Shown: piece after piece, positions 1 to 45,254 of the stretch
Position numbering within the stretch: the first letter of the stretch is position 1
Layout: each line of letters opens with the position of its first letter
From: a virus
Lineage: Duplodnaviria > Heunggongvirae > Uroviricota > Caudoviricetes
IMG/VR virus record: IMGVR_UViG_643348545_000006
Coordinates: 1-45,254 of that record
DNA: 45,254 bases
Reading direction: 5' to 3' (one strand)
Made by a program: the position numbers and the translations under genes
Notes under the pieces: generated by a model
Database searches by the model: none
Seen by the model: the letters and a program-made list of their open reading frames with translations, nothing else
What the model was told of the DNA's origin: nothing

Positions 1-1020
1 CTACTTGCTAACCACGAGCGGCAGATCCAGTGTTGGTGTGATTTTTGTTTTACGATCGTAAATCAACACCTGATTTTCTGTTTTATGCCCGCTGAAAATT
101 TGTTTGTCGCGACTGCTGCCTTCGTAATCTGAGATCCCCTTGGCTTTTATGTCGTGAAAATTGCACCCGAACGGAACGCCAACTTTTTGCTCGGCTGAGC
201 GTTTAGCCTGATTCCACCAGTTGTTCAGCGTTTTAGCTATGACTTTCCCGCCTTTGGTTGTATTGATCACATATTCGCATGTACAGGAAGATACATTTCG
301 GGCTAACTGGATCGCTGTACGTAATCGCGGTGACCATTCCTTGATTTGTTTGGTGCCGGTTTTGTTTTGCTCAATGTAGATCCCTTTATCCATAATATCC
401 TGCCATTTCAACTCAAGCACATCACCGAGCCTTGCCGCACAGAGATAGGAAATCTCCATTGCAATGCGTAACTGTGGAATTGCTTCCGCATATATCGCTG
501 CATACTGTTCATCGGTGATGTAAACAGTGCGGGCTTTAAGAGAGAATTTTCTGACTCCTTTACATGGGTTATTCTTCACGTATCCACGCTCATATCCCCA
601 CCCGTATACTCGACTCAGGCTTGCCAGTTCATGATTTGCCTGGGTCTTGCTCTCAAGCCCTCGTTTATCCATGAAAATTCTTACCTGCTCAGTTTTGACA
701 TTATCAGCAAGCACTTTTCCGAATACCATCAGCAACGCCTTCTGATGTTGTCGATAATCTTTTTGGGTTCGGGGGGCCAGTTCTGTAAATGCAGGGGAGT
801 CCATAAACATGTGCCATAATTTAGCTACGGTCATTATGTTGTGGAGTTTTGCTTTTTCCAGTTCATAATTTTGCCAGACTTTAGCTACGCTGGTTTTCCG
901 CACTCTTCCTAGCCCTATAGTTCTTGTACTTCCTTCTGGTTTCCACACGTAACTGTAACCATTCGATCTAACCCGCGGTGGCAGTACATTATCTTTTTTA
1001 TTTTTTCTTGGTCTTCCCAT
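1..1020 (-). CDS. int: Phage integrase, tyrosine recombinase (lambda Int family)
   Basis: 339-aa ORF whose stop codon is at window position 1-3; translation has the overall layout of lambdoid integrases; lies at the prophage end next to an xis-like ORF. Confidence 0.9.
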   Translation of the reverse strand: MGRPRKNKKDNVLPPRVRSNGYSYVWKPEGSTRTIGLGRVRKTSVAKVWQNYELEKAKLHNIMTVAKLWHMFMDSPAFTELAPRTQKDYRQHQKALLMVFGKVLADNVKTEQVRIFMDKRGLESKTQANHELASLSRVYGWGYERGYVKNNPCKGVRKFSLKARTVYITDEQYAAIYAEAIPQLRIAMEISYLCAARLGDVLELKWQDIMDKGIYIEQNKTGTKQIKEWSPRLRTAIQLARNVSSCTCEYVINTTKGGKVIAKTLNNWWNQAKRSAEQKVGVPFGCNFHDIKAKGISDYEGSSRDKQIFSGHKTENQVLIYDRKTKITPTLDLPLVVSK

Positions 1021-1240
1021 TGTTCAGTGCCTCAAAATCGGGTTCAGCAGAAACCAGTTCAGATGTTTTTGGCATCGTTGTCAGTCCGTGTGGAATATCC
1101 CTGCGTAGAACTATTGGTTCGTTTTTAGGACCGATTACAAATGGGATGCCGTGCAGTCTTAACTGGTGTTGCTGTTTTGTGTATCGCTCGTATTTCGTGA
1201 TCTCTTTAATCTCTGCTGGAGATAGAGTTAATTCGTACAT
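998..1240 (-). CDS. xis: Putative excisionase
   Basis: 80-aa ORF immediately upstream of int on the same strand, overlapping the int start by 23 nt (typical xis-int arrangement); basic C-terminus. Function inferred from position and size only. Confidence 0.5.
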   Translation of the reverse strand: MYELTLSPAEIKEITKYERYTKQQHQLRLHGIPFVIGPKNEPIVLRRDIPHGLTTMPKTSELVSAEPDFEALNNGKTKKK

Positions 1241-1307
1241 GTGGTCACGTGCCTTTACAGCATGACCGCCGCCACTATAGCTGGTGGGCGGCGATATGGG
1301 TTGAACA

Positions 1308-3779
1308 TTAAAAATCAGCCTGACTCGGGATCAGTTTTTGCCAGATAGCTGAAACGTATTTTGCCTGATAACGGGCGTCATCAAGTGCATTATGGCGCTC
1401 ACCTTCGAATGGGGTAGCAGTTCTGGCATCGAAGTCTATGGCTTTCCCCAGCTCAACGATTGTGCGTACATCGCGATCGTTGTAGTAACGCCACGGGCAG
1501 GGGATCCCCTGCCGTTCGTATGAACGGCGCAAAATCGTGTTGTCGAAGTTGGCTCCATTTCCCCAGACCTGAACAAAAAATTCACCGGAGTTTTCGTCGA
1601 TAAATTCCCGCAATTGTAACAGTGCATCATCTAACGGGATTTCATCGGTCATAATGGCAGATTGCGCTTCGCGTGATTGCTTAAGCCACCATTTAATGGT
1701 GTCCCGATCAATGACCCCGCCAGCAGTTTCCAGATCGATAGTCTTACTAAATTCCGGTCCCATATCTCCGGTTTGCGGATCGAAAAATATTGCACCTATT
1801 GAGATGATCGGGGCATCAGGATTTTTTCCCATGGTTTCAAGGTCAATCATCAGATGGTGCCACAACCTGCTGGTGGATGTGATAACGTGATGACCGTTCA
1901 CCGTAATTAAGGGATCTGCCGTCTCGCCAGTTTCACTATCGCTGGCGTGATCCTGAGCGCTGCCAGCATTCTCCTTGTGTGGATGTTCAGCGCCTTCCAT
2001 TTCCTCCGGATCATCTTCCTGAACTTCAACCTGATACTCTTCATCGAATGTTTCCTGGTATGTTGCGTCGCCCATCACCGCGCCACAATCAGGGCAGTTG
2101 CCGCCGCCGGTCTGACCGCAGGCGGTGCAGATCTTTTCCGGTTCCTGTTGCACTACTGGTTCAGGTTGTTTCGTTTCTGGCTCGTTTTGTAACGCATTTG
2201 GGCTGTTTTGTTCCGCTTTCTGGTCGTTCTGTTCCGATTCTTGCTGGTTCTGGTCTACAGAATCGCGGGTTTCAATCCCCTTTACCCATTTCGGATCATT
2301 CGGGTCGCTAATCCCTGCAACAAATTCTCCGCGAGAGGCAGCAAGCAACTTATCGGCGTCAGGCTGGCTGATACTGGCTGCCTGCATAATTTTGTTTACT
2401 TCGTCAGCGGTAACTTTTACCAGGTCTGGTTGTGCGGTCGTGTCAGATGCATCAGTATTTTGTTGTGAACCTGTGTATGTGCCGTTTTTGCGTGCGAAGT
2501 ATTCCTCTTTTGTGATTTCCGTAGCTCCCAAGGCTAGTGCTTTTTCCAGACCAGAAAGTTTGTTTGCGCGACCGTATTTTTCGCCATCCTTGTCGGTGAA
2601 GAGGAAGTAGAACGGCCCCTCACGCTCTACAGATGGTTCGACTTCCACTTTGCATTCGGTTTTTTCGTTGCCCGGAATTGCCGTTTCCACTGCATCAGTT
2701 TCTGGTACTGGCGACGGGAGAGTATCAGTTGCGCTCTGATTTCTTCCTTCATCTTCAAACACGCCCTTTGTAGTCAGGTATTCAGTAATGTATTTGTTCA
2801 GTGCCACAGGGTCTTTGTGAATGTCGATCGGACGTTCACGGACAAGGCCAAAAATAGTCTGGCGGTCGTAGCGAAGGGCATCAGGCTGTTTGCGCATTGA
2901 TGCCGAGATACGCTTCCAGTCTTCGCGGTCGTTGTCGATAACTTCATTTTTTGCCCAGCGATGGATGCTGCCGTCAATGTTTCCGGCATCCACATCACCA
3001 GGCCAGAGAGCGTAGGCCAGTTCGTCATCCAGTGTTTTCCATGTCTGCTTGTATTCGCGATGAATGGCAGCAATGACCGGGCTGATTTTTCCTGTTGAAT
3101 TTTCACTGTGCTGTTGATTGGTTCTGGCGCGGGCGAGATCAACAACAGACGTGTATTTTCCGGTTTCCTTGCGTTCACCTTCGCGACGTTTTTTCCAGAT
3201 GCGCATCTCTGCCTGAATTTCGGGCCATTTAGCACCAGGAATACATTTATGCTTAACCCACCCAATGGCGTGCAACTTAAGCTCCGGATACATGGCGTTA
3301 ACTTCTGGCATTTTCATCAACGCTTCAACGATATGTCCGTCGAATGTTGCCATGTCTTCCTGCAACAATTCCTGTGCGCTAATAACCATATCAACGGTGA
3401 TGTTTTCACATGTGTCGAACTTAACCATGACAGCGTTCTGTACTTCAGGGGCCAGCTTGTCAAAAGTGACGTTCATCGGATCGGATTCAGTCTCAACCGG
3501 GACAAAGGAAGCAGACTCCTCATCCCAGCGGTTTTCCTGCATATATTCAGCATCCCAGGAATCGAGGGCAGGGCGGGGTATACCGGGTTTATCCTCGCAG
3601 ACAAGAAATTTATAAGCGCAGTCCTGAGCAGCCGGATAATGCTCCAGGAATTGCCAGTGAAATTTTGCGCGGGCGCGACGTTCATCACCGGCTTCAATGG
3701 CAGTGGCTACAGCGACGGCACCTTCTTCCTTTATTGCCTGTTCGTCCGGAATGGCGGCGCAAATAAAGACTTTACTCAT
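1308..3779 (-). CDS. Prophage exonuclease, 823 aa, with Cys4 zinc ribbon and C-terminal DEDDh-type 3'-5' exonuclease domain (YdfE-like N-terminus)
   Basis: N-terminus MSKVFICAAIPDE resembles the Qin ydfE fragment as recalled; internal CTACGQTGGGNCPDCG zinc ribbon; C-terminus carries DLETMG, NGANFD and H-x4-D (HNALDDARY) motifs typical of DnaQ-like exonucleases. Confidence 0.75.
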   Translation of the reverse strand: MSKVFICAAIPDEQAIKEEGAVAVATAIEAGDERRARAKFHWQFLEHYPAAQDCAYKFLVCEDKPGIPRPALDSWDAEYMQENRWDEESASFVPVETESDPMNVTFDKLAPEVQNAVMVKFDTCENITVDMVISAQELLQEDMATFDGHIVEALMKMPEVNAMYPELKLHAIGWVKHKCIPGAKWPEIQAEMRIWKKRREGERKETGKYTSVVDLARARTNQQHSENSTGKISPVIAAIHREYKQTWKTLDDELAYALWPGDVDAGNIDGSIHRWAKNEVIDNDREDWKRISASMRKQPDALRYDRQTIFGLVRERPIDIHKDPVALNKYITEYLTTKGVFEDEGRNQSATDTLPSPVPETDAVETAIPGNEKTECKVEVEPSVEREGPFYFLFTDKDGEKYGRANKLSGLEKALALGATEITKEEYFARKNGTYTGSQQNTDASDTTAQPDLVKVTADEVNKIMQAASISQPDADKLLAASRGEFVAGISDPNDPKWVKGIETRDSVDQNQQESEQNDQKAEQNSPNALQNEPETKQPEPVVQQEPEKICTACGQTGGGNCPDCGAVMGDATYQETFDEEYQVEVQEDDPEEMEGAEHPHKENAGSAQDHASDSETGETADPLITVNGHHVITSTSRLWHHLMIDLETMGKNPDAPIISIGAIFFDPQTGDMGPEFSKTIDLETAGGVIDRDTIKWWLKQSREAQSAIMTDEIPLDDALLQLREFIDENSGEFFVQVWGNGANFDNTILRRSYERQGIPCPWRYYNDRDVRTIVELGKAIDFDARTATPFEGERHNALDDARYQAKYVSAIWQKLIPSQADF

Positions 3780-3873
3780 TTTGTTTTACCTCATTACAGA
3801 TTTCAGGGTGAACGAATCCCTGCCATTGCTGGCATTTTTAATCCGTTGGTATGGCGTTAATATGGCTGGCGGG

Positions 3874-4062
3874 TTATCCAGCCGGTATTTCGTTATTCAG
3901 GTTCAGCGATACTTTTTTTAACGGGAGGCATTCACCGGGGATTTTTTGTTCGTCCCTTACCTGAATGCAGGATGACTTACTGTCATAAATTCCGGTAATC
4001 ACATTTTGTGGCTCACCCGTTATAAGAAAAACGGTCATCACCAGTGCAAATGCTGAAGTCAC
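3874..4062 (-). CDS. ydfD: YdfD-like small lysis protein
   Basis: 62-aa translation MTSAFALVMTVFLITGEPQNVITGIYDSKSSCIQV... closely matches recalled Qin YdfD; translationally coupled (4-nt overlap) to dicB upstream. Confidence 0.75.
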   Translation of the reverse strand: MTSAFALVMTVFLITGEPQNVITGIYDSKSSCIQVRDEQKIPGECLPLKKVSLNLNNEIPAG

Positions 4063-4247
4063 TGCTGTTCTCCGATAATACCAAGTTCAAGAAGGGCAAT
4101 TCTGGAAAGTATGGAATTATCATTGAGAAGATAAGGTTCATATTTTCTCATCTTAATGGCATCTTCCGTAAACTCCCGGTTACTGAGCAGAACACCAATA
4201 TCAAAACAACCTTCAGACGTATTAACGTTTGGTAATAACGTTTCCAT
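4059..4247 (-). CDS. dicB: Cell division inhibitor DicB
   Basis: 62-aa translation METLLPNVNTSEGCFDIGV...FTEDAI... closely matches recalled E. coli DicB (MKTLLPNVNTSEGCFEIGV...); same size; sits directly downstream of DicF as in Qin. Confidence 0.85.
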   Translation of the reverse strand: METLLPNVNTSEGCFDIGVLLSNREFTEDAIKMRKYEPYLLNDNSILSRIALLELGIIGEQQ

Positions 4248-4427
4248 TATCGCGTCCTCAACAATGAATTTTGTGATGCGGTGCCTGGTGCCTCCAGGTG
4301 ACGTTAACCAGTTAACAATTAACGCCGGATACAGAGCATTCCCGTTACGCCCGTAAAAGACCGCTTGTTTTAACTGTTCCGCGTGCGCTGAGCCGCATTC
4401 ACCGCATCACAAAATTCACTTTAAAAA

Positions 4428-4480
4428 GGGCGGCAGAGCAGTCACGGAGTAAAACTGATACCGCCAAATGTCACCAGAAA
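4428..4480 (-). ncRNA. dicF: DicF small RNA (ftsZ-targeting sRNA)
   Basis: Minus-strand sequence TTTCTGGTGACATTTGGCGGTATCAGTTTTACTCCGTGACTGCTCTGCCGCCC followed by a T-run matches recalled 53-nt DicF with one mismatch; upstream 8-bp stem (4517-4552) fits a processing structure. Confidence 0.8.
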
Positions 4481-4822
4481 ATTGATAACAGAGGGCGTTG
4501 TAGCGGGGTTGTCACTTAAGCGTATGGTCAACCTGACAACCCGGTGCATTTTCTGGAGCAATGGAGGAAACCCCAGCCATACTTACCGCCGCGCCATTTC
4601 GCGGATTGCCACAACCGGAAGCGCACGGTCGACGAAAATTTAACGACAGGCTATCTATGAACCAGCTACCTCGCCGTGCGCTTTCGCGTTATGGTCTGAC
4701 TTTTCAGGGAAATATCCTTTCAGTAAACTGTCAGTGCCGGATTCTTATCCGTGTCCGGCGCACGACCACACGCTGTCACGAGAGGTCTCCATTCTCAACC
4801 AGTAACCTCAATGGAGGATAAA

Positions 4823-5017
4823 ATGTCAGAGCAGGAGTTAAAACTTGGTGCATGTTATTGTGTTCTCAAGGAGCTGGTACACATGCTTCCATCTACTCAG
4901 TATCAACAGTTAGTTGGCAATTTAAATCAGCGAATCGAAGCTATGTTAAAATCTGATGGTTTTAATAACGTAGAAACGCTGATGCTAAAAAGATATCTTG
5001 ATGGATTAATCAGATAA
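4823..5017 (+). CDS. Hypothetical small protein (64 aa), AT-rich, opposite in orientation to the leftward early operon
   Basis: ATG at 4823 preceded by GGAGGA with about 5-nt spacing; markedly AT-rich coding sequence; overlaps the 3' end of the convergent 116-aa gene by 12 nt. Confidence 0.4.
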   Translation: MSEQELKLGACYCVLKELVHMLPSTQYQQLVGNLNQRIEAMLKSDGFNNVETLMLKRYLDGLIR

Positions 5018-5356
5018 CATTTTTTTACGGCGTTCATATTCGTTAATATTTATGAAGCCTGTTGCCAGAAGCAGTTCGTTAATTTCATGGTTGTTTGGCT
5101 GTTTCTGGCTCTTTGAACTGGGATCTTCCACTTCTTTTTCTGCAAATTGTTTTGCTGTATCCTCTGTGCCATGGATATTTAAAGCTGTATCTGAAAACAG
5201 CCCAGTAAACGCATCGCGCACATTACGAGCCATATTATCAGTGTCTTTTTTTGTTACCGATTCCAATTCAAGTTCGTTCAGACGATGACGAAGTGTGTGT
5301 GCTGCAATCTCCTGGATTGAAGGAGGTAAATCTTTAAATTCCATCGTCAACCTCAT
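5006..5356 (-). CDS. Hypothetical early-left operon protein (116 aa)
   Basis: ORF translationally coupled to the upstream 77-aa ORF (start and stop share 1 nt at 5356); no recognisable motif. Confidence 0.5.
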   Translation of the reverse strand: MRLTMEFKDLPPSIQEIAAHTLRHRLNELELESVTKKDTDNMARNVRDAFTGLFSDTALNIHGTEDTAKQFAEKEVEDPSSKSQKQPNNHEINELLLATGFININEYERRKKMLSD

Positions 5357-5589
5357 CAGTCAGTGTTTCTGGTTAACCAGCGACGCGCGCCAGCTTCAGT
5401 TTTAAACGTTTTGCTTCTGGTATACGTCATCGCGGTAAACGTACCGTCCTGGTTGGGGAACACGCCACATACCAGAGATTCGCTGTTGCCAAGATCGATA
5501 GTATCCATGCTGACCTCATTTCCCCTTAACGCCGGGGTAGCGGAACAAAAACCTGCTGCATAGTTATTAAAGTTGAACCCTGCCGTCAT
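5356..5589 (-). CDS. Hypothetical early-left operon protein (77 aa), first gene downstream of the left operators
   Basis: ORF begins about 100 bp downstream (minus strand) of the paired left operator palindromes; no recognisable motif. Confidence 0.5.
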   Translation of the reverse strand: MTAGFNFNNYAAGFCSATPALRGNEVSMDTIDLGNSESLVCGVFPNQDGTFTAMTYTRSKTFKTEAGARRWLTRNTD

Positions 5590-5687
5590 GTTCTTACGCC
5601 TCGGGCTGGCTACTTACCCCCTGACCACTGCCTGGTAACTCGAAGTATTGCCCTGCGTTCTGTGGGGAGGGTGGGTGATGAATAAAC

Positions 5688-5728
5688 AATAGCACTGCTA
5701 TTTTATTCTGTAAATAGTAATGCTATTG
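5688..5728. promoter_or_regulatory. Left operator pair (OL-like): two 17-bp palindromic repressor sites
   Basis: AATAGCACTGCTATT (5688-5702, dyad-symmetric about a central base) and AAATAGTAATGCTATTG (5712-5728), centres 25 bp apart; same motif family recurs in the repressor/cro intergenic region. Confidence 0.55.
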
Positions 5729-5741
5729 TTTTTTGGAGGTA

Positions 5742-5768
5742 AGAAAAAAAAACCACCCGAAGGTGGTT
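5742..5768 (-). terminator. Rho-independent terminator ending the repressor-antitoxin-toxin operon
   Basis: On the minus strand, stem AACCACC / GGTGGTT with a 4-nt loop followed by a run of 9 T; located just after the toxin stop and before the left operators. Confidence 0.6.
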
Positions 5769-5782
5769 GTTGGTAGGAATGA

Positions 5783-6073
5783 TTAACAGCTTTTGTTTGG
5801 ATACTGCCTTCGTGAGTGAACTACATTTACGATCTCGATGTTAGATGCTGTTACTCGGTAAAGTATTATGTAGTTAGGATGGGTCACTATCTCACGAAGG
5901 CCTAGAGCTCTTTCGCTTGGTGGATACAGGTAAGGGTGTTCAGTAAGTGACAAAACTGATGTTTCAATGCGTATTTTTAGTCTACGTGCAGCGGGAGGGT
6001 TTTCCTTGGCAATATAGGCTACGATCTGACGCAAATCATCACGCGCAGAAGGTAGCCATAAAATGGGCAGCAT
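5783..6073 (-). CDS. RelE/ParE-family type II toxin
   Basis: 96-aa translation has the RelE/ParE-like pattern (LPILWLPSARDDL...YIAKENP...GLREIVTHPNYIILYRV...IEIVNVVHSRR); start overlaps the upstream small ORF by 1 nt. Confidence 0.8.
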   Translation of the reverse strand: MLPILWLPSARDDLRQIVAYIAKENPPAARRLKIRIETSVLSLTEHPYLYPPSERALGLREIVTHPNYIILYRVTASNIEIVNVVHSRRQYPNKSC

Positions 6074-6264
6074 TACTCACTCCTGTTCGTCGAAGCTATT
6101 TGCGCAATAAGGTTTTCCATTTCAGCCATTACTTCGTCATGCGGAATTGCAGGACGGGGGTCTGCGAGGCTTGCTGCCACTTTGGTGCGTAACCATTCGT
6201 TATAGCTGTTTTCTTGTTCGATTGTTTCAAATTCTGAAATTATCGGGGAAAGGACTGTACTCAT
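6073..6264 (-). CDS. Putative antitoxin (63 aa) partnered with the RelE/ParE toxin
   Basis: Small acidic ORF directly upstream of and overlapping the toxin gene; GAGGAGG ribosome binding site; 17 bp after the repressor stop, suggesting co-transcription. Confidence 0.65.
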   Translation of the reverse strand: MSTVLSPIISEFETIEQENSYNEWLRTKVAASLADPRPAIPHDEVMAEMENLIAQIASTNRSE

Positions 6265-6281
6265 GTTCTAACCTCCTCAGA

Positions 6282-6782
6282 TTAGGCGCGAAGACCTTTT
6301 TGCGCCTCTAGCCACCGCGCAACGGTTTCTTCAATTGATTCTTTTTTCTCCTTCATTTCCTTAAGCATTTTCTCTTTGTCTTCTTTTGGGAAAGCCCTGA
6401 ACGTCTGGATCAAATCTCGCTCTATAGGTTCTATATTAAACGGAAGTTCGTTTTCCGATTGTTCCATCTCTGCGGGTAAAGCGACAACATTATCCTGCTG
6501 CAGTTCTTGGGGGTACATCCTTACAATTCGTAACAAGTCTGCCATATCTGGTCTAATTGACTCAGGCGGAACTTGTAGCAACCCAGCGAACTTGATAACA
6601 GCCTCTAGATTTAAAGGTGTCTGACCATTTAGATAATGGCTTACTGCCCCTTGTGTCGAAAAACCCAGAATTTCTGCCGCACGCTCTTGGGTTAACCCAA
6701 GTTGAGTTTTTTTCGTCGTCCAGATTTCTTTCAGTCTCTGGGCGGCTTGCAGGTCGATCTCTGACAGGGGTTTTCTTTTCAT
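6282..6782 (-). CDS. Prophage repressor, HTH XRE family (cI/RacR-like position), no S24 peptidase domain evident
   Basis: 166 aa with N-terminal helix-turn-helix (QERAAEILGFSTQGAVSHYLNG); divergent from a Cro-like gene across an operator-containing intergenic region. Confidence 0.8.
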   Translation of the reverse strand: MKRKPLSEIDLQAAQRLKEIWTTKKTQLGLTQERAAEILGFSTQGAVSHYLNGQTPLNLEAVIKFAGLLQVPPESIRPDMADLLRIVRMYPQELQQDNVVALPAEMEQSENELPFNIEPIERDLIQTFRAFPKEDKEKMLKEMKEKKESIEETVARWLEAQKGLRA

Positions 6783-6816
6783 ACCTTCAATTCTAATAAG
6801 ATTATTAATCTCTTTG

Positions 6817-6858
6817 AAATAGCAGTGCTATTTACTTTTAAAAATAACAATGCTATTA
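6817..6858. promoter_or_regulatory. Right operator pair (OR-like) in the repressor/cro divergent promoter region
   Basis: AAATAGCAGTGCTATTT (6817-6833, 17-bp palindrome) and AAATAACAATGCTATTA (6842-6858), centres 25 bp apart, between divergent repressor and cro-like genes. Confidence 0.55.
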
Positions 6859-6889
6859 ATATTCATGGTCACATAACATGAGGTGAACA

Positions 6890-7153
6890 ATGAATCTTGG
6901 AGAATATTTGCATCATTCCCGTATAACCCAGAAAGATTTTGCTGAAATTGTTGGGGTAACCCAAGGGATGGTAAGCCATGTTATTACTGGACGGGCGAAA
7001 CTTACGGGGGGGAAAGTTTTACGCTGGTGTGAAGCAACAGGGTGGGTAGTGACCCCGCACGAGATTGATAGCAGTACTTACCCCAACCCAACCGATGGCA
7101 TACCTGTTGACTATCAGGCTAACACACAACCCGCGCTGGGAGTTGATTCATGA
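6890..7153 (+). CDS. Cro-like HTH regulator (YdaS-like)
   Basis: 87 aa, HTH motif (QKDFAEIVGVTQGMVSHVITG), divergent from the repressor; first gene of the rightward operon. Confidence 0.7.
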   Translation: MNLGEYLHHSRITQKDFAEIVGVTQGMVSHVITGRAKLTGGKVLRWCEATGWVVTPHEIDSSTYPNPTDGIPVDYQANTQPALGVDS

Positions 7154-7575
7154 AAATCAAACATGAACACATCCGCATGGCGATGAATGCCTGGGCATAT
7201 CCTGATGGTGAGAAAGTGCCTGCAGCTGAAATAGCCCGGACTTATTTCGAACTTGGGATGACGTTCCCGGAACTGTACGACGACAGCCATCCGGAAGCCC
7301 TGGCCCGTAATACCCAGAAAATTTTCCGCTGGGTGGAGAAGGATACGCCTGATGCTGTTGAAAAAATTCAGGCGCTGTTACCGGCGATCGAAAAGGCGAT
7401 GCCGCCTTTGCTGGTGGCCCGTATGCGCAGTCACAGTTCTGAGTATTACCGGGAGATTGTCGAACGGCGGGATCGGCTGGTGAAGGATGTCGACGATTTT
7501 GTTGCGTCAGCGGTCGTTTTGTATGACCAGATAAATCGCGGCGGCCCGGCAGGGAATGCTGTGGTGATGCACTAA
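7150..7575 (+). CDS. YdaT-like early regulator (CII-position protein)
   Basis: 141 aa beginning MKIKHEHI, as recalled for Rac YdaT; overlaps the cro-like stop by 4 nt. Confidence 0.55.
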   Translation: MKIKHEHIRMAMNAWAYPDGEKVPAAEIARTYFELGMTFPELYDDSHPEALARNTQKIFRWVEKDTPDAVEKIQALLPAIEKAMPPLLVARMRSHSSEYYREIVERRDRLVKDVDDFVASAVVLYDQINRGGPAGNAVVMH

Positions 7576-7582
7576 AAGCACG

Positions 7583-8560
7583 GTGTTCGGGGGTTTTATG
7601 AGCAGCAAGCTTCATGGTCTTGTCTGGGAAGGGTGCGCCTTCACCGGCATGATCTTATCCAGGGTGGCGGTTATGGCCCGTCTTGCAGACTACAGCAATG
7701 ACGAGGGCGTGTCATGGCCTGCCATTGAAACTATCCGGCGTCAGATCGGTGCAAGAAGTGAATCCACAGTGAAATCGGCTATTGCAGAACTGGCGAAAGA
7801 GGGCTGGCTGACGAAGGAAGAGCGTAAGGTCGGTGGGCGTAATGTAAGCAATATCTATCGGCTTAATGTGGAAAAACTCGAAGCAGCTGCGGCGGCGGCG
7901 CGTGAGTCATATAAACCGAAAAGAAAAATTAGCCCGGCAAAAAATGACCCGTTAACAGTTGACCCGTCAAATATTGACCCCTCAACGGTTGACCCGTCAA
8001 ATTTTGATGGATCAACTGTTGATAAAAAACTGCCGATTAGGGGGGCGATGATTGACCCCGATCCGTCAGTATTAAAACCTGAACCGTCAGATAAAAGATC
8101 TTCTTGTCCGGACGCTTCGCAACCGGACCCGCAGACGGCTGAACAGGATTTTTTAACCCGACACCCTGACGCGGTTGTGTTCAGTGCGAAAAAACGCCAG
8201 TGGGGAAGTCAGGAAGATTTGGTGTGCGCACAGTGGATCTGGGGACGAATCGTGAGTCTTTACGAGCAGGCGGCCAGCGATGATGGCGAGATCACTAGAC
8301 CGAAAGAACCCAACTGGACAGCATGGGCCAATGACGTTCGCACAATGCGGATGCTGGATGGCAGAACTCACAGACAAATTTGTGAAATGTTTGGGCGTCT
8401 CCAGCGGGATTCGTTCTGGGTAAAAAACATCATGAGTCCGGCAAAACTCCGGGAAAAATGGGATGAACTGGTTATCCGCCTGGGGCGTTCGCCTGCGCAG
8501 CGTTGCGTGAATCACATTTCTGAACCGGACACTGAAATACCGCCGGGATTCAGGGGGTGA
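7583..8560 (+). CDS. Replication initiation protein (lambda O / YdaU-like) with internal iteron array
   Basis: 325 aa with N-terminal winged-helix-like region; the coding sequence contains six tandem 15-bp repeats (encoding DPxxV pentapeptides) typical of a lambdoid ori embedded in the initiator gene; followed by a DnaC-like gene. Confidence 0.7.
   Translation: MFGGFMSSKLHGLVWEGCAFTGMILSRVAVMARLADYSNDEGVSWPAIETIRRQIGARSESTVKSAIAELAKEGWLTKEERKVGGRNVSNIYRLNVEKLEAAAAAARESYKPKRKISPAKNDPLTVDPSNIDPSTVDPSNFDGSTVDKKLPIRGAMIDPDPSVLKPEPSDKRSSCPDASQPDPQTAEQDFLTRHPDAVVFSAKKRQWGSQEDLVCAQWIWGRIVSLYEQAASDDGEITRPKEPNWTAWANDVRTMRMLDGRTHRQICEMFGRLQRDSFWVKNIMSPAKLREKWDELVIRLGRSPAQRCVNHISEPDTEIPPGFRG
7944..8030. 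repeat. Putative replication origin iterons (six 15-bp tandem repeats, consensus TTGACCCGTCAA core)
   Basis: TTGACCCGTCAA exact at 7959-7970 and 7989-8000, with variants at 7945, 7974, 8004 and 8019, all on a 15-bp period inside the initiator gene. Confidence 0.6.
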
Positions 8561-8566
8561 CGTGTC

Positions 8567-9313
8567 ATGAAAAACATTGCGGCAGTTGGGGTTCTTGAAC
8601 GTATTCGCAGACTTGCACCACAGGGGGCGGTTCCACCGTACCGGACGGTGGAGGAGTGGCGGGAATGGCAACTTGCTGAAGGACGAAAACGCAGCGAGGA
8701 GATTAACCGCCAGAATCGCCAGTTGCGGGTGGAAAAAATCCTGAATCGTTCGGGCATCCAGCCTCTGCACAGCAAATGCTCGTTTGCAAATTATCAGGTG
8801 CAGAACGACGGGCAAAAATACGCGCTGAGCCAGGCCAAATCCATAGCTGACGAACTGATGACCGGGTGCACGAATTTTGTGTTCAGCGGTAAAACCGGCA
8901 CCGGGAAAAATCACCTTGCAGCGGCGATGGGCAACCGGCTGATGGTGAAGGGGCGCAGCGTGATTATCGTCACCGTGTCTGACGTCATGAGCGTGTTGCA
9001 TGACAGCTACGACAACGGCAAATCCGGGGAAAAATTTTTACAGGAGCTTTGCGGGGTTGATTTGCTGGTCCTGGATGAAATAGGCGTTCAGCGGGAGACG
9101 AAAAACGAGCAGGTGGTATTGCACCAGATAATTGATCGCCGGACAGCATCACTGTGCAGTGTCGGGATGTTAACAAACCTGAATCATGCCGCAATGAGTA
9201 CGCTTCTTGGTGAGAGGATTATGGACCGCATGACCATGAACGGTGGTCGATGGGTGACGTTTAACTGGGATAGCTGGCGTCCAAATGTCAGCAATATGAG
9301 GGTTGTGAAGTAA
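8567..9313 (+). CDS. DnaC-like helicase loader / replication ATPase (IstB-like AAA+)
   Basis: Walker A GKTGTGKNHLAAA and Walker B LLVLDEIG motifs; positioned after the initiator as in Rac ydaU-ydaV. Confidence 0.85.
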   Translation: MKNIAAVGVLERIRRLAPQGAVPPYRTVEEWREWQLAEGRKRSEEINRQNRQLRVEKILNRSGIQPLHSKCSFANYQVQNDGQKYALSQAKSIADELMTGCTNFVFSGKTGTGKNHLAAAMGNRLMVKGRSVIIVTVSDVMSVLHDSYDNGKSGEKFLQELCGVDLLVLDEIGVQRETKNEQVVLHQIIDRRTASLCSVGMLTNLNHAAMSTLLGERIMDRMTMNGGRWVTFNWDSWRPNVSNMRVVK

Positions 9314-9334
9314 TTTTGTCCGGAGGAAATTTTA

Positions 9335-10105
9335 ATGGAAACCGTATCTGACGCACTGAAAGCACTGAAAAAAGCCTCTTCACATGTGGTGGCAGCTCGC
9401 CTTGGAATCAGTCGTGAAGAGGCTGTCAACGAGCTGTGGGAACTCAAAAGAAATGGCGTCGTTGATAAAACTGGTCACACCTGGTTTCTGGCTGGCGAAG
9501 GTGAATCCCGGGTAACCGAAGAGCGGCCAGTAAAATCTGAAGCACAGGATATGCTGACCGGGGAGGTCGAACAAAAAGTTACCGCAGACATGATGATTGA
9601 GTTTATCGGTCAGGATGGGGCTAAAACGTGTGAGGAACTGGCGGGTAAGTTCGGTGTCAGTACTCGCAAGGTTGCTTCCACGCTGGCGGTGGTAACCGCA
9701 ACGGGGCGGCTGGCACGCGTTAATCAGAACGGTAAATTTCGTTACTGCATGCCGGGCGATAATTTACCAGCAGAGCCGAAAGCCGCGCTGGTAACGGAAA
9801 GTGATGGTAAGGCCTTTCCTCAGCCAGCAGGTGCTGCGTTACCAGTCCGGGAAGCCGCAACACAGGAAGAAATTAAAACAGAAACTGTGGCGGACATTGT
9901 GCAGCCGTTGCCATCGTTTACCGAAACGCAAGCAGATGAGCTGATTTTTCCGTCCCTTCGCAGGGCAAACCTGGCGCTGCGCAGGGCGAAAAGTGATGTT
10001 CAGAAGTGGGAGCGAGTCTGCGCCGCGCTGCGGGAGCTGAACAAGCACCGGGATATTGTTCGACAGATTACTGATTCTTCCCGCCGTGTTGTATCGGAAA
10101 AGTGA
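9335..10105 (+). CDS. Hypothetical phage protein (256 aa) with two winged-helix-like segments
   Basis: ORF following the DnaC-like gene; two HTH-like stretches (AARLGISREEAVNELWELKRNG and CEELAGKFGVSTRKVASTLA); function unknown. Confidence 0.55.
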   Translation: METVSDALKALKKASSHVVAARLGISREEAVNELWELKRNGVVDKTGHTWFLAGEGESRVTEERPVKSEAQDMLTGEVEQKVTADMMIEFIGQDGAKTCEELAGKFGVSTRKVASTLAVVTATGRLARVNQNGKFRYCMPGDNLPAEPKAALVTESDGKAFPQPAGAALPVREAATQEEIKTETVADIVQPLPSFTETQADELIFPSLRRANLALRRAKSDVQKWERVCAALRELNKHRDIVRQITDSSRRVVSEK

Positions 10106-10543
10106 TTGCCGGAGGCGCTTATGGCAAAAGTATTTACACAAGAAGAGCGGGAAAAAATTAAAGGGCAGGTTGTTGAACTTGTACGTCTGAGCGGTCGCGA
10201 GACGTTGCGGCAACTGGAAGCCAAGACAGGTACGACAAGATATCTGATGAGTGTTCTCGCCAGAGAGCTGGTTGCCAGTGGCGATGTATACAACTCTGGT
10301 TACGGGTTATTCCCGCCTGAACAGGCGCGTAAGGACTGGCAAAACGCCCGCAAAAAACTCTCAAGGGCAAATCTGAAGAAACCATCTGTGGTTGATCCTG
10401 ACCTTATCTGGTCATTACCAGACGGAGAAATACGCCGCTACGACAGGCGTCAAAACATAATCTGTAGCGAGTGCCGGAAGAGTGAAGTTATGCAGCGCAT
10501 ATTGTCGTTTTATCAGGGGGATGTTCGGTATTTATTGAAGTGA
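10106..10543 (+). CDS. Hypothetical phage protein (145 aa)
   Basis: ORF abutting the previous gene stop; no recognisable motif beyond a CxxC pair. Confidence 0.5.
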   Translation: MPEALMAKVFTQEEREKIKGQVVELVRLSGRETLRQLEAKTGTTRYLMSVLARELVASGDVYNSGYGLFPPEQARKDWQNARKKLSRANLKKPSVVDPDLIWSLPDGEIRRYDRRQNIICSECRKSEVMQRILSFYQGDVRYLLK

Positions 10544-10710
10544 CGAGATTAAAGTGCATTAGTTCAGATGCAAATTGACATTTTGTGGCACAGGGTAGAG
10601 CTAGCGTGGTTGTCCGCTTTGTGCCAGAAGCGGACATAGCAGGTGCCAGATGCATTTGTTATTCTTCATTGAATTGAGCAGTATCCTTAACAGGAACTCT
10701 GAATACATAA

Positions 10711-11349
10711 ATGAAGATGAAAAACATGTCTGAAGTGTTGACCCAAGAAAAGCTTATTTTTGTTGCCCAGAGACTAAAGGCCCTCGCGCAGTCAGGCCTG
10801 ACCTATTCAAAAGACGTCTTTGACAAGGAACGCTATGAAGCCTTGCGTGAAATTGCCGCTGGACTGCTGAGTTCGCAGTTTGATATTAGCCGCAATGATT
10901 TGTTTCATGTATCGGAAACGGGTTACGCGACGCCCAAAACAGATGTGCGTGCGTTTATCCTGCGTAATAATCGTATTCTGATGGTGAAAGAGGCTGCAGA
11001 TGGATTATGGAGTCTTCCTGGCGGATGGGCAGATGTTGGAGATACACCTTCTGAAGCTGTGCGTCGAGAGGTCGAAGAAGAAACCGGATTAAAAGTCAGA
11101 GTGACTAAACTATTGGGAGTTTGGGATCGTAATCTTCACGGCCATCCGCCTTTACCCTGGCATGTTTACAAGCTGATTTTTCTCTGTGAAGAAGTAGGTG
11201 GCAGCCTGTCAATCAGCCATGAGTCACTCGATGCTGATTTTTTTGATGTCAACGACCTGCCTGAATTGTCGCTTTCAAGAATTGTGCCTGAGCAGATTGC
11301 TGTCAGCCTGAGAGTAGCGAAAGGTGATGAAAAAACATGGTTTGATTAA
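10711..11349 (+). CDS. Nudix hydrolase with N-terminal extension
   Basis: Canonical Nudix box GGWADVGDTPSEAVRREVEEETGL (Gx5Ex7REuxEExGu); coding sequence more AT-rich than the phage backbone. Confidence 0.85.
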   Translation: MKMKNMSEVLTQEKLIFVAQRLKALAQSGLTYSKDVFDKERYEALREIAAGLLSSQFDISRNDLFHVSETGYATPKTDVRAFILRNNRILMVKEAADGLWSLPGGWADVGDTPSEAVRREVEEETGLKVRVTKLLGVWDRNLHGHPPLPWHVYKLIFLCEEVGGSLSISHESLDADFFDVNDLPELSLSRIVPEQIAVSLRVAKGDEKTWFD

Positions 11350-11372
11350 CTTTCTTCTGCAACCATTAAGGA

Positions 11373-12017
11373 ATGGCAATGATATTCAACGCTAAGGGTT
11401 TTTTATTCGATATGGACGGTACGCTGGTTGATTCAACAGCCGTAGTGGAAAGCGTCTGGAGAGATTTTTGTGCAGAATACGGTCTTGATACTCAGGCTGT
11501 GATTGCTTACGCACACGGGCGGCAAACGATTGATACACTGACGCATTTTATTGGTGCAGGTGAGAAAACCAATAAAATCGCGGCCTCACTCGAAGAGGTT
11601 GAAATCAACACGACAGAAGGCGTTACTGAAGTAAAGGGGGCCGCTGCACTCTTATCAAAACTGCCACCGGATAGCTGGGCACTTGTCACTTCTGCAGGCA
11701 GAATGCTTGCCGAAAACAGGATGAAAGCGGCTAATCTCCCCTTACCCATAGTAATGGTGTGTGCAGAAGATGTAATGACGGGAAAACCAAGTCCCGAGGG
11801 TTACATCAAAGCAGCTTTGGCTTTGGGCCTTGAGCCTGGTGAATGCGTGGTATTTGAGGATGCATCTGCGGGTATAAAAGCAGGGCTGGCAAGTGGAGCT
11901 TCGGTAATAGCTGTTCAGCCTGACGCTCTGGGATCATCTGAAGCCCATGCCGTCAGCGAACTGTCTGACATTATGGTCAAGATTTCCGGAGAACGTTTCA
12001 ATATCATCTGTGGTTAA
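11373..12017 (+). CDS. HAD-superfamily phosphatase (beta-phosphoglucomutase-like subfamily)
   Basis: Motif I FDMDGTLVDS at the N-terminus, GKPSPEGY and FEDASAGIKAG downstream motifs characteristic of HAD sugar phosphatases. Confidence 0.85.
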   Translation: MAMIFNAKGFLFDMDGTLVDSTAVVESVWRDFCAEYGLDTQAVIAYAHGRQTIDTLTHFIGAGEKTNKIAASLEEVEINTTEGVTEVKGAAALLSKLPPDSWALVTSAGRMLAENRMKAANLPLPIVMVCAEDVMTGKPSPEGYIKAALALGLEPGECVVFEDASAGIKAGLASGASVIAVQPDALGSSEAHAVSELSDIMVKISGERFNIICG

Positions 12018-12581
12018 TCACGTTACACAATACGCATCAATGGACGCTGAGTAGTTCGCGAGTTTTAAACTTCCAACGTCCGCTTTTCGCTCAAAGCGGA
12101 CTAGAAGGTTAGCTTGCGTCGGACTTGGCGTATTTAAAGAAGTGCTGGTGGTGACTGGTTGTTGTGTTCCATTTCTACAGAACAAAATCACAGAAACTAT
12201 ACCCAATAGTTGTATTGAATCACTGACGAGACAGCCTCATATTTATCAGGACTGGTGTACGTCCAATACAGGAGGTTGTGGTGCTGGTTCTCAAATGTGC
12301 GCTGGCTATTGCTGCTGTAATGGCAATTTATTGCCTTGCTGTTGTTCTTATGGATCGCCTTTCTGATTGATTTCATATTGGCGAGGTGACGGGAGTTAAG
12401 TAGAATGGCTGCGGGTGCTTGAGGCTATCTGTCTCAGGCATGAACACCAAAGGCAGATAGAGAAAAGCCCCAGTTAACATTACGCGTCCTGCAAGACGCT
12501 TAACATTAATCTGAGGCCATATCTATGCTCTACACACGTAGGTTAGCCTCTTACGTGCCGAAAGGCAAGGAGAAGCAGGCT

Positions 12582-12737
12582 ATGAAGCAGCAAAAGGCGA
12601 TGCTAATCGCCCTGATCGTCATCTGTTTAACCGTCATAGTGACGGCACTGGTAACGAGGAAAGACCTCTGCGAGGTACGAATCCGAACCGGCCAGACGGA
12701 GGTCGCTGTCTTCACAGCTTACGAACCTGAGGAGTAA
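12582..12737 (+). CDS. hokD: Hok/Gef-family type I toxin (HokD/RelF-like)
   Basis: 51-aa translation MKQQKAMLIALIVICLTVIVTALVTRKDLCEVRIRTGQTEVAVFTAYEPEE matches recalled HokD; structured leader upstream and a hairpin plus terminator downstream. Confidence 0.85.
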   Translation: MKQQKAMLIALIVICLTVIVTALVTRKDLCEVRIRTGQTEVAVFTAYEPEE

Positions 12738-12904
12738 GAGACCAGGCGAGGGAGAAATCCCTCGCCACCTCTGATGAGTCAGGCATCCTCAACGCACCCG
12801 CACTTAACCCGCTTCGGCGGGTTTTGTTTTTTCCTGGCATTCTGGTTTACAATTCGCACGTCAGCCTGAACAACTGGCACCTGCTGCGCCAGCAGAGAAA
12901 ACAG

Positions 12905-13183
12905 ATGGCGCACGATACCAAATTTTACAATTCGGATAACTCTGCCGCCCCTGCCAGCAGGCACGGGCGGCGTTCTCATGCATTCAAATCTGACTGGTAT
13001 CAGCACGACCCCTGCACCGAAGAACAGGCTGAATGGCTGATTCAGTGTTACCGCAGGCGCGGATACGAGGTTAAGAAAGCCCTCAGTCTCGATTATCGTC
13101 ACTGGATAATCTCCGTCAGGCTTCCTTACTCCGAACGCCCACCGCGTCCGTCCCGCACATTCCAGCAACGCATCTGGAGGTAA
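12905..13183 (+). CDS. Hypothetical protein (92 aa), Rem-position gene between hokD and the DUF968 gene
   Basis: ATG at 12905 preceded by GAGAAAACAG; gene order hokD - small ORF - DUF968 mirrors Qin hokD-rem-ydfU. Start chosen inside the longer tracked ORF. Confidence 0.5.
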   Translation: MAHDTKFYNSDNSAAPASRHGRRSHAFKSDWYQHDPCTEEQAEWLIQCYRRRGYEVKKALSLDYRHWIISVRLPYSERPPRPSRTFQQRIWR

Positions 13184-13184
13184 C

Positions 13185-14234
13185 GTGCGGGTATTACTTC
13201 GACCTGTTCTGGTACCGGAACTCGGGCTGGTGATCGTTAAGCCGGGCCGTGAATCCATGCCGGTATTCCACAATACCCGGGTACTGGTGGAGCCGGAACC
13301 GAAAAGCATGCGTAATCTGCCGTCCGGGGTCGTTCCTGCCGTTCGCCAGCCGCTGGCGGAGGATAAATCATTACTGCCATTTTTCAGCGACGAACGAGTG
13401 ATTCGTGCTGCTGGTGGCGCTGGCGCATTGTCTGACTGGTTACTGCGCCATGTTAAATCCTGCCAGTGGCCACACGGCGATTATCACCACAGTGAAACCG
13501 TCATTCACCGTTATGGTACCGGCGCAATGGTGTTGTGCTGGCACTGCGACAACCAGTTGCGTGACCAGACCTCCGAATCACTTGAGCAACTTGCTCACCG
13601 AAACTTGTCAGCATGGATGATTGACGTCATTCGTCACGCAATGAATGGCACACAGGAGCGTGAATTATCGCTGGCTGAATTATCCTGGTGGGCGGCCTGC
13701 AATCAGGTGGTGGATGCACTACCTGAGGCAGTAGCGCGTCGTTCGCTGGGATTACCAGCGGAAAAAATCCGCTCCGTATACCGTGAGAGTGACATCGTAC
13801 CGGGAGAACAGACAGCCATCAGCATACTGAAGCAGCGCACAAAAAATATTGCGCTGCCACTTCACGTCCACCAGCAACAAAATCCACCACAGAAAAAAAC
13901 GGTTGTCAGTATCGCCGTTGATCCGGAGTCTCCTGAATCGTTCATGAGGCGACCTAAACGTTGCCGTTGGGTTAATGAGAAATACACGCGCTGGGTAAAG
14001 ACACAGCCGTGTGCGTGTTGTGGTAAGCCTGCTGACGATCCGCATCACCTGATTGGTCATGGTCAGGGGGGAATGGGGACAAAGGCCCACGATATTTTCA
14101 CGCTACCGTTGTGCCGGGAGCACCACAACGAACTTCATGCAGACCCGCTGGAGTTTGAGAAAAAGTACGGCTCTCAGATTGAGTTAATTTTTCGTTTTCT
14201 TGATCACGCCTTTGCAACTGGCGTGCTTGGGTAA
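13185..14234 (+). CDS. DUF968-type prophage protein (YdfU-like) with C-terminal HNH-like Cys/His cluster
   Basis: 349 aa; C-terminal CACCGKPADDPHHLIGHGQGG...LCREHHNELH cluster; position upstream of rusA and Q as in Qin. Confidence 0.7.
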   Translation: MRVLLRPVLVPELGLVIVKPGRESMPVFHNTRVLVEPEPKSMRNLPSGVVPAVRQPLAEDKSLLPFFSDERVIRAAGGAGALSDWLLRHVKSCQWPHGDYHHSETVIHRYGTGAMVLCWHCDNQLRDQTSESLEQLAHRNLSAWMIDVIRHAMNGTQERELSLAELSWWAACNQVVDALPEAVARRSLGLPAEKIRSVYRESDIVPGEQTAISILKQRTKNIALPLHVHQQQNPPQKKTVVSIAVDPESPESFMRRPKRCRWVNEKYTRWVKTQPCACCGKPADDPHHLIGHGQGGMGTKAHDIFTLPLCREHHNELHADPLEFEKKYGSQIELIFRFLDHAFATGVLG

Positions 14235-14246
14235 AAGAGGTGACTG

Positions 14247-14606
14247 ATGCTCATAGATTTGGTTTTACCTTACCCGCCGACGGTGAACACTTACTGGCGA
14301 CGCCGTGGCAGCACATATTTTATCTCGGAGGAGGGAAAGCGTTATCGCCGGGCTGTGGCGCTTATTGTTCGCCAGCAGCGGCTGAAATTAAGCCTGTCCG
14401 GAAGGCTGGCGATAAAGGTGATTGCAGAGCCACCGGATAAGCGTCGTCGCGACCTGGACAACATTCTGAAAGCACCGCTGGATGCGCTGACGCATGCGGG
14501 AGTGCTCATTGATGACGAGCAGTTTGATGAAATCAATATTGTACGTGGTCAGCCAGTATCTGGTGGACGGCTGGGTGTGAAGATTTACAAAATTGAGAGT
14601 GAGTGA
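14247..14606 (+). CDS. rusA: Holliday junction resolvase RusA
   Basis: 119 aa with the RusA pattern (PPTVNTYWRRRG...DKRRRDLDNILKAPLDALTHAGVLIDDEQ) matching recalled RusA ([22 protein letters not shown]). Confidence 0.85.
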   Translation: MLIDLVLPYPPTVNTYWRRRGSTYFISEEGKRYRRAVALIVRQQRLKLSLSGRLAIKVIAEPPDKRRRDLDNILKAPLDALTHAGVLIDDEQFDEINIVRGQPVSGGRLGVKIYKIESE

Positions 14607-15175
14607 GCGTAAATATGATATATCCGGAAATTACAGGCAAAAGCGGCGAACATTTACGCCTGAACACGCTGGAAGCAGTCTGGATCCAGGGGAAATTACG
14701 GATGTGGGGGCGGTGGTCGTATATCGGTGGGGGTAAATCCGGAAATATGTTTAACCGGTTACTGGTTTCGAAAAAGCTGACGAAAACAGCAGTTAATGAG
14801 GTTTTACGCAGAATGAAGAAATCCGGGCTGGAAAAACCGGAACTTGAGGCATTTTTTCGGGATATGACCAGAGGGAAGCAGAAGAGCTGGTTGTCACATT
14901 GTACAGACACAGAGGCGTTGATTATTGATCGCGTTATCAGTGAGGTGCTTGGGGAATATCCCGGACTAATCAATATTCTCCGGCAAAGGTACGAAGGACG
15001 GGGAATGAGCAAACTGAAAATGGCCGAAAGGTTAAATGCAGATCATCCTGAGTGGACGTTGGTTACGTGCAGACGCCGAATTGATCAGTGGTTGGGGATA
15101 TCTGAATTTATGTTACATGCCCCCATGCGTATGGCTTTTGTTACAGAGAAAAAAATGTTGCAAACTGATCAATAA
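14603..15175 (+). CDS. Putative late-gene antiterminator (Q-like)
   Basis: 190-aa ORF coupled to rusA, immediately upstream of a strong intrinsic terminator and the late region; assignment by position, not sequence recognition. Confidence 0.5.
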   Translation: MSVNMIYPEITGKSGEHLRLNTLEAVWIQGKLRMWGRWSYIGGGKSGNMFNRLLVSKKLTKTAVNEVLRRMKKSGLEKPELEAFFRDMTRGKQKSWLSHCTDTEALIIDRVISEVLGEYPGLINILRQRYEGRGMSKLKMAERLNADHPEWTLVTCRRRIDQWLGISEFMLHAPMRMAFVTEKKMLQTDQ

Positions 15176-15248
15176 ACTGCTTCAATCCGTATAAGCTTCG
15201 CAAGGCTGTATCGCGAGGCGAAATGCAAGTTTTTTTCGCACAAGGAAG

Positions 15249-15269
15249 CCACCGGAAGGTGGTTTTTTT
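15249..15269 (+). terminator. Rho-independent terminator downstream of the Q-like gene (tR'-like)
   Basis: Stem CCACC / GGTGG with GGAA loop followed by 7 T (15263-15269). Confidence 0.6.
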
Positions 15270-15392
15270 GTGTCCGTAATATACAGCAGCGCAATAAATT
15301 CGCTGGTGGTTATTAATACCGTTCTTTCAGCTTGCTGGCTTTTTCGACAAGAGTTATTGGTGTGTCACGTTAACCGGAAAAGGGAAAAAGAC

Positions 15393-15590
15393 ATGCTGAA
15401 ACAGCAGGATATGACCGAAACCGCCAGAGTGGTGTTTAATGAATTAAGCGTCACCGAACCGGCGACAGTCGGGGAGATTGCACAGAATACGTACCTTTCA
15501 CGCGAACGCTGTCAGTTAATACTGACCCAGCTTGTTATGGCGGGGCTGGCAGACTATCAGTTCGGTTGTTACAGACGCCTTCAGTCCTGA
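15393..15590 (+). CDS. Hypothetical small protein (65 aa)
   Basis: ATG at 15393 preceded by AAGGGAAAAAG; lies between the terminator and the methyltransferase gene. Confidence 0.4.
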   Translation: MLKQQDMTETARVVFNELSVTEPATVGEIAQNTYLSRERCQLILTQLVMAGLADYQFGCYRRLQS

Positions 15591-15740
15591 AGGCTTTTTT
15601 ATTTGTGGTAAATGGGCGGCTGGTGGGTGTTAGGGGCACTCACCAGCCATCTGCTCATGCGTCCGGATCACAAGCAAACCTCAGGCCCACTGCTTTGCGC
15701 AAAAGCAGAATGAGCCTATCAGAGACAGGCTTAATGATCC

Positions 15741-16799
15741 ATGTTTAACACTGTAAAAATATCCAGTTGTGAGTTAATCAACGCCGACTGCCTGGAATTT
15801 ATCCGGTCGTTCCCCGAAAATTCTGTTGACCTGATAGTCACGGACCCGCCGTACTTTAAAGTGAAGCCTGAGGGCTGGGATAACCAGTGGAAGGGCGACG
15901 ATGATTACCTGAAATGGCTGGACCAGTGTCTTGCGCAGTTCTGGCGGGTGCTGAAACCTGCCGGAAGTCTTTACCTGTTCTGTGGCCATCGCCTGGCATC
16001 TGATATCGAAATCATGATGCGTGAACGCTTCAGTGTGCTGAACCATATTATCTGGGCGAAGCCGTCCGGACGCTGGAACGGGTGCAACAAGGAAAGCCTG
16101 AGGGCGTATTTCCCCGCCACAGAGCGCATTCTGTTCGCGGAACATTATCAGGGGCCGTATCGCCCGAAAGATGCCGGGTATGAGGCGAAGGGCAGGGCAC
16201 TGAAACAGCATGTGATGGCTCCGCTGATTGCTTACTTTCGTGATGCGCGTGCTGCCCTGGGGATAACGGCAAAACAGATAGTGGATGCCACAGGAAAGAA
16301 AAACATGGTGTCGCACTGGTTCAGTGCCGGTCAGTGGCAGCTACCGAACGAAAGCGATTATCTGAAATTACAGGCGCTGTTTGCCCGGGTGGCAGAAGAG
16401 AAGCATCAGCGCGGTGAACTGGAAAAGCCCCACCACCAGCTGCTGGAGACGTATACTTCACTGAACCGGCAGTATGCGGAACTGCAGAGTGAATATAAGC
16501 ATCTGCGGCGGTATTTTGGCGTAACTGCGCAGGTGCCGTACACGGATGTGTGGACGCATAAACCGGTGCAGTACTATCCCGGGAAACATCCGTGCGAAAA
16601 ACCGGCAGAAATGCTGCAGCAGATAATCAGTGCGAGCAGTCGTCCGGGTGACCTGGTTGCAGATTTCTTCATGGGGTCGGGTTCGACAGTCAAAGCTGCG
16701 ATGGCGCTGGGGCGTCGTGCAACTGGCGTTGAGCTGGAGACTGAACGTTTTGAGCAGACGGTCAGGGAAGTACAGGATTTAGTCAGTCAGAATGGATGA
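15741..16799 (+). CDS. DNA methyltransferase (N6-adenine/N4-cytosine, beta class), no cognate endonuclease seen
   Basis: DPPY motif (IVTDPPYF) near the N-terminus and FxGxG AdoMet motif (FFMGSGST) near the C-terminus; no adjacent restriction endonuclease ORF. Confidence 0.85.
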   Translation: MFNTVKISSCELINADCLEFIRSFPENSVDLIVTDPPYFKVKPEGWDNQWKGDDDYLKWLDQCLAQFWRVLKPAGSLYLFCGHRLASDIEIMMRERFSVLNHIIWAKPSGRWNGCNKESLRAYFPATERILFAEHYQGPYRPKDAGYEAKGRALKQHVMAPLIAYFRDARAALGITAKQIVDATGKKNMVSHWFSAGQWQLPNESDYLKLQALFARVAEEKHQRGELEKPHHQLLETYTSLNRQYAELQSEYKHLRRYFGVTAQVPYTDVWTHKPVQYYPGKHPCEKPAEMLQQIISASSRPGDLVADFFMGSGSTVKAAMALGRRATGVELETERFEQTVREVQDLVSQNG

Positions 16800-16839
16800 T
16801 ATTGCAGGATTAGTTACGTACCGTTATTATCCTGCGCCC

Positions 16840-16915
16840 GGCCCTTTAGCTCAGTGGTGAGAGCGAGCGACTCATAATCGCCAGGTCGCTGGTTCAAATC
16901 CAGCAAGGGCCACCA
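16840..16915 (+). tRNA. tRNA with CAT anticodon (Met or lysidine-modified Ile2)
   Basis: Manual cloverleaf fold: acceptor GGCCCTT/AAGGGCC, D-stem GCTC/GAGC, anticodon loop CTCATAA, T-loop TTCAAAT, encoded CCA; 76 nt. Confidence 0.85.
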
Positions 16916-16924
16916 TATCACATA

Positions 16925-17001
16925 CCGCCATTAGCTCATCGGGATAGAGCGCCAGCCTTCGGAGCTGGCTGCGCGGGGTTCGAGTCCTCGATGGCGGTCC
17001 A
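16925..17001 (+). tRNA. tRNA-Arg (anticodon read as TCG)
   Basis: Manual cloverleaf fold: acceptor CCGCCAT/ATGGCGG, anticodon stem CCAGC/GCTGG, loop CTTCGGA, T-loop TTCGAGT, encoded CCA; 77 nt. Confidence 0.75.
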
Positions 17002-17014
17002 TTATCAGCATCAT

Positions 17015-17091
17015 GCGTTGTTAGCTCAGCCGGACAGAGCAATTGCCTTCTAAGCAATCGGTCACTGGTTCGAATCCAGTACAACGCGCCA
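17015..17091 (+). tRNA. tRNA-Arg (anticodon TCT, AGA-decoding)
   Basis: Manual cloverleaf fold: acceptor GCGTTGT/ACAACGC, anticodon stem ATTGC/GCAAT, loop CTTCTAA, T-loop TTCGAAT, encoded CCA; 77 nt. Confidence 0.85.
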
Positions 17092-17399
17092 CACTTATTT
17101 TTTCTGTCTCACTTTGGTGGACCTGTTTGTTGCTAAAAAAGGAAGCATCAGGTGGTTAGCCGGGTATCAGTCATGCCCCGAAAATTTTAAATGTCTCACA
17201 ATTCAGTCAGTTGACAGTTGCCTGTCAGACTGAGTATTTGTTAAAAGAAACTGGCATGGTGAATCCCCCTGTGCGGAGGGGCATATCAGCGACAGGTGGT
17301 TGGTTATATCCCTTATCTGGTGCGGGTTCAGGTGCTGATACTGAACTCACCGGGAGGCACCCGGCATCATGCTGTATACAGAGATTAGGCATATATCCA

Positions 17400-17424
17400 G
17401 GCTCCTCATCGCAGGAGCCTTTTT
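17400..17424 (+). terminator. Rho-independent terminator, paired back-to-back with a minus-strand terminator hairpin (17431-17458)
   Basis: Stem GGCTCCT / AGGAGCC with 6-nt loop followed by 5 T; immediately followed by A7 plus stem CCCGCG / CGCGGG, which is a terminator when read on the minus strand. Confidence 0.5.
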
Positions 17425-17656
17425 ACATGCAAAAAAAGCCCGCGCCGGGAGACGCGGGCAGCAAGGAATAAACAACAAAACGTGAAGTAATCAATTTTTC
17501 AGCTGGCGAATAATACCCGACAGTAATCACTCTGCGCAACTGCGCGGCCTTTTTCGTATTGCGGGCTGTAGTCTTCCTTCTGTCATTGTCCTGTAACTTC
17601 CGGACTTCAGCCCGCCCCTTATCTGACTCACAACATTATCCCGACCGGGAGGATTC

Positions 17657-19639
17657 ATGGCATTTAAACACTATGACGTGGTCAGGGCGGCGTCGCCGTC
17701 AGACCTTGCGGAGCGACTGACTCAAAAACTGAAGGAGGGGTGGCAGCCATTTGGCAGTCCGGTGGCCATCACGCCCTATACCCTGATGCAGGCCATTGCG
17801 GCGGAAGGTGATGTCACCACACCGGTGGTGGTGCAACCGTCGGGTGATGGTGGCGCTGTTATCAGCACCACCAGCGAACCGGAATATTACTTTGTCATTG
17901 CGCTGGCCGGGCAGTCCAACTCGATGTCTTTTGGCGAGGGGCTGCCGCTGCCGGATACGTATGATCGTCCTGACCCGCGTATTAAGCAACTGGCGCGTCG
18001 CAGCACGGTGACACCGGGCGGTGCGGCCTGTGCATATAACGACATTATTCCTGCAGACCATTGTCTGCATGATGTGCAGGACGTGAGTAATCTGAATCAC
18101 CCGAAAGCAGACCTCAATAAAGGGCAGTATGGCTGTGTGGGGCATGCCCTGCATGTGGCCAAAAAACTGCTGCCGTTTATGCCTGCCCGTGCGGGGATCC
18201 TTCTTGTCCCGTGTGGACGTGGCGATTCGGGATTTACTGCGGGAGCAGAGGGCGCGTTTAATGAGGCGTCGGGTGCGACAGCGGGCTCTTCCCTGTGGGG
18301 GGGGGATAAACCGTTGTATCGTGACCTGGTCAGCAGAACGCGTGCAGCCCTGAAGAAAAATCCGAAAAACGTGCTGTTGTCGGTGATCTGGATGCAGGGG
18401 GAAAAAGATGTCAGTTCGGGGAGACATGCAGAGCACAATGCACTTTTTCTTGCCATGGTAAATAAATACCGTGCAGACCTGGCAGATATTGCAGACCAGT
18501 GTATTGGCGGGACAACGTCCGGCGTCCCGTGGATTTGCGGTGACACCACGTACGACTGGAAGGCGAAGTATGCAGTGCAGTATGAGGCGGTTTACGGAGG
18601 CTATAAAGGCAAGGCGGCGCAGAATATTCACTTTGTGCCGTTGATGACGGATGAGCATGGTGCGAATGTGCCGACAAACGAGCCGTCAGAAGATCCGGAC
18701 ATTATCACGGCGGGATACTATGGTGCCGCGTCACGCAGTAATGGTAACTGGACGACAGCCGATCGTAAAACGCACTTCAGCTCCTGGGCGCGAAGAGGCA
18801 TTGTTTCAGATCGGCTGGCAGGAGAGATACTGGTGCGAGCCGGGCGTTTGCTGCCGTTCCTGAGCGGGCAGTCTGCACCGCTGGCGACCACGCCAGCCTC
18901 CACGGGGGATGCACAGTCTGGCTCTGCGGGTCAGACGCAACAGCAGGGTGCAGGTACTTCTGCAGGCGGTCATACTGAAGCCGTAACAAGAATGGTGGCC
19001 GGATATGATGCGAACAGTGGCAGTGGTGTATGGACAGAGCAGCAGTGGAATGCGTCCGGTGGTAAAGGCACTGTGACGGATGACAGTGGCAGGAAGGCGC
19101 TGCGACTGGAAAAACAGCCGGGTAAACTGACCTCCTGGAAGATGTTCCGTACTGTTGCGGTGGAGGAGGCAAAAAATCTTCTCAGTAAGGGAGGTGAAAT
19201 TGCCGTGCGGTTTAAGATCCCGGAGGGTGTCGAACTGGTTAACGGTCAGTTTGTCTTTGGTCTGTACTGGCCGGTGTCGCAGTGGGCGTCAGGCGCGACA
19301 GCAAACAGCATGCTGGCGTCCTTCTTCCTTCAGACGGATGCATCAAATCTGAATCTGATGTACCACAAGGGGGAGTCGAATGCGCAACTGGGCACATTTG
19401 GGGCATTTGACCATAACTGGCATACAGTTGTTTTCCGCTTTGCGGGAAATAACAGCGAAAAAGTGGTGCCGGTGATTGATGATGCAGAGCAGTCTGCGTT
19501 TGACCTGGTGATGTGGACAAATGATGGCTTTACAGCAGATACGCTGACGCTGACAGATATCACGGGGGCAAAAGCGACGTATCCGATACTGCTTGATACG
19601 GTCACAGTCAAAGTTAACGAAAGCCGGGCATCATCATAA
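17657..19639 (+). CDS. NanS-like sialate O-acetylesterase (prophage nanS-p type)
   Basis: 660 aa; N-terminal domain followed by an SGNH/SASA-like esterase region with the GQSN motif (FVIALAGQSNSMSFGE); occupies the position downstream of the tRNA cluster where nanS-p sits in Stx-type phages. Confidence 0.7.
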   Translation: MAFKHYDVVRAASPSDLAERLTQKLKEGWQPFGSPVAITPYTLMQAIAAEGDVTTPVVVQPSGDGGAVISTTSEPEYYFVIALAGQSNSMSFGEGLPLPDTYDRPDPRIKQLARRSTVTPGGAACAYNDIIPADHCLHDVQDVSNLNHPKADLNKGQYGCVGHALHVAKKLLPFMPARAGILLVPCGRGDSGFTAGAEGAFNEASGATAGSSLWGGDKPLYRDLVSRTRAALKKNPKNVLLSVIWMQGEKDVSSGRHAEHNALFLAMVNKYRADLADIADQCIGGTTSGVPWICGDTTYDWKAKYAVQYEAVYGGYKGKAAQNIHFVPLMTDEHGANVPTNEPSEDPDIITAGYYGAASRSNGNWTTADRKTHFSSWARRGIVSDRLAGEILVRAGRLLPFLSGQSAPLATTPASTGDAQSGSAGQTQQQGAGTSAGGHTEAVTRMVAGYDANSGSGVWTEQQWNASGGKGTVTDDSGRKALRLEKQPGKLTSWKMFRTVAVEEAKNLLSKGGEIAVRFKIPEGVELVNGQFVFGLYWPVSQWASGATANSMLASFFLQTDASNLNLMYHKGESNAQLGTFGAFDHNWHTVVFRFAGNNSEKVVPVIDDAEQSAFDLVMWTNDGFTADTLTLTDITGAKATYPILLDTVTVKVNESRASS

Positions 19640-19778
19640 CCGGCAAAAAAAACCGCCAGCGGCAGGAACGGAAGCTGGCGGAGGTAATCCCAATGGAGAA
19701 TGTAAAGAAAAGATGCTTTCGTATATCGGTTTTTTAAATGAAAACAGTTCTCATTGTCAACCATAACGGTAAGAAACT

Positions 19779-19973
19779 ATGACATTTGTTCATCAGGTGA
19801 TGCTGTACTTCTGTACGGCGGTCTGTGTGCTGTATCTTCTTTCGGGTGGGTACAGGGCAGTGCGCGATTTCTGGCGCAGGCAGATTGATAAAAGGGCCGC
19901 AGAGAAAATCAGCGCCAGTCAGTCAGCCGGAGCAAAAACAGAAGCCCCACTCATTCCGGAACAACCTTCTTAA
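19779..19973 (+). CDS. Hypothetical small membrane protein (64 aa)
   Basis: Hydrophobic N-terminal segment (VMLYFCTAVCVLYLLSGG); weak support. Confidence 0.3.
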   Translation: MTFVHQVMLYFCTAVCVLYLLSGGYRAVRDFWRRQIDKRAAEKISASQSAGAKTEAPLIPEQPS

Positions 19974-19998
19974 TAACCCCTTTCAACGAGAAAATCCT

Positions 19999-20289
19999 AT
20001 GTCAGAAATAAAATCGCTGGTCACTGCTGAGGCAGTGAAGGAAGTCCTGCGCTCTGAAGAAGTCCGGAGCGCACTGAAACAGCAACTTCGGCAGAACCTT
20101 GAGGCGCGTCTTGATGCAGAAGTGGATTCAATTCTGGATGAATTGCTTGGTGCACAGCCGGAACCATCCCCGGAACTGCTTCCGGAACCACAGGCGGAAG
20201 ATGTCACCACGGAAAATGGTGATATTCAGCCGGAGTCACCGGTGACGGATATGACAGACACACAGCCAGAATCGGGCACAATGCTGTAA
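19999..20289 (+). CDS. Hypothetical acidic protein (96 aa)
   Basis: ATG at 19999 inside a longer tracked ORF; acidic, proline-rich C-terminus; no motif. Confidence 0.4.
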   Translation: MSEIKSLVTAEAVKEVLRSEEVRSALKQQLRQNLEARLDAEVDSILDELLGAQPEPSPELLPEPQAEDVTTENGDIQPESPVTDMTDTQPESGTML

Positions 20290-20364
20290 CGGTGAGTCAG
20301 GGTCATCAGTAAAGAGCTGGTGGCCCTTTTGTTGTTGTGAGCTTCCGAGTACGGGAGACGGGGT

Positions 20365-20580
20365 ATGTACCAGATGGAAAAAATCACAACAGGTGTGTCA
20401 TACACCACGTCAGCGGTGGGAACGGGCTACTGGTTCCTGCAGTTGCTGGACAGGGTTTCCCCGTCTCAGTGGGCGGCAATAGGCGTGCTGGGGAGTCTGC
20501 TGTTTGGTCTGCTGACATATCTGACTAACCTGTATTTCAAAATCAGAGAGGACCGTCGTAAGGCAGCGCGGGGAGAGTAA
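20365..20580 (+). CDS. S: Class II holin (pinholin, phage 21 S-type) with dual-start motif
   Basis: 71 aa; [10 protein letters not shown]...[51 protein letters not shown] closely matches recalled S21; two Met codons at positions 1 and 4 give a holin/antiholin dual start. Confidence 0.85.
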
Positions 20581-20584
20581 GGCG

Positions 20585-21220
20585 ATGAATAAACAATACA
20601 AACTGGTTGTTAAAGGGATAAATAATTACCCGGATAAGATTACTGTTACTGTGGCACTGGAAATTGGTGGGTATCCGTCACTGTTGTTGCCAAATGTGGC
20701 GATTAGTCTTGACCGTACTGAAGGTGCCACGCTGGAATTTTACGAAGCTGAGGCGAAAAAACAGGCGAAGCAGTTTTTCATGGATATTGCTGCCGCTTTA
20801 TGTGAAGGGGATGAGCAGTCGCCGGAAAAGCGCCCCATAATTTTAGAGGCGCAGGATGTGTTGATAACCTACAGAGGAAAACTACCGGGAATAATTACTG
20901 GTTCTCTGAAGACGCCACCGACGGCATTGCGGTCAGAAAACGATGATATTGAATCACGCATTGAAAAACTGGAGTGCTATATCGCTGAATTGAAAAAAAG
21001 CACCCCAACAAAAAATGAGGTGCTTGCAGCAGATGAAATGAAAGAAACTATTCTTGATCGCGCGGCGCATCTAAGCTGCGCTTCACGGTTGAAAGAGCAT
21101 CTTCAGCGGCCTGAAGAAAAACGCCGCGATGAGCAGTTCGCGGCGTTTTACGATTATTGCATTGAAGTTACTCGCAGGAATTTTGTGAAGGCTTTTGAGG
21201 AGAGTAAATCTCTTCAGTAA
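20585..21220 (+). CDS. Hypothetical protein (211 aa) inserted between holin and endolysin
   Basis: ORF begins 5 nt after the holin stop; AT-rich relative to flanking lysis genes; predicted charged, helix-rich C-terminal half; no recognisable motif. Confidence 0.6.
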   Translation: MNKQYKLVVKGINNYPDKITVTVALEIGGYPSLLLPNVAISLDRTEGATLEFYEAEAKKQAKQFFMDIAAALCEGDEQSPEKRPIILEAQDVLITYRGKLPGIITGSLKTPPTALRSENDDIESRIEKLECYIAELKKSTPTKNEVLAADEMKETILDRAAHLSCASRLKEHLQRPEEKRRDEQFAAFYDYCIEVTRRNFVKAFEESKSLQ

Positions 21221-21428
21221 GCTTAATGGCGGACGCTGCAATTAATTCAGGAAGGTCCGCAAGGTCATCTGTCAGTGGGAATGATGAAAAATCGGCGGCA
21301 GTTCTGTTAAGAATTGCTTTAACTAATTCCTTTTCCTCATCCGGCAACACGTTGATTAGAGCTACGACTGCTTGCCTGAGTGCGATTAAATCAGCAAAAG
21401 TTTGTTTTGGTAGATTTGGATAATCCAT
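21168..21428 (-). CDS. Hypothetical acidic small protein (86 aa), the only minus-strand gene in the late region
   Basis: ATG at 21428 (minus) preceded by GAGGTG; overlaps the 3' end of the 211-aa gene tail-to-tail by 53 bp; net acidic (about 14 Asp/Glu versus 7 Lys/Arg). Confidence 0.5.
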   Translation of the reverse strand: MDYPNLPKQTFADLIALRQAVVALINVLPDEEKELVKAILNRTAADFSSFPLTDDLADLPELIAASAIKLTEEIYSPQKPSQNSCE

Positions 21429-21539
21429 AGTCACCTCTGTGTTTATCAGATTGACATACCCTGGCCAGTGCCCACCACTGGCGGGGTGAAGGCTTAACAT
21501 ATCCAGGGATTCGGAACCGATAAATCCTGATAAATATCC

Positions 21540-22073
21540 ATGAACGCAAAAATCAAATACGGCCTGTCGGCTGCCGTTCTGGCGCTGATTGCCGCAGGGG
21601 CTTCTGCGCCTGAAATTCTCGACCAGTTTCTGGATGAAAAGGAAGGTAACCACACCACGGCATACCGTGATGGTGCAGGTATCTGGACCATCTGCCGTGG
21701 TGCCATCATGGTGGATGGCAAACCTGTCGTTCCGGGCATGAAGTTGTCGAAGGAAAAATGCGACCAGGTTAACGCCATTGAGCGTGATAAGGCGCTGGCG
21801 TGGGTGGAGAAAAACATCAGAGTGCCGCTGACCGAACCCCAGAAAGCGGGGATCGCGTCATTCTGTCCGTACAACATTGGTCCCGGTAAGTGTTTCCCGT
21901 CGACGTTTTACAGACGAATTAATGCTGGTGATCGCAGGGGAGCATGCGAAGCGATTCGCTGGTGGATTAAGGACGGTGGCAGAGACTGCCGTATTCGCTC
22001 AAATAACTGTTACGGTCAGGTATTCCGTCGTGACCAGGAGAGCGCGCTGGCGTGCTGGGGAATCGACAGATAA
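21540..22073 (+). CDS. R: SAR endolysin (lysozyme, phage 21 R-type)
   Basis: N-terminal signal-anchor-release segment (YGLSAAVLALIAAGASA) followed by lysozyme catalytic region (EGNHTTAYRDGAGIWTICRG); pairs with a pinholin. Confidence 0.85.
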   Translation: MNAKIKYGLSAAVLALIAAGASAPEILDQFLDEKEGNHTTAYRDGAGIWTICRGAIMVDGKPVVPGMKLSKEKCDQVNAIERDKALAWVEKNIRVPLTEPQKAGIASFCPYNIGPGKCFPSTFYRRINAGDRRGACEAIRWWIKDGGRDCRIRSNNCYGQVFRRDQESALACWGIDR

Positions 22074-22229
22074 GCAGAATATTTTGCTGAAAAATGCGGT
22101 TTGCTCACACGGACGGATAACACGAAATCCTGCGAACTGACAAAAACTAAGTGAATAAAAGTAAAAACCCCGTTTGTTGGCTGCAAGCGGGGTTTTGTGT
22201 TTCTGACCTTGGATAAGGCAAGGGAGAAC

Positions 22230-22412
22230 ATGGAAAAGTATAAACGAATTCTGTTGAGGTTGACTATGAAAAACGGCCTTGAACTGAAAGCGCCTGTAAC
22301 TGATGACATCAGCAGAGCACTGGCTTTTGCCATTAAGTGGGTGGCGGTCGGTGTTGCTGTGTCCCCGATGCTGTATGGGCTGGCAAAACTGGTCATTGCG
22401 TTGAAATCGTGA
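22230..22412 (+). CDS. Hypothetical small membrane protein (60 aa)
   Basis: ATG at 22230 preceded by AAGGGAGAA; C-terminal hydrophobic segment ([22 protein letters not shown]). Confidence 0.4.
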
Positions 22413-22426
22413 AGGGAGGATTAAGC

Positions 22427-22558
22427 ATGTCAGACAAACTCATAACGCTGGCGAAGATCCTCTGTGTAATTGTCGGCATTTCATTTTCACTAATGCTGGT
22501 TGCTCTTTTTCTTTCCATGGCCTGGATGATGTTGTCTTCGTCGGGGCTGCTGGGGTGA
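22427..22558 (+). CDS. Hypothetical small membrane peptide (43 aa)
   Basis: ATG at 22427 preceded by GAAGGGAGGA; single hydrophobic helix ([26 protein letters not shown]); stop overlaps the Rz start. Confidence 0.35.
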
Positions 22559-23028
22559 ACATAAACCGAATGCTTTCCGCGTTTATCGTTATTCTGCTGG
22601 TGGCCTGTGGAGCGCTGTGGATGGCAACAGACCATTACCGTGATAACGCGATTACCTACAAAGCGCAGCGCGATAACAAAGCCAGTGAACTGAAGCTGGC
22701 GAACGCAACCATTACTGATATGCAGGTGCGCCAGCGCGATGTTGCTGCGCTCGATGCAAAATACTCGAGGGAATTAGCCGATGCGAGAGCTGAAAATGAA
22801 ACTTTTCGCGCTGACGTTGCCGCTGGTCGTAAGCGCCTGCGTATCAACGCCACCTGTCCAGGTCCCGTGCGTGAAGCCACCGGCACCGCCCGCGTGGATA
22901 ATGCAACCGGCCCCCGACTGGCAGACACCGTTACACGGGATTATTTCACCCTCAGAGAGCGGCTGATGACGATGCAGAAGCAACTGGAAGGGGCGCAGGA
23001 ATATATCCGTACTCAGTGCATTAAGTAG
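22555..23028 (+). CDS. Rz: Rz i-spanin
   Basis: 157 aa with N-terminal transmembrane segment and coiled-coil-type periplasmic region; contains an embedded +1-frame lipoprotein ORF (Rz1). Confidence 0.75.
22781..22966 (+). CDS. Rz1: Rz1 o-spanin (lipoprotein embedded in Rz)
   Basis: Lipobox LVVSAC and proline-rich [30 protein letters not shown], closely matching recalled lambda Rz1 ([30 protein letters not shown]). Confidence 0.75.
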
Positions 23029-23051
23029 TCTTTTTATTATCCGGAGGATGT

Positions 23052-23276
23052 ATGAAGAAATTACTGGTAACCGTAAAGCCTTTTCAGGGAACAATTCCGT
23101 TCCGTATTTTGCAGCGTGGTCGTGTTCTTGTTGAAGGTTCGTTCAGTGGTAAATGTACGCAATTACACTCCCGGACCTTTCAGGTGAATGCCACGAATGA
23201 AGAGCTAACCGTTGAGTGTACGATGAATGCCGCTAAATGCCGCATGGTATCCGCTGCATTACAGCCAGTGTGTTGA
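23052..23276 (+). CDS. Hypothetical small protein (74 aa, four Cys) between the spanins and cos
   Basis: ATG preceded by GGAGGA with good spacing; no motif recognised. Confidence 0.4.
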   Translation: MKKLLVTVKPFQGTIPFRILQRGRVLVEGSFSGKCTQLHSRTFQVNATNEELTVECTMNAAKCRMVSAALQPVC

Positions 23277-23535
23277 GCGACCTTATTATCCATGCGCGGT
23301 ATTGTCGCCGTATTCCTGCATTAACAGAGACCGCAGCCCGACAGGGAGACTCCTCTGCGAGAGTGTGCGGGGATAATCAAAAACGATACACACCGGGGTT
23401 TACCGCGTTAACGGAGCGCGGCGTTGTCCCCTCATGGTCGCTGGTCCGGTGCGATGGTGGAAGAAACTGGATTTTGTTGCAACTGATAATCATTATCATT
23501 TTGCCGGGTCCTTTCCGGCGATCCGGGCCGTTACG

Positions 23536-23547
23536 GGGCGGCGACCT
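23536..23547. other. cosN cohesive-end site (lambda-type 12-nt overhang GGGCGGCGACCT)
   Basis: Sequence ...CCGGGTCCTTTCCGGCGATCCGGGCCGTTACG|GGGCGGCGACCTCGCGGATTTTCACTATTTATGAAAATTTTCCGG matches the recalled lambda right-end/left-end junction almost base for base; lies upstream of the Nu1-like gene. Confidence 0.8.
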
Positions 23548-23730
23548 CGCGGATTTTCACTATTTATGAAAATTTTCCGGGATCCATGTCCGGTTTCTCT
23601 GCAAGTTAACCATATGAAAAATATAAAAACATGCTTTCCATGAACCGGACATGCGCAAAAAATAGACACTAAAACCGGACATGACCGGTTTTGTTGTGAT
23701 TGTGAGGTGAGAGTTTTTGCGAGGTGAGGA

Positions 23731-24240
23731 GTGGCTACGCAGACTGAAGTTGCCAGGCATTTAAGTCTGACCGATCGCCAGCTTCGCAGATTGCAGAAAT
23801 TGCCGGGTGCCCCGATATCGAATAAGCGAGGGCAACTGGATCTGGATGCCTGGCGCGATTTTTACATATCGTATCTGAGAAGAAGTAAAAACGATGTGCC
23901 TGATGGCGATAGCGAAGACGACTATGAGGAGAAATTGCTTATTGCCAGATGGGAACTGACAGCAGAACAGGCTGTTACACAGCAGTTAAAAAATGAGGTG
24001 TCAAAAGGAAAACTTATTGACACCGGGTTCTGTATTTTTGCCCTCAGCAAGCTGGCAATGGCGTTATCCAGTACGCTTGATTCCATCCCTTTATCCATGC
24101 AGCGACAGTTTCCTGATTTAACACCGCGCCATCTTGACCATCTGAAAACCCTTATTGCAAAGGGCGCAAATCAGTGTGCGCGGGCGGGGGATAAATTACC
24201 GGATTTACTCGATGAATATATCAGAGCAACAACTGAATAA
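23731..24240 (+). CDS. nu1: Terminase small subunit (Nu1-like)
   Basis: 169 aa; C-terminal half (GFCIFALSKLAMALSSTLDSIPLSMQRQFPDLTPRHLDHLK...LLDEYI) matches recalled lambda Nu1; overlaps the terminase large subunit start. Confidence 0.8.
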   Translation: MATQTEVARHLSLTDRQLRRLQKLPGAPISNKRGQLDLDAWRDFYISYLRRSKNDVPDGDSEDDYEEKLLIARWELTAEQAVTQQLKNEVSKGKLIDTGFCIFALSKLAMALSSTLDSIPLSMQRQFPDLTPRHLDHLKTLIAKGANQCARAGDKLPDLLDEYIRATTE

Positions 24241-26140
24241 TATGATGAGTGCTGTCACAACAGCATTACAGCCCCTGATAAGGGCATTGCCGGTGACGCC
24301 AGTTGAATGGGCTGATCAAAATTATTATCTGCCTAAAGAATCTTCATATGGTGAGGGAGAATGGAAAACGCTGCCGTTCCAGATCGCCATCATGAACAGC
24401 ATGGGGAATGATCAGATCCGGACTGTTAATCTGATTAAATCTGCCCGTGTTGGCTATACAAAGATGTTGCTGGGAGTCGCCGGGTATTTTATTGAGCATA
24501 AATCCCGAAACAGTCTGCTTTTTCAGCCCACGGATTCTGCCGCTGAAGATTTTATGAAGTCTCACGTGGAGGCGACGATTCGGGACGTGCCATGCCTGAA
24601 AGATCTTTCCCCGTGGCTGGGACGTAAACATCGTGACAATACTCTCACGCTGAAACGCTTTTCATCGGGGGTGGGCTTCTGGTGCCTGGGTGGTGCGGCA
24701 GCAAAAAACTACCGTGAAAAATCCGTGGATGTGGTCTGCTATGACGAACTTTCCTCGTTCGAGCCGGATGTCGAAAAAGAGGGCTCGCCAACCCTGCTGG
24801 GAGATAAGCGTATTGAGGGCTCTGTATGGCCCAAATCCATTCGCGGCTCGACGCCTAAAATCAAAGGCACCTGCCAGATCGAAAAAGCGGCCAACGAGTC
24901 GGCGCATTTCATGCGTTTTTATGTGCCCTGCCCACACTGTGGGGAGGAGCTGTATCTGAAATTTGGCGATGAATCCACGCCTTTTGGCCTTAAATGGGAG
25001 AAGGACAGCCCCGAAAGCGTTTTCTACCTCTGTGAACATCATGGCTGCGTGATCCATCAGTCTGAGCTTGACCAGAGCAACGGGCGGTGGATCTGTGAAA
25101 ACACGGGGATGTGGACCCGTGACGGTCTGACGTTTTTCAGCGCCGCGGATAATGAAATTCCGCCGCCGCGCTCCATCACATTCCATATCTGGACGGCGTA
25201 CAGTCCGTTCACCACCTGGGTACAGATTGTCTATGACTGGCTGGATGCACTGAAAGATCCCAACGGCCTGAAAACCTTTGTGAACACCACGCTGGGCGAG
25301 ACCTGGGAAGAGGCCGTGGGCGAAAAACTCGATCACCAGGTACTGATGGATAAGGTTGTGCGTTACACGGCGGCGGTGCCTGCCCGGGTGGTTTATCTGA
25401 CGGCGGGCATTGACTCGCAGCGAAACCGTTTTGAGATGTATGTCTGGGGATGGGCTCCGGGAGAGGAAGCCTTTCTGGTGGATAAAATCATCATTATGGG
25501 GCGTCCCGATGAGGAAGAGACGCTGTTACGTGTGGATGTGGCGATCAACAAAAAATACCGCCATGCAGACGGAACCGAAATGACCATTTCCCGTGTCTGC
25601 TGGGACACCGGGGGGATCGATGGCGAAATTGTCTATCAGAGGTCAAAAAAACACGGTGTTTTCCGGGTGCTGCCGGTAAAAGGTGCATCTGTTTATGGCA
25701 AGCCGGTGATCACCATGCCAAAAACCCGCAATCAGCGGGGCGTGTATCTGTGCGAAGTGGGGACGGACACCGCAAAAGAAATTCTCTATGCCCGTATGAA
25801 AGCCGAGCCCACGCCTGCGGATGAAGCCACGTCGTATGCCATCCGTTTTCCTGATGATCCGGAGATTTTTTCGCAGACAGAGGCGCAGCAACTGGTCGCG
25901 GAAGAGCTTGTGGAGAAGTGGGAAAAAGGAAAGATGCGTCTGCTGTGGGATAACAAAAAGCGGCGTAACGAAGCGCTGGACTGCCTGGTGTATGCCTACG
26001 CGGCATTACGTGTGTCCGTGCAACGCTGGCAGCTTGATCTGGCTGTACTGGCAAAATCCCGGGAAGAAGATACGACCCGGCCAACCCTTAAAGAACTGGC
26101 AGCGAAGCTGTCCGGAGGAGTGAATGGTTACAGTCGCTGA
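24212..26140 (+). CDS. A: Terminase large subunit (lambda gpA-like)
   Basis: Start MNIS... chosen by alignment to recalled lambda gpA (VEWADxNYYLPKES, HFMRFxVxCPHCGEE, WTAYSPFTTWVQIV, KKRRNEALDC all conserved). Confidence 0.9.
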   Translation: MNISEQQLNNMMSAVTTALQPLIRALPVTPVEWADQNYYLPKESSYGEGEWKTLPFQIAIMNSMGNDQIRTVNLIKSARVGYTKMLLGVAGYFIEHKSRNSLLFQPTDSAAEDFMKSHVEATIRDVPCLKDLSPWLGRKHRDNTLTLKRFSSGVGFWCLGGAAAKNYREKSVDVVCYDELSSFEPDVEKEGSPTLLGDKRIEGSVWPKSIRGSTPKIKGTCQIEKAANESAHFMRFYVPCPHCGEELYLKFGDESTPFGLKWEKDSPESVFYLCEHHGCVIHQSELDQSNGRWICENTGMWTRDGLTFFSAADNEIPPPRSITFHIWTAYSPFTTWVQIVYDWLDALKDPNGLKTFVNTTLGETWEEAVGEKLDHQVLMDKVVRYTAAVPARVVYLTAGIDSQRNRFEMYVWGWAPGEEAFLVDKIIIMGRPDEEETLLRVDVAINKKYRHADGTEMTISRVCWDTGGIDGEIVYQRSKKHGVFRVLPVKGASVYGKPVITMPKTRNQRGVYLCEVGTDTAKEILYARMKAEPTPADEATSYAIRFPDDPEIFSQTEAQQLVAEELVEKWEKGKMRLLWDNKKRRNEALDCLVYAYAALRVSVQRWQLDLAVLAKSREEDTTRPTLKELAAKLSGGVNGYSR

Positions 26141-26330
26141 ACTGCAGGCGCTGCGTCAGGCGCGCCTTGATTTATTAACCGGTAAACGGGTGGTGTCTGT
26201 CCAGAAAGATGGTCGCAGAATTGAATATACGGCAGCTTCTCTGGATGAGCTTAACCGGGCGATCAATGATGCGGAGTCGGTACTGGGGACAACCCGCCGT
26301 CGCCGTCGTCCGCTGGGAGTGAGGTTATGA
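26124..26330 (+). CDS. W: Head-tail joining protein gpW
   Basis: 68 aa; LTGKRVVSVQKDGRRIEYTAASL matches recalled lambda W ([23 protein letters not shown]). Confidence 0.85.
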   Translation: MVTVAELQALRQARLDLLTGKRVVSVQKDGRRIEYTAASLDELNRAINDAESVLGTTRRRRRPLGVRL

Positions 26331-27919
26331 AACGAACGCCTGTCCTGATTGATGTGAACGGCGTTCCGCTTCGGGAGAGCCTCAGCTACAACGGTGGCGG
26401 TGCAGGATTTGGCGGGCAAATGGCAGAGTGGTTGCCACCCTCGCAGAGTGCCGATGCGGCCCTGCTGCCCGCGTTGCGTCTGGGGAATGCCCGTGCAGAT
26501 GATCTGGTGCGCAATAACGGAATAGCGGCCAATGCGGTGGCCCTGCATAAGGATCACATTGTCGGGCATATGTTTCTGATTAGCTACCGCCCGAACTGGC
26601 GCTGGCTGGGGATGCGGGAGACCGCGGCAAAAAGTTTTGTCGATGAGGTGGAGGCGGCCTGGTCAGAATACGCAGAAGGGATGTTTGGTGAGATCGACGT
26701 GGAAGGGAAACGCACGTTTACGGAATTTATCCGTGAAGGTGTGGGCGTTCATGCGTTTAACGGCGAAATCTTTGTGCAGCCGGTCTGGGATACGGAGAGC
26801 ACGCAACTGTTTCGTACGCGTTTTAAAGCCGTGAGTCCGAAACGGGTGGACACGCCAGGACACGGTATCGGGAACCGTTTTCTGCGGGCCGGTGTGGAGG
26901 TTGATCGATATGGTCGTGCCGTTGCGTACCATATCTGTGAGGATGATTTTCCTCGCTCCGGGAGTGGACGATGGGAACGGATCCCGCGTGAACTTCCCAC
27001 CGGGCGTCCGGCCATGCTGCATATTTTCGAGCCGGTGGAGGACGGGCAGACCCGTGGAGCCAATCAGTTTTACAGCGTTATGGAACGGCTGAAGATGCTG
27101 GATTCCCTGCAGGCAACACAGCTTCAGTCGGCCATAGTGAAGGCGATGTATGCAGCGACGATTGAAAGTGACCTTGATACCGAAAAGGCCTTTGAATATA
27201 TCGCCGGTGCGCCGCAGGGGCAGAAGGATAATCCGCTTATTAATATTCTGGATAAGTTCTCCACCTGGTATGACACGAATAGCGTGACGCTGGGCGGTGT
27301 CAAAATTCCGCACCTTTTCCCCGGTGATGATCTGAAACTTCAGACCGCGCAGGATTCAGACAATGGATTTTCGGCGCTTGAACAGGCGCTGCTGCGGTAT
27401 ATCGCTGCCGGTCTTGGCGTTTCCTACGAACAGTTGTCCCGTGATTACTCGAAGGTCAGTTATTCAAGTGCCCGCGCATCCGCCAATGAGTCGTGGCGCT
27501 ATTTTATGGGGCGGCGAAAATTTATTGCGTCCCGGCTGGCCACGCAGATGTTTTCCTGCTGGCTGGAAGAGGCACTTCTTCGGGGGATTATTCGTCCGCC
27601 ACGGGCACGTTTTGATTTTTATCAGGCGCGTTCAGCCTGGTCACGGGCTGAGTGGATTGGTGCCGGAAGAATGGCCATTGACGGGCTCAAGGAGGTTCAG
27701 GAATCGGTGATGCGTATTGATTCCGGACTGAGCACGTATGAGAAAGAGCTGGCGCTGATGGGCGAGGATTATCAGGACATTTTCCGCCAGCAGGTCAGGG
27801 AATCTGCAGAGCGGGAAAAAGCCGGACTCTCACGTCCGGTGTGGATAGCGCAGGCGTATCAGCAGCAGATAGCGGAGAGTCGCAGGCCGGAAGAGGAGAC
27901 AACACCACGTGAGACGTAA
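26327..27919 (+). CDS. B: Portal protein gpB
   Basis: 530 aa; N-terminus MKRTPVLIDVNGVPLRESLSYNGGGAGFGGQMAEWLPP is near-identical to recalled lambda B. Confidence 0.9.
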   Translation: MKRTPVLIDVNGVPLRESLSYNGGGAGFGGQMAEWLPPSQSADAALLPALRLGNARADDLVRNNGIAANAVALHKDHIVGHMFLISYRPNWRWLGMRETAAKSFVDEVEAAWSEYAEGMFGEIDVEGKRTFTEFIREGVGVHAFNGEIFVQPVWDTESTQLFRTRFKAVSPKRVDTPGHGIGNRFLRAGVEVDRYGRAVAYHICEDDFPRSGSGRWERIPRELPTGRPAMLHIFEPVEDGQTRGANQFYSVMERLKMLDSLQATQLQSAIVKAMYAATIESDLDTEKAFEYIAGAPQGQKDNPLINILDKFSTWYDTNSVTLGGVKIPHLFPGDDLKLQTAQDSDNGFSALEQALLRYIAAGLGVSYEQLSRDYSKVSYSSARASANESWRYFMGRRKFIASRLATQMFSCWLEEALLRGIIRPPRARFDFYQARSAWSRAEWIGAGRMAIDGLKEVQESVMRIDSGLSTYEKELALMGEDYQDIFRQQVRESAEREKAGLSRPVWIAQAYQQQIAESRRPEEETTPRET

Positions 27920-29414
27920 TCTTTCACACATTATTGCAGCAGCATTCAATGAACCGCTGCTTCTGGAGCCCGCCTATGCGCGGGTTTTCTTTTGCGCGCT
28001 CGGGCGCGAGATGGGGGCAGCAAGTCTTTCGGTACCACAACAGCAGGTACAGCTTGATGCACCCGGAATGCTGGCTGAAACGGACGAGTACATGGCCGGA
28101 GGTAAACGACCGGCCCGTGTTTACCGGGTGGTGAACGGTATTGCTGTACTGCCGGTCACAGGCACGCTGGTGCACCGGCTGGGGGGTATGCGGCCATTTT
28201 CCGGAATGACAGGCTATGACGGCATTGTCGCCTGTCTTCAGCAGGCAATGGCGGATAGCCAGGTGCGGGGTGTACTGCTGGACATTGACAGTCCGGGCGG
28301 GCAGGCCGCCGGTGCGTTTGACTGTGCTGACATGATTTACCGCCTCCGTCAGCAGAAGCCGGTCTGGGCACTGTGCAATGACACGGCCTGTTCTGCAGCC
28401 ATGCTGCTGGCGTCGGCCTGCTCCCGACGGCTGGTTACCCAGACATCCCGTATCGGCTCCATTGGCGTGATGATGAGCCATGTCAGCTATGCCGGTCATC
28501 TGGCGCAGGCCGGTGTGGATATCACGCTGATTTACTCAGGGGCGCACAAGGTTGATGGCAATCAGTTTGAAGCGTTGCCGGAAGAGGTTCGCCAGGACAT
28601 GCAGCAGCGGATTGATGCGGCGCGCCGGATGTTTGCCGAAAAAGTGGCGATGTATACCGGTCTGTCTGTTGATGCAGTCACGGGAACAGAGGCCGCCGTT
28701 TTTGAAGGTCAGTCCGGCATTGAGGCCGGGCTGGCGGATGAATTAATCAATGCGTCGGATGCCATCAGCGTGATGGCTGCGGCGCTGAACACACATGATA
28801 CAGGAGGCACTATGCCGCAATTAACTGCAACGGAAGCTGCCGCGCAGGAGAACCAGCGAGTGATGGGGATCCTGACGTGTCAGGAAGCGAAAGGACGTGA
28901 ACACCTTGCCACGATGCTGGCAGGACAACAGGGCATGAGCGTTGAACAGGCCCGGGCGATTCTGACCGCGGCAGCACCACAGCAGCCGGTGGCATCCACG
29001 CAGAGTGAAGCCGATCGCATTATGGCGTGTGAAGAGGCTAAAGGTCGTGAACAACTGGCGGCAACGCTGGCGGCGATGCCGGAGATGACGGTGGAAAAAG
29101 CCCGCCCGATCCTGGCGGCTTCACCGCAGGCGGATGCCGGACCCTCACTCCGTGATCAGATTATGGCTCTGGATGAGGCAAAAGGGGCTGAGGCGCAGGC
29201 TGAAAAACTGGCGGCGTTTCCCGGAATGACGGTGGAGGCTGCCCGCGACATTCTGTCCTCATCGCCGGATAAAGCAGAACCGGTTTCTGCATCCACAACC
29301 GCCCTGTTTGAACATTTCATGGCGAACCATTCACCGGCAGCGGTGCGGGGTGGCGTGTCACAGACGTCAGCAGACGGTGATGCGGACGTGAAAATGCTCA
29401 TGGCCATGCCATGA
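27909..29414 (+). CDS. C: Head protease/scaffold gpC (with nested Nu3-like scaffold region carrying three ~45-aa tandem repeats)
   Basis: N-terminal region matches recalled lambda C (AFNEPLLLEPAYARVFFCAL); S49-type protease region; C-terminal third contains three repeats of the form IMxxxEAKGxExLAxxLAxxPxMTVExARxIL. Confidence 0.85.
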   Translation: MRRNLSHIIAAAFNEPLLLEPAYARVFFCALGREMGAASLSVPQQQVQLDAPGMLAETDEYMAGGKRPARVYRVVNGIAVLPVTGTLVHRLGGMRPFSGMTGYDGIVACLQQAMADSQVRGVLLDIDSPGGQAAGAFDCADMIYRLRQQKPVWALCNDTACSAAMLLASACSRRLVTQTSRIGSIGVMMSHVSYAGHLAQAGVDITLIYSGAHKVDGNQFEALPEEVRQDMQQRIDAARRMFAEKVAMYTGLSVDAVTGTEAAVFEGQSGIEAGLADELINASDAISVMAAALNTHDTGGTMPQLTATEAAAQENQRVMGILTCQEAKGREHLATMLAGQQGMSVEQARAILTAAAPQQPVASTQSEADRIMACEEAKGREQLAATLAAMPEMTVEKARPILAASPQADAGPSLRDQIMALDEAKGAEAQAEKLAAFPGMTVEAARDILSSSPDKAEPVSASTTALFEHFMANHSPAAVRGGVSQTSADGDADVKMLMAMP

Positions 29415-29450
29415 AGTCAGTGCTGACCATCAATATGAGGTTTTTACAAT

Positions 29451-29798
29451 ATGGTAACGAAAACCATCACTGAACAACGTGCAGAAGTACGTATTTTTGC
29501 CGGTAATGATCCGGCTCATACCGCCACAGGCAGCAGCGGGATTTCTCAGGCAACACCGGCTCTGACGCCCCTGATGCTGGATGAAGCCACCGGGAAACTG
29601 GTGGTCTGGGACGGACAGAAAGCCGGTAGTGCGGCTGGCATACTGGTACTGCCGCTTGAAGGCACAGAGACGGTGCTGACCTATTACAAGTCGGGGACCT
29701 TTGCGACGGAGGCAATCCGCTGGCCTGACAGTGTGGATGAACACAAAAAGGCCAACGCCTTTGTCGGCACAGCCCTGAGTCACGCGGCGCTGCCGTAA
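29451..29798 (+). CDS. D: Head decoration protein gpD
   Basis: 115 aa; DPAHTAT...PALTPLMLD...KLVVWDG...GILVLP...TYYKSGTF matches recalled lambda D. Confidence 0.85.
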   Translation: MVTKTITEQRAEVRIFAGNDPAHTATGSSGISQATPALTPLMLDEATGKLVVWDGQKAGSAAGILVLPLEGTETVLTYYKSGTFATEAIRWPDSVDEHKKANAFVGTALSHAALP

Positions 29799-29855
29799 CA
29801 CGTTATCAGGCCACCGCGTTGGCCTGACTGATTTCTGAATGAAAGGAACTGATTT

Positions 29856-30884
29856 ATGGGATTGTTTACGACCCGCCAGTTACTCGGTTATACCGAACAA
29901 AAAGTGAAATTCCGTGCGCTGTTTCTGGAGCTGTTTTTCCGCCGTACGGTGAATTTCCACACCGAAGAGGTGATGCTGGACAAAATTACCGGAAAAACGC
30001 CGGTGGCAGCCTATGTCTCCCCGGTTGTTGAAGGAAAAGTGCTGCGTCATCGCGGTGGTGAAACCCGCGTGTTACGTCCGGGCTACGTCAAGCCGAAACA
30101 CGAATTTAATTACCAGCAGGCGGTGGAGCGCCTTCCCGGTGAAGATCCGGCGCAGCTGAACGACCAGACCTACCGTCGTCTGCGTATCATCACCGATAAC
30201 CTCAAACAGGAAGAGCACGCCATTGTCCAGGTGGAAGAAATGCAGGCGGTGAATGCCGTGCTGTATGGCAAATACACCATGGAAGGAGACCAGTTCGAGA
30301 AAATTGAGGTTGATTTTGGCAGATCGACGAAGAATAACATCATACAGGGTAGCGGTAAGGAGTGGTCAAAACAGGACCGTGACACGTTCGACCCGACATA
30401 TGATATCGACCTTTTCTGTGATCAGGCCAGCGGTCTTGTGAATATTGCCATCATGGACGGTACCGTCTGGCGTCTGCTGAATGGCTTTAAGCTGTTCCGC
30501 GAAAAACTGGATACCCGTCGCGGCTCAAATTCACAACTCGAAACGGCAGTGAAAGACCTGGGGTCGGTGGTGTCTTTCAAGGGGTATTACGGTGATCTGG
30601 CCATTGTGGTGGCGAAAACGTCTTATGTGGCAGAGGACGGTACCGAAAAACGTTATCTGCCGGAGGGCACGCTGGTCCTGGGAAATACGGCTGCTGAGGG
30701 CATCCGTTGCTATGGTGCCATTCAGGATGCGCAGGCGTTGTCCGAAGGTGTGGTGGCCTCTTCCCGTTATCCGAAACACTGGATGACCGTGGGCGATCCG
30801 GCCCGTGAATTCACCATGACGCAGTCCGCACCGCTGATGGTGCTGCCGGATCCGGATGAGTTTGTGGTGGTACAGGTGAAATAA
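29856..30884 (+). CDS. E: Major capsid protein gpE
   Basis: 342 aa; extensive match to recalled lambda E (PGYVKPKHE, VEEMQAV, KGKYTM, LDTRRGSNS.LETAVKDLG, TGDPAREFTM.QSAPLM.L.DPDEFV). Confidence 0.9.
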   Translation: MGLFTTRQLLGYTEQKVKFRALFLELFFRRTVNFHTEEVMLDKITGKTPVAAYVSPVVEGKVLRHRGGETRVLRPGYVKPKHEFNYQQAVERLPGEDPAQLNDQTYRRLRIITDNLKQEEHAIVQVEEMQAVNAVLYGKYTMEGDQFEKIEVDFGRSTKNNIIQGSGKEWSKQDRDTFDPTYDIDLFCDQASGLVNIAIMDGTVWRLLNGFKLFREKLDTRRGSNSQLETAVKDLGSVVSFKGYYGDLAIVVAKTSYVAEDGTEKRYLPEGTLVLGNTAAEGIRCYGAIQDAQALSEGVVASSRYPKHWMTVGDPAREFTMTQSAPLMVLPDPDEFVVVQVK

Positions 30885-30936
30885 TCCGTGAGCGGGGGCG
30901 AAATGCCCCCGTGTCTTTTTTCACAGGGGGCTGGAT

Positions 30937-31305
30937 ATGGCAACAAAAGAAGAAAATCAGAAACGTCTTCGTGAACTGGCTGGCCTGCTGGGGCGCGAGG
31001 CGGATATGTCGGGGAGTGCAGCGGATATCGCACAGCGTGTGGCAGAGTGGGAAGAGGAGGTTTGCGCATCGGAAAATGAAATCGCAGATGTTGATGATAC
31101 CGTTTATGAGCAGGCATACAGGAACACCGGTGAGGATGCTTTCGGTATTCTGGAACGTATCATGCTTCTGAAGTGTTTTTACCTGTGCGGTGTTGACGAT
31201 GAAACAGGTGAGCCTGTTGAGCATGTTGATGCTGGCAGAGTAATTCTGATGCCCCCCTCAGTGGCAAAAGACATGGTCAAGAGTGGAATGGCCGTTTATG
31301 CGTGA
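30937..31305 (+). CDS. FI: Putative DNA-packaging/head completion protein (FI-position)
   Basis: 122-aa acidic ORF between E and FII; assignment mainly by gene order. Confidence 0.55.
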   Translation: MATKEENQKRLRELAGLLGREADMSGSAADIAQRVAEWEEEVCASENEIADVDDTVYEQAYRNTGEDAFGILERIMLLKCFYLCGVDDETGEPVEHVDAGRVILMPPSVAKDMVKSGMAVYA

Positions 31306-31651
31306 TTTTCAGAATGCCTTCGATGCTGCCCTCGCCGGGGTGGACAGCACGATTGTTGAAGTGATGGGACTCTGTGCGCAGTTCACCTCGGGGGCACAGC
31401 GTGGTGGCGAAGTTCAGGGGGTTTTTGACGATCCGGAGTCGCTGGGTTTTGCCGGTGGCGGGGTCCGTATTGAAGGAAGCAGCCCGTCATTATTTGTGCG
31501 GACGGATACGGTTCGGGCTGTGCGGCGTGGTGACACGCTGACCATTAACGGCGAGATGTTCTGGGTGGATCGTGTTTCTCCGGATGACGGGGGAAGCTGT
31601 TATCTCTGGCTCAACCGTGGGCAACCACCCGCTGTTAACCGGCGACGATAA
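31298..31651 (+). CDS. FII: Head-tail connector gpFII
   Basis: Start MRDFQNAFDAALAG; GVFDDPE...VRIEGSSPSLFVRTD.VR.VRRGDTLTI....FWVDRVSPDDGGSCYLWL.RGQPPAVNRRR matches recalled lambda FII. Confidence 0.85.
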   Translation: MRDFQNAFDAALAGVDSTIVEVMGLCAQFTSGAQRGGEVQGVFDDPESLGFAGGGVRIEGSSPSLFVRTDTVRAVRRGDTLTINGEMFWVDRVSPDDGGSCYLWLNRGQPPAVNRRR

Positions 31652-31666
31652 ACGCAGGGTGAAATT

Positions 31667-32200
31667 ATGGCGATAAAAGGGCTTGATCAGGCGATTGATA
31701 ATCTGAGCCGGGTTCGTAAAAACGCCATTCCGGCGGCTTCAGCAATGACGATTAACCGCGTGGCCACAACGGCGATTAATCAGTCTTCGTCACAGGTTGC
31801 CCGGGAAACCAGAGTGAGACGGAAACTGGTAAAGGAACGGTCCAGACTGAAACGGGCGACGGTCAGAAATCCGAATGCCAGAATTATCGTTAACCGCGGT
31901 GATCTCCCTGTGATTAAGCTGGGGATCAGGATGCTGGGGCGTCGCCCGAACAGCATACTTAAAGCCGGTCAGCATCGGTATCAGCGGGCATTTATTCAGC
32001 GATTAAAAAATGGTCGCTGGCATGTCATGCAGCGTGTGGCCGGGAAAAACCGTTACCCCATTGATGTGGTGAAAATCCCGATGGCGGCCCCACTGAAACA
32101 GGCATTTGATGAGAATGTTGACCGTATCCGGCGTGAACGCCTGCCTAAAGAACTGGCATACGCGCTGAAACAACAACTGAGGATTGCGATAAAACGATGA
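31667..32200 (+). CDS. Z: Tail completion protein gpZ
   Basis: N-terminus MAIKGLDQAIDNLSRV and C-terminus NGRWHVMQRVAGKNRYPIDVVKIPMA match recalled lambda Z. Confidence 0.85.
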   Translation: MAIKGLDQAIDNLSRVRKNAIPAASAMTINRVATTAINQSSSQVARETRVRRKLVKERSRLKRATVRNPNARIIVNRGDLPVIKLGIRMLGRRPNSILKAGQHRYQRAFIQRLKNGRWHVMQRVAGKNRYPIDVVKIPMAAPLKQAFDENVDRIRRERLPKELAYALKQQLRIAIKR

Positions 32201-32592
32201 AACACACTGACATTCGTGCCGCAGTGCTGGATGCACTCGAGCAGCATGAACACGGGGCGACGCTGTTTGATGGTCGCCCCGTTGTTTTTGACGAAGAGGA
32301 TTTTCCTGCGATCGCGGTTTATCTGACGGATGCAGAGTATACCGGTGAAGAGCTGGATGCAGATACCTGGCGGGCCACACTGCATATTGAGGTGTTTTTA
32401 CCGGCACAGGTACCGGATTCAGAGCTCGATCAGTGGATGGAAAGCCGGATTTACCCGGCGATGACCGAGATCCCGGCACTGGCAGGACTGATTACCACGA
32501 TGGTTACGCAGGGCTATGAGTATCGTCGTGATGACGATATGGCGTTATGGAGTTCTGCAGATCTGACTTATTCCATTACATACGAGATGTGA
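32197..32592 (+). CDS. U: Tail terminator gpU
   Basis: 131 aa; [15 protein letters not shown]...[24 protein letters not shown] near-identical to recalled lambda U. Confidence 0.9.
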
Positions 32593-32599
32593 GGACGAT

Positions 32600-33346
32600 A
32601 TGGCAACACCAAATCCCCTTGAGCCGGTAAAAGGTGCCGGTACCACTCTGTGGGTTTACAACGGCAAGGCTGATGCTTATGCAAACCCGTTGTCAGACGA
32701 TGACTGGCAGCGACTGGCTAAGGTGAAGGATCTGACGCCGGGCGAGATGACGGCTGAACCCTACGACGATAACTACCTGGATGATGAAGACGCGGACTGG
32801 ACCGCGACCGGGCAGGGACAGAAATCTGCAGGTGATACCAGTTTTACGCTGGCCTGGAAACCGGGTGAGGAAGGTCAGAAAGGGCTTATCGCATGGTTTG
32901 AAAGCGGGGATGTCAGGGCCTATAAAATCCGGTTCCCGAATGGTACGGTGGATGTGTTCAGTGGCTGGGTCAGCAGTATCGGTAAGGCCGTGACGGCGAA
33001 GGAAGTGATCACCAGAACGGTGAAAGTTACCAATGTGGGACGCCCGTCGATGGCTGAAAATCTCACTAAAATTACGCCGGTTTCCGGTGTGACCATTAAA
33101 CCGGAAACCCTGACCCTAGAAAAAGGGAAGGCAGGCACACTTACTGTGGCTGTGTTGCCGGATAATGCGTCTGATCCTTCATTAAGGGTGTCGACCGTGC
33201 ATCGTGCGGTGGCCACAGCCACGTTGAAGGAGAACACAGTGACGGTAAACGCACTTGAGAAAGGAACAACGTCGGTCGTGGTCATGAGTGATAACGGTAA
33301 TTTTGTCGCTCTGGCGACAGTAACCGTTAATGTCCCTGCCGCGTAA
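32600..33346 (+). CDS. V: Major tail tube protein gpV (with C-terminal Ig-like domain)
   Basis: 248 aa; lambda V-like N-terminal tube region and C-terminal Ig-like region; gene order U-V-G-T-H. Confidence 0.9.
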
Positions 33347-33367
33347 CGGGTGTTTAGGAGAACACGC

Positions 33368-33799
33368 ATGTTTCTTAAAACAGAACAATTTGAATATAAC
33401 GGTGTGTCTGTCACGCTTTCGGAGCTGTCTGCGCTGCAGCGTATCGAGCATCTTGCCCTGCTGAAACGGCGGGCAGAAGAGGCTGAAGCCAGCGGCAACC
33501 TGCAGGTGAGTGTGGAAGATCTTGTCAGAACCGGCGCGTTTCTGGTGGCGATGTCCCTGTGGCATAACCATCCACAGAAAACGCAGTCACCGTCAATGAA
33601 TGAGGCCGTGATGCAGATCGAACAGGATGTGCTGACGACCTGGCCGGCTGATGCCATTGCCCGGGCGGAAGAGGTGGTGTTACGTCTGTCCGGGATGAGC
33701 GGGGCTGTTCATGCGGATACTGACAGCACCGAAGTGGCGAAAAATAACGCGCTTACTGATGATGATTTTTCTGCGGGAAAGTTTTCGACGGCGAGCTGA
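33368..33799 (+). CDS. G: Tail assembly chaperone gpG
   Basis: Start MFLKTEQFEYNGVSVTLSELSALQRIEHLALLKR matches recalled lambda G; slippery heptamer GGGAAAG near its 3' end. Confidence 0.85.
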   Translation: MFLKTEQFEYNGVSVTLSELSALQRIEHLALLKRRAEEAEASGNLQVSVEDLVRTGAFLVAMSLWHNHPQKTQSPSMNEAVMQIEQDVLTTWPADAIARAEEVVLRLSGMSGAVHADTDSTEVAKNNALTDDDFSAGKFSTAS

Positions 33800-34239
33800 A
33801 TTTTGCCCTCAGACTGGCGCGTGAGATGGGGAGGCCTGACTGGCGCGCCATGCTTGCCGGGATGACATCCACCGAATATGCCGACTGGCGACATTTTTAC
33901 CGCACGCATTATTTTCAGGATACCCAACTGGATATGCATTTTTCCGGGCTGATGTACGCCGTACTCAGCCTGTTTTTTTGCGATCCGGATATGCATCCCT
34001 CGGATTTCAGTCTGCTTGTCCCCCGGCATGAGGAAGAGCAGGTGGAGAGGCCGGATGAGGACAAAATGCTGATGCAGAAAGCGGCAGGACTTGCCGGAGG
34101 CGTCCGGTTCGGTGGGGACGGAGGGCGCGATATTTTATCGTCTGCGGATGTGGCGGATGTCATGGTGGATGATGCCGCATTAATGATGGCTTCAGCGGGG
34201 ATTCCGGGAGGTGTGAGATATGTCCCAGCCGGTTGGTGA
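33775..34239 (+). CDS. T: Tail assembly protein T segment, expressed as G-T fusion by -1 programmed frameshift
   Basis: -1 frame ORF open from the GGGAAAG slip site (33775-33781) to the stop at 34239; ends in an overlap with the tape measure start, as in lambda G/GT. Confidence 0.7.
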   Translation, partial: GKVFDGELNFALRLAREMGRPDWRAMLAGMTSTEYADWRHFYRTHYFQDTQLDMHFSGLMYAVLSLFFCDPDMHPSDFSLLVPRHEEEQVERPDEDKMLMQKAAGLAGGVRFGGDGGRDILSSADVADVMVDDAALMMASAGIPGGVRYVPAGW

Positions 34240-36781
34240 TCTTGTTATTGACCTGAGTCTGGATGCTGTCCGTTTCGATGAGCAGATGAGCCGGGTAAGG
34301 CGTCATTTTTCAGGTCTGGATACCGACGCCAGAAAAACCGCCAGTGCTGTTGAACAGGGCCTGAGCCGCCAGGCGCTGGCCGCACAAAAAGCCGGGATTT
34401 CCGTCGGGCAGTATAAAGCAGCCATGCGTACCCTGCCCGCACAGTTTACGGATATCGCCACGCAGCTTGCCGGTGGTCAGAATCCCTGGCTCATCCTGCT
34501 GCAACAGGGCGGTCAGGTGAAGGACTCCTTCGGCGGGATGATCCCCATGTTCAGGGGGCTTGCCGGTGCGATCACCCTGCCGATGGTCGGGGTCACCTCG
34601 CTGGCGGTGGCGACAGGTGCGCTGGTGTACGCCTGGTACCAGGGGGATTCCACGCTTTCAGAATTTAATAAAACGCTGGTCCTTTCCGGCAATCAGGCCG
34701 GACTGACTGCCGATCGTATGCTGACGCTCTCAAGAGCCGGGCAGGCAGCAGGGCTGACGTTTAACCAGGCGAGAGAGTCACTGGCAGCCCTGGTGAATGC
34801 CGGTGTGCGTGGTGGTGAACAGTTTGATGCCATTAACCAGAGTGTCGCGCGTTTTGCGTCTGCATCCGGTGTGGAGGTGGATAAAGTCGCTGAAGCCTTC
34901 GGGAAGCTGACCACTGACCCGACGTCGGGACTGATGGCGATGGCGCGCCAGTTCCGTAACGTGACGGCAGAGCAGATTGCGTATGTTGCTCAGTTGCAGC
35001 GTTCCGGCGATGAAGCCGGGGCATTGCAGGCGGCGAACGAGGCCGCAACGAAAGGGTTTGATGACCAGACCCGCCGCCTGAAAGAGAACATGGGCACGCT
35101 GGAGACCTGGGCAGACAGGACAGCGCGGGCGTTCAAATCCATGTGGGATGCGGTGCTGGATATTGGTCGTCCTGATACCGCGCAGGAGATGCTGATTAAG
35201 GCAGAGGCTGCGTTTAAGAAAGCAGACGACATCTGGAATCTGCGCAAGGATGATTATTTTGTTAACGATGAAGCGCGGGCGCGTTACTGGGATGATCGTG
35301 AAAAGGCCCGTCTTGCGCTTGAAGCCGCCCGAAAGAAGGCTGAGCAGCAGACTCAACAGGACAAAAATGCGCAGCGGCAGAGCGATACCGAAGCGTCACG
35401 GCTGAAATATACCGAAGAGGCGCAGAAGGCTTACGAACGGCTGCAGACGCCGCTGGAGAAATATACCGCCCGTCAGGAAGAACTGAACAAGGCACTGAAA
35501 GACGGGAAAATCCTGCAGGCGGATTACAACACGCTGATGGCGGCGGCGAAAAAGGATTATGAAGCGACGCTGAAAAAGCCGAAACAGTCCGGCGTGAAGG
35601 TGTCTGCGGGCGATCGTCAGGAAGACAGTGCTCATGCTGCCCTGCTGACGCTTCAGGCAGAACTCCGGACGCTGGAGAAGCATGCCGGAGCGAATGAGAA
35701 AATCAGCCAGCAGCGCCGGGATTTGTGGAAGGCGGAGAGTCAGTTCGCGGTACTGGAGGAGGCGGCGCAACGTCGCCAGCTGTCTGCACAGGAGAAATCC
35801 CTGCTGGCGCATAAAGATGAGACGCTGGAGTACAAACGCCAGCTGGCTGCACTTGGCGACAAGGTTACGTATCAGGAGCGCCTGAACGCGCTGGCGCAGC
35901 AGGCGGATAAATTCGCACAGCAGCAACGGGCAAAACGGGCCGCCATTGATGCGAAAAGCCGGGGGCTGACTGACCGGCAGGCAGAACGGGAAGCCACGGA
36001 ACAGCGCCTGAAGGAACAGTATGGCGATAATCCGCTGGCGCTGAATAACGTCATGTCAGAGCAGAAAAAGACCTGGGCGGCTGAAGACCAGCTTCGCGGG
36101 AGCTGGATGGCAGGCCTGAAGTCCGGCTGGGGGGAGTGGGCGGAAAGTGCGACGGACAGTTTTTCGCAGGTTAAAAGTGCGGCCACGCAGACCTTTGACG
36201 GTATTGCACAGAATATGGCGGCGATGCTGACCGGCAGCGAACAGAACTGGCGGGGATTCACCCGTTCGGTGCTGTCCATGATGACAGAAATCCTGCTTAA
36301 ACAGGCCATGGTGGGCATTGTCGGGCGTATCGGCAGCGCCATTGGTGGTGCTTTCGGTGGTGGTGCGTCTGCCTCCACGGGGACGGCCATTCAGGCTGCG
36401 GCGGCGAACTTCCATTTCGCGACCGGGGGATTTACGGGAACCGGTGGCAAATATGAGCCAGCGGGGATTGTCCACCGCGGGGAGTTTGTCTTCACGAAGG
36501 AGGCGACCAGCCGGATTGGTGTCGGCAACCTGTATCGTCTGATGCGCGGGTATGCGGAAGGTGGTTATGTCGGCGGTGCCGGAAGTCAGGCGCAGATGCG
36601 GCGGGCGGAAGGTATTAATTTTAATCAGAACAATCACGTGGTGATTCAGAACGACGGTATCAACGGACAGGCCGGGCCGCAGCTGATGAAAGCGGTGTAT
36701 GACATGGCCCGCAAGGGGGCGCAGGATGAGCTCCGGCTGCAGTTGCGTGATGGCGGTATGTTATCAGGGAGCGGGCGATGA
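34220..36781 (+). CDS. H: Tail tape measure protein gpH
   Basis: 853 aa, the same length as lambda H; long helix-rich protein between the G/T chaperone and gpM. Confidence 0.9.
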   Translation: MSQPVGDLVIDLSLDAVRFDEQMSRVRRHFSGLDTDARKTASAVEQGLSRQALAAQKAGISVGQYKAAMRTLPAQFTDIATQLAGGQNPWLILLQQGGQVKDSFGGMIPMFRGLAGAITLPMVGVTSLAVATGALVYAWYQGDSTLSEFNKTLVLSGNQAGLTADRMLTLSRAGQAAGLTFNQARESLAALVNAGVRGGEQFDAINQSVARFASASGVEVDKVAEAFGKLTTDPTSGLMAMARQFRNVTAEQIAYVAQLQRSGDEAGALQAANEAATKGFDDQTRRLKENMGTLETWADRTARAFKSMWDAVLDIGRPDTAQEMLIKAEAAFKKADDIWNLRKDDYFVNDEARARYWDDREKARLALEAARKKAEQQTQQDKNAQRQSDTEASRLKYTEEAQKAYERLQTPLEKYTARQEELNKALKDGKILQADYNTLMAAAKKDYEATLKKPKQSGVKVSAGDRQEDSAHAALLTLQAELRTLEKHAGANEKISQQRRDLWKAESQFAVLEEAAQRRQLSAQEKSLLAHKDETLEYKRQLAALGDKVTYQERLNALAQQADKFAQQQRAKRAAIDAKSRGLTDRQAEREATEQRLKEQYGDNPLALNNVMSEQKKTWAAEDQLRGSWMAGLKSGWGEWAESATDSFSQVKSAATQTFDGIAQNMAAMLTGSEQNWRGFTRSVLSMMTEILLKQAMVGIVGRIGSAIGGAFGGGASASTGTAIQAAAANFHFATGGFTGTGGKYEPAGIVHRGEFVFTKEATSRIGVGNLYRLMRGYAEGGYVGGAGSQAQMRRAEGINFNQNNHVVIQNDGINGQAGPQLMKAVYDMARKGAQDELRLQLRDGGMLSGSGR

Positions 36782-37107
36782 AAACCTTTCGCTGGAAAGT
36801 GAAGCCGGATATGGAGGTGAACTCGCAGCCATCGGTGCGTGAAGTGCGTTTTGGTGACGGGTACTCACAGCGTATGGCGGCAGGGCTGAATGCTGACCTG
36901 AAAACATACAGGGTGACGCTTTCCGTGACCCGGGAGGAGGCCCGGCATCTGGAAGCGTTCCTGGCAGAGCACGGTGGCTGGAAGGCATTTTTGTGGAAGC
37001 CACCCTATGCATACCGGCAGATAAAGGTGACCTGTGCCGGGTGGTCTGCGCGGGTCGGGATGTTGCGCGTTGAGTTCAGCGCGGAGTTTAAGCAGGTGGT
37101 GAACTGA
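36778..37107 (+). CDS. M: Minor tail protein gpM
   Basis: 109 aa, the lambda M size; position between H and L; coupled overlaps with both neighbours. Confidence 0.85.
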   Translation: MKTFRWKVKPDMEVNSQPSVREVRFGDGYSQRMAAGLNADLKTYRVTLSVTREEARHLEAFLAEHGGWKAFLWKPPYAYRQIKVTCAGWSARVGMLRVEFSAEFKQVVN

Positions 37108-37805
37108 TGCAGGATATTCACGAAGAAAGTCTGAGCGAGTCGGTTAAATCAGAGCAGTCACCGCGGGTGGTACTCTGGGAAATCGACCTGACGGTACAGG
37201 GTGGTGAGCGGTATTTTTTCTGCAATGAGCTGAATGAAAAAGGGGAGCCGGTGACCTGGCAGGGGCGTGAATATCAGGCGTACCCGATTGAGGGCAGCGG
37301 CTTTGAGATGAACGGAAAGGGCAGCAGTGCCCGCCCGTCGCTGACGGTGTCCAATCTGTTTGGCCTTGTCACCGGGATGGCGGAGGATTTGCAGAGTCTG
37401 GTGGGTGCCACGGTGGTCCGTCGCCGGGTGTATGCGCGTTTTCTGGATGCGGTGAACTTTGTGGCAGGCAATCCTGAGGCAGACCCGGAGCAGGAGCTGA
37501 CGGACCGGTGGGTGGTGGAGCAGATGTCAGCGCTGACGTCCATGACGGCCTCGTTTGTGCTGGCGACACCGACGGAGACGGACGGTGCGCTGTTTCCCGG
37601 TCGCATCATGCTGGCGAACACCTGTATGTGGACCTACCGCTCTGATGAGTGTGGTTACACGGGCGGGGCTGTGGCGGATGAGTTCGATAAACCCACCACG
37701 GATATCCGTAAGGACAGATGCAGCAAGTGCATGCGCGGGTGTGAACTGCGCAGGAATGTCGGCAATTTTGGCGGTTTCCTTTCCATCAATAAACTTTCGC
37801 AGTAA
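37107..37805 (+). CDS. L: Minor tail protein gpL
   Basis: 232 aa, the lambda L size; C-terminal Cys cluster; gene order. Confidence 0.85.
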   Translation: MQDIHEESLSESVKSEQSPRVVLWEIDLTVQGGERYFFCNELNEKGEPVTWQGREYQAYPIEGSGFEMNGKGSSARPSLTVSNLFGLVTGMAEDLQSLVGATVVRRRVYARFLDAVNFVAGNPEADPEQELTDRWVVEQMSALTSMTASFVLATPTETDGALFPGRIMLANTCMWTYRSDECGYTGGAVADEFDKPTTDIRKDRCSKCMRGCELRRNVGNFGGFLSINKLSQ

Positions 37806-37815
37806 ATCCTGTTTT

Positions 37816-38559
37816 ATGACACAGACTGAATCAGCGATTCTGGCGCATGCCCGGCGGTGTGCGCCTGCGGAGTCGTGCGGCTTCGTGATAAGCACGCCGG
37901 AGGGGGAGCGGTATATCCCTTGTGTGAATATTTCCGCAGAGCCGGAGGCGTATTTTCGTATCGCACCGGAAGACTGGCTGCGGGCAGAGATGCAGGGGGA
38001 GATTGTGGCACTGGTCCACAGTCATCCCGGTGGTCTGCCCTGGCTGAGCGAGGCCGACCGGCGGCTGCAGATAAAAAGCGCACTGCCCTGGTGGCTGGTC
38101 AGCCGGGGTGACATTCACAAATTCCGCTGTGTGCCACATCTGACAGGACGGCGCTTTGAGCACGGGGTGACGGACTGTTACACGCTGTTCCGGGATGCTT
38201 ATCATCTGGCGGGGACTGAAATGCCGGATTTTCATCGCGAGGATGACTGGTGGCGCAACGGCCAGAACCTGTACCTGGATAATCTGGAGGCCACAGGGCT
38301 GTATCAGGTGCCGTTGTCATCAGCACAACCGGGCGATGTGCTGCTGTGCTGCTTTGGTGCTTCGGTACCGAACCATGCCGCCATTTACTGTGGCAACGGT
38401 GAGCTGCTTCACCATCTGCCTGAACAACTGAGTAAACGGGAGAGGTATTCCGAAAAATGGCAACGACGAACGCATTCTGTCTGGCGTCACCGCCACTGGC
38501 ACGCATCTGCCTTCACGGGGATTTACAACGATTTGGCCGCCGCCTCAGCCTGTATGTGA
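37816..38559 (+). CDS. K: Tail assembly protein gpK
   Basis: Start MTQTESAILAHARRCAPAESCGFV chosen by match to recalled lambda K; JAB/NlpC-like region HSHPGG; about 100-nt overlap with gpI as in lambda. Confidence 0.85.
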   Translation: MTQTESAILAHARRCAPAESCGFVISTPEGERYIPCVNISAEPEAYFRIAPEDWLRAEMQGEIVALVHSHPGGLPWLSEADRRLQIKSALPWWLVSRGDIHKFRCVPHLTGRRFEHGVTDCYTLFRDAYHLAGTEMPDFHREDDWWRNGQNLYLDNLEATGLYQVPLSSAQPGDVLLCCFGASVPNHAAIYCGNGELLHHLPEQLSKRERYSEKWQRRTHSVWRHRHWHASAFTGIYNDLAAASACM

Positions 38560-39137
38560 ACACGGCAGCGGAAGCCATCCGGGCGCTGTCGTTACAGGTG
38601 CCCGGATTCCGCCGTCAGATGAACGAAGGCTGGTACCAGATACGTATTGCCGGTGAGGACACGGCACCGGAGGCGGTGTACGCCCGTCTTCACGAACAGC
38701 TGGGTGAGGGAACGGTCATCCACATTGTGCCGCGACTGGCCGGTGCCGGAAAGGGCGGACTGCAGATTGTGCTGGGGGCGGCGGCCATCGTGGGGTCGTT
38801 CATCACGGCCGGAGCCTCGATGGCGTTATGGGGTTCAGCCCTGGCAGCCGGTGGTTTTTCTGCCACCACGATGCTGTTTTCACTTGGAGCCAGCATGATT
38901 CTGGGCGGTGTGGCCCAGATGCTGGCCCCGAAGGCAAAAACACCGGATTACCGGGCAACGGATAACGGTAAACAGAACACGTACTTTTCCTCACTGGACA
39001 ACATGATTGCCCAGGGCAACCCGATGCCGGTGCCTTACGGGGAAATGCTGGTTGGCTCCCGCCGTATATCCCAGGACATCAGTACCCGTGATGAAGGCGG
39101 GGGCGGAAAGGTCGTGGTTATCGGGCGGCAGGGGTAA
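38457..39137 (+). CDS. I: Tail assembly protein gpI
   Basis: 226 aa with Gly/Ala-rich hydrophobic segment; overlaps K; precedes J. Confidence 0.85.
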   Translation: MATTNAFCLASPPLARICLHGDLQRFGRRLSLYVNTAAEAIRALSLQVPGFRRQMNEGWYQIRIAGEDTAPEAVYARLHEQLGEGTVIHIVPRLAGAGKGGLQIVLGAAAIVGSFITAGASMALWGSALAAGGFSATTMLFSLGASMILGGVAQMLAPKAKTPDYRATDNGKQNTYFSSLDNMIAQGNPMPVPYGEMLVGSRRISQDISTRDEGGGGKVVVIGRQG

Positions 39138-39387
39138 AAAGAATAAAAAAATCCCGCAGTGATCGCGGACAGGAACTGCGGGAGAGTTACGAAGATTAAG
39201 TGTAAGGAATTATTCTTATGTCACGACAAAAAAATTAACGCAGAGAAATTATACGCGCCACAGTCAGTTTGTGAAAATGTGAAGATATTCAGAATTTTTA
39301 TTCAGTCATGATACAGGCATCCTCCGGGGTGCCTGTTGTTTTTTGGGCATAAACAGATTCAGACATCAGACAGGAGAGGGGGAGCGA

Positions 39388-42300
39388 GTGGGTAAAGGTG
39401 GCGGCAGGGCGCACACGCCTCGTGAGGCGAAGGATAATCTCAAATCCACGCAGATGATGAGCGTGATTGATGCGATTGGTGAGGGACCCATTGAAGGTCC
39501 GGTGAAAGGCCTGCAGAGTATTCTGGTGAACAAAACCCCGCTGACGGACACGGACGGTAATCCCGTGATACACGGTGTGACCGCGGTCTGGCGCGCCGGG
39601 GAGCAGGAGCAGACACCACCGGAAGGCTTTGAGTCCTCCGGAGCTGAAACTGTACTGGGTGTGGAAGTGACGAAGGCAAAACCGGTGACACGCACCATTA
39701 CGTCAGCGAACATTGACCGCCTGCGGGTGACCTTCGGGGTGCAGTCACTGGTGGAGACCACGTCAAAGGGTGACCGTAATCCGTCCTCTGTCCGTCTGCT
39801 GATTCAGTTACAGCGTAACGGTAACTGGGTGACAGAAAAGGATGTCACCATTAACGGCAAGACCACCTCACAGTTCCTGGCGTCGGTGATTCTGGATAAT
39901 CTGCCGCCCCGGCCCTTTAACATCCGGATGGTCAGGGAGACGGCGGACAGCACCACGGACCAGCTGCAGAATAAGACGCTCTGGTCGTCATACACCGAAA
40001 TCATCGATGTGAAACAGTGCTACCCGAACACGGCCATTGTGGGGCTGCAGGTGGATGCGGAGCAGTTCGGCGGCCAGCAGATGACGGTGAACTACCATAT
40101 CCGCGGTCGCATCATCCAGGTGCCGTCAAACTATGACCCGGAAAAATGCACGTACAGTGGTATCTGGGACGGCAGTCTGAAACCGGCATACAGTAACAAT
40201 CCGGCCTGGTGTCTGTGGGACATGCTGACTCACCCGCGCTACGGGATGGGAAAACGCCTGGGGGCGGCGGATGTGGACAAGTGGGCGCTGTATGCCATCG
40301 GGCAGTACTGCGACCAGACGGTCCCGGATGGTTTCGGGGGCACAGAGCCGCGGATGACCTTTAATGCGTACCTGGCACAACAGCGTAAGGCATGGGACGT
40401 GCTCAGTGATTTCTGCTCGGCGATGCGCTGTATGCCGGTATGGAACGGCCAGACGCTGACGTTCGTTCAGGACCGTCCGTCGGATGTGGTGTGGCCGTAC
40501 ACCAACAGCGATGTGGTGGTGGATGATAACGGCGTGGGGTTCCGCTACAGCTTCAGTGCCCTGAAGGACCGGCACACGGCGGTGGAGGTGAATTACACCG
40601 ACCCGCAGAACGGCTGGCAGACCTCCACGGAACTGGTGGAAGACCCGGAAGCCATACTGCGCTACGGACGCAACCTGCTGAAGATGGACGCGTTCGGCTG
40701 TACCAGCCGCGGTCAGGCCCACCGTGCCGGGCTGTGGGTGATAAAGACCGAACTGCTGGAAACGCAGACGGTTGATTTCACACTCGGGTCTCAGGGGCTG
40801 CGGCACACACCCGGTGACATTATTGAAATCTGTGATAATGACTATGCCGGGACCCTGACCGGCGGACGTGTCCTGTCCATTGATGCTGCCACCCGCACCC
40901 TGACGCTGGACCGGGAGGTGACACTGCCGGAGACCGGCACGGCCACTGTTAATCTGATTAACGGCAGCGGTAAGCCGGCGAGCGTGGCCATCACCGCACA
41001 CCCCGCGCCTGACCGGATACAGGTCAGCACCCTGCCGGATGGTGTGGAGACATACGGTGTGTGGGGACTCTCCCTGCCGTCACTGCGTCGTCGCCTGTTC
41101 CGCTGTGTCTCCATCCGGGAAAACACGGACGGCACCTTTGCCATCACGGCGGTGCAGCACGTACCTGAAAAAGAAGCCATCGTGGATAACGGGGCCCGCT
41201 TTGAGCCGCAGTCAGGCACCCTGAACAGCGTTATCCCACCGGCAGTGCAGCACCTGACGGTGGAGGTGAGTGCAGCTGACGGTCAGTATCTGGCACAGGC
41301 GAAATGGGACACGCCGCGGGTGGTGAAGGGCGTGCGCTTCAGTCTGCGCCTGACCAGTGGAAGCGGTGAGAACAGCCGCCTGCTGACCACCGCCATCACT
41401 GCCGATACGGAGCACCGTTTCAGTGGCCTGCCTCCCGGGGAATACACCCTGACGGTCAGGGCGATTAACAGCTATGGCCAGCAGGGCGAACCCGCCACCA
41501 CCACGTTCCGGATTAACGCACCGGCAGCGCCTGCCGGTGTTGAACTGACGCCGGGGTATTTTCAGATAACGGCAGTCCCGAAACTGACCATTTATGACCC
41601 GACGGTGCAGTTTGAGTTCTGGTTTTCGGAGGCAAAAATTGCAGACGCCGCACAGGTGGAAACCTCTGCCCGTTATCTGGGGACAGGCAGCCAGTGGAGC
41701 GTCTCCGGCAGCCAGATTAAACCCGGGAAAGTTTTCTGGTTTTACGTGCGCAGCGTCAATCTGGTGGGTAAATCCGCGTTTGTTGAAGCCAGTGGACGGG
41801 CCAGTGATGATGCTGCGGGCTATCTGGAGTTTTTCCGGGAAAAGATAGGAAAAACACATCTGGCAGAGGCGTTGTGGGCAGAGATTGACAACAGCAAGCT
41901 GAAGGACGAGATGGCGGAAATGCAGACCACCATCACAGAAACCCGCAATGAAATCACGCAGACGGTCAGTAAAACGCTGGAGGACCAGAGCGCCACCATA
42001 CAGCAAATCCAGCGTGTGCAGACGGACACCCGTAATGACCTGAACAGCATGTGGGCGGTGAAGCTGCAGAAGATGCAGGACGGACGCCTTTATATTGCCG
42101 GTATTGGTGCAGGCATTGAGAATACGGATGAAGGGGTGCAGAGCCAGATACTGCTGGCAGCGGACCGCGTGGCATTCATTAACCCGGAAAATGGTAACAC
42201 CACACCCGCACTGGTCACGCAGGGTGGACAGACCTTTATCAATGAGGCGCTGATAAAGACGCTCACCGCCCCCACCATTACCAGCGGCGGCAATCCCCCC

Positions 42301-42918
42301 GCATTCTCCCTGACGCCGGACGGCAGGCTGACGGCCCGTAATGCCGATATCAGCGGGAATATCAGTGCCAGTTCCGGTACGCTGAATAACGTGACGATTG
42401 CGGAAGACTGCACCATTAATGGAACGATGAGCGCTGACCGAATCATTGGTGATATCGTCAAGGGATACACGGTTGATATGGGGCAGGGCGTAATGACTCA
42501 GAACCAGCTGACTTTTCAGAAAATGATTTTGCTGAAAGACAACATGCCGTTTGATCGCAAGCTTATGCTTATGGCGTATTCATTTTCCAGAGGTGAATTC
42601 ATCATGAAGATAAATGACAAAGTTGTCGTTCATGCCAGGTCAGGCAAAGTCAAAACCGGGGAGCGGGAGGTCCAGATTTCCAAAAACGCCAGCAGATATG
42701 AGCCGGTATATTCTGATGTTGGCGGAAGTGCGTCAGGCTCATGGAGTATTCCTGCCGGACAGGGTGATGTGCGGGTTGAAATTACATTCAGGTATGAAGC
42801 AGATGTGCTTTTTTACATGGGTGGTTCAATACTTCATGATAAGAGTAAAATTCGGATCCATGACCCGGTTCTGTTTTACCTGAAATCCTATACAGACGAT
42901 TTTGATACCGCATCGTGA
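39388..42918 (+). CDS. J: Tail tip / host specificity protein gpJ (GTG start)
   Basis: Translation from GTG at 39388 gives MGKGGGRAHTPREAKDNLKSTQ, matching recalled lambda J start MGKGSSKGHTPREAKDNLKSTQ, with AGGAGAGGGGGA upstream; long collinear match through about 1000 aa, then a divergent C-terminus. Confidence 0.85.
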   Translation: MGKGGGRAHTPREAKDNLKSTQMMSVIDAIGEGPIEGPVKGLQSILVNKTPLTDTDGNPVIHGVTAVWRAGEQEQTPPEGFESSGAETVLGVEVTKAKPVTRTITSANIDRLRVTFGVQSLVETTSKGDRNPSSVRLLIQLQRNGNWVTEKDVTINGKTTSQFLASVILDNLPPRPFNIRMVRETADSTTDQLQNKTLWSSYTEIIDVKQCYPNTAIVGLQVDAEQFGGQQMTVNYHIRGRIIQVPSNYDPEKCTYSGIWDGSLKPAYSNNPAWCLWDMLTHPRYGMGKRLGAADVDKWALYAIGQYCDQTVPDGFGGTEPRMTFNAYLAQQRKAWDVLSDFCSAMRCMPVWNGQTLTFVQDRPSDVVWPYTNSDVVVDDNGVGFRYSFSALKDRHTAVEVNYTDPQNGWQTSTELVEDPEAILRYGRNLLKMDAFGCTSRGQAHRAGLWVIKTELLETQTVDFTLGSQGLRHTPGDIIEICDNDYAGTLTGGRVLSIDAATRTLTLDREVTLPETGTATVNLINGSGKPASVAITAHPAPDRIQVSTLPDGVETYGVWGLSLPSLRRRLFRCVSIRENTDGTFAITAVQHVPEKEAIVDNGARFEPQSGTLNSVIPPAVQHLTVEVSAADGQYLAQAKWDTPRVVKGVRFSLRLTSGSGENSRLLTTAITADTEHRFSGLPPGEYTLTVRAINSYGQQGEPATTTFRINAPAAPAGVELTPGYFQITAVPKLTIYDPTVQFEFWFSEAKIADAAQVETSARYLGTGSQWSVSGSQIKPGKVFWFYVRSVNLVGKSAFVEASGRASDDAAGYLEFFREKIGKTHLAEALWAEIDNSKLKDEMAEMQTTITETRNEITQTVSKTLEDQSATIQQIQRVQTDTRNDLNSMWAVKLQKMQDGRLYIAGIGAGIENTDEGVQSQILLAADRVAFINPENGNTTPALVTQGGQTFINEALIKTLTAPTITSGGNPPAFSLTPDGRLTARNADISGNISASSGTLNNVTIAEDCTINGTMSADRIIGDIVKGYTVDMGQGVMTQNQLTFQKMILLKDNMPFDRKLMLMAYSFSRGEFIMKINDKVVVHARSGKVKTGEREVQISKNASRYEPVYSDVGGSASGSWSIPAGQGDVRVEITFRYEADVLFYMGGSILHDKSKIRIHDPVLFYLKSYTDDFDTAS

Positions 42919-43102
42919 CAGGTGGATAGTGAGGTATCATCCATCTGTTCGTGATTGCCGGAAAACGACAAAAGCCGGACATCGTACATTATCCACGGGT
43001 GCCTTTGACTGACGGCACCCTTTAACACCAGCCAGTCACAATTTATACCCCTGATCGCAGACCGGGTAACCGGTACTGCGGTTTTTTTTATGGGAGAAAT
43101 CT

Positions 43103-44656
43103 ATGACAGTCAGAATATCGGGCGTGCTGAAGGACGGCACCGGGAAGCCGGTGCCGGGATGCACCATAGAGCTGAAAGCGCGACGCACCACAGAGACAGT
43201 GATAGTCACCACGGTGGCGCAGGGGCAGCCGGGGGAAACCGGCAGTTACAGTTTTGATGTGGAGCCGGGGTGGTACCGGGTGACGCTGAACACGGAAGGG
43301 TACGCCCCGTCGTATGTGGGTGACATTCTGGTGAAGGCGGATTCTGAGCCGGGAACGCTGAATAAATTTCTGATGGAACAGGATGAGGCGCAGTATTACC
43401 CGAAAGCGCTTGCAGAGCTGGAAGCGGTGGCAGCGGAAATCCTGAAGCGTGCTGAAGCGTCGGCGGCGAGTGCAGAGGAAGCGAAGAAACGGGCAGAGAA
43501 TGCCCGGGGACCGGCGGGCGAGAAGGGGGACACAGGTCCACAGGGTGCCACAGGGGCACAGGGACCAGCCGGGGCAACGGGGGCGGTCGGACCAAAAGGT
43601 GAGCCGGGGCCAAAGGGAGAACGGGGAGAAACAGGTCCACAGGGACCGAAGGGCGATAAAGGTGACCCGGGCGGACCGCCGGGGCCGAAAGGTGACACCG
43701 GCCCACGTGGAGAGGCCGGACCACCCGGACCACAGGGTCCGGCAGGGCAAACCGGCCCGAAAGGGGATAAAGGTGAACCCGGCGCAACAGGTCCGGCAGG
43801 TCCCGCAGGCCCTCGGGGAGAAACCGGCCCCGCAGGTCCTGCGGGTCCCGCAGGCAGTGTCGCCAGTGTTCCGGATGCCAGCACATCACAGAAAGGTGTT
43901 GTACAGCTGAGCAGCGATACCAACAGCGATGATGAAACAAAAGCGGCAACCCCAAAGGCTGTGAAAGCGGTAATGGCAGAAGTGCAGGCAGCAAAAACGA
44001 AGGCAGAAGAGGCAGCAACCCGGGCAGCAGTCCCCGGACCGAAGGGGGACAGGGGGGAACCTGGCGCACCTGGTGCAGTGGGTCCCGCAGGCCCACGGGG
44101 ACCGGCTGGTGCAGCTGGTCCCAAAGGTGATGCAGGCCCGGCAGGCCCCGCAGGAAAGGATGGTACCGCCGGAGCGGAAGGTAAGGCAGGTCCGGCAGGG
44201 CCACGAGGTGAAAGGGGACCAGCGGGGGCACAGGGTGTTCCGGGGCCGGTTGGTCCGGCAGGTCCTGCGGGTAAAACGGGGCCACGAGGTTTGCAGGGAG
44301 AAACAGGAAGACAGGGCCCGACAGGTCCACAGGGCCCGACAGGTGAACCCGGACCACAGGGGCCAACCGGAAGGCTGGTACCCGGGGAAATTTACAGCAT
44401 CGGAACATACATTATTGCCGCACTAGGCCCGTATATAACCGACATCGGCAGAACCTATCAGCCAGGAGAAACTGTATCGGGTTCACGCCTTAAGCGATGC
44501 GCCCTAATCAAAGACGAAAACGGAAACTATATGAAAGCTAACACCGATGGCATTGACGGCAACCTATCCTCAGTTCCGGGGTCATGGATGGTGTGTAATG
44601 AAATTACGTCGACAAATGACAATGAAGGCATCGGGCTGTTCCAGCGCGCATACTGA
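43103..44656 (+). CDS. stf: Side tail fibre protein (Stf-like) with collagen-like Gly-X-Y repeats
   Basis: N-terminus [26 protein letters not shown] matches recalled lambda Stf ([26 protein letters not shown]); conserved [29 protein letters not shown]; two long Gly-X-Y tracts. Confidence 0.8.
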
Positions 44657-44675
44657 CAGACAGGAGATGACATGA

Positions 44676-45254
44676 ATGTGGAAAAAAATAAGCAATCCGC
44701 AATGGGCAGATAAAGATCACACTGCTGTCAATTGCATGGTGAAGTTTGAGCACATTGAGCAGGCGGTTCCTTTCACTGCAACAGCCAGCGATACCGAAGC
44801 ATACGGGCGGGATATTTATGCCGCTTGTCTGAGAGGAGAGGCCGGTGAAATTGCAGAATATGTACAGCCATCCATCAGCCCGGAAAAAGCCAGAGAACTC
44901 AAAACCGCCGGGATCAACGCCTGGCGTAATGCGATGGAAGCGGCGAACTACACGTTTGAGCACAATGGGCGTAAATGGGACTACGGGAAGTCAACGCAGA
45001 CGCGTCTTGAGCCGTCGGTGGCGGCAGCGAAAGCGGGGAAACTGCCGGAGGCGTTTTTCTGGACGGATGCGGACAATAATGACGTACCGATGGACGCTGA
45101 AACACTGATTGCTCTGAGTGCTGCTGCAGAGCAGGCGATGTTCACCAAAGGGATGGAAATCCACGTTCGCCAGCGCACCATGAAGAAGGAGCTGGAAAAG
45201 CTGACCAGTGCGGATGAGATACTGGCATACAGGGTTGGCTGGGCACAGGAATAA
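44676..45254 (+). CDS. tfa: Putative tail fibre assembly protein (Tfa-like)
   Basis: 192-aa ORF immediately downstream of stf, ending at the window end with a stop codon; assignment mostly positional. Confidence 0.55.
   Translation: MWKKISNPQWADKDHTAVNCMVKFEHIEQAVPFTATASDTEAYGRDIYAACLRGEAGEIAEYVQPSISPEKARELKTAGINAWRNAMEAANYTFEHNGRKWDYGKSTQTRLEPSVAAAKAGKLPEAFFWTDADNNDVPMDAETLIALSAAAEQAMFTKGMEIHVRQRTMKKELEKLTSADEILAYRVGWAQE

What the first reader, a model, noticed from the sequence alone, without database searches (positions are those of the whole stretch)
4823..5017. AT-rich small gene transcribed against the leftward early operon
A 64-aa ORF with a strong ribosome binding site lies on the plus strand inside the minus-strand early-left operon, between the DicF precursor region and the 116-aa gene, overlapping that gene's 3' end by 12 nt. 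Its base composition is strikingly AT-rich compared with its neighbours, suggesting a separately acquired gene with its own promoter. Convergent transcription here could also modulate expression of the DicF/DicB division-inhibition module.
Basis: partly seen in the sequence, partly recalled or inferred. Interest (0 to 1): 0.5.

Follow-up and report, generated by a model that had tools for sequence, protein, structure and literature searches.

The report
Swappable prophage gene, possibly IraP-like
The 64-codon reading frame is a real, conserved prophage accessory gene with its own promoter-like site and a shared structured leader, sitting in a slot where related prophages carry at least a dozen different small genes, and its protein looks like a shortened relative of IraP, a host protein that protects the stress sigma factor RpoS from degradation.

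Summary
There is a 64-aa ORF at 4823-5017 (+) with a GGAGG site 5 nt upstream. It overlaps the convergent 116-aa ORF by 12 nt and has 35.9% GC against 52.7% for the window.

The ORF is coding: its length is identical in Escherichia, Salmonella and Citrobacter, and dN/dS is 0.22-0.31, the lowest of the six frames. Databases annotate it only as "hypothetical" (WP_001295058.1, phrog_4987). About 3% of complete E. coli genomes carry it.

It is one occupant of a hot-swap slot between dicF and the DUF1391 gene. A conserved ~87-nt 5' UTR (4736-4822) with three hairpins and the ribosome binding site precedes at least 12 unrelated plus-strand ORF families. Promoter-like -10 hexamers sit 5-8 nt before the UTR in unrelated upstream sequences. 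In K-12 Rac the same position holds sieB.

The protein is a predicted three-helix bundle with weak but consistent similarity to the C-terminal ~65 residues of the RssB anti-adaptor IraP. Two family members pass Pfam's IraP threshold, the best hhalign result is P=4e-4, and predicted helix boundaries coincide. It lacks IraP's N-terminal ~18 residues, and fold searches were uninformative.

Acting on RssB to stabilise RpoS is inference only. Any effect on DicF/DicB is untested.

The parts
4701..4729 (+). Predicted weak sigma-70-type promoter: -35-like TTTTCA (4701-4706), 17-nt spacer, -10-like TAAACT (4724-4729). Predicted transcription start near 4736.
   Evidence: The hexamers match 8 of 12 consensus positions, below the 9 of 12 needed by the strict scan, which found nothing. 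In unrelated upstream sequences a -10-like hexamer sits at the same 5-8 nt distance from the first hairpin. Examples are TTGAGA-17-GATAAT (L012 type), TTGTCC-18-TATAAC (Salmonella), and TGnTATTAT or TGnGATAAC extended -10 forms. This is inferred, not mapped.
4736..4822 (+). Conserved structured 5' UTR shared by all cassette types. Hairpin 1 is 4737-4758. Hairpin 2 is about 4764-4787. Hairpin 3 pairs UCCAU (4788-4792) with AUGGA (4811-4815), covering part of the Shine-Dalgarno GGAGG (4813-4817).
   Evidence: Homology to distant loci (L132, L136, and the second copy in L008) begins exactly at 4735/4736. RNAalifold on 23 variants gives three hairpins, and 5 pairs of hairpin 2 show compensatory changes. 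I tallied 34 G.U cells against 7 A.C cells from that table, which favours the plus strand as the structured RNA. Covariance model R1 hits 4736-4825 at 92.6 bits, the only copy in the window. No Rfam family matches. Single-sequence folding of this window's variant is not significant (z -0.7).
4823..5017 (+). 64-aa ORF (MSEQELKLGACYCVLKELVHMLPSTQYQQLVGNLNQRIEAMLKSDGFNNVETLMLKRYLDGLIR). Predicted three-helix protein; IraP-like but lacking the N-terminal ~18 residues.
   Evidence: Sequence and family. Coding test. AlphaFold2 model with pLDDT 80 and helices 3-20, 24-44, 49-62. Pfam IraP is the top hit (E 0.062). Relatives P0128 (24.5 bits) and P0006 (24.2 bits) exceed the gathering score of 23.2. 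hhalign gives P 4e-4. Shuffle control.
4825..5192 (.). AT-rich variable segment (37% GC). It is the part replaced by unrelated sequence in sister prophages. It contains the ORF and the 3' (C-terminal) part of the convergent 116-aa ORF.
   Evidence: BLAST junctions against L002, L003, L004 and K-12 Qin: the left junction is at 4824-4830 and the right junction at 5193, 5301 or 5322. Composition.
5006..5356 (-). Convergent 116-aa ORF (phrog_2151-like N-terminus). Only its first ~55 codons are shared with sister prophages.
   Evidence: PGAP annotates only 5194-5344 as an incomplete gene in an identical copy of this region. A 119-aa Salmonella homologue with the same C-terminus accompanies the 64-aa ORF.
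4480..4735 (.). Highly conserved non-coding region between DicF and the cassette promoter. K-12 Qin shares it up to 4764. Probably part of the DicF precursor on the minus strand.
   Evidence: The 1.2-kb query around the ORF matched in 4592 of 5426 complete E. coli genomes, but only 151 cover at least 80% of it. Alignment A2 shows long invariant stretches. K-12 has a ~340-nt gap between ydfC and dicF. The minus-strand fold including DicF has z -2.7.
4428..4479 (-). DicF small RNA gene (context).
   Evidence: Rfam RF00039, 77 bits, E 2e-16.
4059..4247 (-). dicB cell-division inhibitor gene (context).
   Evidence: Pfam DicB E 4e-38; NCBIfam CellDivInhibDicB 111 bits.
5356..5589 (-). DUF1391 (YdfA/YdaF-like) gene, the right-hand anchor of the slot.
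   Evidence: Pfam PF07151 E 7e-27. The same gene flanks the slot in all E. coli loci examined and flanks sieB in Rac.

Best explanation
The feature is a self-contained prophage accessory gene (a 'moron') that reads against the early-left operon. It has three parts:
1. A weak promoter (about 4701-4729).
2. An ~87-nt structured 5' UTR (4736-4822). Its third hairpin pairs with part of the ribosome binding site.
3. A 64-aa gene (4823-5017).

The UTR is a common platform. Behind it, related prophages of Escherichia, Salmonella, Citrobacter, Edwardsiella and Pluralibacter carry at least 12 unrelated small ORFs, so the slot is exchanged by recombination. It occupies the position that sieB holds in the Rac prophage: between the division-inhibitor/small-RNA pair and the DUF1391 gene.

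The 64-aa product is a soluble three-helix protein. It is most likely a distant relative of the RssB anti-adaptor IraP that has lost the first ~18 residues.

The proposed mechanism is inferred, not shown. In the lysogen, where leftward early transcription is repressed, the gene is expressed. Its product binds a host protein, most plausibly the ClpXP adaptor RssB, and so raises RpoS stability. On induction, strong leftward transcription across the cassette would collide with the plus-strand transcript, form antisense duplexes with it, and shut it off.

Shown: the gene is real, coding, mobile and one of many alleles, and the UTR is conserved and structured. Moderately supported: IraP-like ancestry and the promoter position. 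Purely inferred: RssB binding, lysogen-specific expression, and any effect on DicF/DicB.
For: Coding and conserved:
- Full-length phrog_4987 match and RefSeq CDS WP_001295058.1.
- Homologues at 86% (Salmonella) and 72% (Citrobacter) identity with identical length and start.
- dN/dS 0.22-0.31, the lowest of six frames.
- Upstream length differences of 1 nt among UTR variants exclude a longer conserved frame.

Cassette slot:
- Sister prophages share the sequence up to 4824-4830 and then carry other plus-strand ORFs.
- Across IMG/VR loci and other fetched loci, the leader is followed by the 69-aa, 64-aa, 75-aa, 99/96-aa, 61/59/57-aa, 100-aa, 94-aa (GhoS-like), 80-aa, 63-aa and 81-aa families. It is also followed by 30-32-aa and 104-aa ORFs.
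- Rac has kilR(-), KilS(-), sieB(+), ydaF(-) in the same order.

UTR and promoter:
- The homology boundary is exactly at 4735/4736.
- Three-hairpin consensus with compensatory changes.
- Covariance-model hits of 63-112 bits in all contexts.
- -10-like hexamers at a fixed distance in unrelated upstream sequences.

IraP-like:
- Pfam PF10796 is the top hit for the window protein (E 0.062).
- It is above the gathering score for P0128 (24.5 bits, E 4.6e-5). P0128 is a member at 45% identity to the window protein, found at E 2.6e-11 by the family profile. It is also above the gathering score for P0006 (24.2 bits).
- hhalign of family against IraP family gives P 4e-4, ungapped, with the C-termini in register.
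- 0-10 of 3000 composition-matched shuffles reach the real score for each of six members, against 180 and 574 of 3000 for two control cassettes.
- Predicted helices 3-20, 24-44 and 49-62 map with a constant +18 offset onto IraP helices ending at 38 and starting at 42 and 67.
- Residues invariant in both families coincide: A10/A28, L30/L48, L55/L73, Y58/Y76, L62/L80.
- A second cassette family of the same slot (81 aa) matches IraP better: probability 67%, P 5e-5, 29% identity.

Precedent: the anti-adaptor gene iraM lies on the e14 prophage and iraL on a genomic island, as stated in PMC4045071.
Against: - BLASTP finds no similarity between the window protein and K-12 IraP.
- The window protein itself scores 14.4 bits, below Pfam's 23.2 threshold.
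- hhalign probabilities are only 13-35% at 11-13% identity.
- P0129 gives no Pfam hit.
- The 64-aa and 81-aa families do not match each other significantly.
- The protein lacks the first ~18 residues of IraP. These belong to the predicted coiled coil (residues 1-35) where the L9S mutation weakens activity (PMC4428439).
- The promoter matches only 8 of 12 consensus positions and no terminator was found.
- The hairpin covering the ribosome binding site rests on invariant bases, so it has no covariation support. It is not the minimum-energy fold of this window's variant.
- No expression data or literature on this protein were found.
Confidence: 0.5

Rival explanations
1. The gene is a real moron cassette, but the IraP resemblance is convergence between short amphipathic helical proteins. 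On this reading the product does something else typical of lysogen-expressed genes at this position. Examples are superinfection exclusion, defence or counter-defence against other phages, or modulation of another host or phage protein such as the neighbouring DicB/DicF division module.
For: - The equivalent position in Rac holds sieB, a superinfection exclusion gene.
- The other occupants of the slot are heterogeneous: GhoS-like, zinc ribbons and proline-rich micro-ORFs.
- The IraP similarity is marginal.
- Fold searches are generic.
Against: - No PADLOC defence family matches this or any other cassette protein.
- The protein has no predicted membrane segment, unlike what I recall of SieB (from memory, not tested).
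- Pfam IraP is the top hit among 24,736 models for five of the six members scanned. It passes threshold for two, survives shuffling controls, and keeps a consistent register.
Confidence: 0.33
2. The product is an IraP-derived fragment that works against the anti-adaptor pathway rather than as an anti-adaptor. It keeps the C-terminal helices but lacks the N-terminal coiled-coil part. It could therefore pair with IraP, or occupy RssB unproductively, and so blunt RpoS stabilisation.
For: - Under the alignment the protein starts at about IraP residue 19-21.
- The IraP N-terminal coiled coil (residues 1-35, L9S) is thought to matter for inhibition (PMC4428439).
Against: - This is pure inference and nothing here tests oligomerisation.
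- Half of IraP helix 1 (residues 21-38) is retained.
- The 81-aa IraP-like cassette also begins at about IraP residue 21 in its alignment, so the short form may be the functional core of a phage version.
Confidence: 0.07
3. The ORF is not translated. What is conserved is an RNA function: a plus-strand antisense transcript, or simply part of the minus-strand early-left/DicF precursor. That RNA would regulate expression of the 116-aa gene, DicF or DicB.
For: - The flanking leader is highly conserved and structured on both strands.
- Transcription is convergent with a 12-nt gene overlap.
- No terminator was found, so antisense read-through is likely.
Against: - The substitution pattern is that of a protein: dN/dS is 0.22-0.31 only in this frame.
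- The ORF is intact and of the same length in three genera at 82-90% nucleotide identity, while the other five frames carry 4-8 stops.
- More distant protein homologues at 36-45% identity keep the same length and position in other prophages.
- The segment is absent from most prophages that have DicF.
Confidence: 0.06

Closest known systems
IraP (YaiB), RssB anti-adaptor of E. coli and Salmonella (Pfam PF10796)
   Same: Both are small, all-helical cytoplasmic proteins. There is an ungapped alignment of residues ~3-64 to IraP ~21-82, with matching predicted helix boundaries and shared invariant residues (A, L, L, Y, L). Two family members pass the Pfam threshold.
   Different: It is 64 aa rather than 86 aa and lacks the N-terminal ~18 residues of the coiled coil. 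Identity is only ~13%. It is encoded in a prophage against the early-left operon, rather than next to phoA. It has a different 5' UTR. RssB binding is untested.
IraM (e14 prophage) and IraL (genomic island), horizontally acquired anti-adaptors
   Same: They set a precedent that mobile elements carry small proteins that stabilise RpoS (PMC4045071).
   Different: No sequence relationship was tested or expected. According to that paper the known K-12 anti-adaptors share no sequence identity with each other.
sieB of the Rac prophage (and, from memory, of lambda and P22)
   Same: It holds the same position and orientation: a plus-strand gene between the division inhibitor plus small RNA (kilR/KilS, dicB/DicF) and the DUF1391 gene of a leftward early operon. 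It is thought to be expressed from the prophage.
   Different: sieB encodes a 162-aa protein unrelated in sequence. The Rac sieB region lacks the conserved 5' UTR.
Classical lambdoid 'morons' (for example bor and lom of lambda; from memory)
   Same: It is an extra gene with deviant base composition that is present or absent among otherwise similar phages and has its own promoter.
   Different: Here many alternative genes share one conserved structured leader and ribosome binding site, and no terminator is evident. I found no description of such a shared expression platform.
ydfABC-dicF-dicB operon of K-12 Qin
   Same: The flanking genes are the same (DUF1391, DicF, DicB) and the ~280 nt upstream of DicF are conserved.
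   Different: Qin has ydfB and ydfC on the operon strand and no opposite-strand cassette. Its homology to this window ends at 4764, and only a 25-bit remnant of the UTR is present.

Membership tests
IraP anti-adaptor family (Pfam PF10796) | Sequence match to the family profile at or above the curated threshold (23.2 bits) | tested here: inconclusive
   The window protein scores 14.4 bits (E 0.062): top hit but below threshold. Relatives P0128 (24.5 bits) and P0006 (24.2 bits, partly through translated leader) are above it. P0004 scores 19.3 bits and P0129 gives no hit. hhalign gives P 4e-4 and probability 35%.
IraP anti-adaptor family (Pfam PF10796) | Full-length architecture including the N-terminal coiled coil (residues 1-35, site of L9S) | tested here: not met
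   The alignment begins at IraP residue ~19-21, so the first ~18 residues have no counterpart. The importance of this region is taken from PMC4428439.
IraP anti-adaptor family (Pfam PF10796) | Same fold as IraP | tested here: inconclusive
IraP anti-adaptor family (Pfam PF10796) | Binds RssB and stabilises RpoS against ClpXP | not testable with these tools
   This needs two-hybrid or pull-down assays and RpoS half-life measurements.
IraP anti-adaptor family (Pfam PF10796) | Chromosomal locus next to phoA, with the iraP regulatory region | tested here: not met
   K-12 iraP lies between ddlA and phoA, and its upstream region shows no similarity to the cassette UTR. The ORF here is in a prophage.
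Prophage moron (accessory gene cassette) | Located between conserved phage genes and present or absent (or replaced) among otherwise homologous phages | tested here: met
   The 261-nt query spanning the ORF is at least 80% covered in 152 of 5426 complete E. coli genomes, while the flanks are far more widespread. Other ORFs replace it in L002-L004 and in IMG/VR loci.
Prophage moron (accessory gene cassette) | Base composition different from the surrounding phage DNA | tested here: met
   35.9% GC against 52.7%, in the lowest 0.7% of windows.
Prophage moron (accessory gene cassette) | Own promoter and terminator | tested here: inconclusive
   The promoter is inferred from comparative placement of -10-like hexamers but fails the strict consensus scan. 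No terminator was found.
Prophage moron (accessory gene cassette) | Expressed from the repressed prophage | not testable with these tools
   No transcript or ribosome-profiling data were available, and the literature search found nothing on this protein.
SieB superinfection exclusion proteins | Sequence similarity to SieB, or a match to a known defence-system protein model | tested here: inconclusive
   There are no Pfam, PHROG, NCBIfam or PADLOC hits of that kind. No direct comparison with a SieB sequence was made. Only the genomic position is shared.

The most novel reading that the evidence does not exclude
The ~87-nt leader and the slot behind it are a dedicated expression platform. Through it, DicF/DicB-type prophages and related elements deploy interchangeable small host-manipulating proteins. 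At least two, and perhaps three, of the cassette families (64 aa, 81 aa, possibly 75 aa) are phage versions of the IraP anti-adaptor. Lysogens would therefore gain prophage-controlled tuning of RpoS proteolysis, switched off by antisense early-left transcription on induction.
Probability: 0.2. Interest if true: 0.7.

Novelty: new variant of a known kind. Interest (0 to 1): 0.45.

Why it matters
If the IraP-like reading is right, common E. coli and Salmonella prophages carry their own regulators of RpoS stability. These include prophages in outbreak strain O104:H4 and reference strain ATCC 25922. That would add a prophage layer to the general stress response, and possibly to persistence and virulence traits that differ between strains.

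Independently of that, the shared structured leader is a compact, testable example of how prophages exchange and express accessory genes. It has a dozen interchangeable small ORFs behind it, at the position where Rac carries sieB. It also gives a handle (one RNA motif) for finding more such genes.

For the finding as originally written, the practical result is more modest. It is a genuine accessory gene, already present in databases as a hypothetical protein, and not an artefact.

Tried and rejected
- Searches of the sequenced-phage collection (INPHARED) with the ORF found nothing, by tblastn or by sensitive blastn. Sequenced phages have only the Qin-type leader up to ~4764.
- BLASTP of the ORF against K-12 IraP found nothing.
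- NCBIfam and PADLOC gave no hits.
- A PDB sequence search with the family profile gave only chance-level hits.
- The strict promoter and terminator scan of 4200-5700 found nothing. Folding of the ORF 3' end gave no convincing terminator.
- My first idea was a strong hairpin sequestering the ribosome binding site, acting as a riboregulator. It is kept only as a weak possibility. It appears in the RNAalifold consensus, but it rests on invariant bases and is not the minimum-energy fold of this window's variant (z -0.7).
- I considered that the upstream in-frame extension (GTG at 4751, 88 aa) or the translated leader of P0004 and P0006 belongs to the protein. I rejected this because the leader carries 1-nt length differences and frame changes between variants.
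- I considered that the minus strand of the ORF encodes the missing C-terminus of a longer phrog_2151-type protein. I rejected this because the minus frames have 4-7 stops.
- The 81-aa cassette looked IraP-like by eye. Pfam did not confirm this but hhalign did, moderately.
- I initially assumed the window was identical to NZ_CP116067.1 throughout. That was wrong: only parts match, at 82-98% identity.
- Literature searches for the protein sequence, accession or PHROG number returned nothing.
Full report

Yes. The plus strand carries ATG at 4823 and TAA at 5015-5017, giving 64 codons. GGAGG at 4813-4817 lies five bases before the start. The convergent minus-strand ORF 5006..5356 (116 aa) overlaps it by 12 nt.

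DicF is at 4428-4479 on the minus strand (Rfam 77 bits against a gathering score of 48). dicB is at 4059-4247 and a DUF1391 (YdfA/YdaF-like) gene at 5356-5589, both on the minus strand.

The ORF is 35.9% GC against 52.7% for the window, in the lowest 0.7% of all 195-nt windows. The low-GC stretch runs from ~4825 to ~5192.

**2. Is it a gene?**

- It matches phrog_4987 end to end (E 3e-49).
- An identical copy of the 1.2-kb region around the ORF in E. coli DETEC-S792 has it annotated by RefSeq as WP_001295058.1, "hypothetical protein". Every name attached to its cluster in public sources is "hypothetical".
- Homologues of identical length and start exist in Salmonella enterica (86% identity) and Citrobacter freundii (72%).
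- Pairwise Nei-Gojobori estimates give dN/dS of 0.27, 0.31 and 0.22 in the annotated frame. This is the lowest of all six frames in each comparison, and the other frames contain 4-8 stops.
- The comparisons involve only 20-35 substitutions each. The evidence is good but not overwhelming.
- The region upstream of the ATG differs in length by single bases between variants. The longer GTG-started frame (4751) is therefore not conserved.
- An exhaustive profile search of 1.8 billion representatives found only six proteins. They include two distant relatives of 67 and 65 aa, P0128 and P0129, at 45% and 36% identity.
- Both distant relatives sit as opposite-strand genes inside the early-left region of other prophage-like elements.
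- The 261-nt query spanning the ORF is at least 80% covered in 152 of 5426 complete E. coli genomes. It is absent from the collection of sequenced phages.

**3. What is the locus?**

Other E. coli prophages share the sequence to the left up to 4824-4830, that is, through the ribosome binding site and start codon. They then diverge completely. Homology returns at 5193, 5301 or 5322, inside or beyond the 116-aa ORF.

At the same place they carry other plus-strand ORFs: 61 aa in L002, 69 aa (phrog_4274) in L003, and an unannotated 99 aa in L004.

A scan of IMG/VR for an 18-mer of the leader returned 120 stretches. In these and the other loci fetched, the leader is followed by ten ORF families:
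- 69 aa (the commonest)
- this 64-aa ORF (second commonest)
- 75 aa
- 99/96 aa
- 61/59/57 aa
- 100 aa
- 94 aa, GhoS-like (Pfam 21.2 bits)
- 80 aa, with zinc-ribbon-type cysteine motifs
- 63 aa, with zinc-ribbon-type cysteine motifs
- 81 aa

Species representatives of Edwardsiella and Pluralibacter add 30-32-aa proline-rich ORFs and a 104-aa ORF. The site is therefore a multi-allelic cassette slot.

K-12 Qin lacks the cassette. Its homology ends at 4764, and ydfC and ydfB follow on the operon strand.

K-12 Rac has the same architecture with a different occupant: kilR(-), KilS sRNA(-), sieB(+), ydaF/DUF1391(-). The Rac sieB region does not have the conserved leader.

**4. The shared leader**

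- Homology between this window and the distant elements begins exactly at 4735/4736. This holds for L132 and L136 and for a second copy inside the Salmonella locus.
- In Citrobacter the unit follows directly after another cassette (phrog_4274-like). In Salmonella two units lie ~700 nt apart.
- RNAalifold on 23 distinct variants predicts three hairpins. Five pairs in the second hairpin show compensatory double changes. One example is CCACACG/CGTGTTGG against CTCCAT/ATGGAG against CCCAAC/GTTGGG.
- The third hairpin pairs UCCAU (4788-4792) with AUGGA (4811-4815). This covers the first three bases of the GGAGG site. It is built from invariant bases, so it has no covariation support. It is not the minimum-energy fold of this window's own variant.
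- From the pair table I counted 34 G.U cells against 7 A.C cells. This favours the plus strand as the folded RNA, although 21 of the 34 come from one invariant pair.
- A covariance model built from the alignment finds exactly one copy in the window (4736-4825, 92.6 bits). It scores 63-112 bits in all other contexts.
- No Rfam family matches.

**5. Promoter and terminator**

The strict consensus scan found nothing on either strand of 4200-5700.

Comparison is more informative. In several mutually unrelated upstream sequences a -10-like hexamer lies 5-8 nt before hairpin 1:

| Context | Promoter-like elements |
|---|---|
| This window and most E. coli copies | TTTTCA-17-TAAACT (4701-4706 / 4724-4729; 8 of 12) |
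| L012 type | TTGAGA-17-GATAAT (10 of 12) |
| Salmonella | TTGTCC-18-TATAAC |
| L128, L142, L143 | TGnTATTAT or TGnGATAAC extended -10 forms |

Together with the homology boundary at 4735/4736, this points to a transcription start at about 4736 and an ~87-nt 5' UTR. This is an inference.

No intrinsic terminator follows the ORF. The T7 run after the stop codon is not preceded by a stable hairpin. Plus-strand transcripts probably run on, antisense to the 116-aa ORF.

**6. What is the protein?**

AlphaFold2 predicts a three-helix bundle with helices 3-20, 24-44 and 49-62, at pLDDT 80 from a shallow alignment.

The only recurring sequence signal is IraP, the anti-adaptor that blocks RssB-mediated delivery of RpoS to ClpXP.

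| Test | Result |
|---|---|
| Pfam PF10796, window protein | E 0.062, top hit, residues 14-63 on profile 32-82 |
| Pfam PF10796, P0003 | E 0.072 |
| Pfam PF10796, P0004 | E 0.0018 |
| Pfam PF10796, P0006 | 24.2 bits |
| Pfam PF10796, P0128 | 24.5 bits, E 4.6e-5 |
| hhalign, six close sequences vs 17 IraP sequences | P 0.0022 |
| hhalign, with the two distant members added | P 0.0004, probability 35%, ungapped, C-termini in register |

- P0006 and P0128 exceed the curated threshold of 23.2 bits. NCBI has in fact named the Citrobacter protein (P0006) IraP.
- Part of the P0006 score comes from translated leader. P0128 has no such extension.
- I also built an HMM from the IraP alignment. Each of the six family members scores higher than all but 0-10 of 3000 composition-matched shuffles. 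Two unrelated cassette proteins sit at 180 and 574 of 3000.
- An AlphaFold2 model of IraP has helices 2-38, 42-58 and 67-82. With the constant +18 offset of the sequence alignment, the ends and starts of the helices coincide (20/38, 24/42, 49/67). The residues invariant in both families also coincide: A10/A28, L30/L48, L55/L73, Y58/Y76, L62/L80.
- A second cassette family of the same slot (81 aa) matches IraP more clearly, with hhalign probability 67%, P 5e-5 and 29% identity over 66 columns. A third family (75 aa) matches weakly.

Evidence against:
- BLASTP sees nothing.
- Identity is ~13%.
- P0129 gives no Pfam hit.
- The 64-aa and 81-aa families do not match each other significantly, although the short alignment returned is in the register expected from their IraP alignments.
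- Fold searches give only generic helical bundles. The solved IraP chain 8gkv is not among the listed matches.
- The protein lacks the first ~18 residues of IraP. These are part of the predicted coiled coil where L9S reduces activity (PMC4428439).

I put the probability of true common ancestry with IraP at roughly 0.6. I put the probability that the protein acts on RssB at roughly 0.3.

**7. How it most likely works**

Shown: a mobile unit of leader plus small gene, under purifying selection, in a slot that holds many alternatives.

Inferred:
- The unit is transcribed rightward from a weak promoter at ~4701-4729 while the leftward early operon is repressed in the lysogen.
- Translation may be tuned by the structured leader.
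- The product binds a host protein, most plausibly RssB, and thereby stabilises RpoS.
- On induction, leftward transcription from the early promoter crosses the cassette. It would interfere with the plus-strand transcript by collision and by duplex formation.

The precedent for mobile anti-adaptors is iraM on the e14 prophage and iraL on a genomic island (PMC4045071).

The transcript would start to the right of dicF and run away from it. It could therefore act only on read-through precursor RNA. Nothing here tests this.

**8. Comparison with what is known, and novelty**

The kind of thing is known: a moron in a lambdoid prophage, at the position where Rac carries sieB. The gene is already in databases as a hypothetical protein and a PHROG of unknown function.

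In my searches I did not find a description of any of the following:
- the shared structured leader serving a dozen alternative ORFs;
- the IraP-like nature of this cassette and of the 81-aa cassette;
- the equivalence of the slot to the sieB position.

The library searched is limited, so absence of a paper is weak evidence. I rate the feature a new variant of a known kind, of moderate interest.

**9. Context of the window**

The window is a lambdoid prophage related to, but not identical with, the one in NZ_CP116067.1. The matching blocks cover 1299-9447, 12393-23010 and 24302-42159 at 93-98% identity. It contains:
- an integrase at 4-1020;
- an exonuclease-like gene at 1308-3779;
- a PaaA2/ParE-type toxin-antitoxin pair at 5783-6264, next to an HTH repressor at 6282-6782;
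- NUDIX and HAD hydrolase genes at 10711-12017, which the relative lacks.

Noticed in passing
window 4736-4822; also L132 5918-6003, L136 5918-6003, L008 5913-6003 and 6602-6690, L007 551-639: A conserved ~87-nt structured leader with three hairpins precedes every cassette ORF in five enterobacterial genera. The second hairpin shows compensatory changes and the third overlaps the ribosome binding site. It has no Rfam family. Its left boundary coincides with the predicted transcription start.
   Followed up: yes
L128 about 5555 onward (81-aa ORF, P0215); 75-aa ORF in L016 and L012: Another cassette family of the same slot (81 aa, MSNTQHLK...) resembles IraP more clearly than the 64-aa protein does. 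hhalign gives probability 67%, P 5e-5 and 29% identity. The 75-aa family resembles IraP weakly (11 of 3000 shuffles). The slot may be enriched in IraP-like proteins.
   Followed up: partly
L025, L067, L040 (94-aa ORF behind the same leader): A GhoS-like (type V antitoxin endoribonuclease, DUF2622) protein is one of the cassette alleles. Public sources name it GhoS. I did not check whether a GhoT-like toxin accompanies it.
   Followed up: no
L141, L144, L142 (Edwardsiella ictaluri, E. anguillarum and a 'Chryseobacterium sp. 18061' contig): Behind the same leader lie tiny proline-rich ORFs of 30-32 aa (MRINQFGGTERPRPDGQV...). The Chryseobacterium record carrying an enterobacterial-type leader looks like contamination or a mislabelled contig.
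   Followed up: no
window 5006-5356 (-): The 116-aa ORF is a mosaic. Only its first ~55 codons are shared with sister prophages. PGAP annotates just 5194-5344 as an incomplete gene in an identical copy of this region. Even so, a 119-aa Salmonella homologue keeps the same C-terminus next to the 64-aa ORF.
   Followed up: partly
window 5783-6782 (-): A ParE-family toxin (96 aa), a PaaA2-type antitoxin (63 aa) and an adjacent HTH regulator (166 aa) lie in the early-left operon. From memory, this resembles the PaaR2-PaaA2-ParE2 three-component module described in E. coli O157:H7. GC drops to ~36% at 5700-5900.
   Followed up: partly
window 10711-11349 and 11373-12017 (+): NUDIX hydrolase and HAD-family hydrolase genes sit in the early-right region of the prophage. 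This ~2.2-kb block (10220-12393) is absent from the otherwise similar prophage of NZ_CP116067.1. It is probably metabolic cargo.
   Followed up: partly
L008 about 5620-5690 (minus strand), and L008/L011 2100-4450: In the Salmonella element the leader is present but DicF is not. At the DicF position the minus strand has a different terminator-like hairpin plus T-run (GCGGGAGGGGGCACCCGC-AATTTTTTT), perhaps a different small RNA. The same element carries 2-3 tandem C4 antisense RNA and IsrK modules with Phage_ASH genes.
   Followed up: no
L050 1268-2515: In one IMG/VR copy the 64-aa ORF is interrupted at about codon 49 by a ~1.25-kb insertion flanked by a 7-bp duplication (window 4962-4968), presumably an insertion sequence. 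This is a natural knockout that could be compared phenotypically.
   Followed up: no
window 4215-4430 (-): There is a sub-threshold Rfam match to the Salmonella sRNA STnc100 (37.7 bits against a gathering score of 47, E 1e-5). It covers the dicB start and the dicB-dicF spacer.
   Followed up: no
L139 2406-2503 (K-12 Rac): Rac carries the annotated small RNA KilS between kilR and sieB, at the position DicF holds here. The arrangement of division inhibitor, small RNA, opposite-strand gene and DUF1391 is therefore shared by Rac-type and this DicF-type prophage.
   Followed up: partly

Follow-up and report, generated by a model that had tools for sequence, protein, structure and literature searches.

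What does a toxin-antitoxin pair do directly downstream of the repressor gene of a lambdoid prophage, in the slot that rexA and rexB occupy in phage lambda? The question is raised by a 45,254-nucleotide stretch of Caudoviricetes DNA (IMG/VR record IMGVR_UViG_643348545_000006; hereafter the window), for which a first-pass annotation had proposed a minus-strand operon of repressor, small antitoxin and RelE/ParE-like toxin, and had likened its layout to lambda cI-rexA-rexB-tIMM-OL/PL. On reanalysis we reproduced the three minus-strand open reading frames, and the 17-nt gap with its GAGGAGG site, the terminator at 5742-5768 and the operator pair were all recovered at the same positions. The comparison with lambda also holds, and the same arrangement is found in the experimentally studied paaR2-paaA2-parE2 locus (PMC8630535), where paaA2-parE2 have likewise been described as standing in for rexA and rexB (PMC9986795). 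We consider it highly likely that the window contains the immunity region of a lambdoid Escherichia coli prophage whose repressor operon is a paaR-paaA-parE module, working by the mechanism proposed below. As this layout has already been published for E. coli O157:H7 prophages, the locus represents an uncharacterised allele of a known system rather than a discovery.

Identity of the antitoxin and toxin

The gene immediately downstream of the repressor (6073-6264, minus strand) encodes a 63-aa protein with a pI of 4.4 (11 acidic and 4 basic residues), whose sole Pfam match is the PaaA2 antitoxin family (PF21217; E 2.9e-22, 78.8 bits against a cut-off of 27); with PaaA2 alone shown by Pfam, no DNA-binding domain was found. 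The protein also matches the NCBIfam model TA_RelB_antitoxin (NF050103; 92.1 bits, cut-off 50, E 1.6e-26) and the PaaA2 structure (PDB 3zbe; E 1.7e-22), and it is 85.7% identical to the antitoxin of a second O157:H7 paralogue (L002) and 63.5% identical to PaaA2. The toxin gene (5783-6073, minus strand), whose ATG overlaps the antitoxin stop codon in the sequence TAATG, encodes a 96-aa protein with a pI of 9.7 that is 85.3% identical to the L002 toxin and 64.1% identical to ParE2. Here the earlier RelE/ParE label survived in part when checked by profile search: the ParE half was supported by Pfam ParE_toxin (E 4e-18; 66.2 bits, cut-off 23), while the RelE half failed, with NCBIfam TIGR02385 (RelE_StbE) reaching 26.9 bits, under its cut-off of 27.9. 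Residues 1-93 match ParE2 of E. coli O157:H7 (PDB 5cw7_B, E 5.7e-35), and the best solved relatives of the toxin are all ParE proteins, which further disfavours a RelE identity. Judged by these profile and structure matches, the toxin is of the ParE type and not a RelE-type mRNA interferase.

Estimates of dN/dS were 0.08-0.15 for the antitoxin and 0.05 for the toxin against the O157 paralogue, or 0.05-0.15 for the pair overall with synonymous sites near saturation, and this purifying selection is in keeping with both genes being functional. The pair probably falls in the PaaA1/ParE1 specificity group, by analogy with the lack of cross-neutralisation of ParE2 by PaaA1 that is reported in PMC4803016.

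A PaaR-type repressor with a lambda-CI-like N-terminal domain

Upstream of the pair and on the same strand lies an HTH gene with a PaaR C-terminal domain (6282-6782), which encodes a 166-aa immunity repressor of the PaaR family (Pfam HTH_3, E 1.7e-9). Its N-terminal part (residues 2-82) is an HTH domain resembling that of lambda CI, basic N-terminal arm included (match to PDB 1lmb, E 1.6e-9), and a PaaR/DicA-type C-terminal domain of ~50 aa spans about residues 103-166. The latter is 48% identical to PaaR2 over 44 aa (E 2e-13) and 56% identical to the second O157:H7 paralogue over 64 aa (E 2e-21), and the NCBIfam model of the DicA C-terminus matches as well (E 9.8e-7). In BLASTP comparison with PaaR2 only the C-terminal domain aligned, with no match for the N-terminal domain, and no Peptidase_S24 domain (the CI-type autopeptidase) was matched in either Pfam or NCBIfam. 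On its domain matches, the protein is a natural fusion of a lambda-CI DNA-binding domain with a PaaR C-terminal domain that lacks the S24 peptidase; its resemblance to CI is limited to the N-terminal domain, and it is not an S24 LexA-like, CI-type protein overall. No solved structure of the PaaR C-terminal domain was found, the PDB entries 7nkv, 8c3k and 8c3l being confined to the N-terminal domain of PaaR2.

A PaaA2-family antitoxin, a ParE-family toxin and a PaaR C-terminal domain together identify the three-gene paaR-paaA-parE module, which was characterised in the CP-933P immunity region by Hallez 2010 and Jurenas 2021 (PMC8630535).

Predicted operators, promoters and terminator

The predicted repressor operator is a 15-bp palindrome, AATAGCASTGCTATT, of which two copies lie in the 107-bp OR region (6783-6889) and two at the OL/PL equivalent (5686-5727, minus strand), where they stand over a predicted leftward promoter. 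At OR the copy at 6818-6832 is perfect and the one at 6843-6857 carries two mismatches; at OL, with a spacing of 25 bp centre to centre, a perfect copy at 5688-5702 is accompanied by one with two mismatches at 5713-5727. The motif gave 6 matches against 0.84 expected, a number reached in none of 100 shuffles, so the four-operator pattern is not due to chance. It was also present in all 42 related loci with the same repressor type and in none of the 36 with other types. A search for a third operator on each side, allowing up to three mismatches, returned only chance-level sites elsewhere (11372 and 42358).

The OL operators overlap both elements of the predicted sigma-70-like PL (-35 TTTACA at 5714; extended -10 TGnTATTGT ending at 5686), downstream of which are DUF1391/ydfA-like and dicB genes. 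Within OR, PR was assigned by eye from the sequence on the plus strand (-35 TTTACT at about 6831-6836; -10 TATTAA at about 6854-6859), with both elements likewise overlapped by the OR operators, and PRM is predicted on the minus strand (-35 TTCAAA at 6818-6813; -10 TAGAAT at 6795-6790). As only 7 nt separate the PRM -10 element from the repressor ATG, a leaderless repressor mRNA is implied. Relative to the predicted PRM start, the perfect OR operator is centred at about -43, the placement of OR2 in lambda. With two operators per side, compared to three in lambda and three to four in CP-933P, negative autoregulation of PRM is left unaccounted for. A different 14-bp palindrome lies within the PRM spacer (6794-6807).

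Repressor and antitoxin genes are separated by a 17-nt spacer (6265-6281, minus strand; TAAtctGAGGAGGttagaacATG) that places the GAGGAGG ribosome-binding site 7 nt ahead of the antitoxin ATG and in which we found no promoter-like or terminator-like element. The operon ends at an intrinsic terminator (5742-5768, minus strand), the equivalent of tIMM, with a 7-bp stem and a 4-nt loop (AACCACC-ttcg-GGTGGTT at 5768-5751) followed by T9 to about 5742; its fold of -10.4 kcal/mol (z -2.7) was equalled in 1 of 200 shuffles. The PaaR1-type, PaaR2-type and phage Evi loci have a hairpin and T-run at the same position with other stem sequences. We infer that repressor, paaA and parE are co-transcribed in this allele, a reading with which the sequence signals are compatible.

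The divergent cro/ydaT side and the host prophage

Divergent from the repressor gene, an 87-aa HTH regulator (6890-7153, plus strand; Pfam HTH_3, E 4.9e-6; PHROG 35, transcriptional repressor, E 3.7e-16) is the equivalent of Cro/YdaS; with only 31-33% identity to YdaS of both O157-type loci, it is specific to its own immunity type. The next gene (7150-7575, plus strand) encodes a 141-aa YdaT, the CII-equivalent activator (Pfam YdaT_toxin, E 7.8e-10; PHROG 163, CII-like activator, E 1.3e-46), which matches CP-933P YdaT (PDB 8bt1, E 4.5e-87) and is 93% identical to YdaT of the PaaR2-type locus. At the junction of the two genes, a predicted YdaT operator OM (7143-7160, plus strand; TTGATTcatgaaAATCAA) perfectly matches the published YdaT site TTGATTN6AATCAA, and the OM position in CP-933P is a YdaT-dependent, PRE-like start of the repressor operon (PMC9986795). 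The number of OM motifs in the whole window was not above chance, being reached in 72 of 100 shuffles, and the information therefore lies in the perfect match at this site and in its position alone. Thus the window has a divergent ydaS(cro)-ydaT(cII) pair together with a second operator/promoter set (PL) past the toxin, and all 80 of the related prophage loci are alike in this respect.

The window prophage has a full set of full-length structural genes, and in the closest genome (strain DETEC-S792) it is integrated beside rspB, which is the neighbourhood of Qin in K-12. A Ren-like protein, a type of exclusion cargo, is encoded at 10106-10543.

Comparison with known immunity regions

The closest experimental precedent is paaR2-paaA2-parE2 of CP-933P/Sp12 (Hallez 2010; Jurenas 2021; PDB 3zbe, 5cw7, 5cze, 5czf and 7nkv), with which the window shares gene order and strand logic. 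In that prophage the three genes form one operon, and PaaR2, shown by 5′ RACE and N-terminal sequencing to be translated from a leaderless PRM transcript, is an analogue of CI that represses PR- and PL-like promoters, while YdaS plays the part of Cro and YdaT that of CII (PMC8630535). Further likenesses to the window include the terminator, OL/PL and the divergent ydaS(cro)-ydaT(cII) followed by O/P, as well as an identical YdaT operator, a -10-to-ATG geometry compatible with leaderless transcription and a repressor without an S24 peptidase. However, the lambda-CI-like N-terminal domain of the window repressor is unrelated to that of PaaR2 (123 aa, compared to 166 aa here), the window operators are the 15-bp AATAGCASTGCTATT at two per side whereas CP-933P has three to four 18-bp repeats of the GTTTAGTAA type, the Cro/YdaS proteins are only about 31% identical, and CP-933P is cryptic.

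The nearest relative of the toxin-antitoxin pair itself is L002, the second O157:H7 paralogue, presumed to be paaR1-paaA1-parE1 of CP-933M by elimination and without a named sequence. Continuous DNA homology of 78.8% with L002 extends over window positions 6412-5377, starting within the repressor C-terminal domain, taking in the pair and the terminator and reaching ydfA, but L002 has another repressor N-terminal domain, OR, operators and cro, and thus a different immunity type. By these sequence differences, the window copy is a separate allele with its own immunity specificity.

The resemblance to lambda lies in a repressor gene followed by two lysogen-expressed cargo genes with a terminator just before OL/PL, operators over divergent promoters, a leaderless repressor mRNA (predicted for the window) and the homologous repressor N-terminal domain described above. 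In contrast to lambda, a type II toxin-antitoxin pair with no relation to RexA and RexB makes up the cargo, the repressor ends in a short helical domain of the PaaR type where lambda CI has an S24 autoprotease domain, two operators were detected on each side in place of three, and YdaT is unrelated to CII. The dicA-dicC region of Qin in K-12 shares a related repressor C-terminal domain, and the window ydfA (DUF1391), dicF and dicB have 90% DNA identity to it, but there dicA is followed directly by ydfA; the toxin-antitoxin pair is thus an insertion relative to the Qin layout.

The concept of a repressor-linked paaA-parE is already published. The biological value of the allele is modest, and its direct value is in annotation: the genes can be named as a PaaR-type repressor, PaaA and ParE. 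In RefSeq genomes with the identical locus, the antitoxin is a "hypothetical protein" in several cases and the repressor is only a "helix-turn-helix domain-containing protein". In this allele a PaaR-family repressor is also directly similar in sequence to lambda CI, which the published PaaR2 is not, and the allele offers a new immunity specificity with a clean, predicted 15-bp palindromic operator. With its full-length structural genes, the window prophage would be better suited than the cryptic CP-933P for studying a repressor-linked pair, including the role of the pair in induction, curing and superinfection.

A proposed role in lysogeny

In the lysogen, the repressor would bind the 15-bp palindromes at OR and OL, silencing PR (cro/ydaS, ydaT and the replication genes) and PL (ydfA through dicF, dicB, exo, xis and int), and from the operator at about -43 it would probably stimulate its own leaderless PRM transcript. 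That transcript would continue across the 17-nt spacer into paaA, with its strong GAGGAGG site, and the translationally coupled parE and stop at the hairpin and T-run at 5768-5742. If the pair is carried on the PRM transcript, antitoxin and toxin would be produced throughout the lysogenic programme and at no other time, as has been shown for paaR2-paaA2-parE2. During establishment, YdaT acting at 7143-7160 may provide a second, PRE-like entry into the repressor operon, by homology with CP-933P.

By homology with PaaA2-ParE2, PaaA would neutralise ParE by wrapping round the toxin, and would be protease-labile, whereas ParE would be stable, nucleoid-associated and SOS-inducing; the lability of PaaA and the induction of SOS by ParE2 are attributed to Hallez 2010 in the introduction of PMC8630535. 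Deletion of the operon, or its replacement through recombination with a heteroimmune phage, would then stop the resupply of PaaA and free ParE, so that the module would stabilise the immunity region or the prophage by addiction. Addiction that stabilises the immunity region is in our analysis the most likely function. This is consistent with the bistable and addictive behaviour of the paaR2-paaA2-parE2 locus (PMC8630535). In the single-cell assays of the CP-933P study, ParE2 activity was detected in neither transcriptional state (PMC8630535), so that stabilisation of an unstable plasmid is the sole demonstrated phenotype.

A complete-looking prophage combined with a repressor that lacks the S24 peptidase may imply an induction route other than RecA-stimulated cleavage. 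We scanned ten open reading frames of the early-right region for an antirepressor and found none. As ParE2 induces SOS, toxin release could itself take part in induction.

Alternative roles for the pair

The foremost alternative, which we regard as unlikely, is that the pair is anti-phage cargo expressed in the lysogen and doing the job of RexAB, such that infection by another phage depletes the labile PaaA, for example through host transcription shut-off or proteolysis, and ParE then aborts or excludes the infecting phage. The pair occupies the same slot as rexAB with expected expression from the lysogenic promoter (PMC9986795), numerous type II toxin-antitoxin systems have proved, in published reports, to serve in defence, and the same prophage encodes the Ren-like protein. 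On the other hand, a scan of the repressor, antitoxin and toxin against the PADLOC-DB v2 models returned zero matches at E values up to 0.01, and ParE2 activation went undetected under CP-933P conditions, the demonstrated phenotype being addiction (PMC8630535). Our literature search turned up no relevant report that links PaaA/ParE, or the ParE proteins of prophages, to defence against phages. An abortive-infection or exclusion role for the pair is therefore speculative. We are similarly doubtful that PaaA-ParE is either a true substitute for RexAB in this sense or a guard that kills recombinants arising from heteroimmune swaps, set off in either case by an infecting phage that cuts PRM transcription or the supply of PaaA, with a non-RecA route of induction.

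It is far less probable that the locus is a self-contained three-component toxin-antitoxin system in which the HTH protein is a mere "split antitoxin" regulator and the prophage location is incidental. Hallez 2010 first described the system in these terms (summary in PMC4803016), and since PaaA lacks the DNA-binding domain that ParD carries in classical parDE, a separate regulator would be needed. The same summary has the PaaA-ParE complex partially repressing the paaR promoter, which is hard to reconcile with an antitoxin without such a domain. However, the same operator is also found at OL, over the early-left promoter, and at PR, which serves cro/ydaT and the replication genes; the repressor gene occupies the dicA/cI position and its N-terminal domain is recognisably lambda-CI-like; PaaR2 represses both PR and PL (PMC8630535); and free-standing paaA-parE pairs in 77 other species do without such a regulator. 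These features favour the reading of the HTH protein as an immunity repressor.

That the repressor alone matters, the pair being cargo in decay and without function, is scarcely credible, for although the characterised homologues reside in cryptic prophages and showed no toxin activity in single-cell assays, homologues of the ParE2 type are toxic and addictive in experiments (PMC8630535), both window genes are intact with the low dN/dS and saturated synonymous sites noted above, their ribosome-binding site and stop/start coupling are preserved, and the pair is kept at at least 90% DNA identity in 69 E. coli genomes.

Distribution and evolution of the module

Of 5,426 complete E. coli genomes, about 70 carry the allele: the N-terminal domain/OR module was found in 70, and 72 contain 80% or more of the full 1.6-kb region. 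In strains DETEC-S792 and S1-CAM-02-A this region (window 5600-7200) is 100% identical to that of the window. Among IMG/VR prophage loci, all 80 have a PaaA-like antitoxin together with the PaaR C-terminal domain and YdaT. In other Proteobacteria, free-standing paaA-parE pairs (annotated as "stability determinant"/ParE) have toxins that are 50-73% identical to the window toxin and the same short upstream antitoxin, yet they occur in varied contexts without a nearby PaaR-type regulator or YdaT. Specifically, a PaaA-like antitoxin, mostly of 62-64 aa, was present at 77 of the 80 toxin loci in other species, and the PaaR C-terminal domain and YdaT were absent from all 80. We considered whether these pairs share an upstream third gene or regulator, but rejected this because the contexts are heterogeneous, and longer antitoxins with a DNA-binding domain were ruled out by the lengths of most of these proteins.

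Homology to the O157 paralogue begins inside the repressor C-terminal domain, at window position 6412. These patterns suggest that a free-standing, two-gene paaA-parE cassette, widespread in Proteobacteria, was captured behind a repressor gene of the PaaR/DicA type. The cassette now travels with the C-terminal domain of the repressor, and immunity types swap the N-terminal domain, the operators and cro among themselves.

Gene order is common to E. coli O157:H7, a paaR2-type strain and the free phage Evi. When we searched the isolated phages in INPHARED with the DNA of the whole locus, no record covered more than 9% of the 1.6-kb region, and at the protein level the ParE2-type toxin was found only in phage Evi, where the toxin gene lies without any annotation.

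Operon structure and protein families

The first-pass annotation had proposed a minus-strand order of repressor, antitoxin, toxin, terminator, left operator pair and early-left genes, and all of these were found where it had placed them. The repressor ORF (6782..6282, 166 aa) is followed by an acidic antitoxin ORF (6264..6073, 63 aa, pI 4.4) and a basic toxin ORF (6073..5783, 96 aa, pI 9.7), all on the minus strand. The ribosome-binding site claimed within the gap ahead of the antitoxin is also present: the 17-nt repressor-antitoxin spacer, TAAtctGAGGAGGttagaacATG, constitutes a strong site 7 nt from the antitoxin start, and the toxin ATG shares bases with the antitoxin stop codon (TAATG). A consensus scan from the repressor stop to the toxin stop detected no promoter-like or terminator-like sites. 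A minus-strand hairpin (AACCACC-ttcg-GGTGGTT, 5768-5751) followed by T9 starts 14 bases past the toxin stop; its folding energy is -10.4 kcal/mol (z = -2.7), with equally good folding in 1 of 200 shuffles. A hairpin and T-run occupy the same position 3' of the toxin gene in the second O157:H7 paralogue locus (L002), the PaaR2-type locus (L003) and phage Evi, with stems that differ in sequence, consistent with a conserved operon-end terminator. Leftward beyond OL lie ydfA-like (DUF1391), DicF, dicB, exonuclease, excisionase and integrase genes.

Pfam gives a single match for the antitoxin, PaaA2 (PF21217; E 2.9e-22, its 78.8 bits clearing a cut-off of 27). Further matches of this protein are to NCBIfam NF050103 (E 1.6e-26) and to the PaaA2 structure from E. 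coli O157:H7 (3zbe, E 1.7e-22). The earlier label "RelE/ParE-like" held for the toxin only in its ParE part: because the protein matches Pfam ParE_toxin (E 4e-18) and, over residues 1-93 without gaps, the solved ParE2 (5cw7_B, E 5.7e-35), with the RelE/StbE model scoring slightly under its cut-off, we assigned it to the ParE family and rejected a RelE-type mRNA interferase. With dN/dS of 0.05-0.15 and synonymous sites near saturation, the two genes are, judged by these rates, under strong purifying selection.

A mosaic repressor locus

The repressor contains an HTH_3 domain, and its residues 2-82, including the basic N-terminal arm, align to the lambda CI N-terminal domain (1lmb, E 1.6e-9). 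With the PaaR2 and L002 repressors it shares only a C-terminal domain of about 45-65 residues, at 48% identity for PaaR2 (E 2e-13) and 56% for the L002 protein (E 2e-21); DicA of Qin carries a weaker version of this domain. Divergent from the repressor are a Cro-like HTH protein (6890-7153, plus strand) and YdaT (7150-7575, plus strand), the latter matching the solved CP-933P YdaT (E 4.5e-87). The published YdaT operator, TTGATTN6AATCAA (PMC9986795), occurs with zero mismatches at the cro/ydaT junction (7143-7160).

For comparison, we took related loci from E. coli genomes. The L003 repressor begins with MQKKE, the experimentally determined PaaR2 N-terminus (Jurenas 2021, PMC8630535), and its PaaA2 and ParE2 match the PDB sequences (over the aligned stretch and 92 aligned residues, respectively), so L003 is of the paaR2-paaA2-parE2 type. 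O157:H7 genomes each have two paaA-parE places, the better match being L002, which by elimination is the other published paralogue, paaR1-paaA1-parE1 of CP-933M. Identities to L002 and L003, respectively, are 85.7% and 63.5% for the antitoxin, 85.3% and 64.1% for the toxin, 84.4% and 92.9% for YdaT, and 32.9% and 31.4% for the Cro-like protein. DNA homology to L002 starts at 6412, within the repressor C-terminal domain, and runs through the toxin-antitoxin pair and terminator to ydfA (5377); the N-terminal domain, OR and cro show no relationship to those of L002. The window locus is therefore, on these alignments, a mosaic in which the N-terminal domain, operators and cro make up a distinct immunity module, joined to a shared one made up of the C-terminal domain and paaA-parE. 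In Qin of K-12, ydfA directly follows dicA.

Operators and promoters

The 15-bp palindrome AATAGCASTGCTATT occurs as perfect copies at 5688-5702 (OL) and 6818-6832 (OR) and, with two mismatches each, at 5713-5727 and 6843-6857, giving the same centre-to-centre spacing of 25 bp at both operators; no further sites with at most two mismatches exist across the 45 kb. Matches in the window number 6 against 0.84 expected, a count reached by 0 of 100 shuffles. At OL, the two sites overlap the -35 (TTTACA) and TG-extended -10 of a leftward sigma-70-like promoter, and at OR they overlap a rightward -35 (TTTACT) and -10 (TATTAA) read by eye from the sequence. In a set of 80 related prophage loci from IMG/VR, 42/42 with the 166-aa repressor type have the motif, against 0/36 with other full-length types, a strict association that supports reading it as the operator for the 166-aa type. 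The predicted PRM (-35 TTCAAA, 17-nt spacer, -10 TAGAAT) adjoins the perfect OR site, whose centre is ~43 bp upstream of the repressor ATG, and its -10 ends 7 nt ahead of that ATG. This predicted geometry corresponds to a leaderless PRM that the repressor activates, an arrangement demonstrated for paaR2 (Jurenas 2021, PMC8630535) and also known for lambda cI. A distinct 14-bp palindrome, TAATAAGATTATTA (6794-6807), lies within the predicted PRM spacer, where it may bind Cro/YdaS or act as an OR3-like element in negative autoregulation.

Distribution and origin

Using blastn, we detected paaA-parE relatives in 841 of 5,426 complete E. coli genomes. The window immunity type occurs in 70 genomes, O104:H4 and O145:H28 strains among them; 72 carry 80% or more of the full 1.6-kb region and 69 the toxin-antitoxin pair at an identity of at least 90%, and since these counts agree, repressor type and toxin-antitoxin allele appear to co-occur in this set. 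All 80 IMG/VR loci encode a repressor with the PaaR C-terminal domain, PaaA and YdaT, arranged alike. Toxins encoded at 80 loci from other species, among them Komagataeibacter, Bartonella, Acidithiobacillus and Polaromonas, show 50-73% identity, and 77 of these loci have a PaaA-like antitoxin, mostly of 62-64 aa; none of the 80 has the PaaR C-terminal domain or YdaT, and upstream genes are heterogeneous. The simplest reading is that enterobacterial lambdoid phages acquired a mobile two-gene cassette in their repressor operon, as also suggested by Jurenas 2021 (PMC8630535). Close relatives of the pair (up to 73% identity) lie on small, high-coverage contigs, probably plasmids, of the acetic-acid bacteria Komagataeibacter/Gluconacetobacter (L006, L008, L009, L031 and others), some of whose antitoxins have the PaaA2-type C-terminal tail (ERRMAERLAKLRK).

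Regulation and function

The layout and lambda analogy are already published. In the paaR2 homologue, the operon structure has been shown, PaaR2 is a CI analogue that represses PR and PL and stimulates PRM at low dose, and the locus is bistable and stabilises a plasmid by addiction; in CP-933P, the Cro role falls to YdaS, and YdaT activates a PRE-like promoter in the manner of CII (PMC8630535). The introduction of that paper, citing Hallez 2010, describes PaaA2 as labile to ClpAP/ClpXP and ParE2 as nucleoid-associated and SOS-inducing. All demonstrated steps come from this homologue, from which we infer the circuit of the window allele. Very probably, the allele would run the same circuit with another operator specificity, PaaA and ParE would be produced only for as long as the lysogenic promoter stays active, and ParE would be freed once the operon is lost or replaced. 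The first-pass proposal that the pair is an exclusion or abortive-infection device seems unlikely: there was no PADLOC match, we found no literature on PaaA/ParE in phage defence, and the CP-933P study saw no activation of the toxin (PMC8630535).

By sequence comparison, three features are specific to the window allele: its repressor joins a lambda-CI-like N-terminal domain to the C-terminal domain of PaaR, its operator sequence is new, and its toxin-antitoxin pair probably falls in the second O157 specificity group. The allele is uncharacterised and lies in a seemingly complete prophage; CP-933P is defective, whereas the window prophage is not obviously so, having full-length integrase, exonuclease, O-like and DnaC-like replication, Q, endolysin, terminase, portal, protease, major head protein, tape measure and J genes. 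The allele is useful for annotation and a possible experimental model. One isolated phage, Evi (LR597642.1), has a PaaR2-type trio with the toxin unannotated; this ORF is intact and ParE2-type (L004 3501-3779, record 24917-25195). Its PaaA2 is labelled "hypothetical protein", as is window-type PaaA in several RefSeq genomes.

Other features of the prophage

A Pfam search found no S24 autopeptidase domain in the repressor, and a scan of early-right ORFs turned up no antirepressor, yet the prophage has a full structural and lysis gene set. The antisense sRNA DicF (4428-4479, minus strand; RF00039, 77 bits against a gathering score of 48) sits in the early-left operon between ydfA-like genes and dicB (4059-4247), in a region 90% identical to Qin of K-12. 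A second toxin-antitoxin system, type I hok/sok (12413-12587, plus strand; sok RF01794, 114.7 bits; ORF 12525-12737), corresponds in place to an annotated hokD in a related genome. The nin-like region (10106-12017, plus strand) carries a Ren-like exclusion protein (10106-10543; PHROG 142, E 1.1e-44), then adjacent genes for a Nudix hydrolase (10711-11349) and a HAD-superfamily hydrolase (11373-12017). At 16840-17430 (plus strand), three tRNA genes, one with a CAT anticodon (tRNA-Ile in RefSeq) and the others Arg-TCG and Arg-TCT, are followed by the sRNA STnc100 (174.6 bits). As in Stx-type lambdoid phages, they lie downstream of genes for a DNA methyltransferase and a Q-like antiterminator.

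What the first reader, a model, noticed from the sequence alone, without database searches (positions are those of the whole stretch)
10612..12101. Nudix hydrolase plus HAD phosphatase cargo cassette bounded by near-identical hairpins
Two metabolic-type enzymes (Nudix box protein 10711-11349; HAD phosphatase with FDMDGTLVDS 11373-12017) sit inside the early-right operon where lambdoid phages carry variable nin-region genes, and their coding sequence is more AT-rich than the backbone. The cassette is flanked by two closely similar stem-loops: GTCCGCTTTGTGCCAGAAGCGGAC (10612-10635) and GTCCGCTTTTCGCTCAAAGCGGAC (12078-12101), each followed by (A)TAG. A pyrophosphatase plus phosphatase pair could process a nucleotide-sugar or ADP-ribose-type substrate in two steps; a role in countering nucleotide-signal or NAD-depletion defences is speculative. 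The matched hairpins may mark cassette boundaries or recombination scars.
Basis: partly seen in the sequence, partly recalled or inferred. Interest (0 to 1): 0.55.

Follow-up and report, generated by a model that had tools for sequence, protein, structure and literature searches.

The report
Hairpin-bounded swappable phage gene cassette
The two hairpins are real and mark the exact ends of a Nudix-plus-phosphatase gene cassette that has recently moved, almost unchanged, between unrelated E. coli phages, which points to a possible mechanism for how phage defence hotspots swap their genes.

Summary
Both 24-nt hairpins and both genes (a Nudix hydrolase with a Nudix_N domain, and a YfbT-like HAD phosphatase) lie at the stated coordinates.

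The hairpins are cassette boundaries. The segment 10612-12102 recurs at 99.2-99.7% identity in at least four other settings: a second lambdoid flank type, the G-FI (Z/fun) hotspot of P2-like phages, and two unrelated chromosomal islands. In each setting homology starts and stops inside the hairpins. The outer arms follow the host context. The inner arms and loops follow the cargo.

The hairpins are not specific to this cassette. The left type (loop TGTGCCA) and right type (loop TCGCTC) flank dozens of other cargos in the same slots, many of them defence systems (CBASS, DRT, TIR). Cassettes can also be stacked in tandem.

The P2 copies were annotated in 2004 as the "left/right inverted repeat" of the Z region. 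The same palindrome is an intergenic repeat in other Enterobacterales and in soil Alphaproteobacteria. It is rare in E. coli.

The recombination mechanism is not established. It could be short-homology recombination or a trans-acting recombinase.

The enzymes' substrate and any anti-defence role remain untested.

The parts
10545..10611 (+). Conserved left flank of the slot (…TTGACATTTTGTGGCACAGGGTAGAGCTAGCGTGGTT). It belongs to the phage backbone.
   Evidence: It aligns with the annotated 'left inverted repeat' of the P2 Z region (CTTACATATCTATGGCACAGAGTAAAGCCTAATCTGACA). It is conserved in lambdoid relatives that carry other cargo. No sigma-70 promoter was called under the strict rule.
10612..10635 (+). 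Left (L-type) boundary hairpin: outer arm GTCCGCTT, loop TGTGCCAG, inner arm AAGCGGAC.
   Evidence: The outer arm varies with context (GTCCGCTT, GTCCGCTC, GTCTGCTC, TTCTGCTT), while the loop end and inner arm stay constant with this cargo. Statistics over 67 context-cargo combinations are.
10711..11349 (+). Nudix hydrolase with an N-terminal Nudix_N domain (212 aa).
   Evidence: PF00293 and PF12535. Closest solved structures are 3q1p (E 7e-50), 3o8s 'ADP-ribose pyrophosphatase' and 4hfq. It matches phrog_25541. Chromosomal orthologues of about 70% identity occur in Cedecea, Leclercia and Pseudescherichia.
11373..12017 (+). HAD-IA phosphatase, YfbT-like (214 aa), with motif I FDMDGT.
   Evidence: PF13419. 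NF008610 sugar phosphatase scores 189 bits, below its 282-bit cutoff. PDB 2qlt glycerol-3-phosphatase matches at E 2e-22. It matches phrog_8468.
12078..12101 (+). Right (R-type) boundary hairpin: inner arm GTCCGCTTT, loop TCGCTC, outer arm AAAGCGGAC.
   Evidence: The outer arm is context-specific (AAAGCGGAC, CAAGCAGAC, ATAACAGAC, ATAGCAGAC), while the inner arm and loop are constant.
12102..12260 (+). Conserved right flank of the slot (backbone), including a Chi site GCTGGTGG at 12144-12151.
   Evidence: It is 98-99% identical in relatives carrying other cargo.
10106..10543 (+). DUF977 (LygF-like) gene, the left backbone anchor of the hotspot.
   Evidence: PF06163 at 1.5e-28. It is the shared upstream gene in E. 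coli prophages with alternative cargos.
12413..12737 (+). hok/sok type I toxin-antitoxin locus, the right backbone anchor of the hotspot.
   Evidence: Rfam sok RF01794 scores 114.7 bits at 12413-12587. PF01848 HOK_GEF matches ORF 12525-12737.

Best explanation
The Nudix-HAD pair is a mobile cargo cassette sitting in a hotspot of a lambdoid E. coli prophage, between DUF977 and hok/sok. The two hairpins are the cassette's exchange junctions.

Each hairpin is a member of a conserved palindrome family with arms GTCYGCTY / RAGCRGAC. There is a left type with loop TGTGCCA and a right type with loop TCGCTC.

Cargo is swapped between replicons that carry such a left-right pair by two crossovers, one inside each palindrome. 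As a result the outer arm stays with the recipient and the inner arm travels with the cargo. This is shown by sequence comparison.

The same system serves the P2 Z/fun hotspot, several lambdoid slots, islands and chromosomal loci, and most of its cargo is anti-phage defence.

Which enzyme makes the crossovers is inferred, not shown. My estimate is about 45% for short-homology recombination or template switching at the 15-24 nt of shared palindrome (phage Red/RecET-type or host functions). I put about 35% on a dedicated recombinase or transposase acting in trans on the palindromes. The remainder covers a mixture or another route.

The enzymes most likely act in sequence on a nucleoside-diphosphate-X compound: Nudix gives NMP plus X-phosphate, and HAD then gives X plus phosphate. 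This is inferred from family membership only. The biological role (defence, counter-defence or a hitch-hiking metabolic gene pair) is unknown.
For: (1) Megablast places window 10612-12102, and nothing beyond it, at 99.5% identity in P2-like phages P24C9 and 10W, between gpG and gpFI. Three of the eight mismatches lie in the outer arms.

(2) The cassette occurs in 22 of 5426 E. coli genomes at 99.4% identity or more. It is found in the lambdoid slot, a decayed prophage near paoD (L014) and an integrase island (L015). The outer arms differ in each, and the inner arms and loops are identical. Two lambdoid flank types carry it in viral contigs L122 and L133.

(3) At left sites, pairs with the same cargo in different contexts differ by 1.00 nt in the outer arm and 0.14 nt in the inner arm. 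Pairs with the same context and different cargo differ by 0.15 and 1.12. At right sites the figures are 1.85 versus 0.77, and 0.37 versus 2.92.

(4) A second full-length case behaves the same way. L058 (lambdoid) and L067 (P2-like) are 99.2% identical over 1853 nt, with the same arm behaviour.

(5) The same slot holds QueH, DUF5677, an Sll1717 ATPase, an alpha/beta hydrolase, a methyltransferase and others between the same half-hairpins.

(6) The P2 Z-region flanks are annotated 'left/right inverted repeat' and align with the lambdoid flank. P2's own fun(Z) region has the left and right elements.

(7) A P2-like prophage in E. coli LS4 carries two stacked cassettes, L-c1-R, an 18-nt spacer, then L-c2-R. 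Right-spacer-left doublets recur in many loci.

(8) The polymorphic stem pair shows no covariation. The arms assort independently: at right sites CG 16, CA 15, TG 3, TA 3.

(9) Cargo elsewhere in the system includes DRT UG17 plus SLATT, CBASS, TIR and PDC-S39.
Against: No recombinase or transposase is linked to the cassette, and no circular or empty-site intermediate was found. The lambdoid slot is never empty in 5426 genomes; the smallest content is a roughly 250-nt remnant.

Breakpoints can only be placed between informative differences, roughly positions 8 to 16 of the left site. The data therefore cannot separate site-specific cleavage from homologous crossover.

Several relatives have decayed inner arms (L003-L005) or a deleted right hairpin (L049). 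Intact hairpins are therefore not required to keep a cargo.

The counts come from database records that are not phylogenetically independent.

For the enzymes, no substrate evidence exists. The proline expected about 16 residues after the Nudix box in ADP-ribose pyrophosphatases (from memory of the literature) is not at that position.
Confidence: 0.78

Rival explanations
1. A dedicated, trans-acting site-specific recombinase or hairpin-binding transposase recognises the 8-8-8 palindromes and cuts in the central 8 nt. Cassettes then move as integron-like units, with the right-spacer-left doublet playing the part of attC. Alternatively they move by recombinase-mediated cassette exchange between two heterospecific sites.
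For: Stem and loop sequence is very strongly conserved across unrelated contexts and even phyla. There are two fixed loop classes in a fixed order, left upstream and right downstream. Doublet spacing is constant at 15-19 nt. Tandem cassette arrays exist. The arms behave as independent half-sites without covariation. FimB/FimE-like tyrosine invertases occur near hairpins in three alphaproteobacterial loci.
Against: No enzyme was identified. The left and right central regions differ (TGTGCCAG versus TTCGCTCA), so simple excision between them by a tyrosine recombinase is not expected. The invertase association is not above what the hairpin density in those genomes would give, and one homologue context has no hairpins. 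None of about 30 enterobacterial hairpin loci encodes such an invertase.
Confidence: 0.35
2. The hairpins are RNA-level or transcriptional elements of a classical moron, such as a 5' stabiliser, a 3' protector, or a terminator or insulator. On this view they coincide with cassette ends only because morons are transcription units.
For: Both are stable stem-loops. The right hairpin lies 60 nt after the HAD stop and the left lies 75 nt before the Nudix start. The related palindromes in other bacteria are intergenic, as REP elements are, and REP elements are known to protect mRNA 3' ends (the REP function is from general knowledge).
Against: No T-run follows either hairpin, and neither is called by the terminator scan. 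Fold z-scores are only -1.7 to -2.6. Cargo genes lie on either strand relative to the left and right sites (P2-EC58, L006, Evi), so the left site is not a 5'-UTR element. Stem pairs do not covary, and C-A mismatches are as frequent as random assortment predicts. P2's annotated V-operon terminator is a different sequence. This view does not explain why homology between unrelated phages breaks inside the hairpin.
Confidence: 0.12
3. The cassette is a non-autonomous IS200/IS605-type element (a palindrome-associated transposable element) or a REP-doublet-type element. It would be moved as single-stranded DNA by a Y1 HUH transposase or RAYT supplied in trans.
For: Both ends carry hairpins with the same stem in the same orientation, as the left and right ends of IS200/IS605 do. 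The palindrome family is high-copy and intergenic in some genomes, up to 14 copies per 8 kb.
Against: In that family both hairpins lie wholly inside the element and cleavage is outside them (general knowledge). Here the outer arm belongs to the target. No conserved flanking tetranucleotide was seen, nor the GTAG head typical of REPs. No Y1 transposase appeared among recurrent neighbours. E. coli carries a median of one copy.
Confidence: 0.08
4. The similarity of the two hairpins is coincidental, or a local duplication scar with no general meaning.
For: Short two-copy repeats are often chance matches (a caveat stated in the output).
Against: None of 100 shuffles gave a match. Left-right pairs flank 31 distinct cassettes in viral contigs.
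Confidence: 0.01

Closest known systems
[quoted passage not shown] The paper is not held, so only its title and the GenBank annotation were used.
   Same: The boundary elements are the same. The inner ends of the annotated inverted repeats are the left and right hairpins. The identical Nudix-HAD cassette sits in that P2 slot in P24C9 and 10W. The lambdoid left flank aligns with the P2 left inverted repeat.
   Different: The window is a lambdoid prophage, not a P2-like one. Four points were not found in any text I could search: that the sites are shared across phage families and islands, that breakpoints map to the hairpin loop, that cassettes stack in tandem, and that the palindrome is an intergenic repeat in other bacteria.
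P2/P4 defence hotspots (Rousset et al. 2022, PMC9122126; 'Shuttling, swapping, and mixing', NAR 2026, PMC13586616)
   Same: It is the same kind of locus: rapidly swapped cargo, largely defence systems, and near-identical systems in different mobile elements and cryptic chromosomal sites.
   Different: Those papers state that the exchange mechanism is unknown and do not mention hairpins or inverted repeats. Here the junctions are mapped to conserved palindromes.
Integron gene cassettes with attC
   Same: Promoter-less modular cassettes are stacked in arrays and separated by a roughly 65-nt structured repeat. The outer part of the junction repeat belongs to the neighbour. Circle integration by a single crossover would give the tandem array seen in LS4.
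   Different: There are no R''/L''/L'/R' boxes, no GTTRRRY core and no intI nearby. Each junction has two hairpins, and cargo orientation is not fixed.
Acinetobacter pdif modules (gene modules flanked by XerC/D sites), and engineered recombinase-mediated cassette exchange with heterospecific lox/FRT sites (from general knowledge)
   Same: Cargo without its own recombinase is bounded by two palindromic arm-spacer-arm sites that differ in the spacer, and is found in many replicon contexts.
   Different: There is no sequence similarity to dif, cer or pdif sites. No recombinase is assigned, and activity is unproven.
REP/BIME extragenic palindromes, and the T4-type PeSL (promoter-early stem-loop) cassettes (from general knowledge)
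   Same: These are short conserved intergenic palindromes, often in doublets and high-copy in some genomes, that can serve as recombination points flanking mobile gene modules.
   Different: The sequence is unrelated to E. coli REP. There is no GTAG head and no RAYT. E. coli has a median of one copy. PeSLs carry an early promoter, and none was detected here.

Membership tests
P2 Z-region type inverted-repeat-bounded cassette | Cargo lies between the conserved left and right inverted-repeat elements | tested here: met
   The left and right hairpins of the window align with the inner ends of the annotated left and right inverted repeats of P2-EC46, P2-EC53 and P2-EC58, and of P2 itself.
P2 Z-region type inverted-repeat-bounded cassette | Location between gpG and gpFI of a P2-like phage | tested here: not met
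   The window slot lies between DUF977 and hok/sok of a lambdoid prophage. The identical cassette does occupy the G-FI slot in P24C9 and 10W.
P2 Z-region type inverted-repeat-bounded cassette | Different cargos at exactly the same position in related phages | tested here: met
   At least eight alternative cargos occupy the lambdoid slot. There are 31 distinct left-to-right cassettes in viral contigs.
Integron cassette / attC | An attC site with a GTTRRRY core and RYYYAAC inverse core, 57-141 nt long | tested here: not met
   The hairpins are 24 nt, with arms GTCCGCTT/AAGCGGAC and no GTTRRRY core.
Integron cassette / attC | An adjacent intI integrase and attI site | tested here: not met
   The neighbours are DUF977, DUF1627 and hok/sok. 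In P2 the neighbours are tail genes.
Intrinsic (rho-independent) terminator | A GC-rich stem-loop followed by a T-run | tested here: not met
   The hairpins are followed by ATAGCAGG and TAGAAGGT. Neither is listed by the terminator scan.
Moron (promoter + gene + terminator) | Its own sigma-70 promoter upstream and a terminator downstream | tested here: inconclusive
   TTGACA is present at 10575, but no acceptable -10 was called and no terminator was found. The AT bias is modest.
IS200/IS605-type element / PATE | Subterminal hairpins wholly inside the element, with cleavage outside them | tested here: not met
   The outer arms co-vary with the context, so the junction lies inside the hairpin.
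IS200/IS605-type element / PATE | A Y1 HUH transposase present in cis or in the genome | not tested
   None was seen among recurrent neighbours, but no HMM screen of whole genomes was possible.
REP/BIME | High copy number in intergenic regions of the host genome | tested here: not met
   In E. coli, 1624 of 5426 genomes have a copy, with a median of 1 and a maximum of 7. The feature is met in Alphaproteobacteria metagenome-assembled genomes (up to 14 per 8 kb) and is plausible in Pantoea, Enterobacter and Leclercia.
REP/BIME | A conserved GTAG/GTGG head and an associated RAYT | tested here: not met
   No GTAG head adjoins the stems. No RAYT was identified, though that search was not exhaustive.
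Xer (dif/pdif) module | 11-6/8-11 sites resembling the XerC and XerD arms | tested here: not met
   The arms GTCCGCTT/AAGCGGAC bear no resemblance to GGTGCGCATAA or TTATGTTAAAT. The comparison was with consensus sequences recalled from the literature.
Nudix hydrolase superfamily | Nudix fold and box (GX5EX7REUXEEXGU) | tested here: met
   PF00293 scores 68.4 bits against a 21.1 cutoff. The box reads GWADVGDTPSEAVRREVEEETGL, with D at the first E position.
ADP-ribose pyrophosphatase (specific activity) | Substrate specificity for ADP-ribose | not testable with these tools
   There are only names given by depositors or sources (3o8s, 'YjhB') and no NCBIfam equivalog above cutoff.
HAD phosphatase, subfamily IA (YfbT/HxpA-like) | DxDxT motif I, a cap domain, and an equivalog score | tested here: inconclusive
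   Motif I (DMDGT) is present and PF13419 scores 79 bits. NF008610 scores 189 bits, below its 282 cutoff. The protein is therefore a family member but not an equivalog of YfbT.
Known anti-phage defence system (PADLOC) | A match to a defence-system protein model | tested here: inconclusive
   The Nudix protein gives only a weak hit to candidate PDC-S07 (6.6e-10, Nudix domain only). The HAD protein gives none.

The most novel reading that the evidence does not exclude
The left and right palindromes are the recombination sites of an unrecognised cassette-exchange system that works like an integron but has no linked integrase. A trans-acting enzyme would cut in the hairpin loops. Cassettes, each carrying a right-spacer-left doublet, would circulate between P2-like phages, lambdoid phages, islands and chromosomes of Enterobacterales. 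This would account for the rapid swapping of phage defence hotspots. The same site family would have spread as a repeat in soil Alphaproteobacteria.
Probability: 0.3. Interest if true: 0.85.

Novelty: new variant of a known kind. Interest (0 to 1): 0.62.

Why it matters
Recent work on phage defence hotspots (2022 and 2026) says explicitly that the way cargo is exchanged is unknown and that defence systems encode no mobilisation functions. This finding supplies a concrete, testable candidate. It is a pair of 24-nt palindromes that delimit the swapped DNA to the nucleotide. They are shared by unrelated phage families, islands and chromosomes, and the breakpoints lie inside the hairpins.

If the sites are active, they would explain how near-identical defence or metabolic cassettes appear in P2-like and lambdoid phages. 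They would also give a sequence tag for finding hotspot cargo, including new defence or counter-defence genes. They might also be usable for cassette exchange in phage engineering.

The Nudix-HAD pair itself is a rare cargo, present in 22 of 5426 E. coli genomes, and its role is unknown.

Tried and rejected
- **Rfam:** the evalue-mode search found nothing at either hairpin in the window or in six hairpin-rich loci. Only sok, a weak isrK-like hit, ar35 and a tRNA turned up.
- **Promoter and terminator scan:** neither hairpin was called as a terminator, and no promoter was called in the left flank.
- **Empty-site search:** a synthetic left-flank plus hairpin plus right-flank query found no empty lambdoid slot in 5426 genomes. 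The smallest content was a roughly 250-nt remnant in strain A20.
- **Literature:** Nilsson 2004 and Odegrip 2006 are not held. No paper text contains the hairpin sequences. Keyword searches for hairpin, cassette or moron with P2 or lambdoid found no description.
- **Integron, Xer/dif, IS200/IS605 and resolvase res-site comparisons:** all were rejected on sequence or on junction position.
- **FimB/FimE-like invertase lead:** invertases lie near hairpins in Alphaproteobacteria, and the fimS inverted repeat TTGGGGCCAA matches the left loop at 8 of 10 positions. No association was established, and the arms are unrelated.
- **Origin of the gene pair:** I asked whether the pair is a conserved chromosomal operon. 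The Nudix gene stands alone in Cedecea and in L137. An 80%-identical Nudix-HAD pair exists next to an integrase without hairpins.
- **PADLOC on the two enzymes:** the result was uninformative.
- **Stem covariation:** none was found.
Full report
**1. Observation**

The shared pattern GTCCGCTT-N(4-12)-AAGCGGAC occurs nowhere else in the 45-kb window and in none of 100 shuffles. With 8-bp arms, both sites read arm-8 nt-arm.

The two ORFs between them are a Nudix hydrolase with an N-terminal Nudix_N domain (10711-11349) and a HAD-IA phosphatase (11373-12017). The cassette has 46.6% GC against 51.8% in the flanks. That is a modest AT bias, shared by 10.5% of equal-sized windows.

The setting is a lambdoid E. 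coli prophage. Replication genes, DUF1627 and DUF977 (LygF) lie upstream. Downstream lie hok/sok (Rfam sok, 114.7 bits), DUF968, RusA and Q. E. coli strain MLI121 carries the whole 2.7-kb region at 99.3% identity.

**2. The hairpins are the cassette boundaries**

A megablast of 10100-12800 against phage records matched P2-like phages P24C9 and 10W at 99.5% over query 513-2003. That interval is window 10612-12102, from the first base of the left hairpin to one base past the last base of the right hairpin (12101), and nothing else matched. In those phages the cassette sits between the tail-fibre assembly gene G and the sheath gene FI, which is the classical Z/fun hotspot.

Of the eight mismatches between the two copies, one lies in the outer arm of the left hairpin and two in the outer arm of the right hairpin.

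The cassette is rare. It occurs in 22 of 5426 complete E. coli genomes, always at 99.4% identity or more. It occurs in further contexts:
- a decayed prophage next to paoD (L014);
- an island with an ankyrin-repeat gene and an integrase (L015);
- a second lambdoid flank type (L133).

In every context the inner arm and loop are constant and the outer arm is different. On the left, GTCCGCTT, GTCCGCTC, GTCTGCTC or TTCTGCTT precedes TGTGCCAG-AAGCGGAC. On the right, GTCCGCTTT-TCGCTC is followed by AAAGCGGAC, CAAGCAGAC, ATAACAGAC or ATAGCAGAC. The junction between cargo and host DNA therefore lies inside each hairpin.

**3. The hairpins are generic to a hotspot, not to this cargo**

In other E. coli prophages the same DUF977-to-hokD slot carries many other cargos. 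These include QueH, DUF5677, an Sll1717-family ATPase, an alpha/beta hydrolase, DUF4406, a methyltransferase, and a regulator plus an acetyltransferase.

The backbone homology in those relatives runs through the outer arm and loop of the left hairpin. It resumes at the loop and outer arm of the right hairpin. Phage Evi has both hairpins intact around a different cargo.

GenBank entries for the P2 'Z-region' (AJ512680, AJ512682, AJ512683) annotate a 113-bp 'left inverted repeat' and a 91-bp 'right inverted repeat'. The inner ends of these repeats are these same hairpins. The lambdoid left flank (TTGACATTTTGTGGCACAGGGTAGAGCTAGCGTGGTT) aligns with the P2 left repeat. Phage P2 itself has the left element, and a degenerate right element, around orf30/fun(Z). 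Its annotated V-operon terminator is a different sequence.

**4. A wider cassette system**

About two-thirds of the hits are genuine left sites followed by an inner arm. They lie in two lambdoid flank types, the P2 flank and several other contexts. Left-right pairs on one strand, 0.6-6 kb apart, define 31 distinct cassettes.

Arm differences were counted over 67 left-site and 46 right-site context-cargo combinations:

| Site | Comparison | Outer-arm differences (nt) | Inner-arm differences (nt) |
|---|---|---|---|
| Left | Same cargo, different context | 1.00 | 0.14 |
| Left | Same context, different cargo | 0.15 | 1.12 |
| Right | Same cargo, different context | 1.85 | 0.77 |
| Right | Same context, different cargo | 0.37 | 2.92 |

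These records are not phylogenetically independent, but the direction is consistent.

At least five cargos begin identically in lambdoid and P2 contexts. One was checked full-length. L058 and L067 are 99.2% identical over 1853 nt, again with context-specific outer arms.

Cassettes can be stacked. A P2-like prophage in E. coli LS4 has L-cargo1-R, an 18-nt spacer, then L-cargo2-R in the G-FI slot. Right-spacer-left doublets with 15-19 nt spacers recur in many loci.

**5. What the system carries**

PADLOC identifies several cargos as defence systems:
- DRT (RT_UG17 plus SLATT);
- CBASS (cyclase plus a SAVED nuclease, with Cap2/Cap3-like ORFs);
- a second CBASS cyclase;
- a TIR protein;
- candidate PDC-S39.

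Other cargos look metabolic. These include a glyoxalase-family protein, a GFA-like protein, a deaminase, a BCCT transporter, and a regulator plus GNAT. These assignments were made by reading the sequences and were not all tested. The Nudix-HAD pair belongs to this minority of metabolic-looking cargo.

**6. Where else the palindrome occurs**

The full left hairpin has 20 specified bases, and about one chance hit is expected in 596 Gb.

Hits include chromosomes of Pantoea, Enterobacter, Leclercia, Mixta, Klebsiella spallanzanii, Phytobacter, Citrobacter, Rahnella and others. There, single hairpins and right-spacer-left doublets lie between ordinary genes.

Unexpectedly, most hits are in soil Alphaproteobacteria metagenome-assembled genomes (Pseudolabrys, Xanthobacteraceae, Hyphomicrobiales). 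In these genomes the same stem, with loops GTGCCA, GGGTCA or ACCCCC, is a dense intergenic repeat, with up to 14 copies in 8 kb. I cannot explain this cross-phylum identity.

In E. coli, near-perfect copies occur in only 1624 of 5426 genomes, with a median of one and a maximum of seven. In E. coli the palindrome is therefore an accessory, prophage-linked element rather than a REP-type core repeat.

An 84%-identical Nudix gene on its own lies between an identical left hairpin and a right-type hairpin in a chromosome-like contig (L137). The association of this gene with the palindromes therefore predates the present cassette. An 80%-identical Nudix-HAD pair also exists without hairpins.

**7. 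What the hairpins are not**

- They are not intrinsic terminators. No T-run follows them and the scan does not call them.
- They match no Rfam family.
- They lack the attC core and have no integrase next to them.
- The junction position excludes the IS200/IS605 layout.
- They do not resemble Xer sites (comparison from memory).
- Cargo genes lie on either strand relative to the left and right sites. This argues against a 5'-UTR role.
- The one polymorphic stem position shows no covariation. C-A mismatches are as common as random assortment of arms predicts. This fits arms of different origin being joined by crossovers in the loop. It does not fit strong selection for pairing.

**8. Mechanism**

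Shown by sequence comparison: the cassette is delimited by the two palindromes, the crossovers fall inside them, and exchange has occurred recently between unrelated replicons.

Inferred: how the crossovers are made.
- One route is short-homology recombination or template switching, using the 15-24 nt of shared palindrome. This needs no new enzyme and fits the absence of any linked recombinase.
- The other route is a trans-acting recombinase or transposase. This fits the strong conservation of stems and loops, the two fixed loop classes, the constant doublet spacing and the tandem arrays. Integration of a circle carrying a right-spacer-left doublet by one crossover would give the LS4 arrangement.

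I rate these at roughly 45% and 35%.

The left and right central regions differ (TGTGCCAG versus TTCGCTCA, or TGAGCGAA in reverse complement). Left-by-right excision is therefore not expected, and exchange would need left-by-left plus right-by-right events. This resembles engineered cassette exchange between heterospecific sites.

A FimB/FimE-like invertase lead from alphaproteobacterial loci could not be substantiated.

**9. The enzymes**

The Nudix protein is closest to a solved family of roughly 205-residue Nudix_N proteins: 3q1p at E 7e-50, 3o8s (deposited as ADP-ribose pyrophosphatase) and 4hfq. From memory, 3q1p is the Bacillus cereus CDP-choline pyrophosphatase. No NCBIfam equivalog is reached. 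Orthologues of about 70% identity are ordinary chromosomal genes in Cedecea, Leclercia, Pseudescherichia and others.

The HAD protein resembles the E. coli sugar phosphatase YfbT, but scores below the equivalog cutoff.

A two-step reaction is the most likely chemistry: NDP-X to NMP plus X-phosphate, then X-phosphate to X plus phosphate. The substrate and the benefit to phage or host are unknown. The PADLOC hit (PDC-S07, 6.6e-10) reflects the Nudix domain only.

**10. Novelty**

The inverted repeats of the P2 Z region were deposited in GenBank in connection with a 2004 paper. Its title proposes site-specific recombination. I could not read the paper.

The 2022 and 2026 hotspot papers do not mention hairpins or repeats, and state that the exchange mechanism is unknown. 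No searchable text contains the hairpin sequences.

The finding is therefore a new variant of a known kind. It is the same boundary elements, now seen in a lambdoid slot. Cross-family cassette identity, loop-level breakpoints, tandem stacking and a link to a broad palindromic repeat family are added to the earlier picture.

Noticed in passing
window 12144-12151, and window-wide (+ strand: 1280, 1869, 7410, 12144, 13410, 15302, 15619, 20316, 21958, 22596; - strand: 13868, 16433, 17868): The window is rich in Chi sites (GCTGGTGG) and they are strand-biased: 10 on the + strand and 3 on the - strand in 45 kb, where under one per strand is expected by chance. One lies 43 nt to the right of the right hairpin, in the conserved slot flank. 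It is oriented so that RecBCD entering from the right would stimulate recombination towards the cassette (this orientation rule is from general knowledge).
   Followed up: partly
L143-L262 (genome-contig loci), e.g. L175, L160, L228: The exact left hairpin (20 specified bases) is a dense intergenic repeat in soil Alphaproteobacteria metagenome-assembled genomes (Pseudolabrys, Xanthobacteraceae, Hyphomicrobiales). It is usually paired with a second hairpin of the same stem, with loop ACCCCC or GGGTCA, 17-20 nt upstream. Identity of stem and loop across phyla is unexplained.
   Followed up: partly
L263 (E. coli LS4, NZ_CP024717) 2122-3923: A P2-like prophage has two hairpin-bounded cassettes stacked in the G-FI slot: L, cargo 1, R, an 18-nt spacer, L, cargo 2 (DUF6650), R.
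   Followed up: yes
L137 3889-4727 (Logan SRR27258020 contig): A Nudix gene 84% identical in protein sits alone between an identical left hairpin and a right-type hairpin. It lies between GST and LysR genes, in what looks like an enterobacterial chromosome.
   Followed up: partly
L194, L223, L262, L265-L275: FimB/FimE-like tyrosine invertases of about 200 aa form a very abundant family in soil metagenomes, 76-94% identical to one another. They lie within a few hundred nt of hairpin doublets in several alphaproteobacterial loci. The E. coli fimS inverted repeat TTGGGGCCAA matches the left loop TTTGTGCCAA at 8 of 10 positions. No specific association was established.
   Followed up: partly
window 10585-10592, 10620-10627, 10642-10648: The motif GTGCCAG of the left-hairpin loop recurs 15 nt downstream of the hairpin (GGTGCCAGA). 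Its reverse complement (GTGGCACAG) lies 20 nt upstream. The upstream copy is conserved in the P2 left inverted repeat. Alternative pairings with the loop are predicted.
   Followed up: no
window 12142-12366 (+): A cysteine-rich 74-aa ORF (…CGAGSQMCAGYCCCNGNLLPCCCSYGSPF) with a GTG start lies in the conserved right flank between the right hairpin and sok. It has no Pfam match, and it is unclear whether it is a gene.
   Followed up: no
window 12746-12827 (+): There is a weak sub-threshold Rfam match to the isrK Hfq-binding sRNA (27.8 bits against a gathering score of 50, E 0.0025), just downstream of hok.
   Followed up: no
L002 (Escherichia phage 11W, OM475429) 4020-5250: The deposited record of this P2-like phage has the Nudix-HAD cassette riddled with N runs, and it is annotated only as 'similar to hypothetical protein'. 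This looks like a sequencing or assembly quality problem in that record rather than biology.
   Followed up: no

What the first reader, a model, noticed from the sequence alone, without database searches (positions are those of the whole stretch)
20585..21539. Two unknown convergent genes inserted between pinholin and SAR endolysin
In phage-21-type lysis cassettes the holin and endolysin genes are adjacent. Here about 960 bp separate them, carrying a 211-aa ORF (plus strand, no recognisable domain, helix-rich C-terminal half) and an 86-aa acidic ORF on the opposite strand (21168-21428) that overlaps it tail-to-tail by 53 bp. The insert is visibly more AT-rich than the flanking lysis genes, and the 86-aa gene is the only minus-strand gene in the whole late region. 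This looks like a horizontally acquired accessory module. Candidate roles are superinfection defence, anti-defence (the small acidic protein could be a DNA mimic) or lysis-timing control, but none is established.
Basis: partly seen in the sequence, partly recalled or inferred. Interest (0 to 1): 0.72.

Follow-up and report, generated by a model that had tools for sequence, protein, structure and literature searches.

The report
Accessory gene pair inside phage lysis cassette
The DNA between the holin and endolysin genes of this E. coli prophage is an optional add-on holding a YdfR-family gene and a real small gene on the opposite strand that overlaps its end; both are widespread in E. coli and Salmonella prophages, already catalogued, and of untested function.

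Summary
A 211-aa plus-strand ORF (20585-21220) and an 86-aa acidic minus-strand ORF (21168-21428) overlap by 53 bp between an S21-type holin and a SAR endolysin. The region has 44.6% GC against 52.7% for the window.

One claim is wrong: the 211-aa protein has a recognisable domain, DUF1327/YdfR (E 1e-41). Its first 74 residues are 43% identical to the part of K-12 YdfR reported in 2026 to bind the catalytic half of RNase E.

The slot is variable. It is empty in 933W, and elsewhere holds a short ydfR, a long ydfR, or ydfR plus a different antisense ORF. That supports "optional cargo".

New here: the 86-aa ORF is a genuine gene. Evidence is a ribosome-binding site kept in three lineages, the pattern of variation by codon position, and a dual-coding signature in the overlap. 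It always travels with the helical C-terminal module of YdfR. That module also exists as a stand-alone 67-73-aa protein, including in Salmonella prophages, where the pair follows the spanin gene of an unrelated lysis cassette.

Structure, defence-system and RNA-family searches found nothing. No promoter was identified. Function is inferred only: a non-essential late RNA/RNase E-binding protein plus a convergent partner. Moderate interest.

The parts
20365..20580 (+). S21-type class II holin (pinholin). This is context and marks the left border of the slot.
   Evidence: PF04971 at E 9e-33 and phrog_9876/phrog_20 'holin'. In 933W the endolysin ATG follows this stop codon after 4 nt.
20585..21220 (+). 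ydfR-family gene, 211 aa. It is a mosaic of a DUF1327 N-domain, a disordered linker and a helical C-module.
   Evidence: PF07041 at E 1.4e-41. phrog_2091, phrog_1085 and phrog_406 match. Homologues named 'YdfR family protein' have lengths from 116 to 333 aa.
20585..20920 (+). DUF1327 N-terminal domain, residues 1-112. The predicted fold is beta-beta-beta-alpha over residues 1-73.
   Evidence: Pfam match to residues 1-112. pLDDT is 65-88 for residues 1-70. It is 43% identical over residues 1-74 to K-12 YdfR, E 8e-21. Residues 1-72 of K-12 YdfR bound the RNase E N-terminal half in PMC13232886.
20921..21220 (+). Helical C-module, residues 113-211. It comprises a coil (ESRIEKLECYIAELKK), an allele-specific 37-aa insert (residues 139-175, 20999-21109) and a conserved end (EEKRRDEQFAAFYDYCIEVTRRNFVKAFEESKSLQ).
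   Evidence: Alignments A1 and A3. Stand-alone homologues of 67 aa in E. coli and 73 aa in Salmonella. Helices at 122-138, 143-173 and 180-209.
21168..21428 (-). ORF86: a gene for an 86-aa acidic, soluble protein predicted to form three helices. It matches phrog_2572 and is annotated 'hypothetical protein' in RefSeq.
   Evidence: phrog_2572 at E 3.6e-50. Homologues. AF2 gives helices 8-27, 30-48 and 56-74 with pLDDT 69.5. Coding evidence.
21168..21220 (.). 53-bp convergent overlap. The last 17 codons and stop of ydfR and the last 17 codons and stop of ORF86 are encoded on opposite strands.
   Evidence: The overlap is 53 nt in 79 of 90 loci and 59 nt in the Salmonella and L160 lineages. Nucleotide diversity is lowest here. 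ydfR third positions drop from 0.078 outside the overlap to 0.007 inside it.
21432..21438 (-). Shine-Dalgarno sequence (AGAGGTG) 3 nt upstream of the ORF86 ATG.
   Evidence: Read. Equivalent TAAGGA motifs precede the homologues in L014 and Salmonella L099.
21429..21539 (.). 111-bp divergent region between the ORF86 start and the R start. It holds a conserved block ATATTTATCAGGATTTATC (minus strand, 21519-21537) and a hairpin GCCAGTG-GTGGG-CACTGGC (21464-21482). The promoter of ORF86 was not identified.
   Evidence: Searches show the block conserved in E. coli, L014 and Salmonella. No sigma-70 consensus site was found here. Diversity is 0.067-0.078, higher than in the coding parts.
20998..21025 (-). 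Terminator-like hairpin with a T-run on the minus strand, about 140 nt downstream of the ORF86 stop. It occurs only in the 211-aa allele.
   Evidence: It lies in the 37-aa insert that the 183-aa alleles lack. No equivalent was found in other alleles. It may be chance.
21540..22073 (+). SAR-type endolysin R. This is context and marks the right border of the slot. Its first ~6 codons (MNAKIKY) differ from those of 933W (MSRKLRY).
   Evidence: PF00959 at E 1e-23 and phrog_7. 933W junction.

Best explanation
The 959-bp spacer is an optional accessory module of lambdoid (Stx-phage-like) lysis cassettes. It is not part of the core lysis machinery.

Its plus-strand gene encodes a YdfR-family protein. 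This is transcribed with the holin and endolysin from the late operon. Its DUF1327 N-domain is homologous to the part of K-12 YdfR that binds the catalytic half of RNase E and co-purifies with RNA. A disordered linker joins it to a helical C-module.

The minus-strand ORF86 is a genuine protein-coding gene. Its tail is overprinted on the tail of the C-module.

The C-module plus ORF86 is a two-gene unit that has relocated at least once. It occurs with or without the DUF1327 domain. In Salmonella it sits at a different place in an unrelated lysis cassette.

Inferred working model:
- YdfR acts late, in the cytoplasm, on RNA or RNase E. It might tune the stability of late or lysis transcripts.
- ORF86 is transcribed against the late operon. 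It can therefore accumulate mainly when late transcription is off, as in the lysogen. It acts as a partner or antagonist of the C-module, or as a separate lysogen-expressed factor.

Shown here: gene reality, domain identity, modular architecture, variability of the slot, and co-inheritance of the pair. Inferred only: RNase E binding by this allele, expression timing, and any interaction between the two proteins.
For: Domain identity:
- PF07041 scores 141 bits.
- The N-domain is 43% identical to K-12 YdfR residues 1-74, E 8e-21.
- Those residues bound RNase E 1-597 in two-hybrid and pull-down assays, and the protein co-purified with RNA (PMC13232886).
- K-12 has the same gene order, essQ-ydfR-rrrQ.

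The module is optional:
- S and R are adjacent in 933W.
- Six different slot states were seen.
- GC is 0.446 against 0.527 for the window.

ORF86 is a real gene:
- In-frame indels occur among homologues.
- Homologues at 38-58% identity keep the ORF, its length and its start position.
- A Shine-Dalgarno sequence is conserved in three lineages.
- Diversity runs pos2 < pos1 < pos3 in its frame.
- The wobble-aligned plus-strand frame carries an internal stop in Salmonella L099. That frame also scores worse for identity and BLOSUM across lineages.
- ydfR third positions are about 10-fold less variable inside the overlap.

The pair is a unit:
- In 79 of 90 ORF86 loci an intact partner ORF (67 to 211 aa) ending in the C-module overlaps ORF86 by 53 nt, plus 3 Salmonella loci at 59 nt. 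The rest were frameshifted or not resolved.
- A stand-alone C-module of 67 aa sits between S and R in E. coli, on 393 contigs.
- In Salmonella a 73-aa C-module and a 93-aa ORF86 homologue overlap by 59 nt. They follow a DUF2514 spanin gene in a cassette built from holin_8, holin_3_7 and a GH19 endolysin.
- A third lineage (L160) has flanking S and R still about 90% like the window, while both members of the pair have diverged.
Against: - No expression data exist for either gene in this phage.
- No sigma-70 consensus promoter or conserved terminator was found for ORF86.
- Seven viral contigs have ATG changed to ACG at the ORF86 start.
- pN/pS alone does not separate ORF86 (0.45) from the wobble-aligned plus-strand frame (0.35).
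- Co-inheritance of the pair is partly trivial, because the genes physically overlap.
- Most of the C-module also occurs in long YdfR forms that lack ORF86, such as Stx2_95. ORF86 is therefore not obligatory for C-module proteins.
- Overproducing K-12 YdfR changed few transcripts, so any effect on RNase E may be weak.
- The N-domain here is only 43% identical to the tested protein.
- No fold or profile match points to any biochemical activity.
Confidence: 0.45

Rival explanations
1. ORF86 is an independent 'moron', like lambda bor. It would be expressed from the prophage against the late operon and serve the lysogen, for example in superinfection exclusion, anti-defence or host modulation. It would have no functional link to YdfR, and the overlap would be mere packing.
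For: - It is antisense to the late operon and is the only minus-strand CDS there.
- It is AT-rich, with GC 0.418 and GC3 0.35.
- It is present in only about 5% of complete E. coli genomes.
- Phage 86 and F1022 carry an unrelated 104-aa antisense ORF at the same spot. The position therefore accepts different antisense cargo.
Against: - No PADLOC hit and no structural analogue.
- No recognisable promoter or terminator.
- When the gene relocated to a different site in Salmonella cassettes, the C-module came with it as an intact, translationally coupled ORF and kept the ~59-nt overlap.
- A net charge of -7 is modest for a DNA mimic.
Confidence: 0.3
2. Both proteins are lysis-timing regulators, acting as cytoplasmic modulators of the holin or endolysin. 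That would explain why the pair is always found inside lysis cassettes.
For: The pair lies in lysis cassettes of two unrelated types: S21/R21 in E. coli, and holin_8 + holin_3_7 + GH19 in Salmonella. ydfR is only 4 nt downstream of the holin stop codon.
Against: - Neither protein has a signal peptide or a convincing transmembrane segment. Known antiholins and endolysin regulators act at the membrane.
- The slot is empty in 933W-type phages, which lyse normally according to established knowledge.
- The borders of lysis cassettes are known hot spots for unrelated cargo such as bor and ant.
Confidence: 0.15
3. The functional element is RNA, not the ORF86 protein. Convergent transcription across the 3' end of ydfR would give an antisense RNA that silences leaky late transcripts in the lysogen, in the manner of a type I toxin-antitoxin system.
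For: The convergent 53-59-nt 3' overlap is conserved in three lineages. A minus-strand terminator-like hairpin lies inside ydfR in this allele.
Against: - Protein-level conservation, a conserved Shine-Dalgarno sequence and the codon-position pattern show that ORF86 is translated.
- The hairpin is missing from most alleles.
- No Rfam match.
- No promoter was found.
Confidence: 0.07
4. ORF86 is not a gene. Either the region is a non-coding remnant, or the real gene is the co-directional 65-aa ORF at 21226-21423. PGAP's 'pseudogene' flag on ydfR would then be correct.
For: - pN/pS of the plus-strand wobble-aligned frame (0.35) is as low as that of ORF86 (0.45).
- PGAP marks ydfR as 'incomplete, missing C-terminus' in identical genomes.
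- The codon-usage score of ORF86 is near zero.
Against: - The plus-strand frame has an internal stop in Salmonella L099, while the ORF86 homologue stays open.
- That frame shows lower identity and poorer substitutions across lineages.
- It has no Shine-Dalgarno sequence and no conserved start.
- The diversity pattern fits the ORF86 frame.
- The 211-, 183-, 176- and 169-aa ydfR ORFs are intact in 78 of 90 loci. Their C-module is also conserved as a stand-alone protein. The PGAP flag therefore looks like an artefact of comparison with longer family members.
Confidence: 0.03

Closest known systems
YdfR of the E. coli K-12 Qin cryptic prophage (DUF1327, PF07041; b1555, 103 aa)
   Same: It has the same Pfam family and the same position between a class II holin (essQ) and a lysozyme (rrrQ). 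Residues 1-74 align at 43% identity. K-12 YdfR is the only member with experimental data: it binds the RNase E N-terminal half through residues 1-72 and co-purifies with RNA (PMC13232886).
   Different: K-12 YdfR is 103 aa and ends in one short helix. Its stop overlaps the rrrQ start. It has no C-module and no antisense ORF. The window protein is 211 aa, carries an extra ~100-aa helical module, and is followed by ORF86 and a 111-bp spacer.
Lambda-type 'morons' in or next to the lysis cassette, such as bor (antisense, downstream of Rz) and ant in Stx phages
   Same: These too are optional genes found in only some relatives. Their composition differs from the backbone. bor is transcribed against the late operon (own knowledge). 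bor and ant appear in neighbouring slots of related phages.
   Different: Classical morons carry their own promoter and terminator, and neither was found here. bor is a lipoprotein, whereas ORF86 is a soluble acidic helical protein. ORF86 overlaps and co-travels with a late-operon gene.
Phage-encoded modulators of RNase E and the degradosome: phiKZ Dip (gp37), T4 Srd, T7 gp0.7
   Same: They set a precedent for phage proteins that bind RNase E to alter RNA decay during infection (PMC4980113, found; Srd and gp0.7 from own knowledge).
   Different: No sequence or fold similarity to them was detected. Dip binds the RNA-binding segments of the C-terminal scaffold, whereas K-12 YdfR binds the N-terminal half. 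No effect of YdfR on RNase E activity has been shown.
Convergent overlapping gene pairs of type I toxin-antitoxin systems, such as par/fst of pAD1
   Same: The two genes are transcribed convergently and overlap at their 3' ends (own knowledge for par).
   Different: Both partners here are conserved protein-coding genes. No small toxic membrane peptide and no antisense sRNA signature were found.

Membership tests
YdfR / DUF1327 family (PF07041) | Match to the Pfam model above its gathering score | tested here: met
   141 bits against a cutoff of 25, E 1.4e-41, residues 1-112 covering profile positions 1-92 of 93.
YdfR / DUF1327 family (PF07041) | Location between a class II (S21-type) holin and a lysozyme in a lambdoid prophage, as for K-12 essQ-ydfR-rrrQ | tested here: met
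   Window gene order. K-12 gene order. Many other prophages.
YdfR / DUF1327 family (PF07041) | Binding to the RNase E N-terminal half and to RNA. This has been reported for K-12 YdfR only. | not testable with these tools
   Only homology to the binding segment is shown: 43% identity, E 8e-21. The experiment is in PMC13232886.
DUF1823 (PF08853), the label given to ORF86 in GenBank record PV340545 | Match above the Pfam gathering score | tested here: not met
   15.3 bits against a cutoff of 25, E 0.023, 30 residues only. The label is not justified.
PHROG 2572 (unknown function) | Full-length match to the family profile | tested here: met
   E 3.6e-50, residues 1-86 on profile positions 1-86 of 86.
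Known anti-phage defence systems (PADLOC-DB 2.0) | Match of either protein to a defence-system component model | tested here: not met
   No hit for ORF86. For YdfR211 only a chance-level Cmr5 hit at E 0.018.
Moron, in the sense of Hendrix and colleagues | Present in some but not all closely related phages, with atypical base composition | tested here: met
   Slot empty in 933W. GC 0.446 against 0.527.
Moron, in the sense of Hendrix and colleagues | Own promoter and terminator flanking the gene | tested here: inconclusive
   No sigma-70 consensus site upstream of ORF86. One allele-specific terminator-like hairpin. A consensus scan cannot exclude a weak or regulated promoter.
DNA-mimic proteins (Ocr, ArdA type) | Very high density of surface negative charge that mimics the DNA backbone | tested here: inconclusive
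   pI 4.34 and net charge -7 over 86 aa. No structural match to any mimic. The charge is modest, and binding cannot be tested here.
Type II toxin-antitoxin pair | Two co-directional genes in one operon, with a recognisable toxin or antitoxin fold | tested here: not met
   The genes are convergent. No Pfam, NCBIfam, PADLOC or PDB match to toxin or antitoxin families.
Core lysis proteins (holin/antiholin, endolysin, spanin) | Membrane or periplasmic targeting, and presence in all cassettes of the type | tested here: not met
   No transmembrane segment or signal sequence. Absent from 933W-type cassettes.

The most novel reading that the evidence does not exclude
The helical C-module and ORF86 could form a cognate two-protein switch written on both strands of the same DNA. 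ORF86 would be made in the lysogen and neutralise the C-module protein. Q-driven late transcription would then run over the ORF86 gene and release a late-acting effector. When fused to DUF1327, that effector would be delivered to RNase E or to RNA. This would be a new kind of convergent, overprinted toxin-antidote-like pair. It would tie RNA-decay control to the lysogeny-lysis decision in E. coli and Salmonella prophages.
Probability: 0.12. Interest if true: 0.7.

Novelty: new variant of a known kind. Interest (0 to 1): 0.4.

Why it matters
- Prevalence: some part of a ydfR-family gene is found in over half of complete E. coli genomes. The ORF86 pair is in about 5% of them, and its Salmonella homologue was seen on 1000 or more contigs (the counting limit).
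- Location: these genes lie next to the lysis genes of lambdoid prophages related to those that release Shiga toxin, yet nothing is known about what they do.
- What this work adds:
  - ORF86 is a real gene.
  - ydfR here is an intact mosaic gene and not the pseudogene that PGAP calls.
  - The C-module plus ORF86 has moved as one unit between unrelated lysis cassettes.
- Testable questions: combined with the 2026 report that K-12 YdfR binds RNase E, this gives concrete experiments. Do these prophages tune RNA decay late in infection? Is the antisense partner a regulator?
- If the answers are negative, the region is simply another piece of mosaic prophage cargo.

Tried and rejected
- **Pfam and NCBIfam for ORF86.** The only hit was sub-threshold DUF1823, so the GenBank label was rejected.
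- **PADLOC defence models.** Nothing found.
- **PDB sequence-profile searches for both families.** Nothing credible.
- **Rfam over 19500-23500.** Only chance-level hits.
- **Promoter and terminator scans in three alleles.** No promoter for ORF86 and no conserved terminator. Hand inspection of the conserved block found no arrangement with conserved spacing.
- **Idea that ORF86 DNA is a decayed remnant of the extra C-terminal domain of long YdfR forms.** Rejected. Similarity stops at YDYC-IEVTRRNFVKAF, and no frame of the ORF86 region resembles that domain.
- **Hits of ORF86 to 975-aa and 1305-aa proteins.** Their repeats look TPR-like. I treated them as similarity to a repetitive helical motif, not homology.
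- **pN/pS as a test of coding.** Ambiguous, because the plus-strand frame shares wobble positions. It was replaced by stop-codon, substitution-quality and codon-position tests.
- **Scan of one genome per species.** Only the E. coli representative was found.
- **Literature.** There is no paper on the gene pair. A comparative study of Stx phages does not mention genes between S and R. No paper was found for the PhiR phage records.
Full report
**1. What is at the coordinates**

The window is the late region of a lambdoid, Stx-phage-like E. coli prophage. The ORF list and sequence show, in order:
- an S21-type holin at 20365-20580 (+);
- a 211-aa ORF at 20585-21220 (+), starting 4 nt after the holin stop;
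- an 86-aa ORF at 21168-21428 (-) with ATG at 21428;
- a 111-bp gap;
- a lysozyme with a hydrophobic N-terminus at 21540-22073 (+).

The two middle ORFs overlap tail to tail by 53 bp. Pfam and PHROGs confirm the holin (PF04971), the endolysin (PF00959) and the Rz spanin further on.

The insert has GC 0.446 against 0.527 for the window. Only 4.8% of 955-bp windows are as low. GC3 is 0.43 for ydfR and 0.35 for ORF86, against 0.60-0.64 in the flanking lysis genes. In a genome with a 100% identical copy (JE86-ST05), ORF86 is the only minus-strand CDS annotated from the replication genes to the tail tip.

**2. The 211-aa protein is not domain-less**

It matches PF07041 (DUF1327) at 141 bits over residues 1-112. 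RefSeq names its homologues 'YdfR family protein'. The K-12 Qin prophage has the same order, essQ-ydfR-rrrQ. K-12 YdfR residues 1-74 align with the window protein at 43% identity, E 8e-21.

The only functional data for the family come from a 2026 paper (PMC13232886):
- K-12 YdfR, through residues 1-72, binds the N-terminal half of RNase E in two-hybrid and co-purification assays.
- Its preparations carry RNA.
- Overproduction changes few transcripts.

AlphaFold2 gives the window protein a beta-beta-beta-alpha N-domain (pLDDT 65-88), a disordered linker (residues 73-120) and three low-confidence helices in the C-terminal half.

**3. The slot is variable**

- In 933W and many Stx2a phages S and R are 4 nt apart, giving a 754-bp span. 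This was so in 31 of an evenly spaced sample of 60 of the 454 matching phage records. Thirteen carried something between the two genes.
- Observed states: empty; short ydfR of ~114 aa (BP-4795); long ydfR of 329 aa with an extra C-terminal domain (Stx2_95); long ydfR plus an unrelated 104-aa antisense ORF (phage 86, F1022); ydfR plus ORF86 (this window, PhiR5_1); and a stand-alone C-module plus ORF86.
- Among 5426 complete E. coli genomes, 2894 match some part of the region, mostly the DUF1327 part. Of these, 294 carry the ORF86 segment (21100-21545) and 24 carry the full window arrangement.
- Compared with 933W, the left junction is at the holin stop. The right junction is about 20 nt inside R, whose first codons differ.

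**4. ydfR here is a mosaic gene, not a pseudogene**

PGAP marks it 'incomplete, missing C-terminus'. The family alignment shows instead a modular protein with four parts:
- the N-domain;
- a coil (ESRIEKLE..ELKK);
- an optional 37-aa insert (residues 139-175);
- a highly conserved end (KRRDEQFAAFYDYCIEVTRRNFVK.FEE.KSLQ).

The same end is attached to two N-domain alleles that are only ~60% identical to each other. Intact ORFs of 183, 176, 211, 169 and 171 aa account for 78 of 90 loci.

**5. ORF86 is a real gene**

The family is small. It comprises E. coli sequences at 85-100% identity plus three divergent lineages:
- Salmonella, 93 aa, 49-58% identity;
- metagenome contig L014, 89 aa, 41%;
- metagenome contig L160, 93 aa, 38%.

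Evidence for coding:
- Indels are in frame.
- The start position and a Shine-Dalgarno sequence are kept in three lineages.
- Nucleotide diversity by codon position is pos2 0.019 < pos1 0.028 < pos3 0.051.
- Inside the 53-bp overlap, ydfR third positions are ORF86 second positions. Their diversity falls to 0.007 from 0.078 outside the overlap. This is a dual-coding signature.

pN/pS alone is ambiguous: 0.45 for ORF86 against 0.35 for a 65-aa plus-strand ORF that shares its wobble positions. That alternative frame has an internal stop in Salmonella L099. It also has lower identity and poorer substitutions across lineages, and it lacks a ribosome-binding site.

The AF2 model is a three-helix protein with pLDDT 69.5 and a disordered tail. 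The protein is acidic (pI 4.34, net -7) and has no convincing membrane segment.

**6. The C-module and ORF86 travel as a pair**

- In 79 of 90 ORF86 loci an intact partner ORF ending in the C-module overlaps ORF86 by 53 nt, plus 3 Salmonella loci at 59 nt. The remaining loci were frameshifted or not resolved.
- In E. coli a 67-aa protein consisting of the C-module alone sits between S and R with ORF86. That protein is on 393 contigs.
- In Salmonella enterica prophages the lysis cassette is built from unrelated parts: Phage_holin_8, Phage_holin_3_7, a GH19 endolysin and a DUF2514 spanin. There a 73-aa C-module homologue (E 2e-6) follows the spanin gene. It is overlapped by 59 nt by the 93-aa ORF86 homologue on the other strand, just before the terminase genes.
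- The stand-alone C-modules keep an invariant E..KRRDE..AA.Y core.
- The Salmonella copy keeps a stretch that in E. coli lies immediately upstream of R, and apparently a degenerate remnant of the R start. The conserved block is ATATTTATCAGGNTTTATC. This suggests the pair was copied out of an S-ydfR-ORF86-R setting.
- In L160 the flanking S and R are still about 90% like the window, while both pair members have diverged strongly.

**7. What could not be established**

- No sigma-70 consensus promoter or conserved terminator for ORF86 was found. The one minus-strand terminator-like hairpin (20998-21025) lies in the allele-specific insert.
- ORF86 DNA is not a relic of the long-form YdfR C-domain.
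- No paper describes the pair.

**8. Interpretation**

But one of its genes belongs to a catalogued family that now has a first experimental lead, RNase E and RNA binding. The proposed roles in defence, anti-defence or as a DNA mimic have no support.

The best-supported picture has three parts:
- It is a non-essential module.
- It encodes a late-expressed cytoplasmic YdfR protein.
- Its convergent, overprinted partner gene co-inherits with the YdfR C-module.

The mechanism is inference. That covers RNA-decay tuning by YdfR, and expression of ORF86 when late transcription is off as a partner or antagonist of the C-module.

The main rival is that ORF86 is an independent lysogen-expressed moron that merely abuts ydfR.

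The finding is of moderate interest. The pair is widespread and unstudied, its genetic arrangement is unusual and conserved, and the hypotheses are testable. Nothing yet points to a new mechanism.

Noticed in passing
window 16840-17657: Three tRNA genes follow a DNA methyltransferase gene: Met/CAT at 16840-16915, Arg/TCG at 16925-17001 and Arg/TCT at 17015-17091. About 565 bp without a convincing ORF then lead to the 660-aa SASA/NanS-p-like esterase. This is where Stx phages carry stx, so the prophage looks like a stx-less relative. The otherwise identical JE86-ST05 prophage has TerB and DUF3927 genes there.
   Followed up: partly
window 20299-20327 and 22164-22196 (+): Two strong intrinsic-terminator-like hairpins lie inside the late operon, one just upstream of the holin and one just downstream of the endolysin. 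Q-modified polymerase presumably reads through them.
   Followed up: no
window 22074-22554: A second variable slot lies between R and Rz. Here it holds small ORFs, such as a 71-aa phrog_1115 protein at 22197-22412. Related phages carry the ant antirepressor or other small genes at this position.
   Followed up: no
L002 2600-2914 (-) (Stx2 phage 86) and L007 2694-3008 (-): An unrelated 104-aa antisense ORF (WP_000551290.1) occupies the same position between a long ydfR and R. It has no Pfam or PADLOC match and no similarity to ORF86.
   Followed up: partly
L068, L069, L070, L073-L075 and L086 (IMG/VR contigs), at the ORF86 start: Seven viral contigs have ACG in place of the ORF86 ATG. The reading frame stays open upstream into the antisense of the R start, and database entries of 125-143 aa use upstream starts. 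It is unclear whether these copies are inactive or use another start.
   Followed up: no
window 21464-21537 (-); L099 5495-5585 (-): Two non-coding motifs upstream of ORF86 are conserved between E. coli and Salmonella, even though the coding sequence is only about 50% identical. They are ATATTTATCAGGNTTTATC and CC(A/T)GTGGTGGG(A)CACTG. The first is also the stretch immediately upstream of R in E. coli. Their role, whether operator, promoter or leader, is unknown.
   Followed up: partly
L008 20001-20342 and the same gene in L005, L006 and L009-L012: RefSeq/PGAP annotates the intact 183-211-aa ydfR ORFs as pseudogenes 'missing C-terminus' covering only the first ~112 codons. This probably results from comparison with longer family members.
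   Followed up: yes
L103 1500-2225 and L104 1497-2222 (Salmonella prophages): A pertussis-toxin-S1-like ADP-ribosyltransferase gene (PF02917) lies between the antiterminator gene and the lysis cassette that carries the C-module/ORF86 pair. This is analogous to the position of stx in E. coli phages.
   Followed up: no
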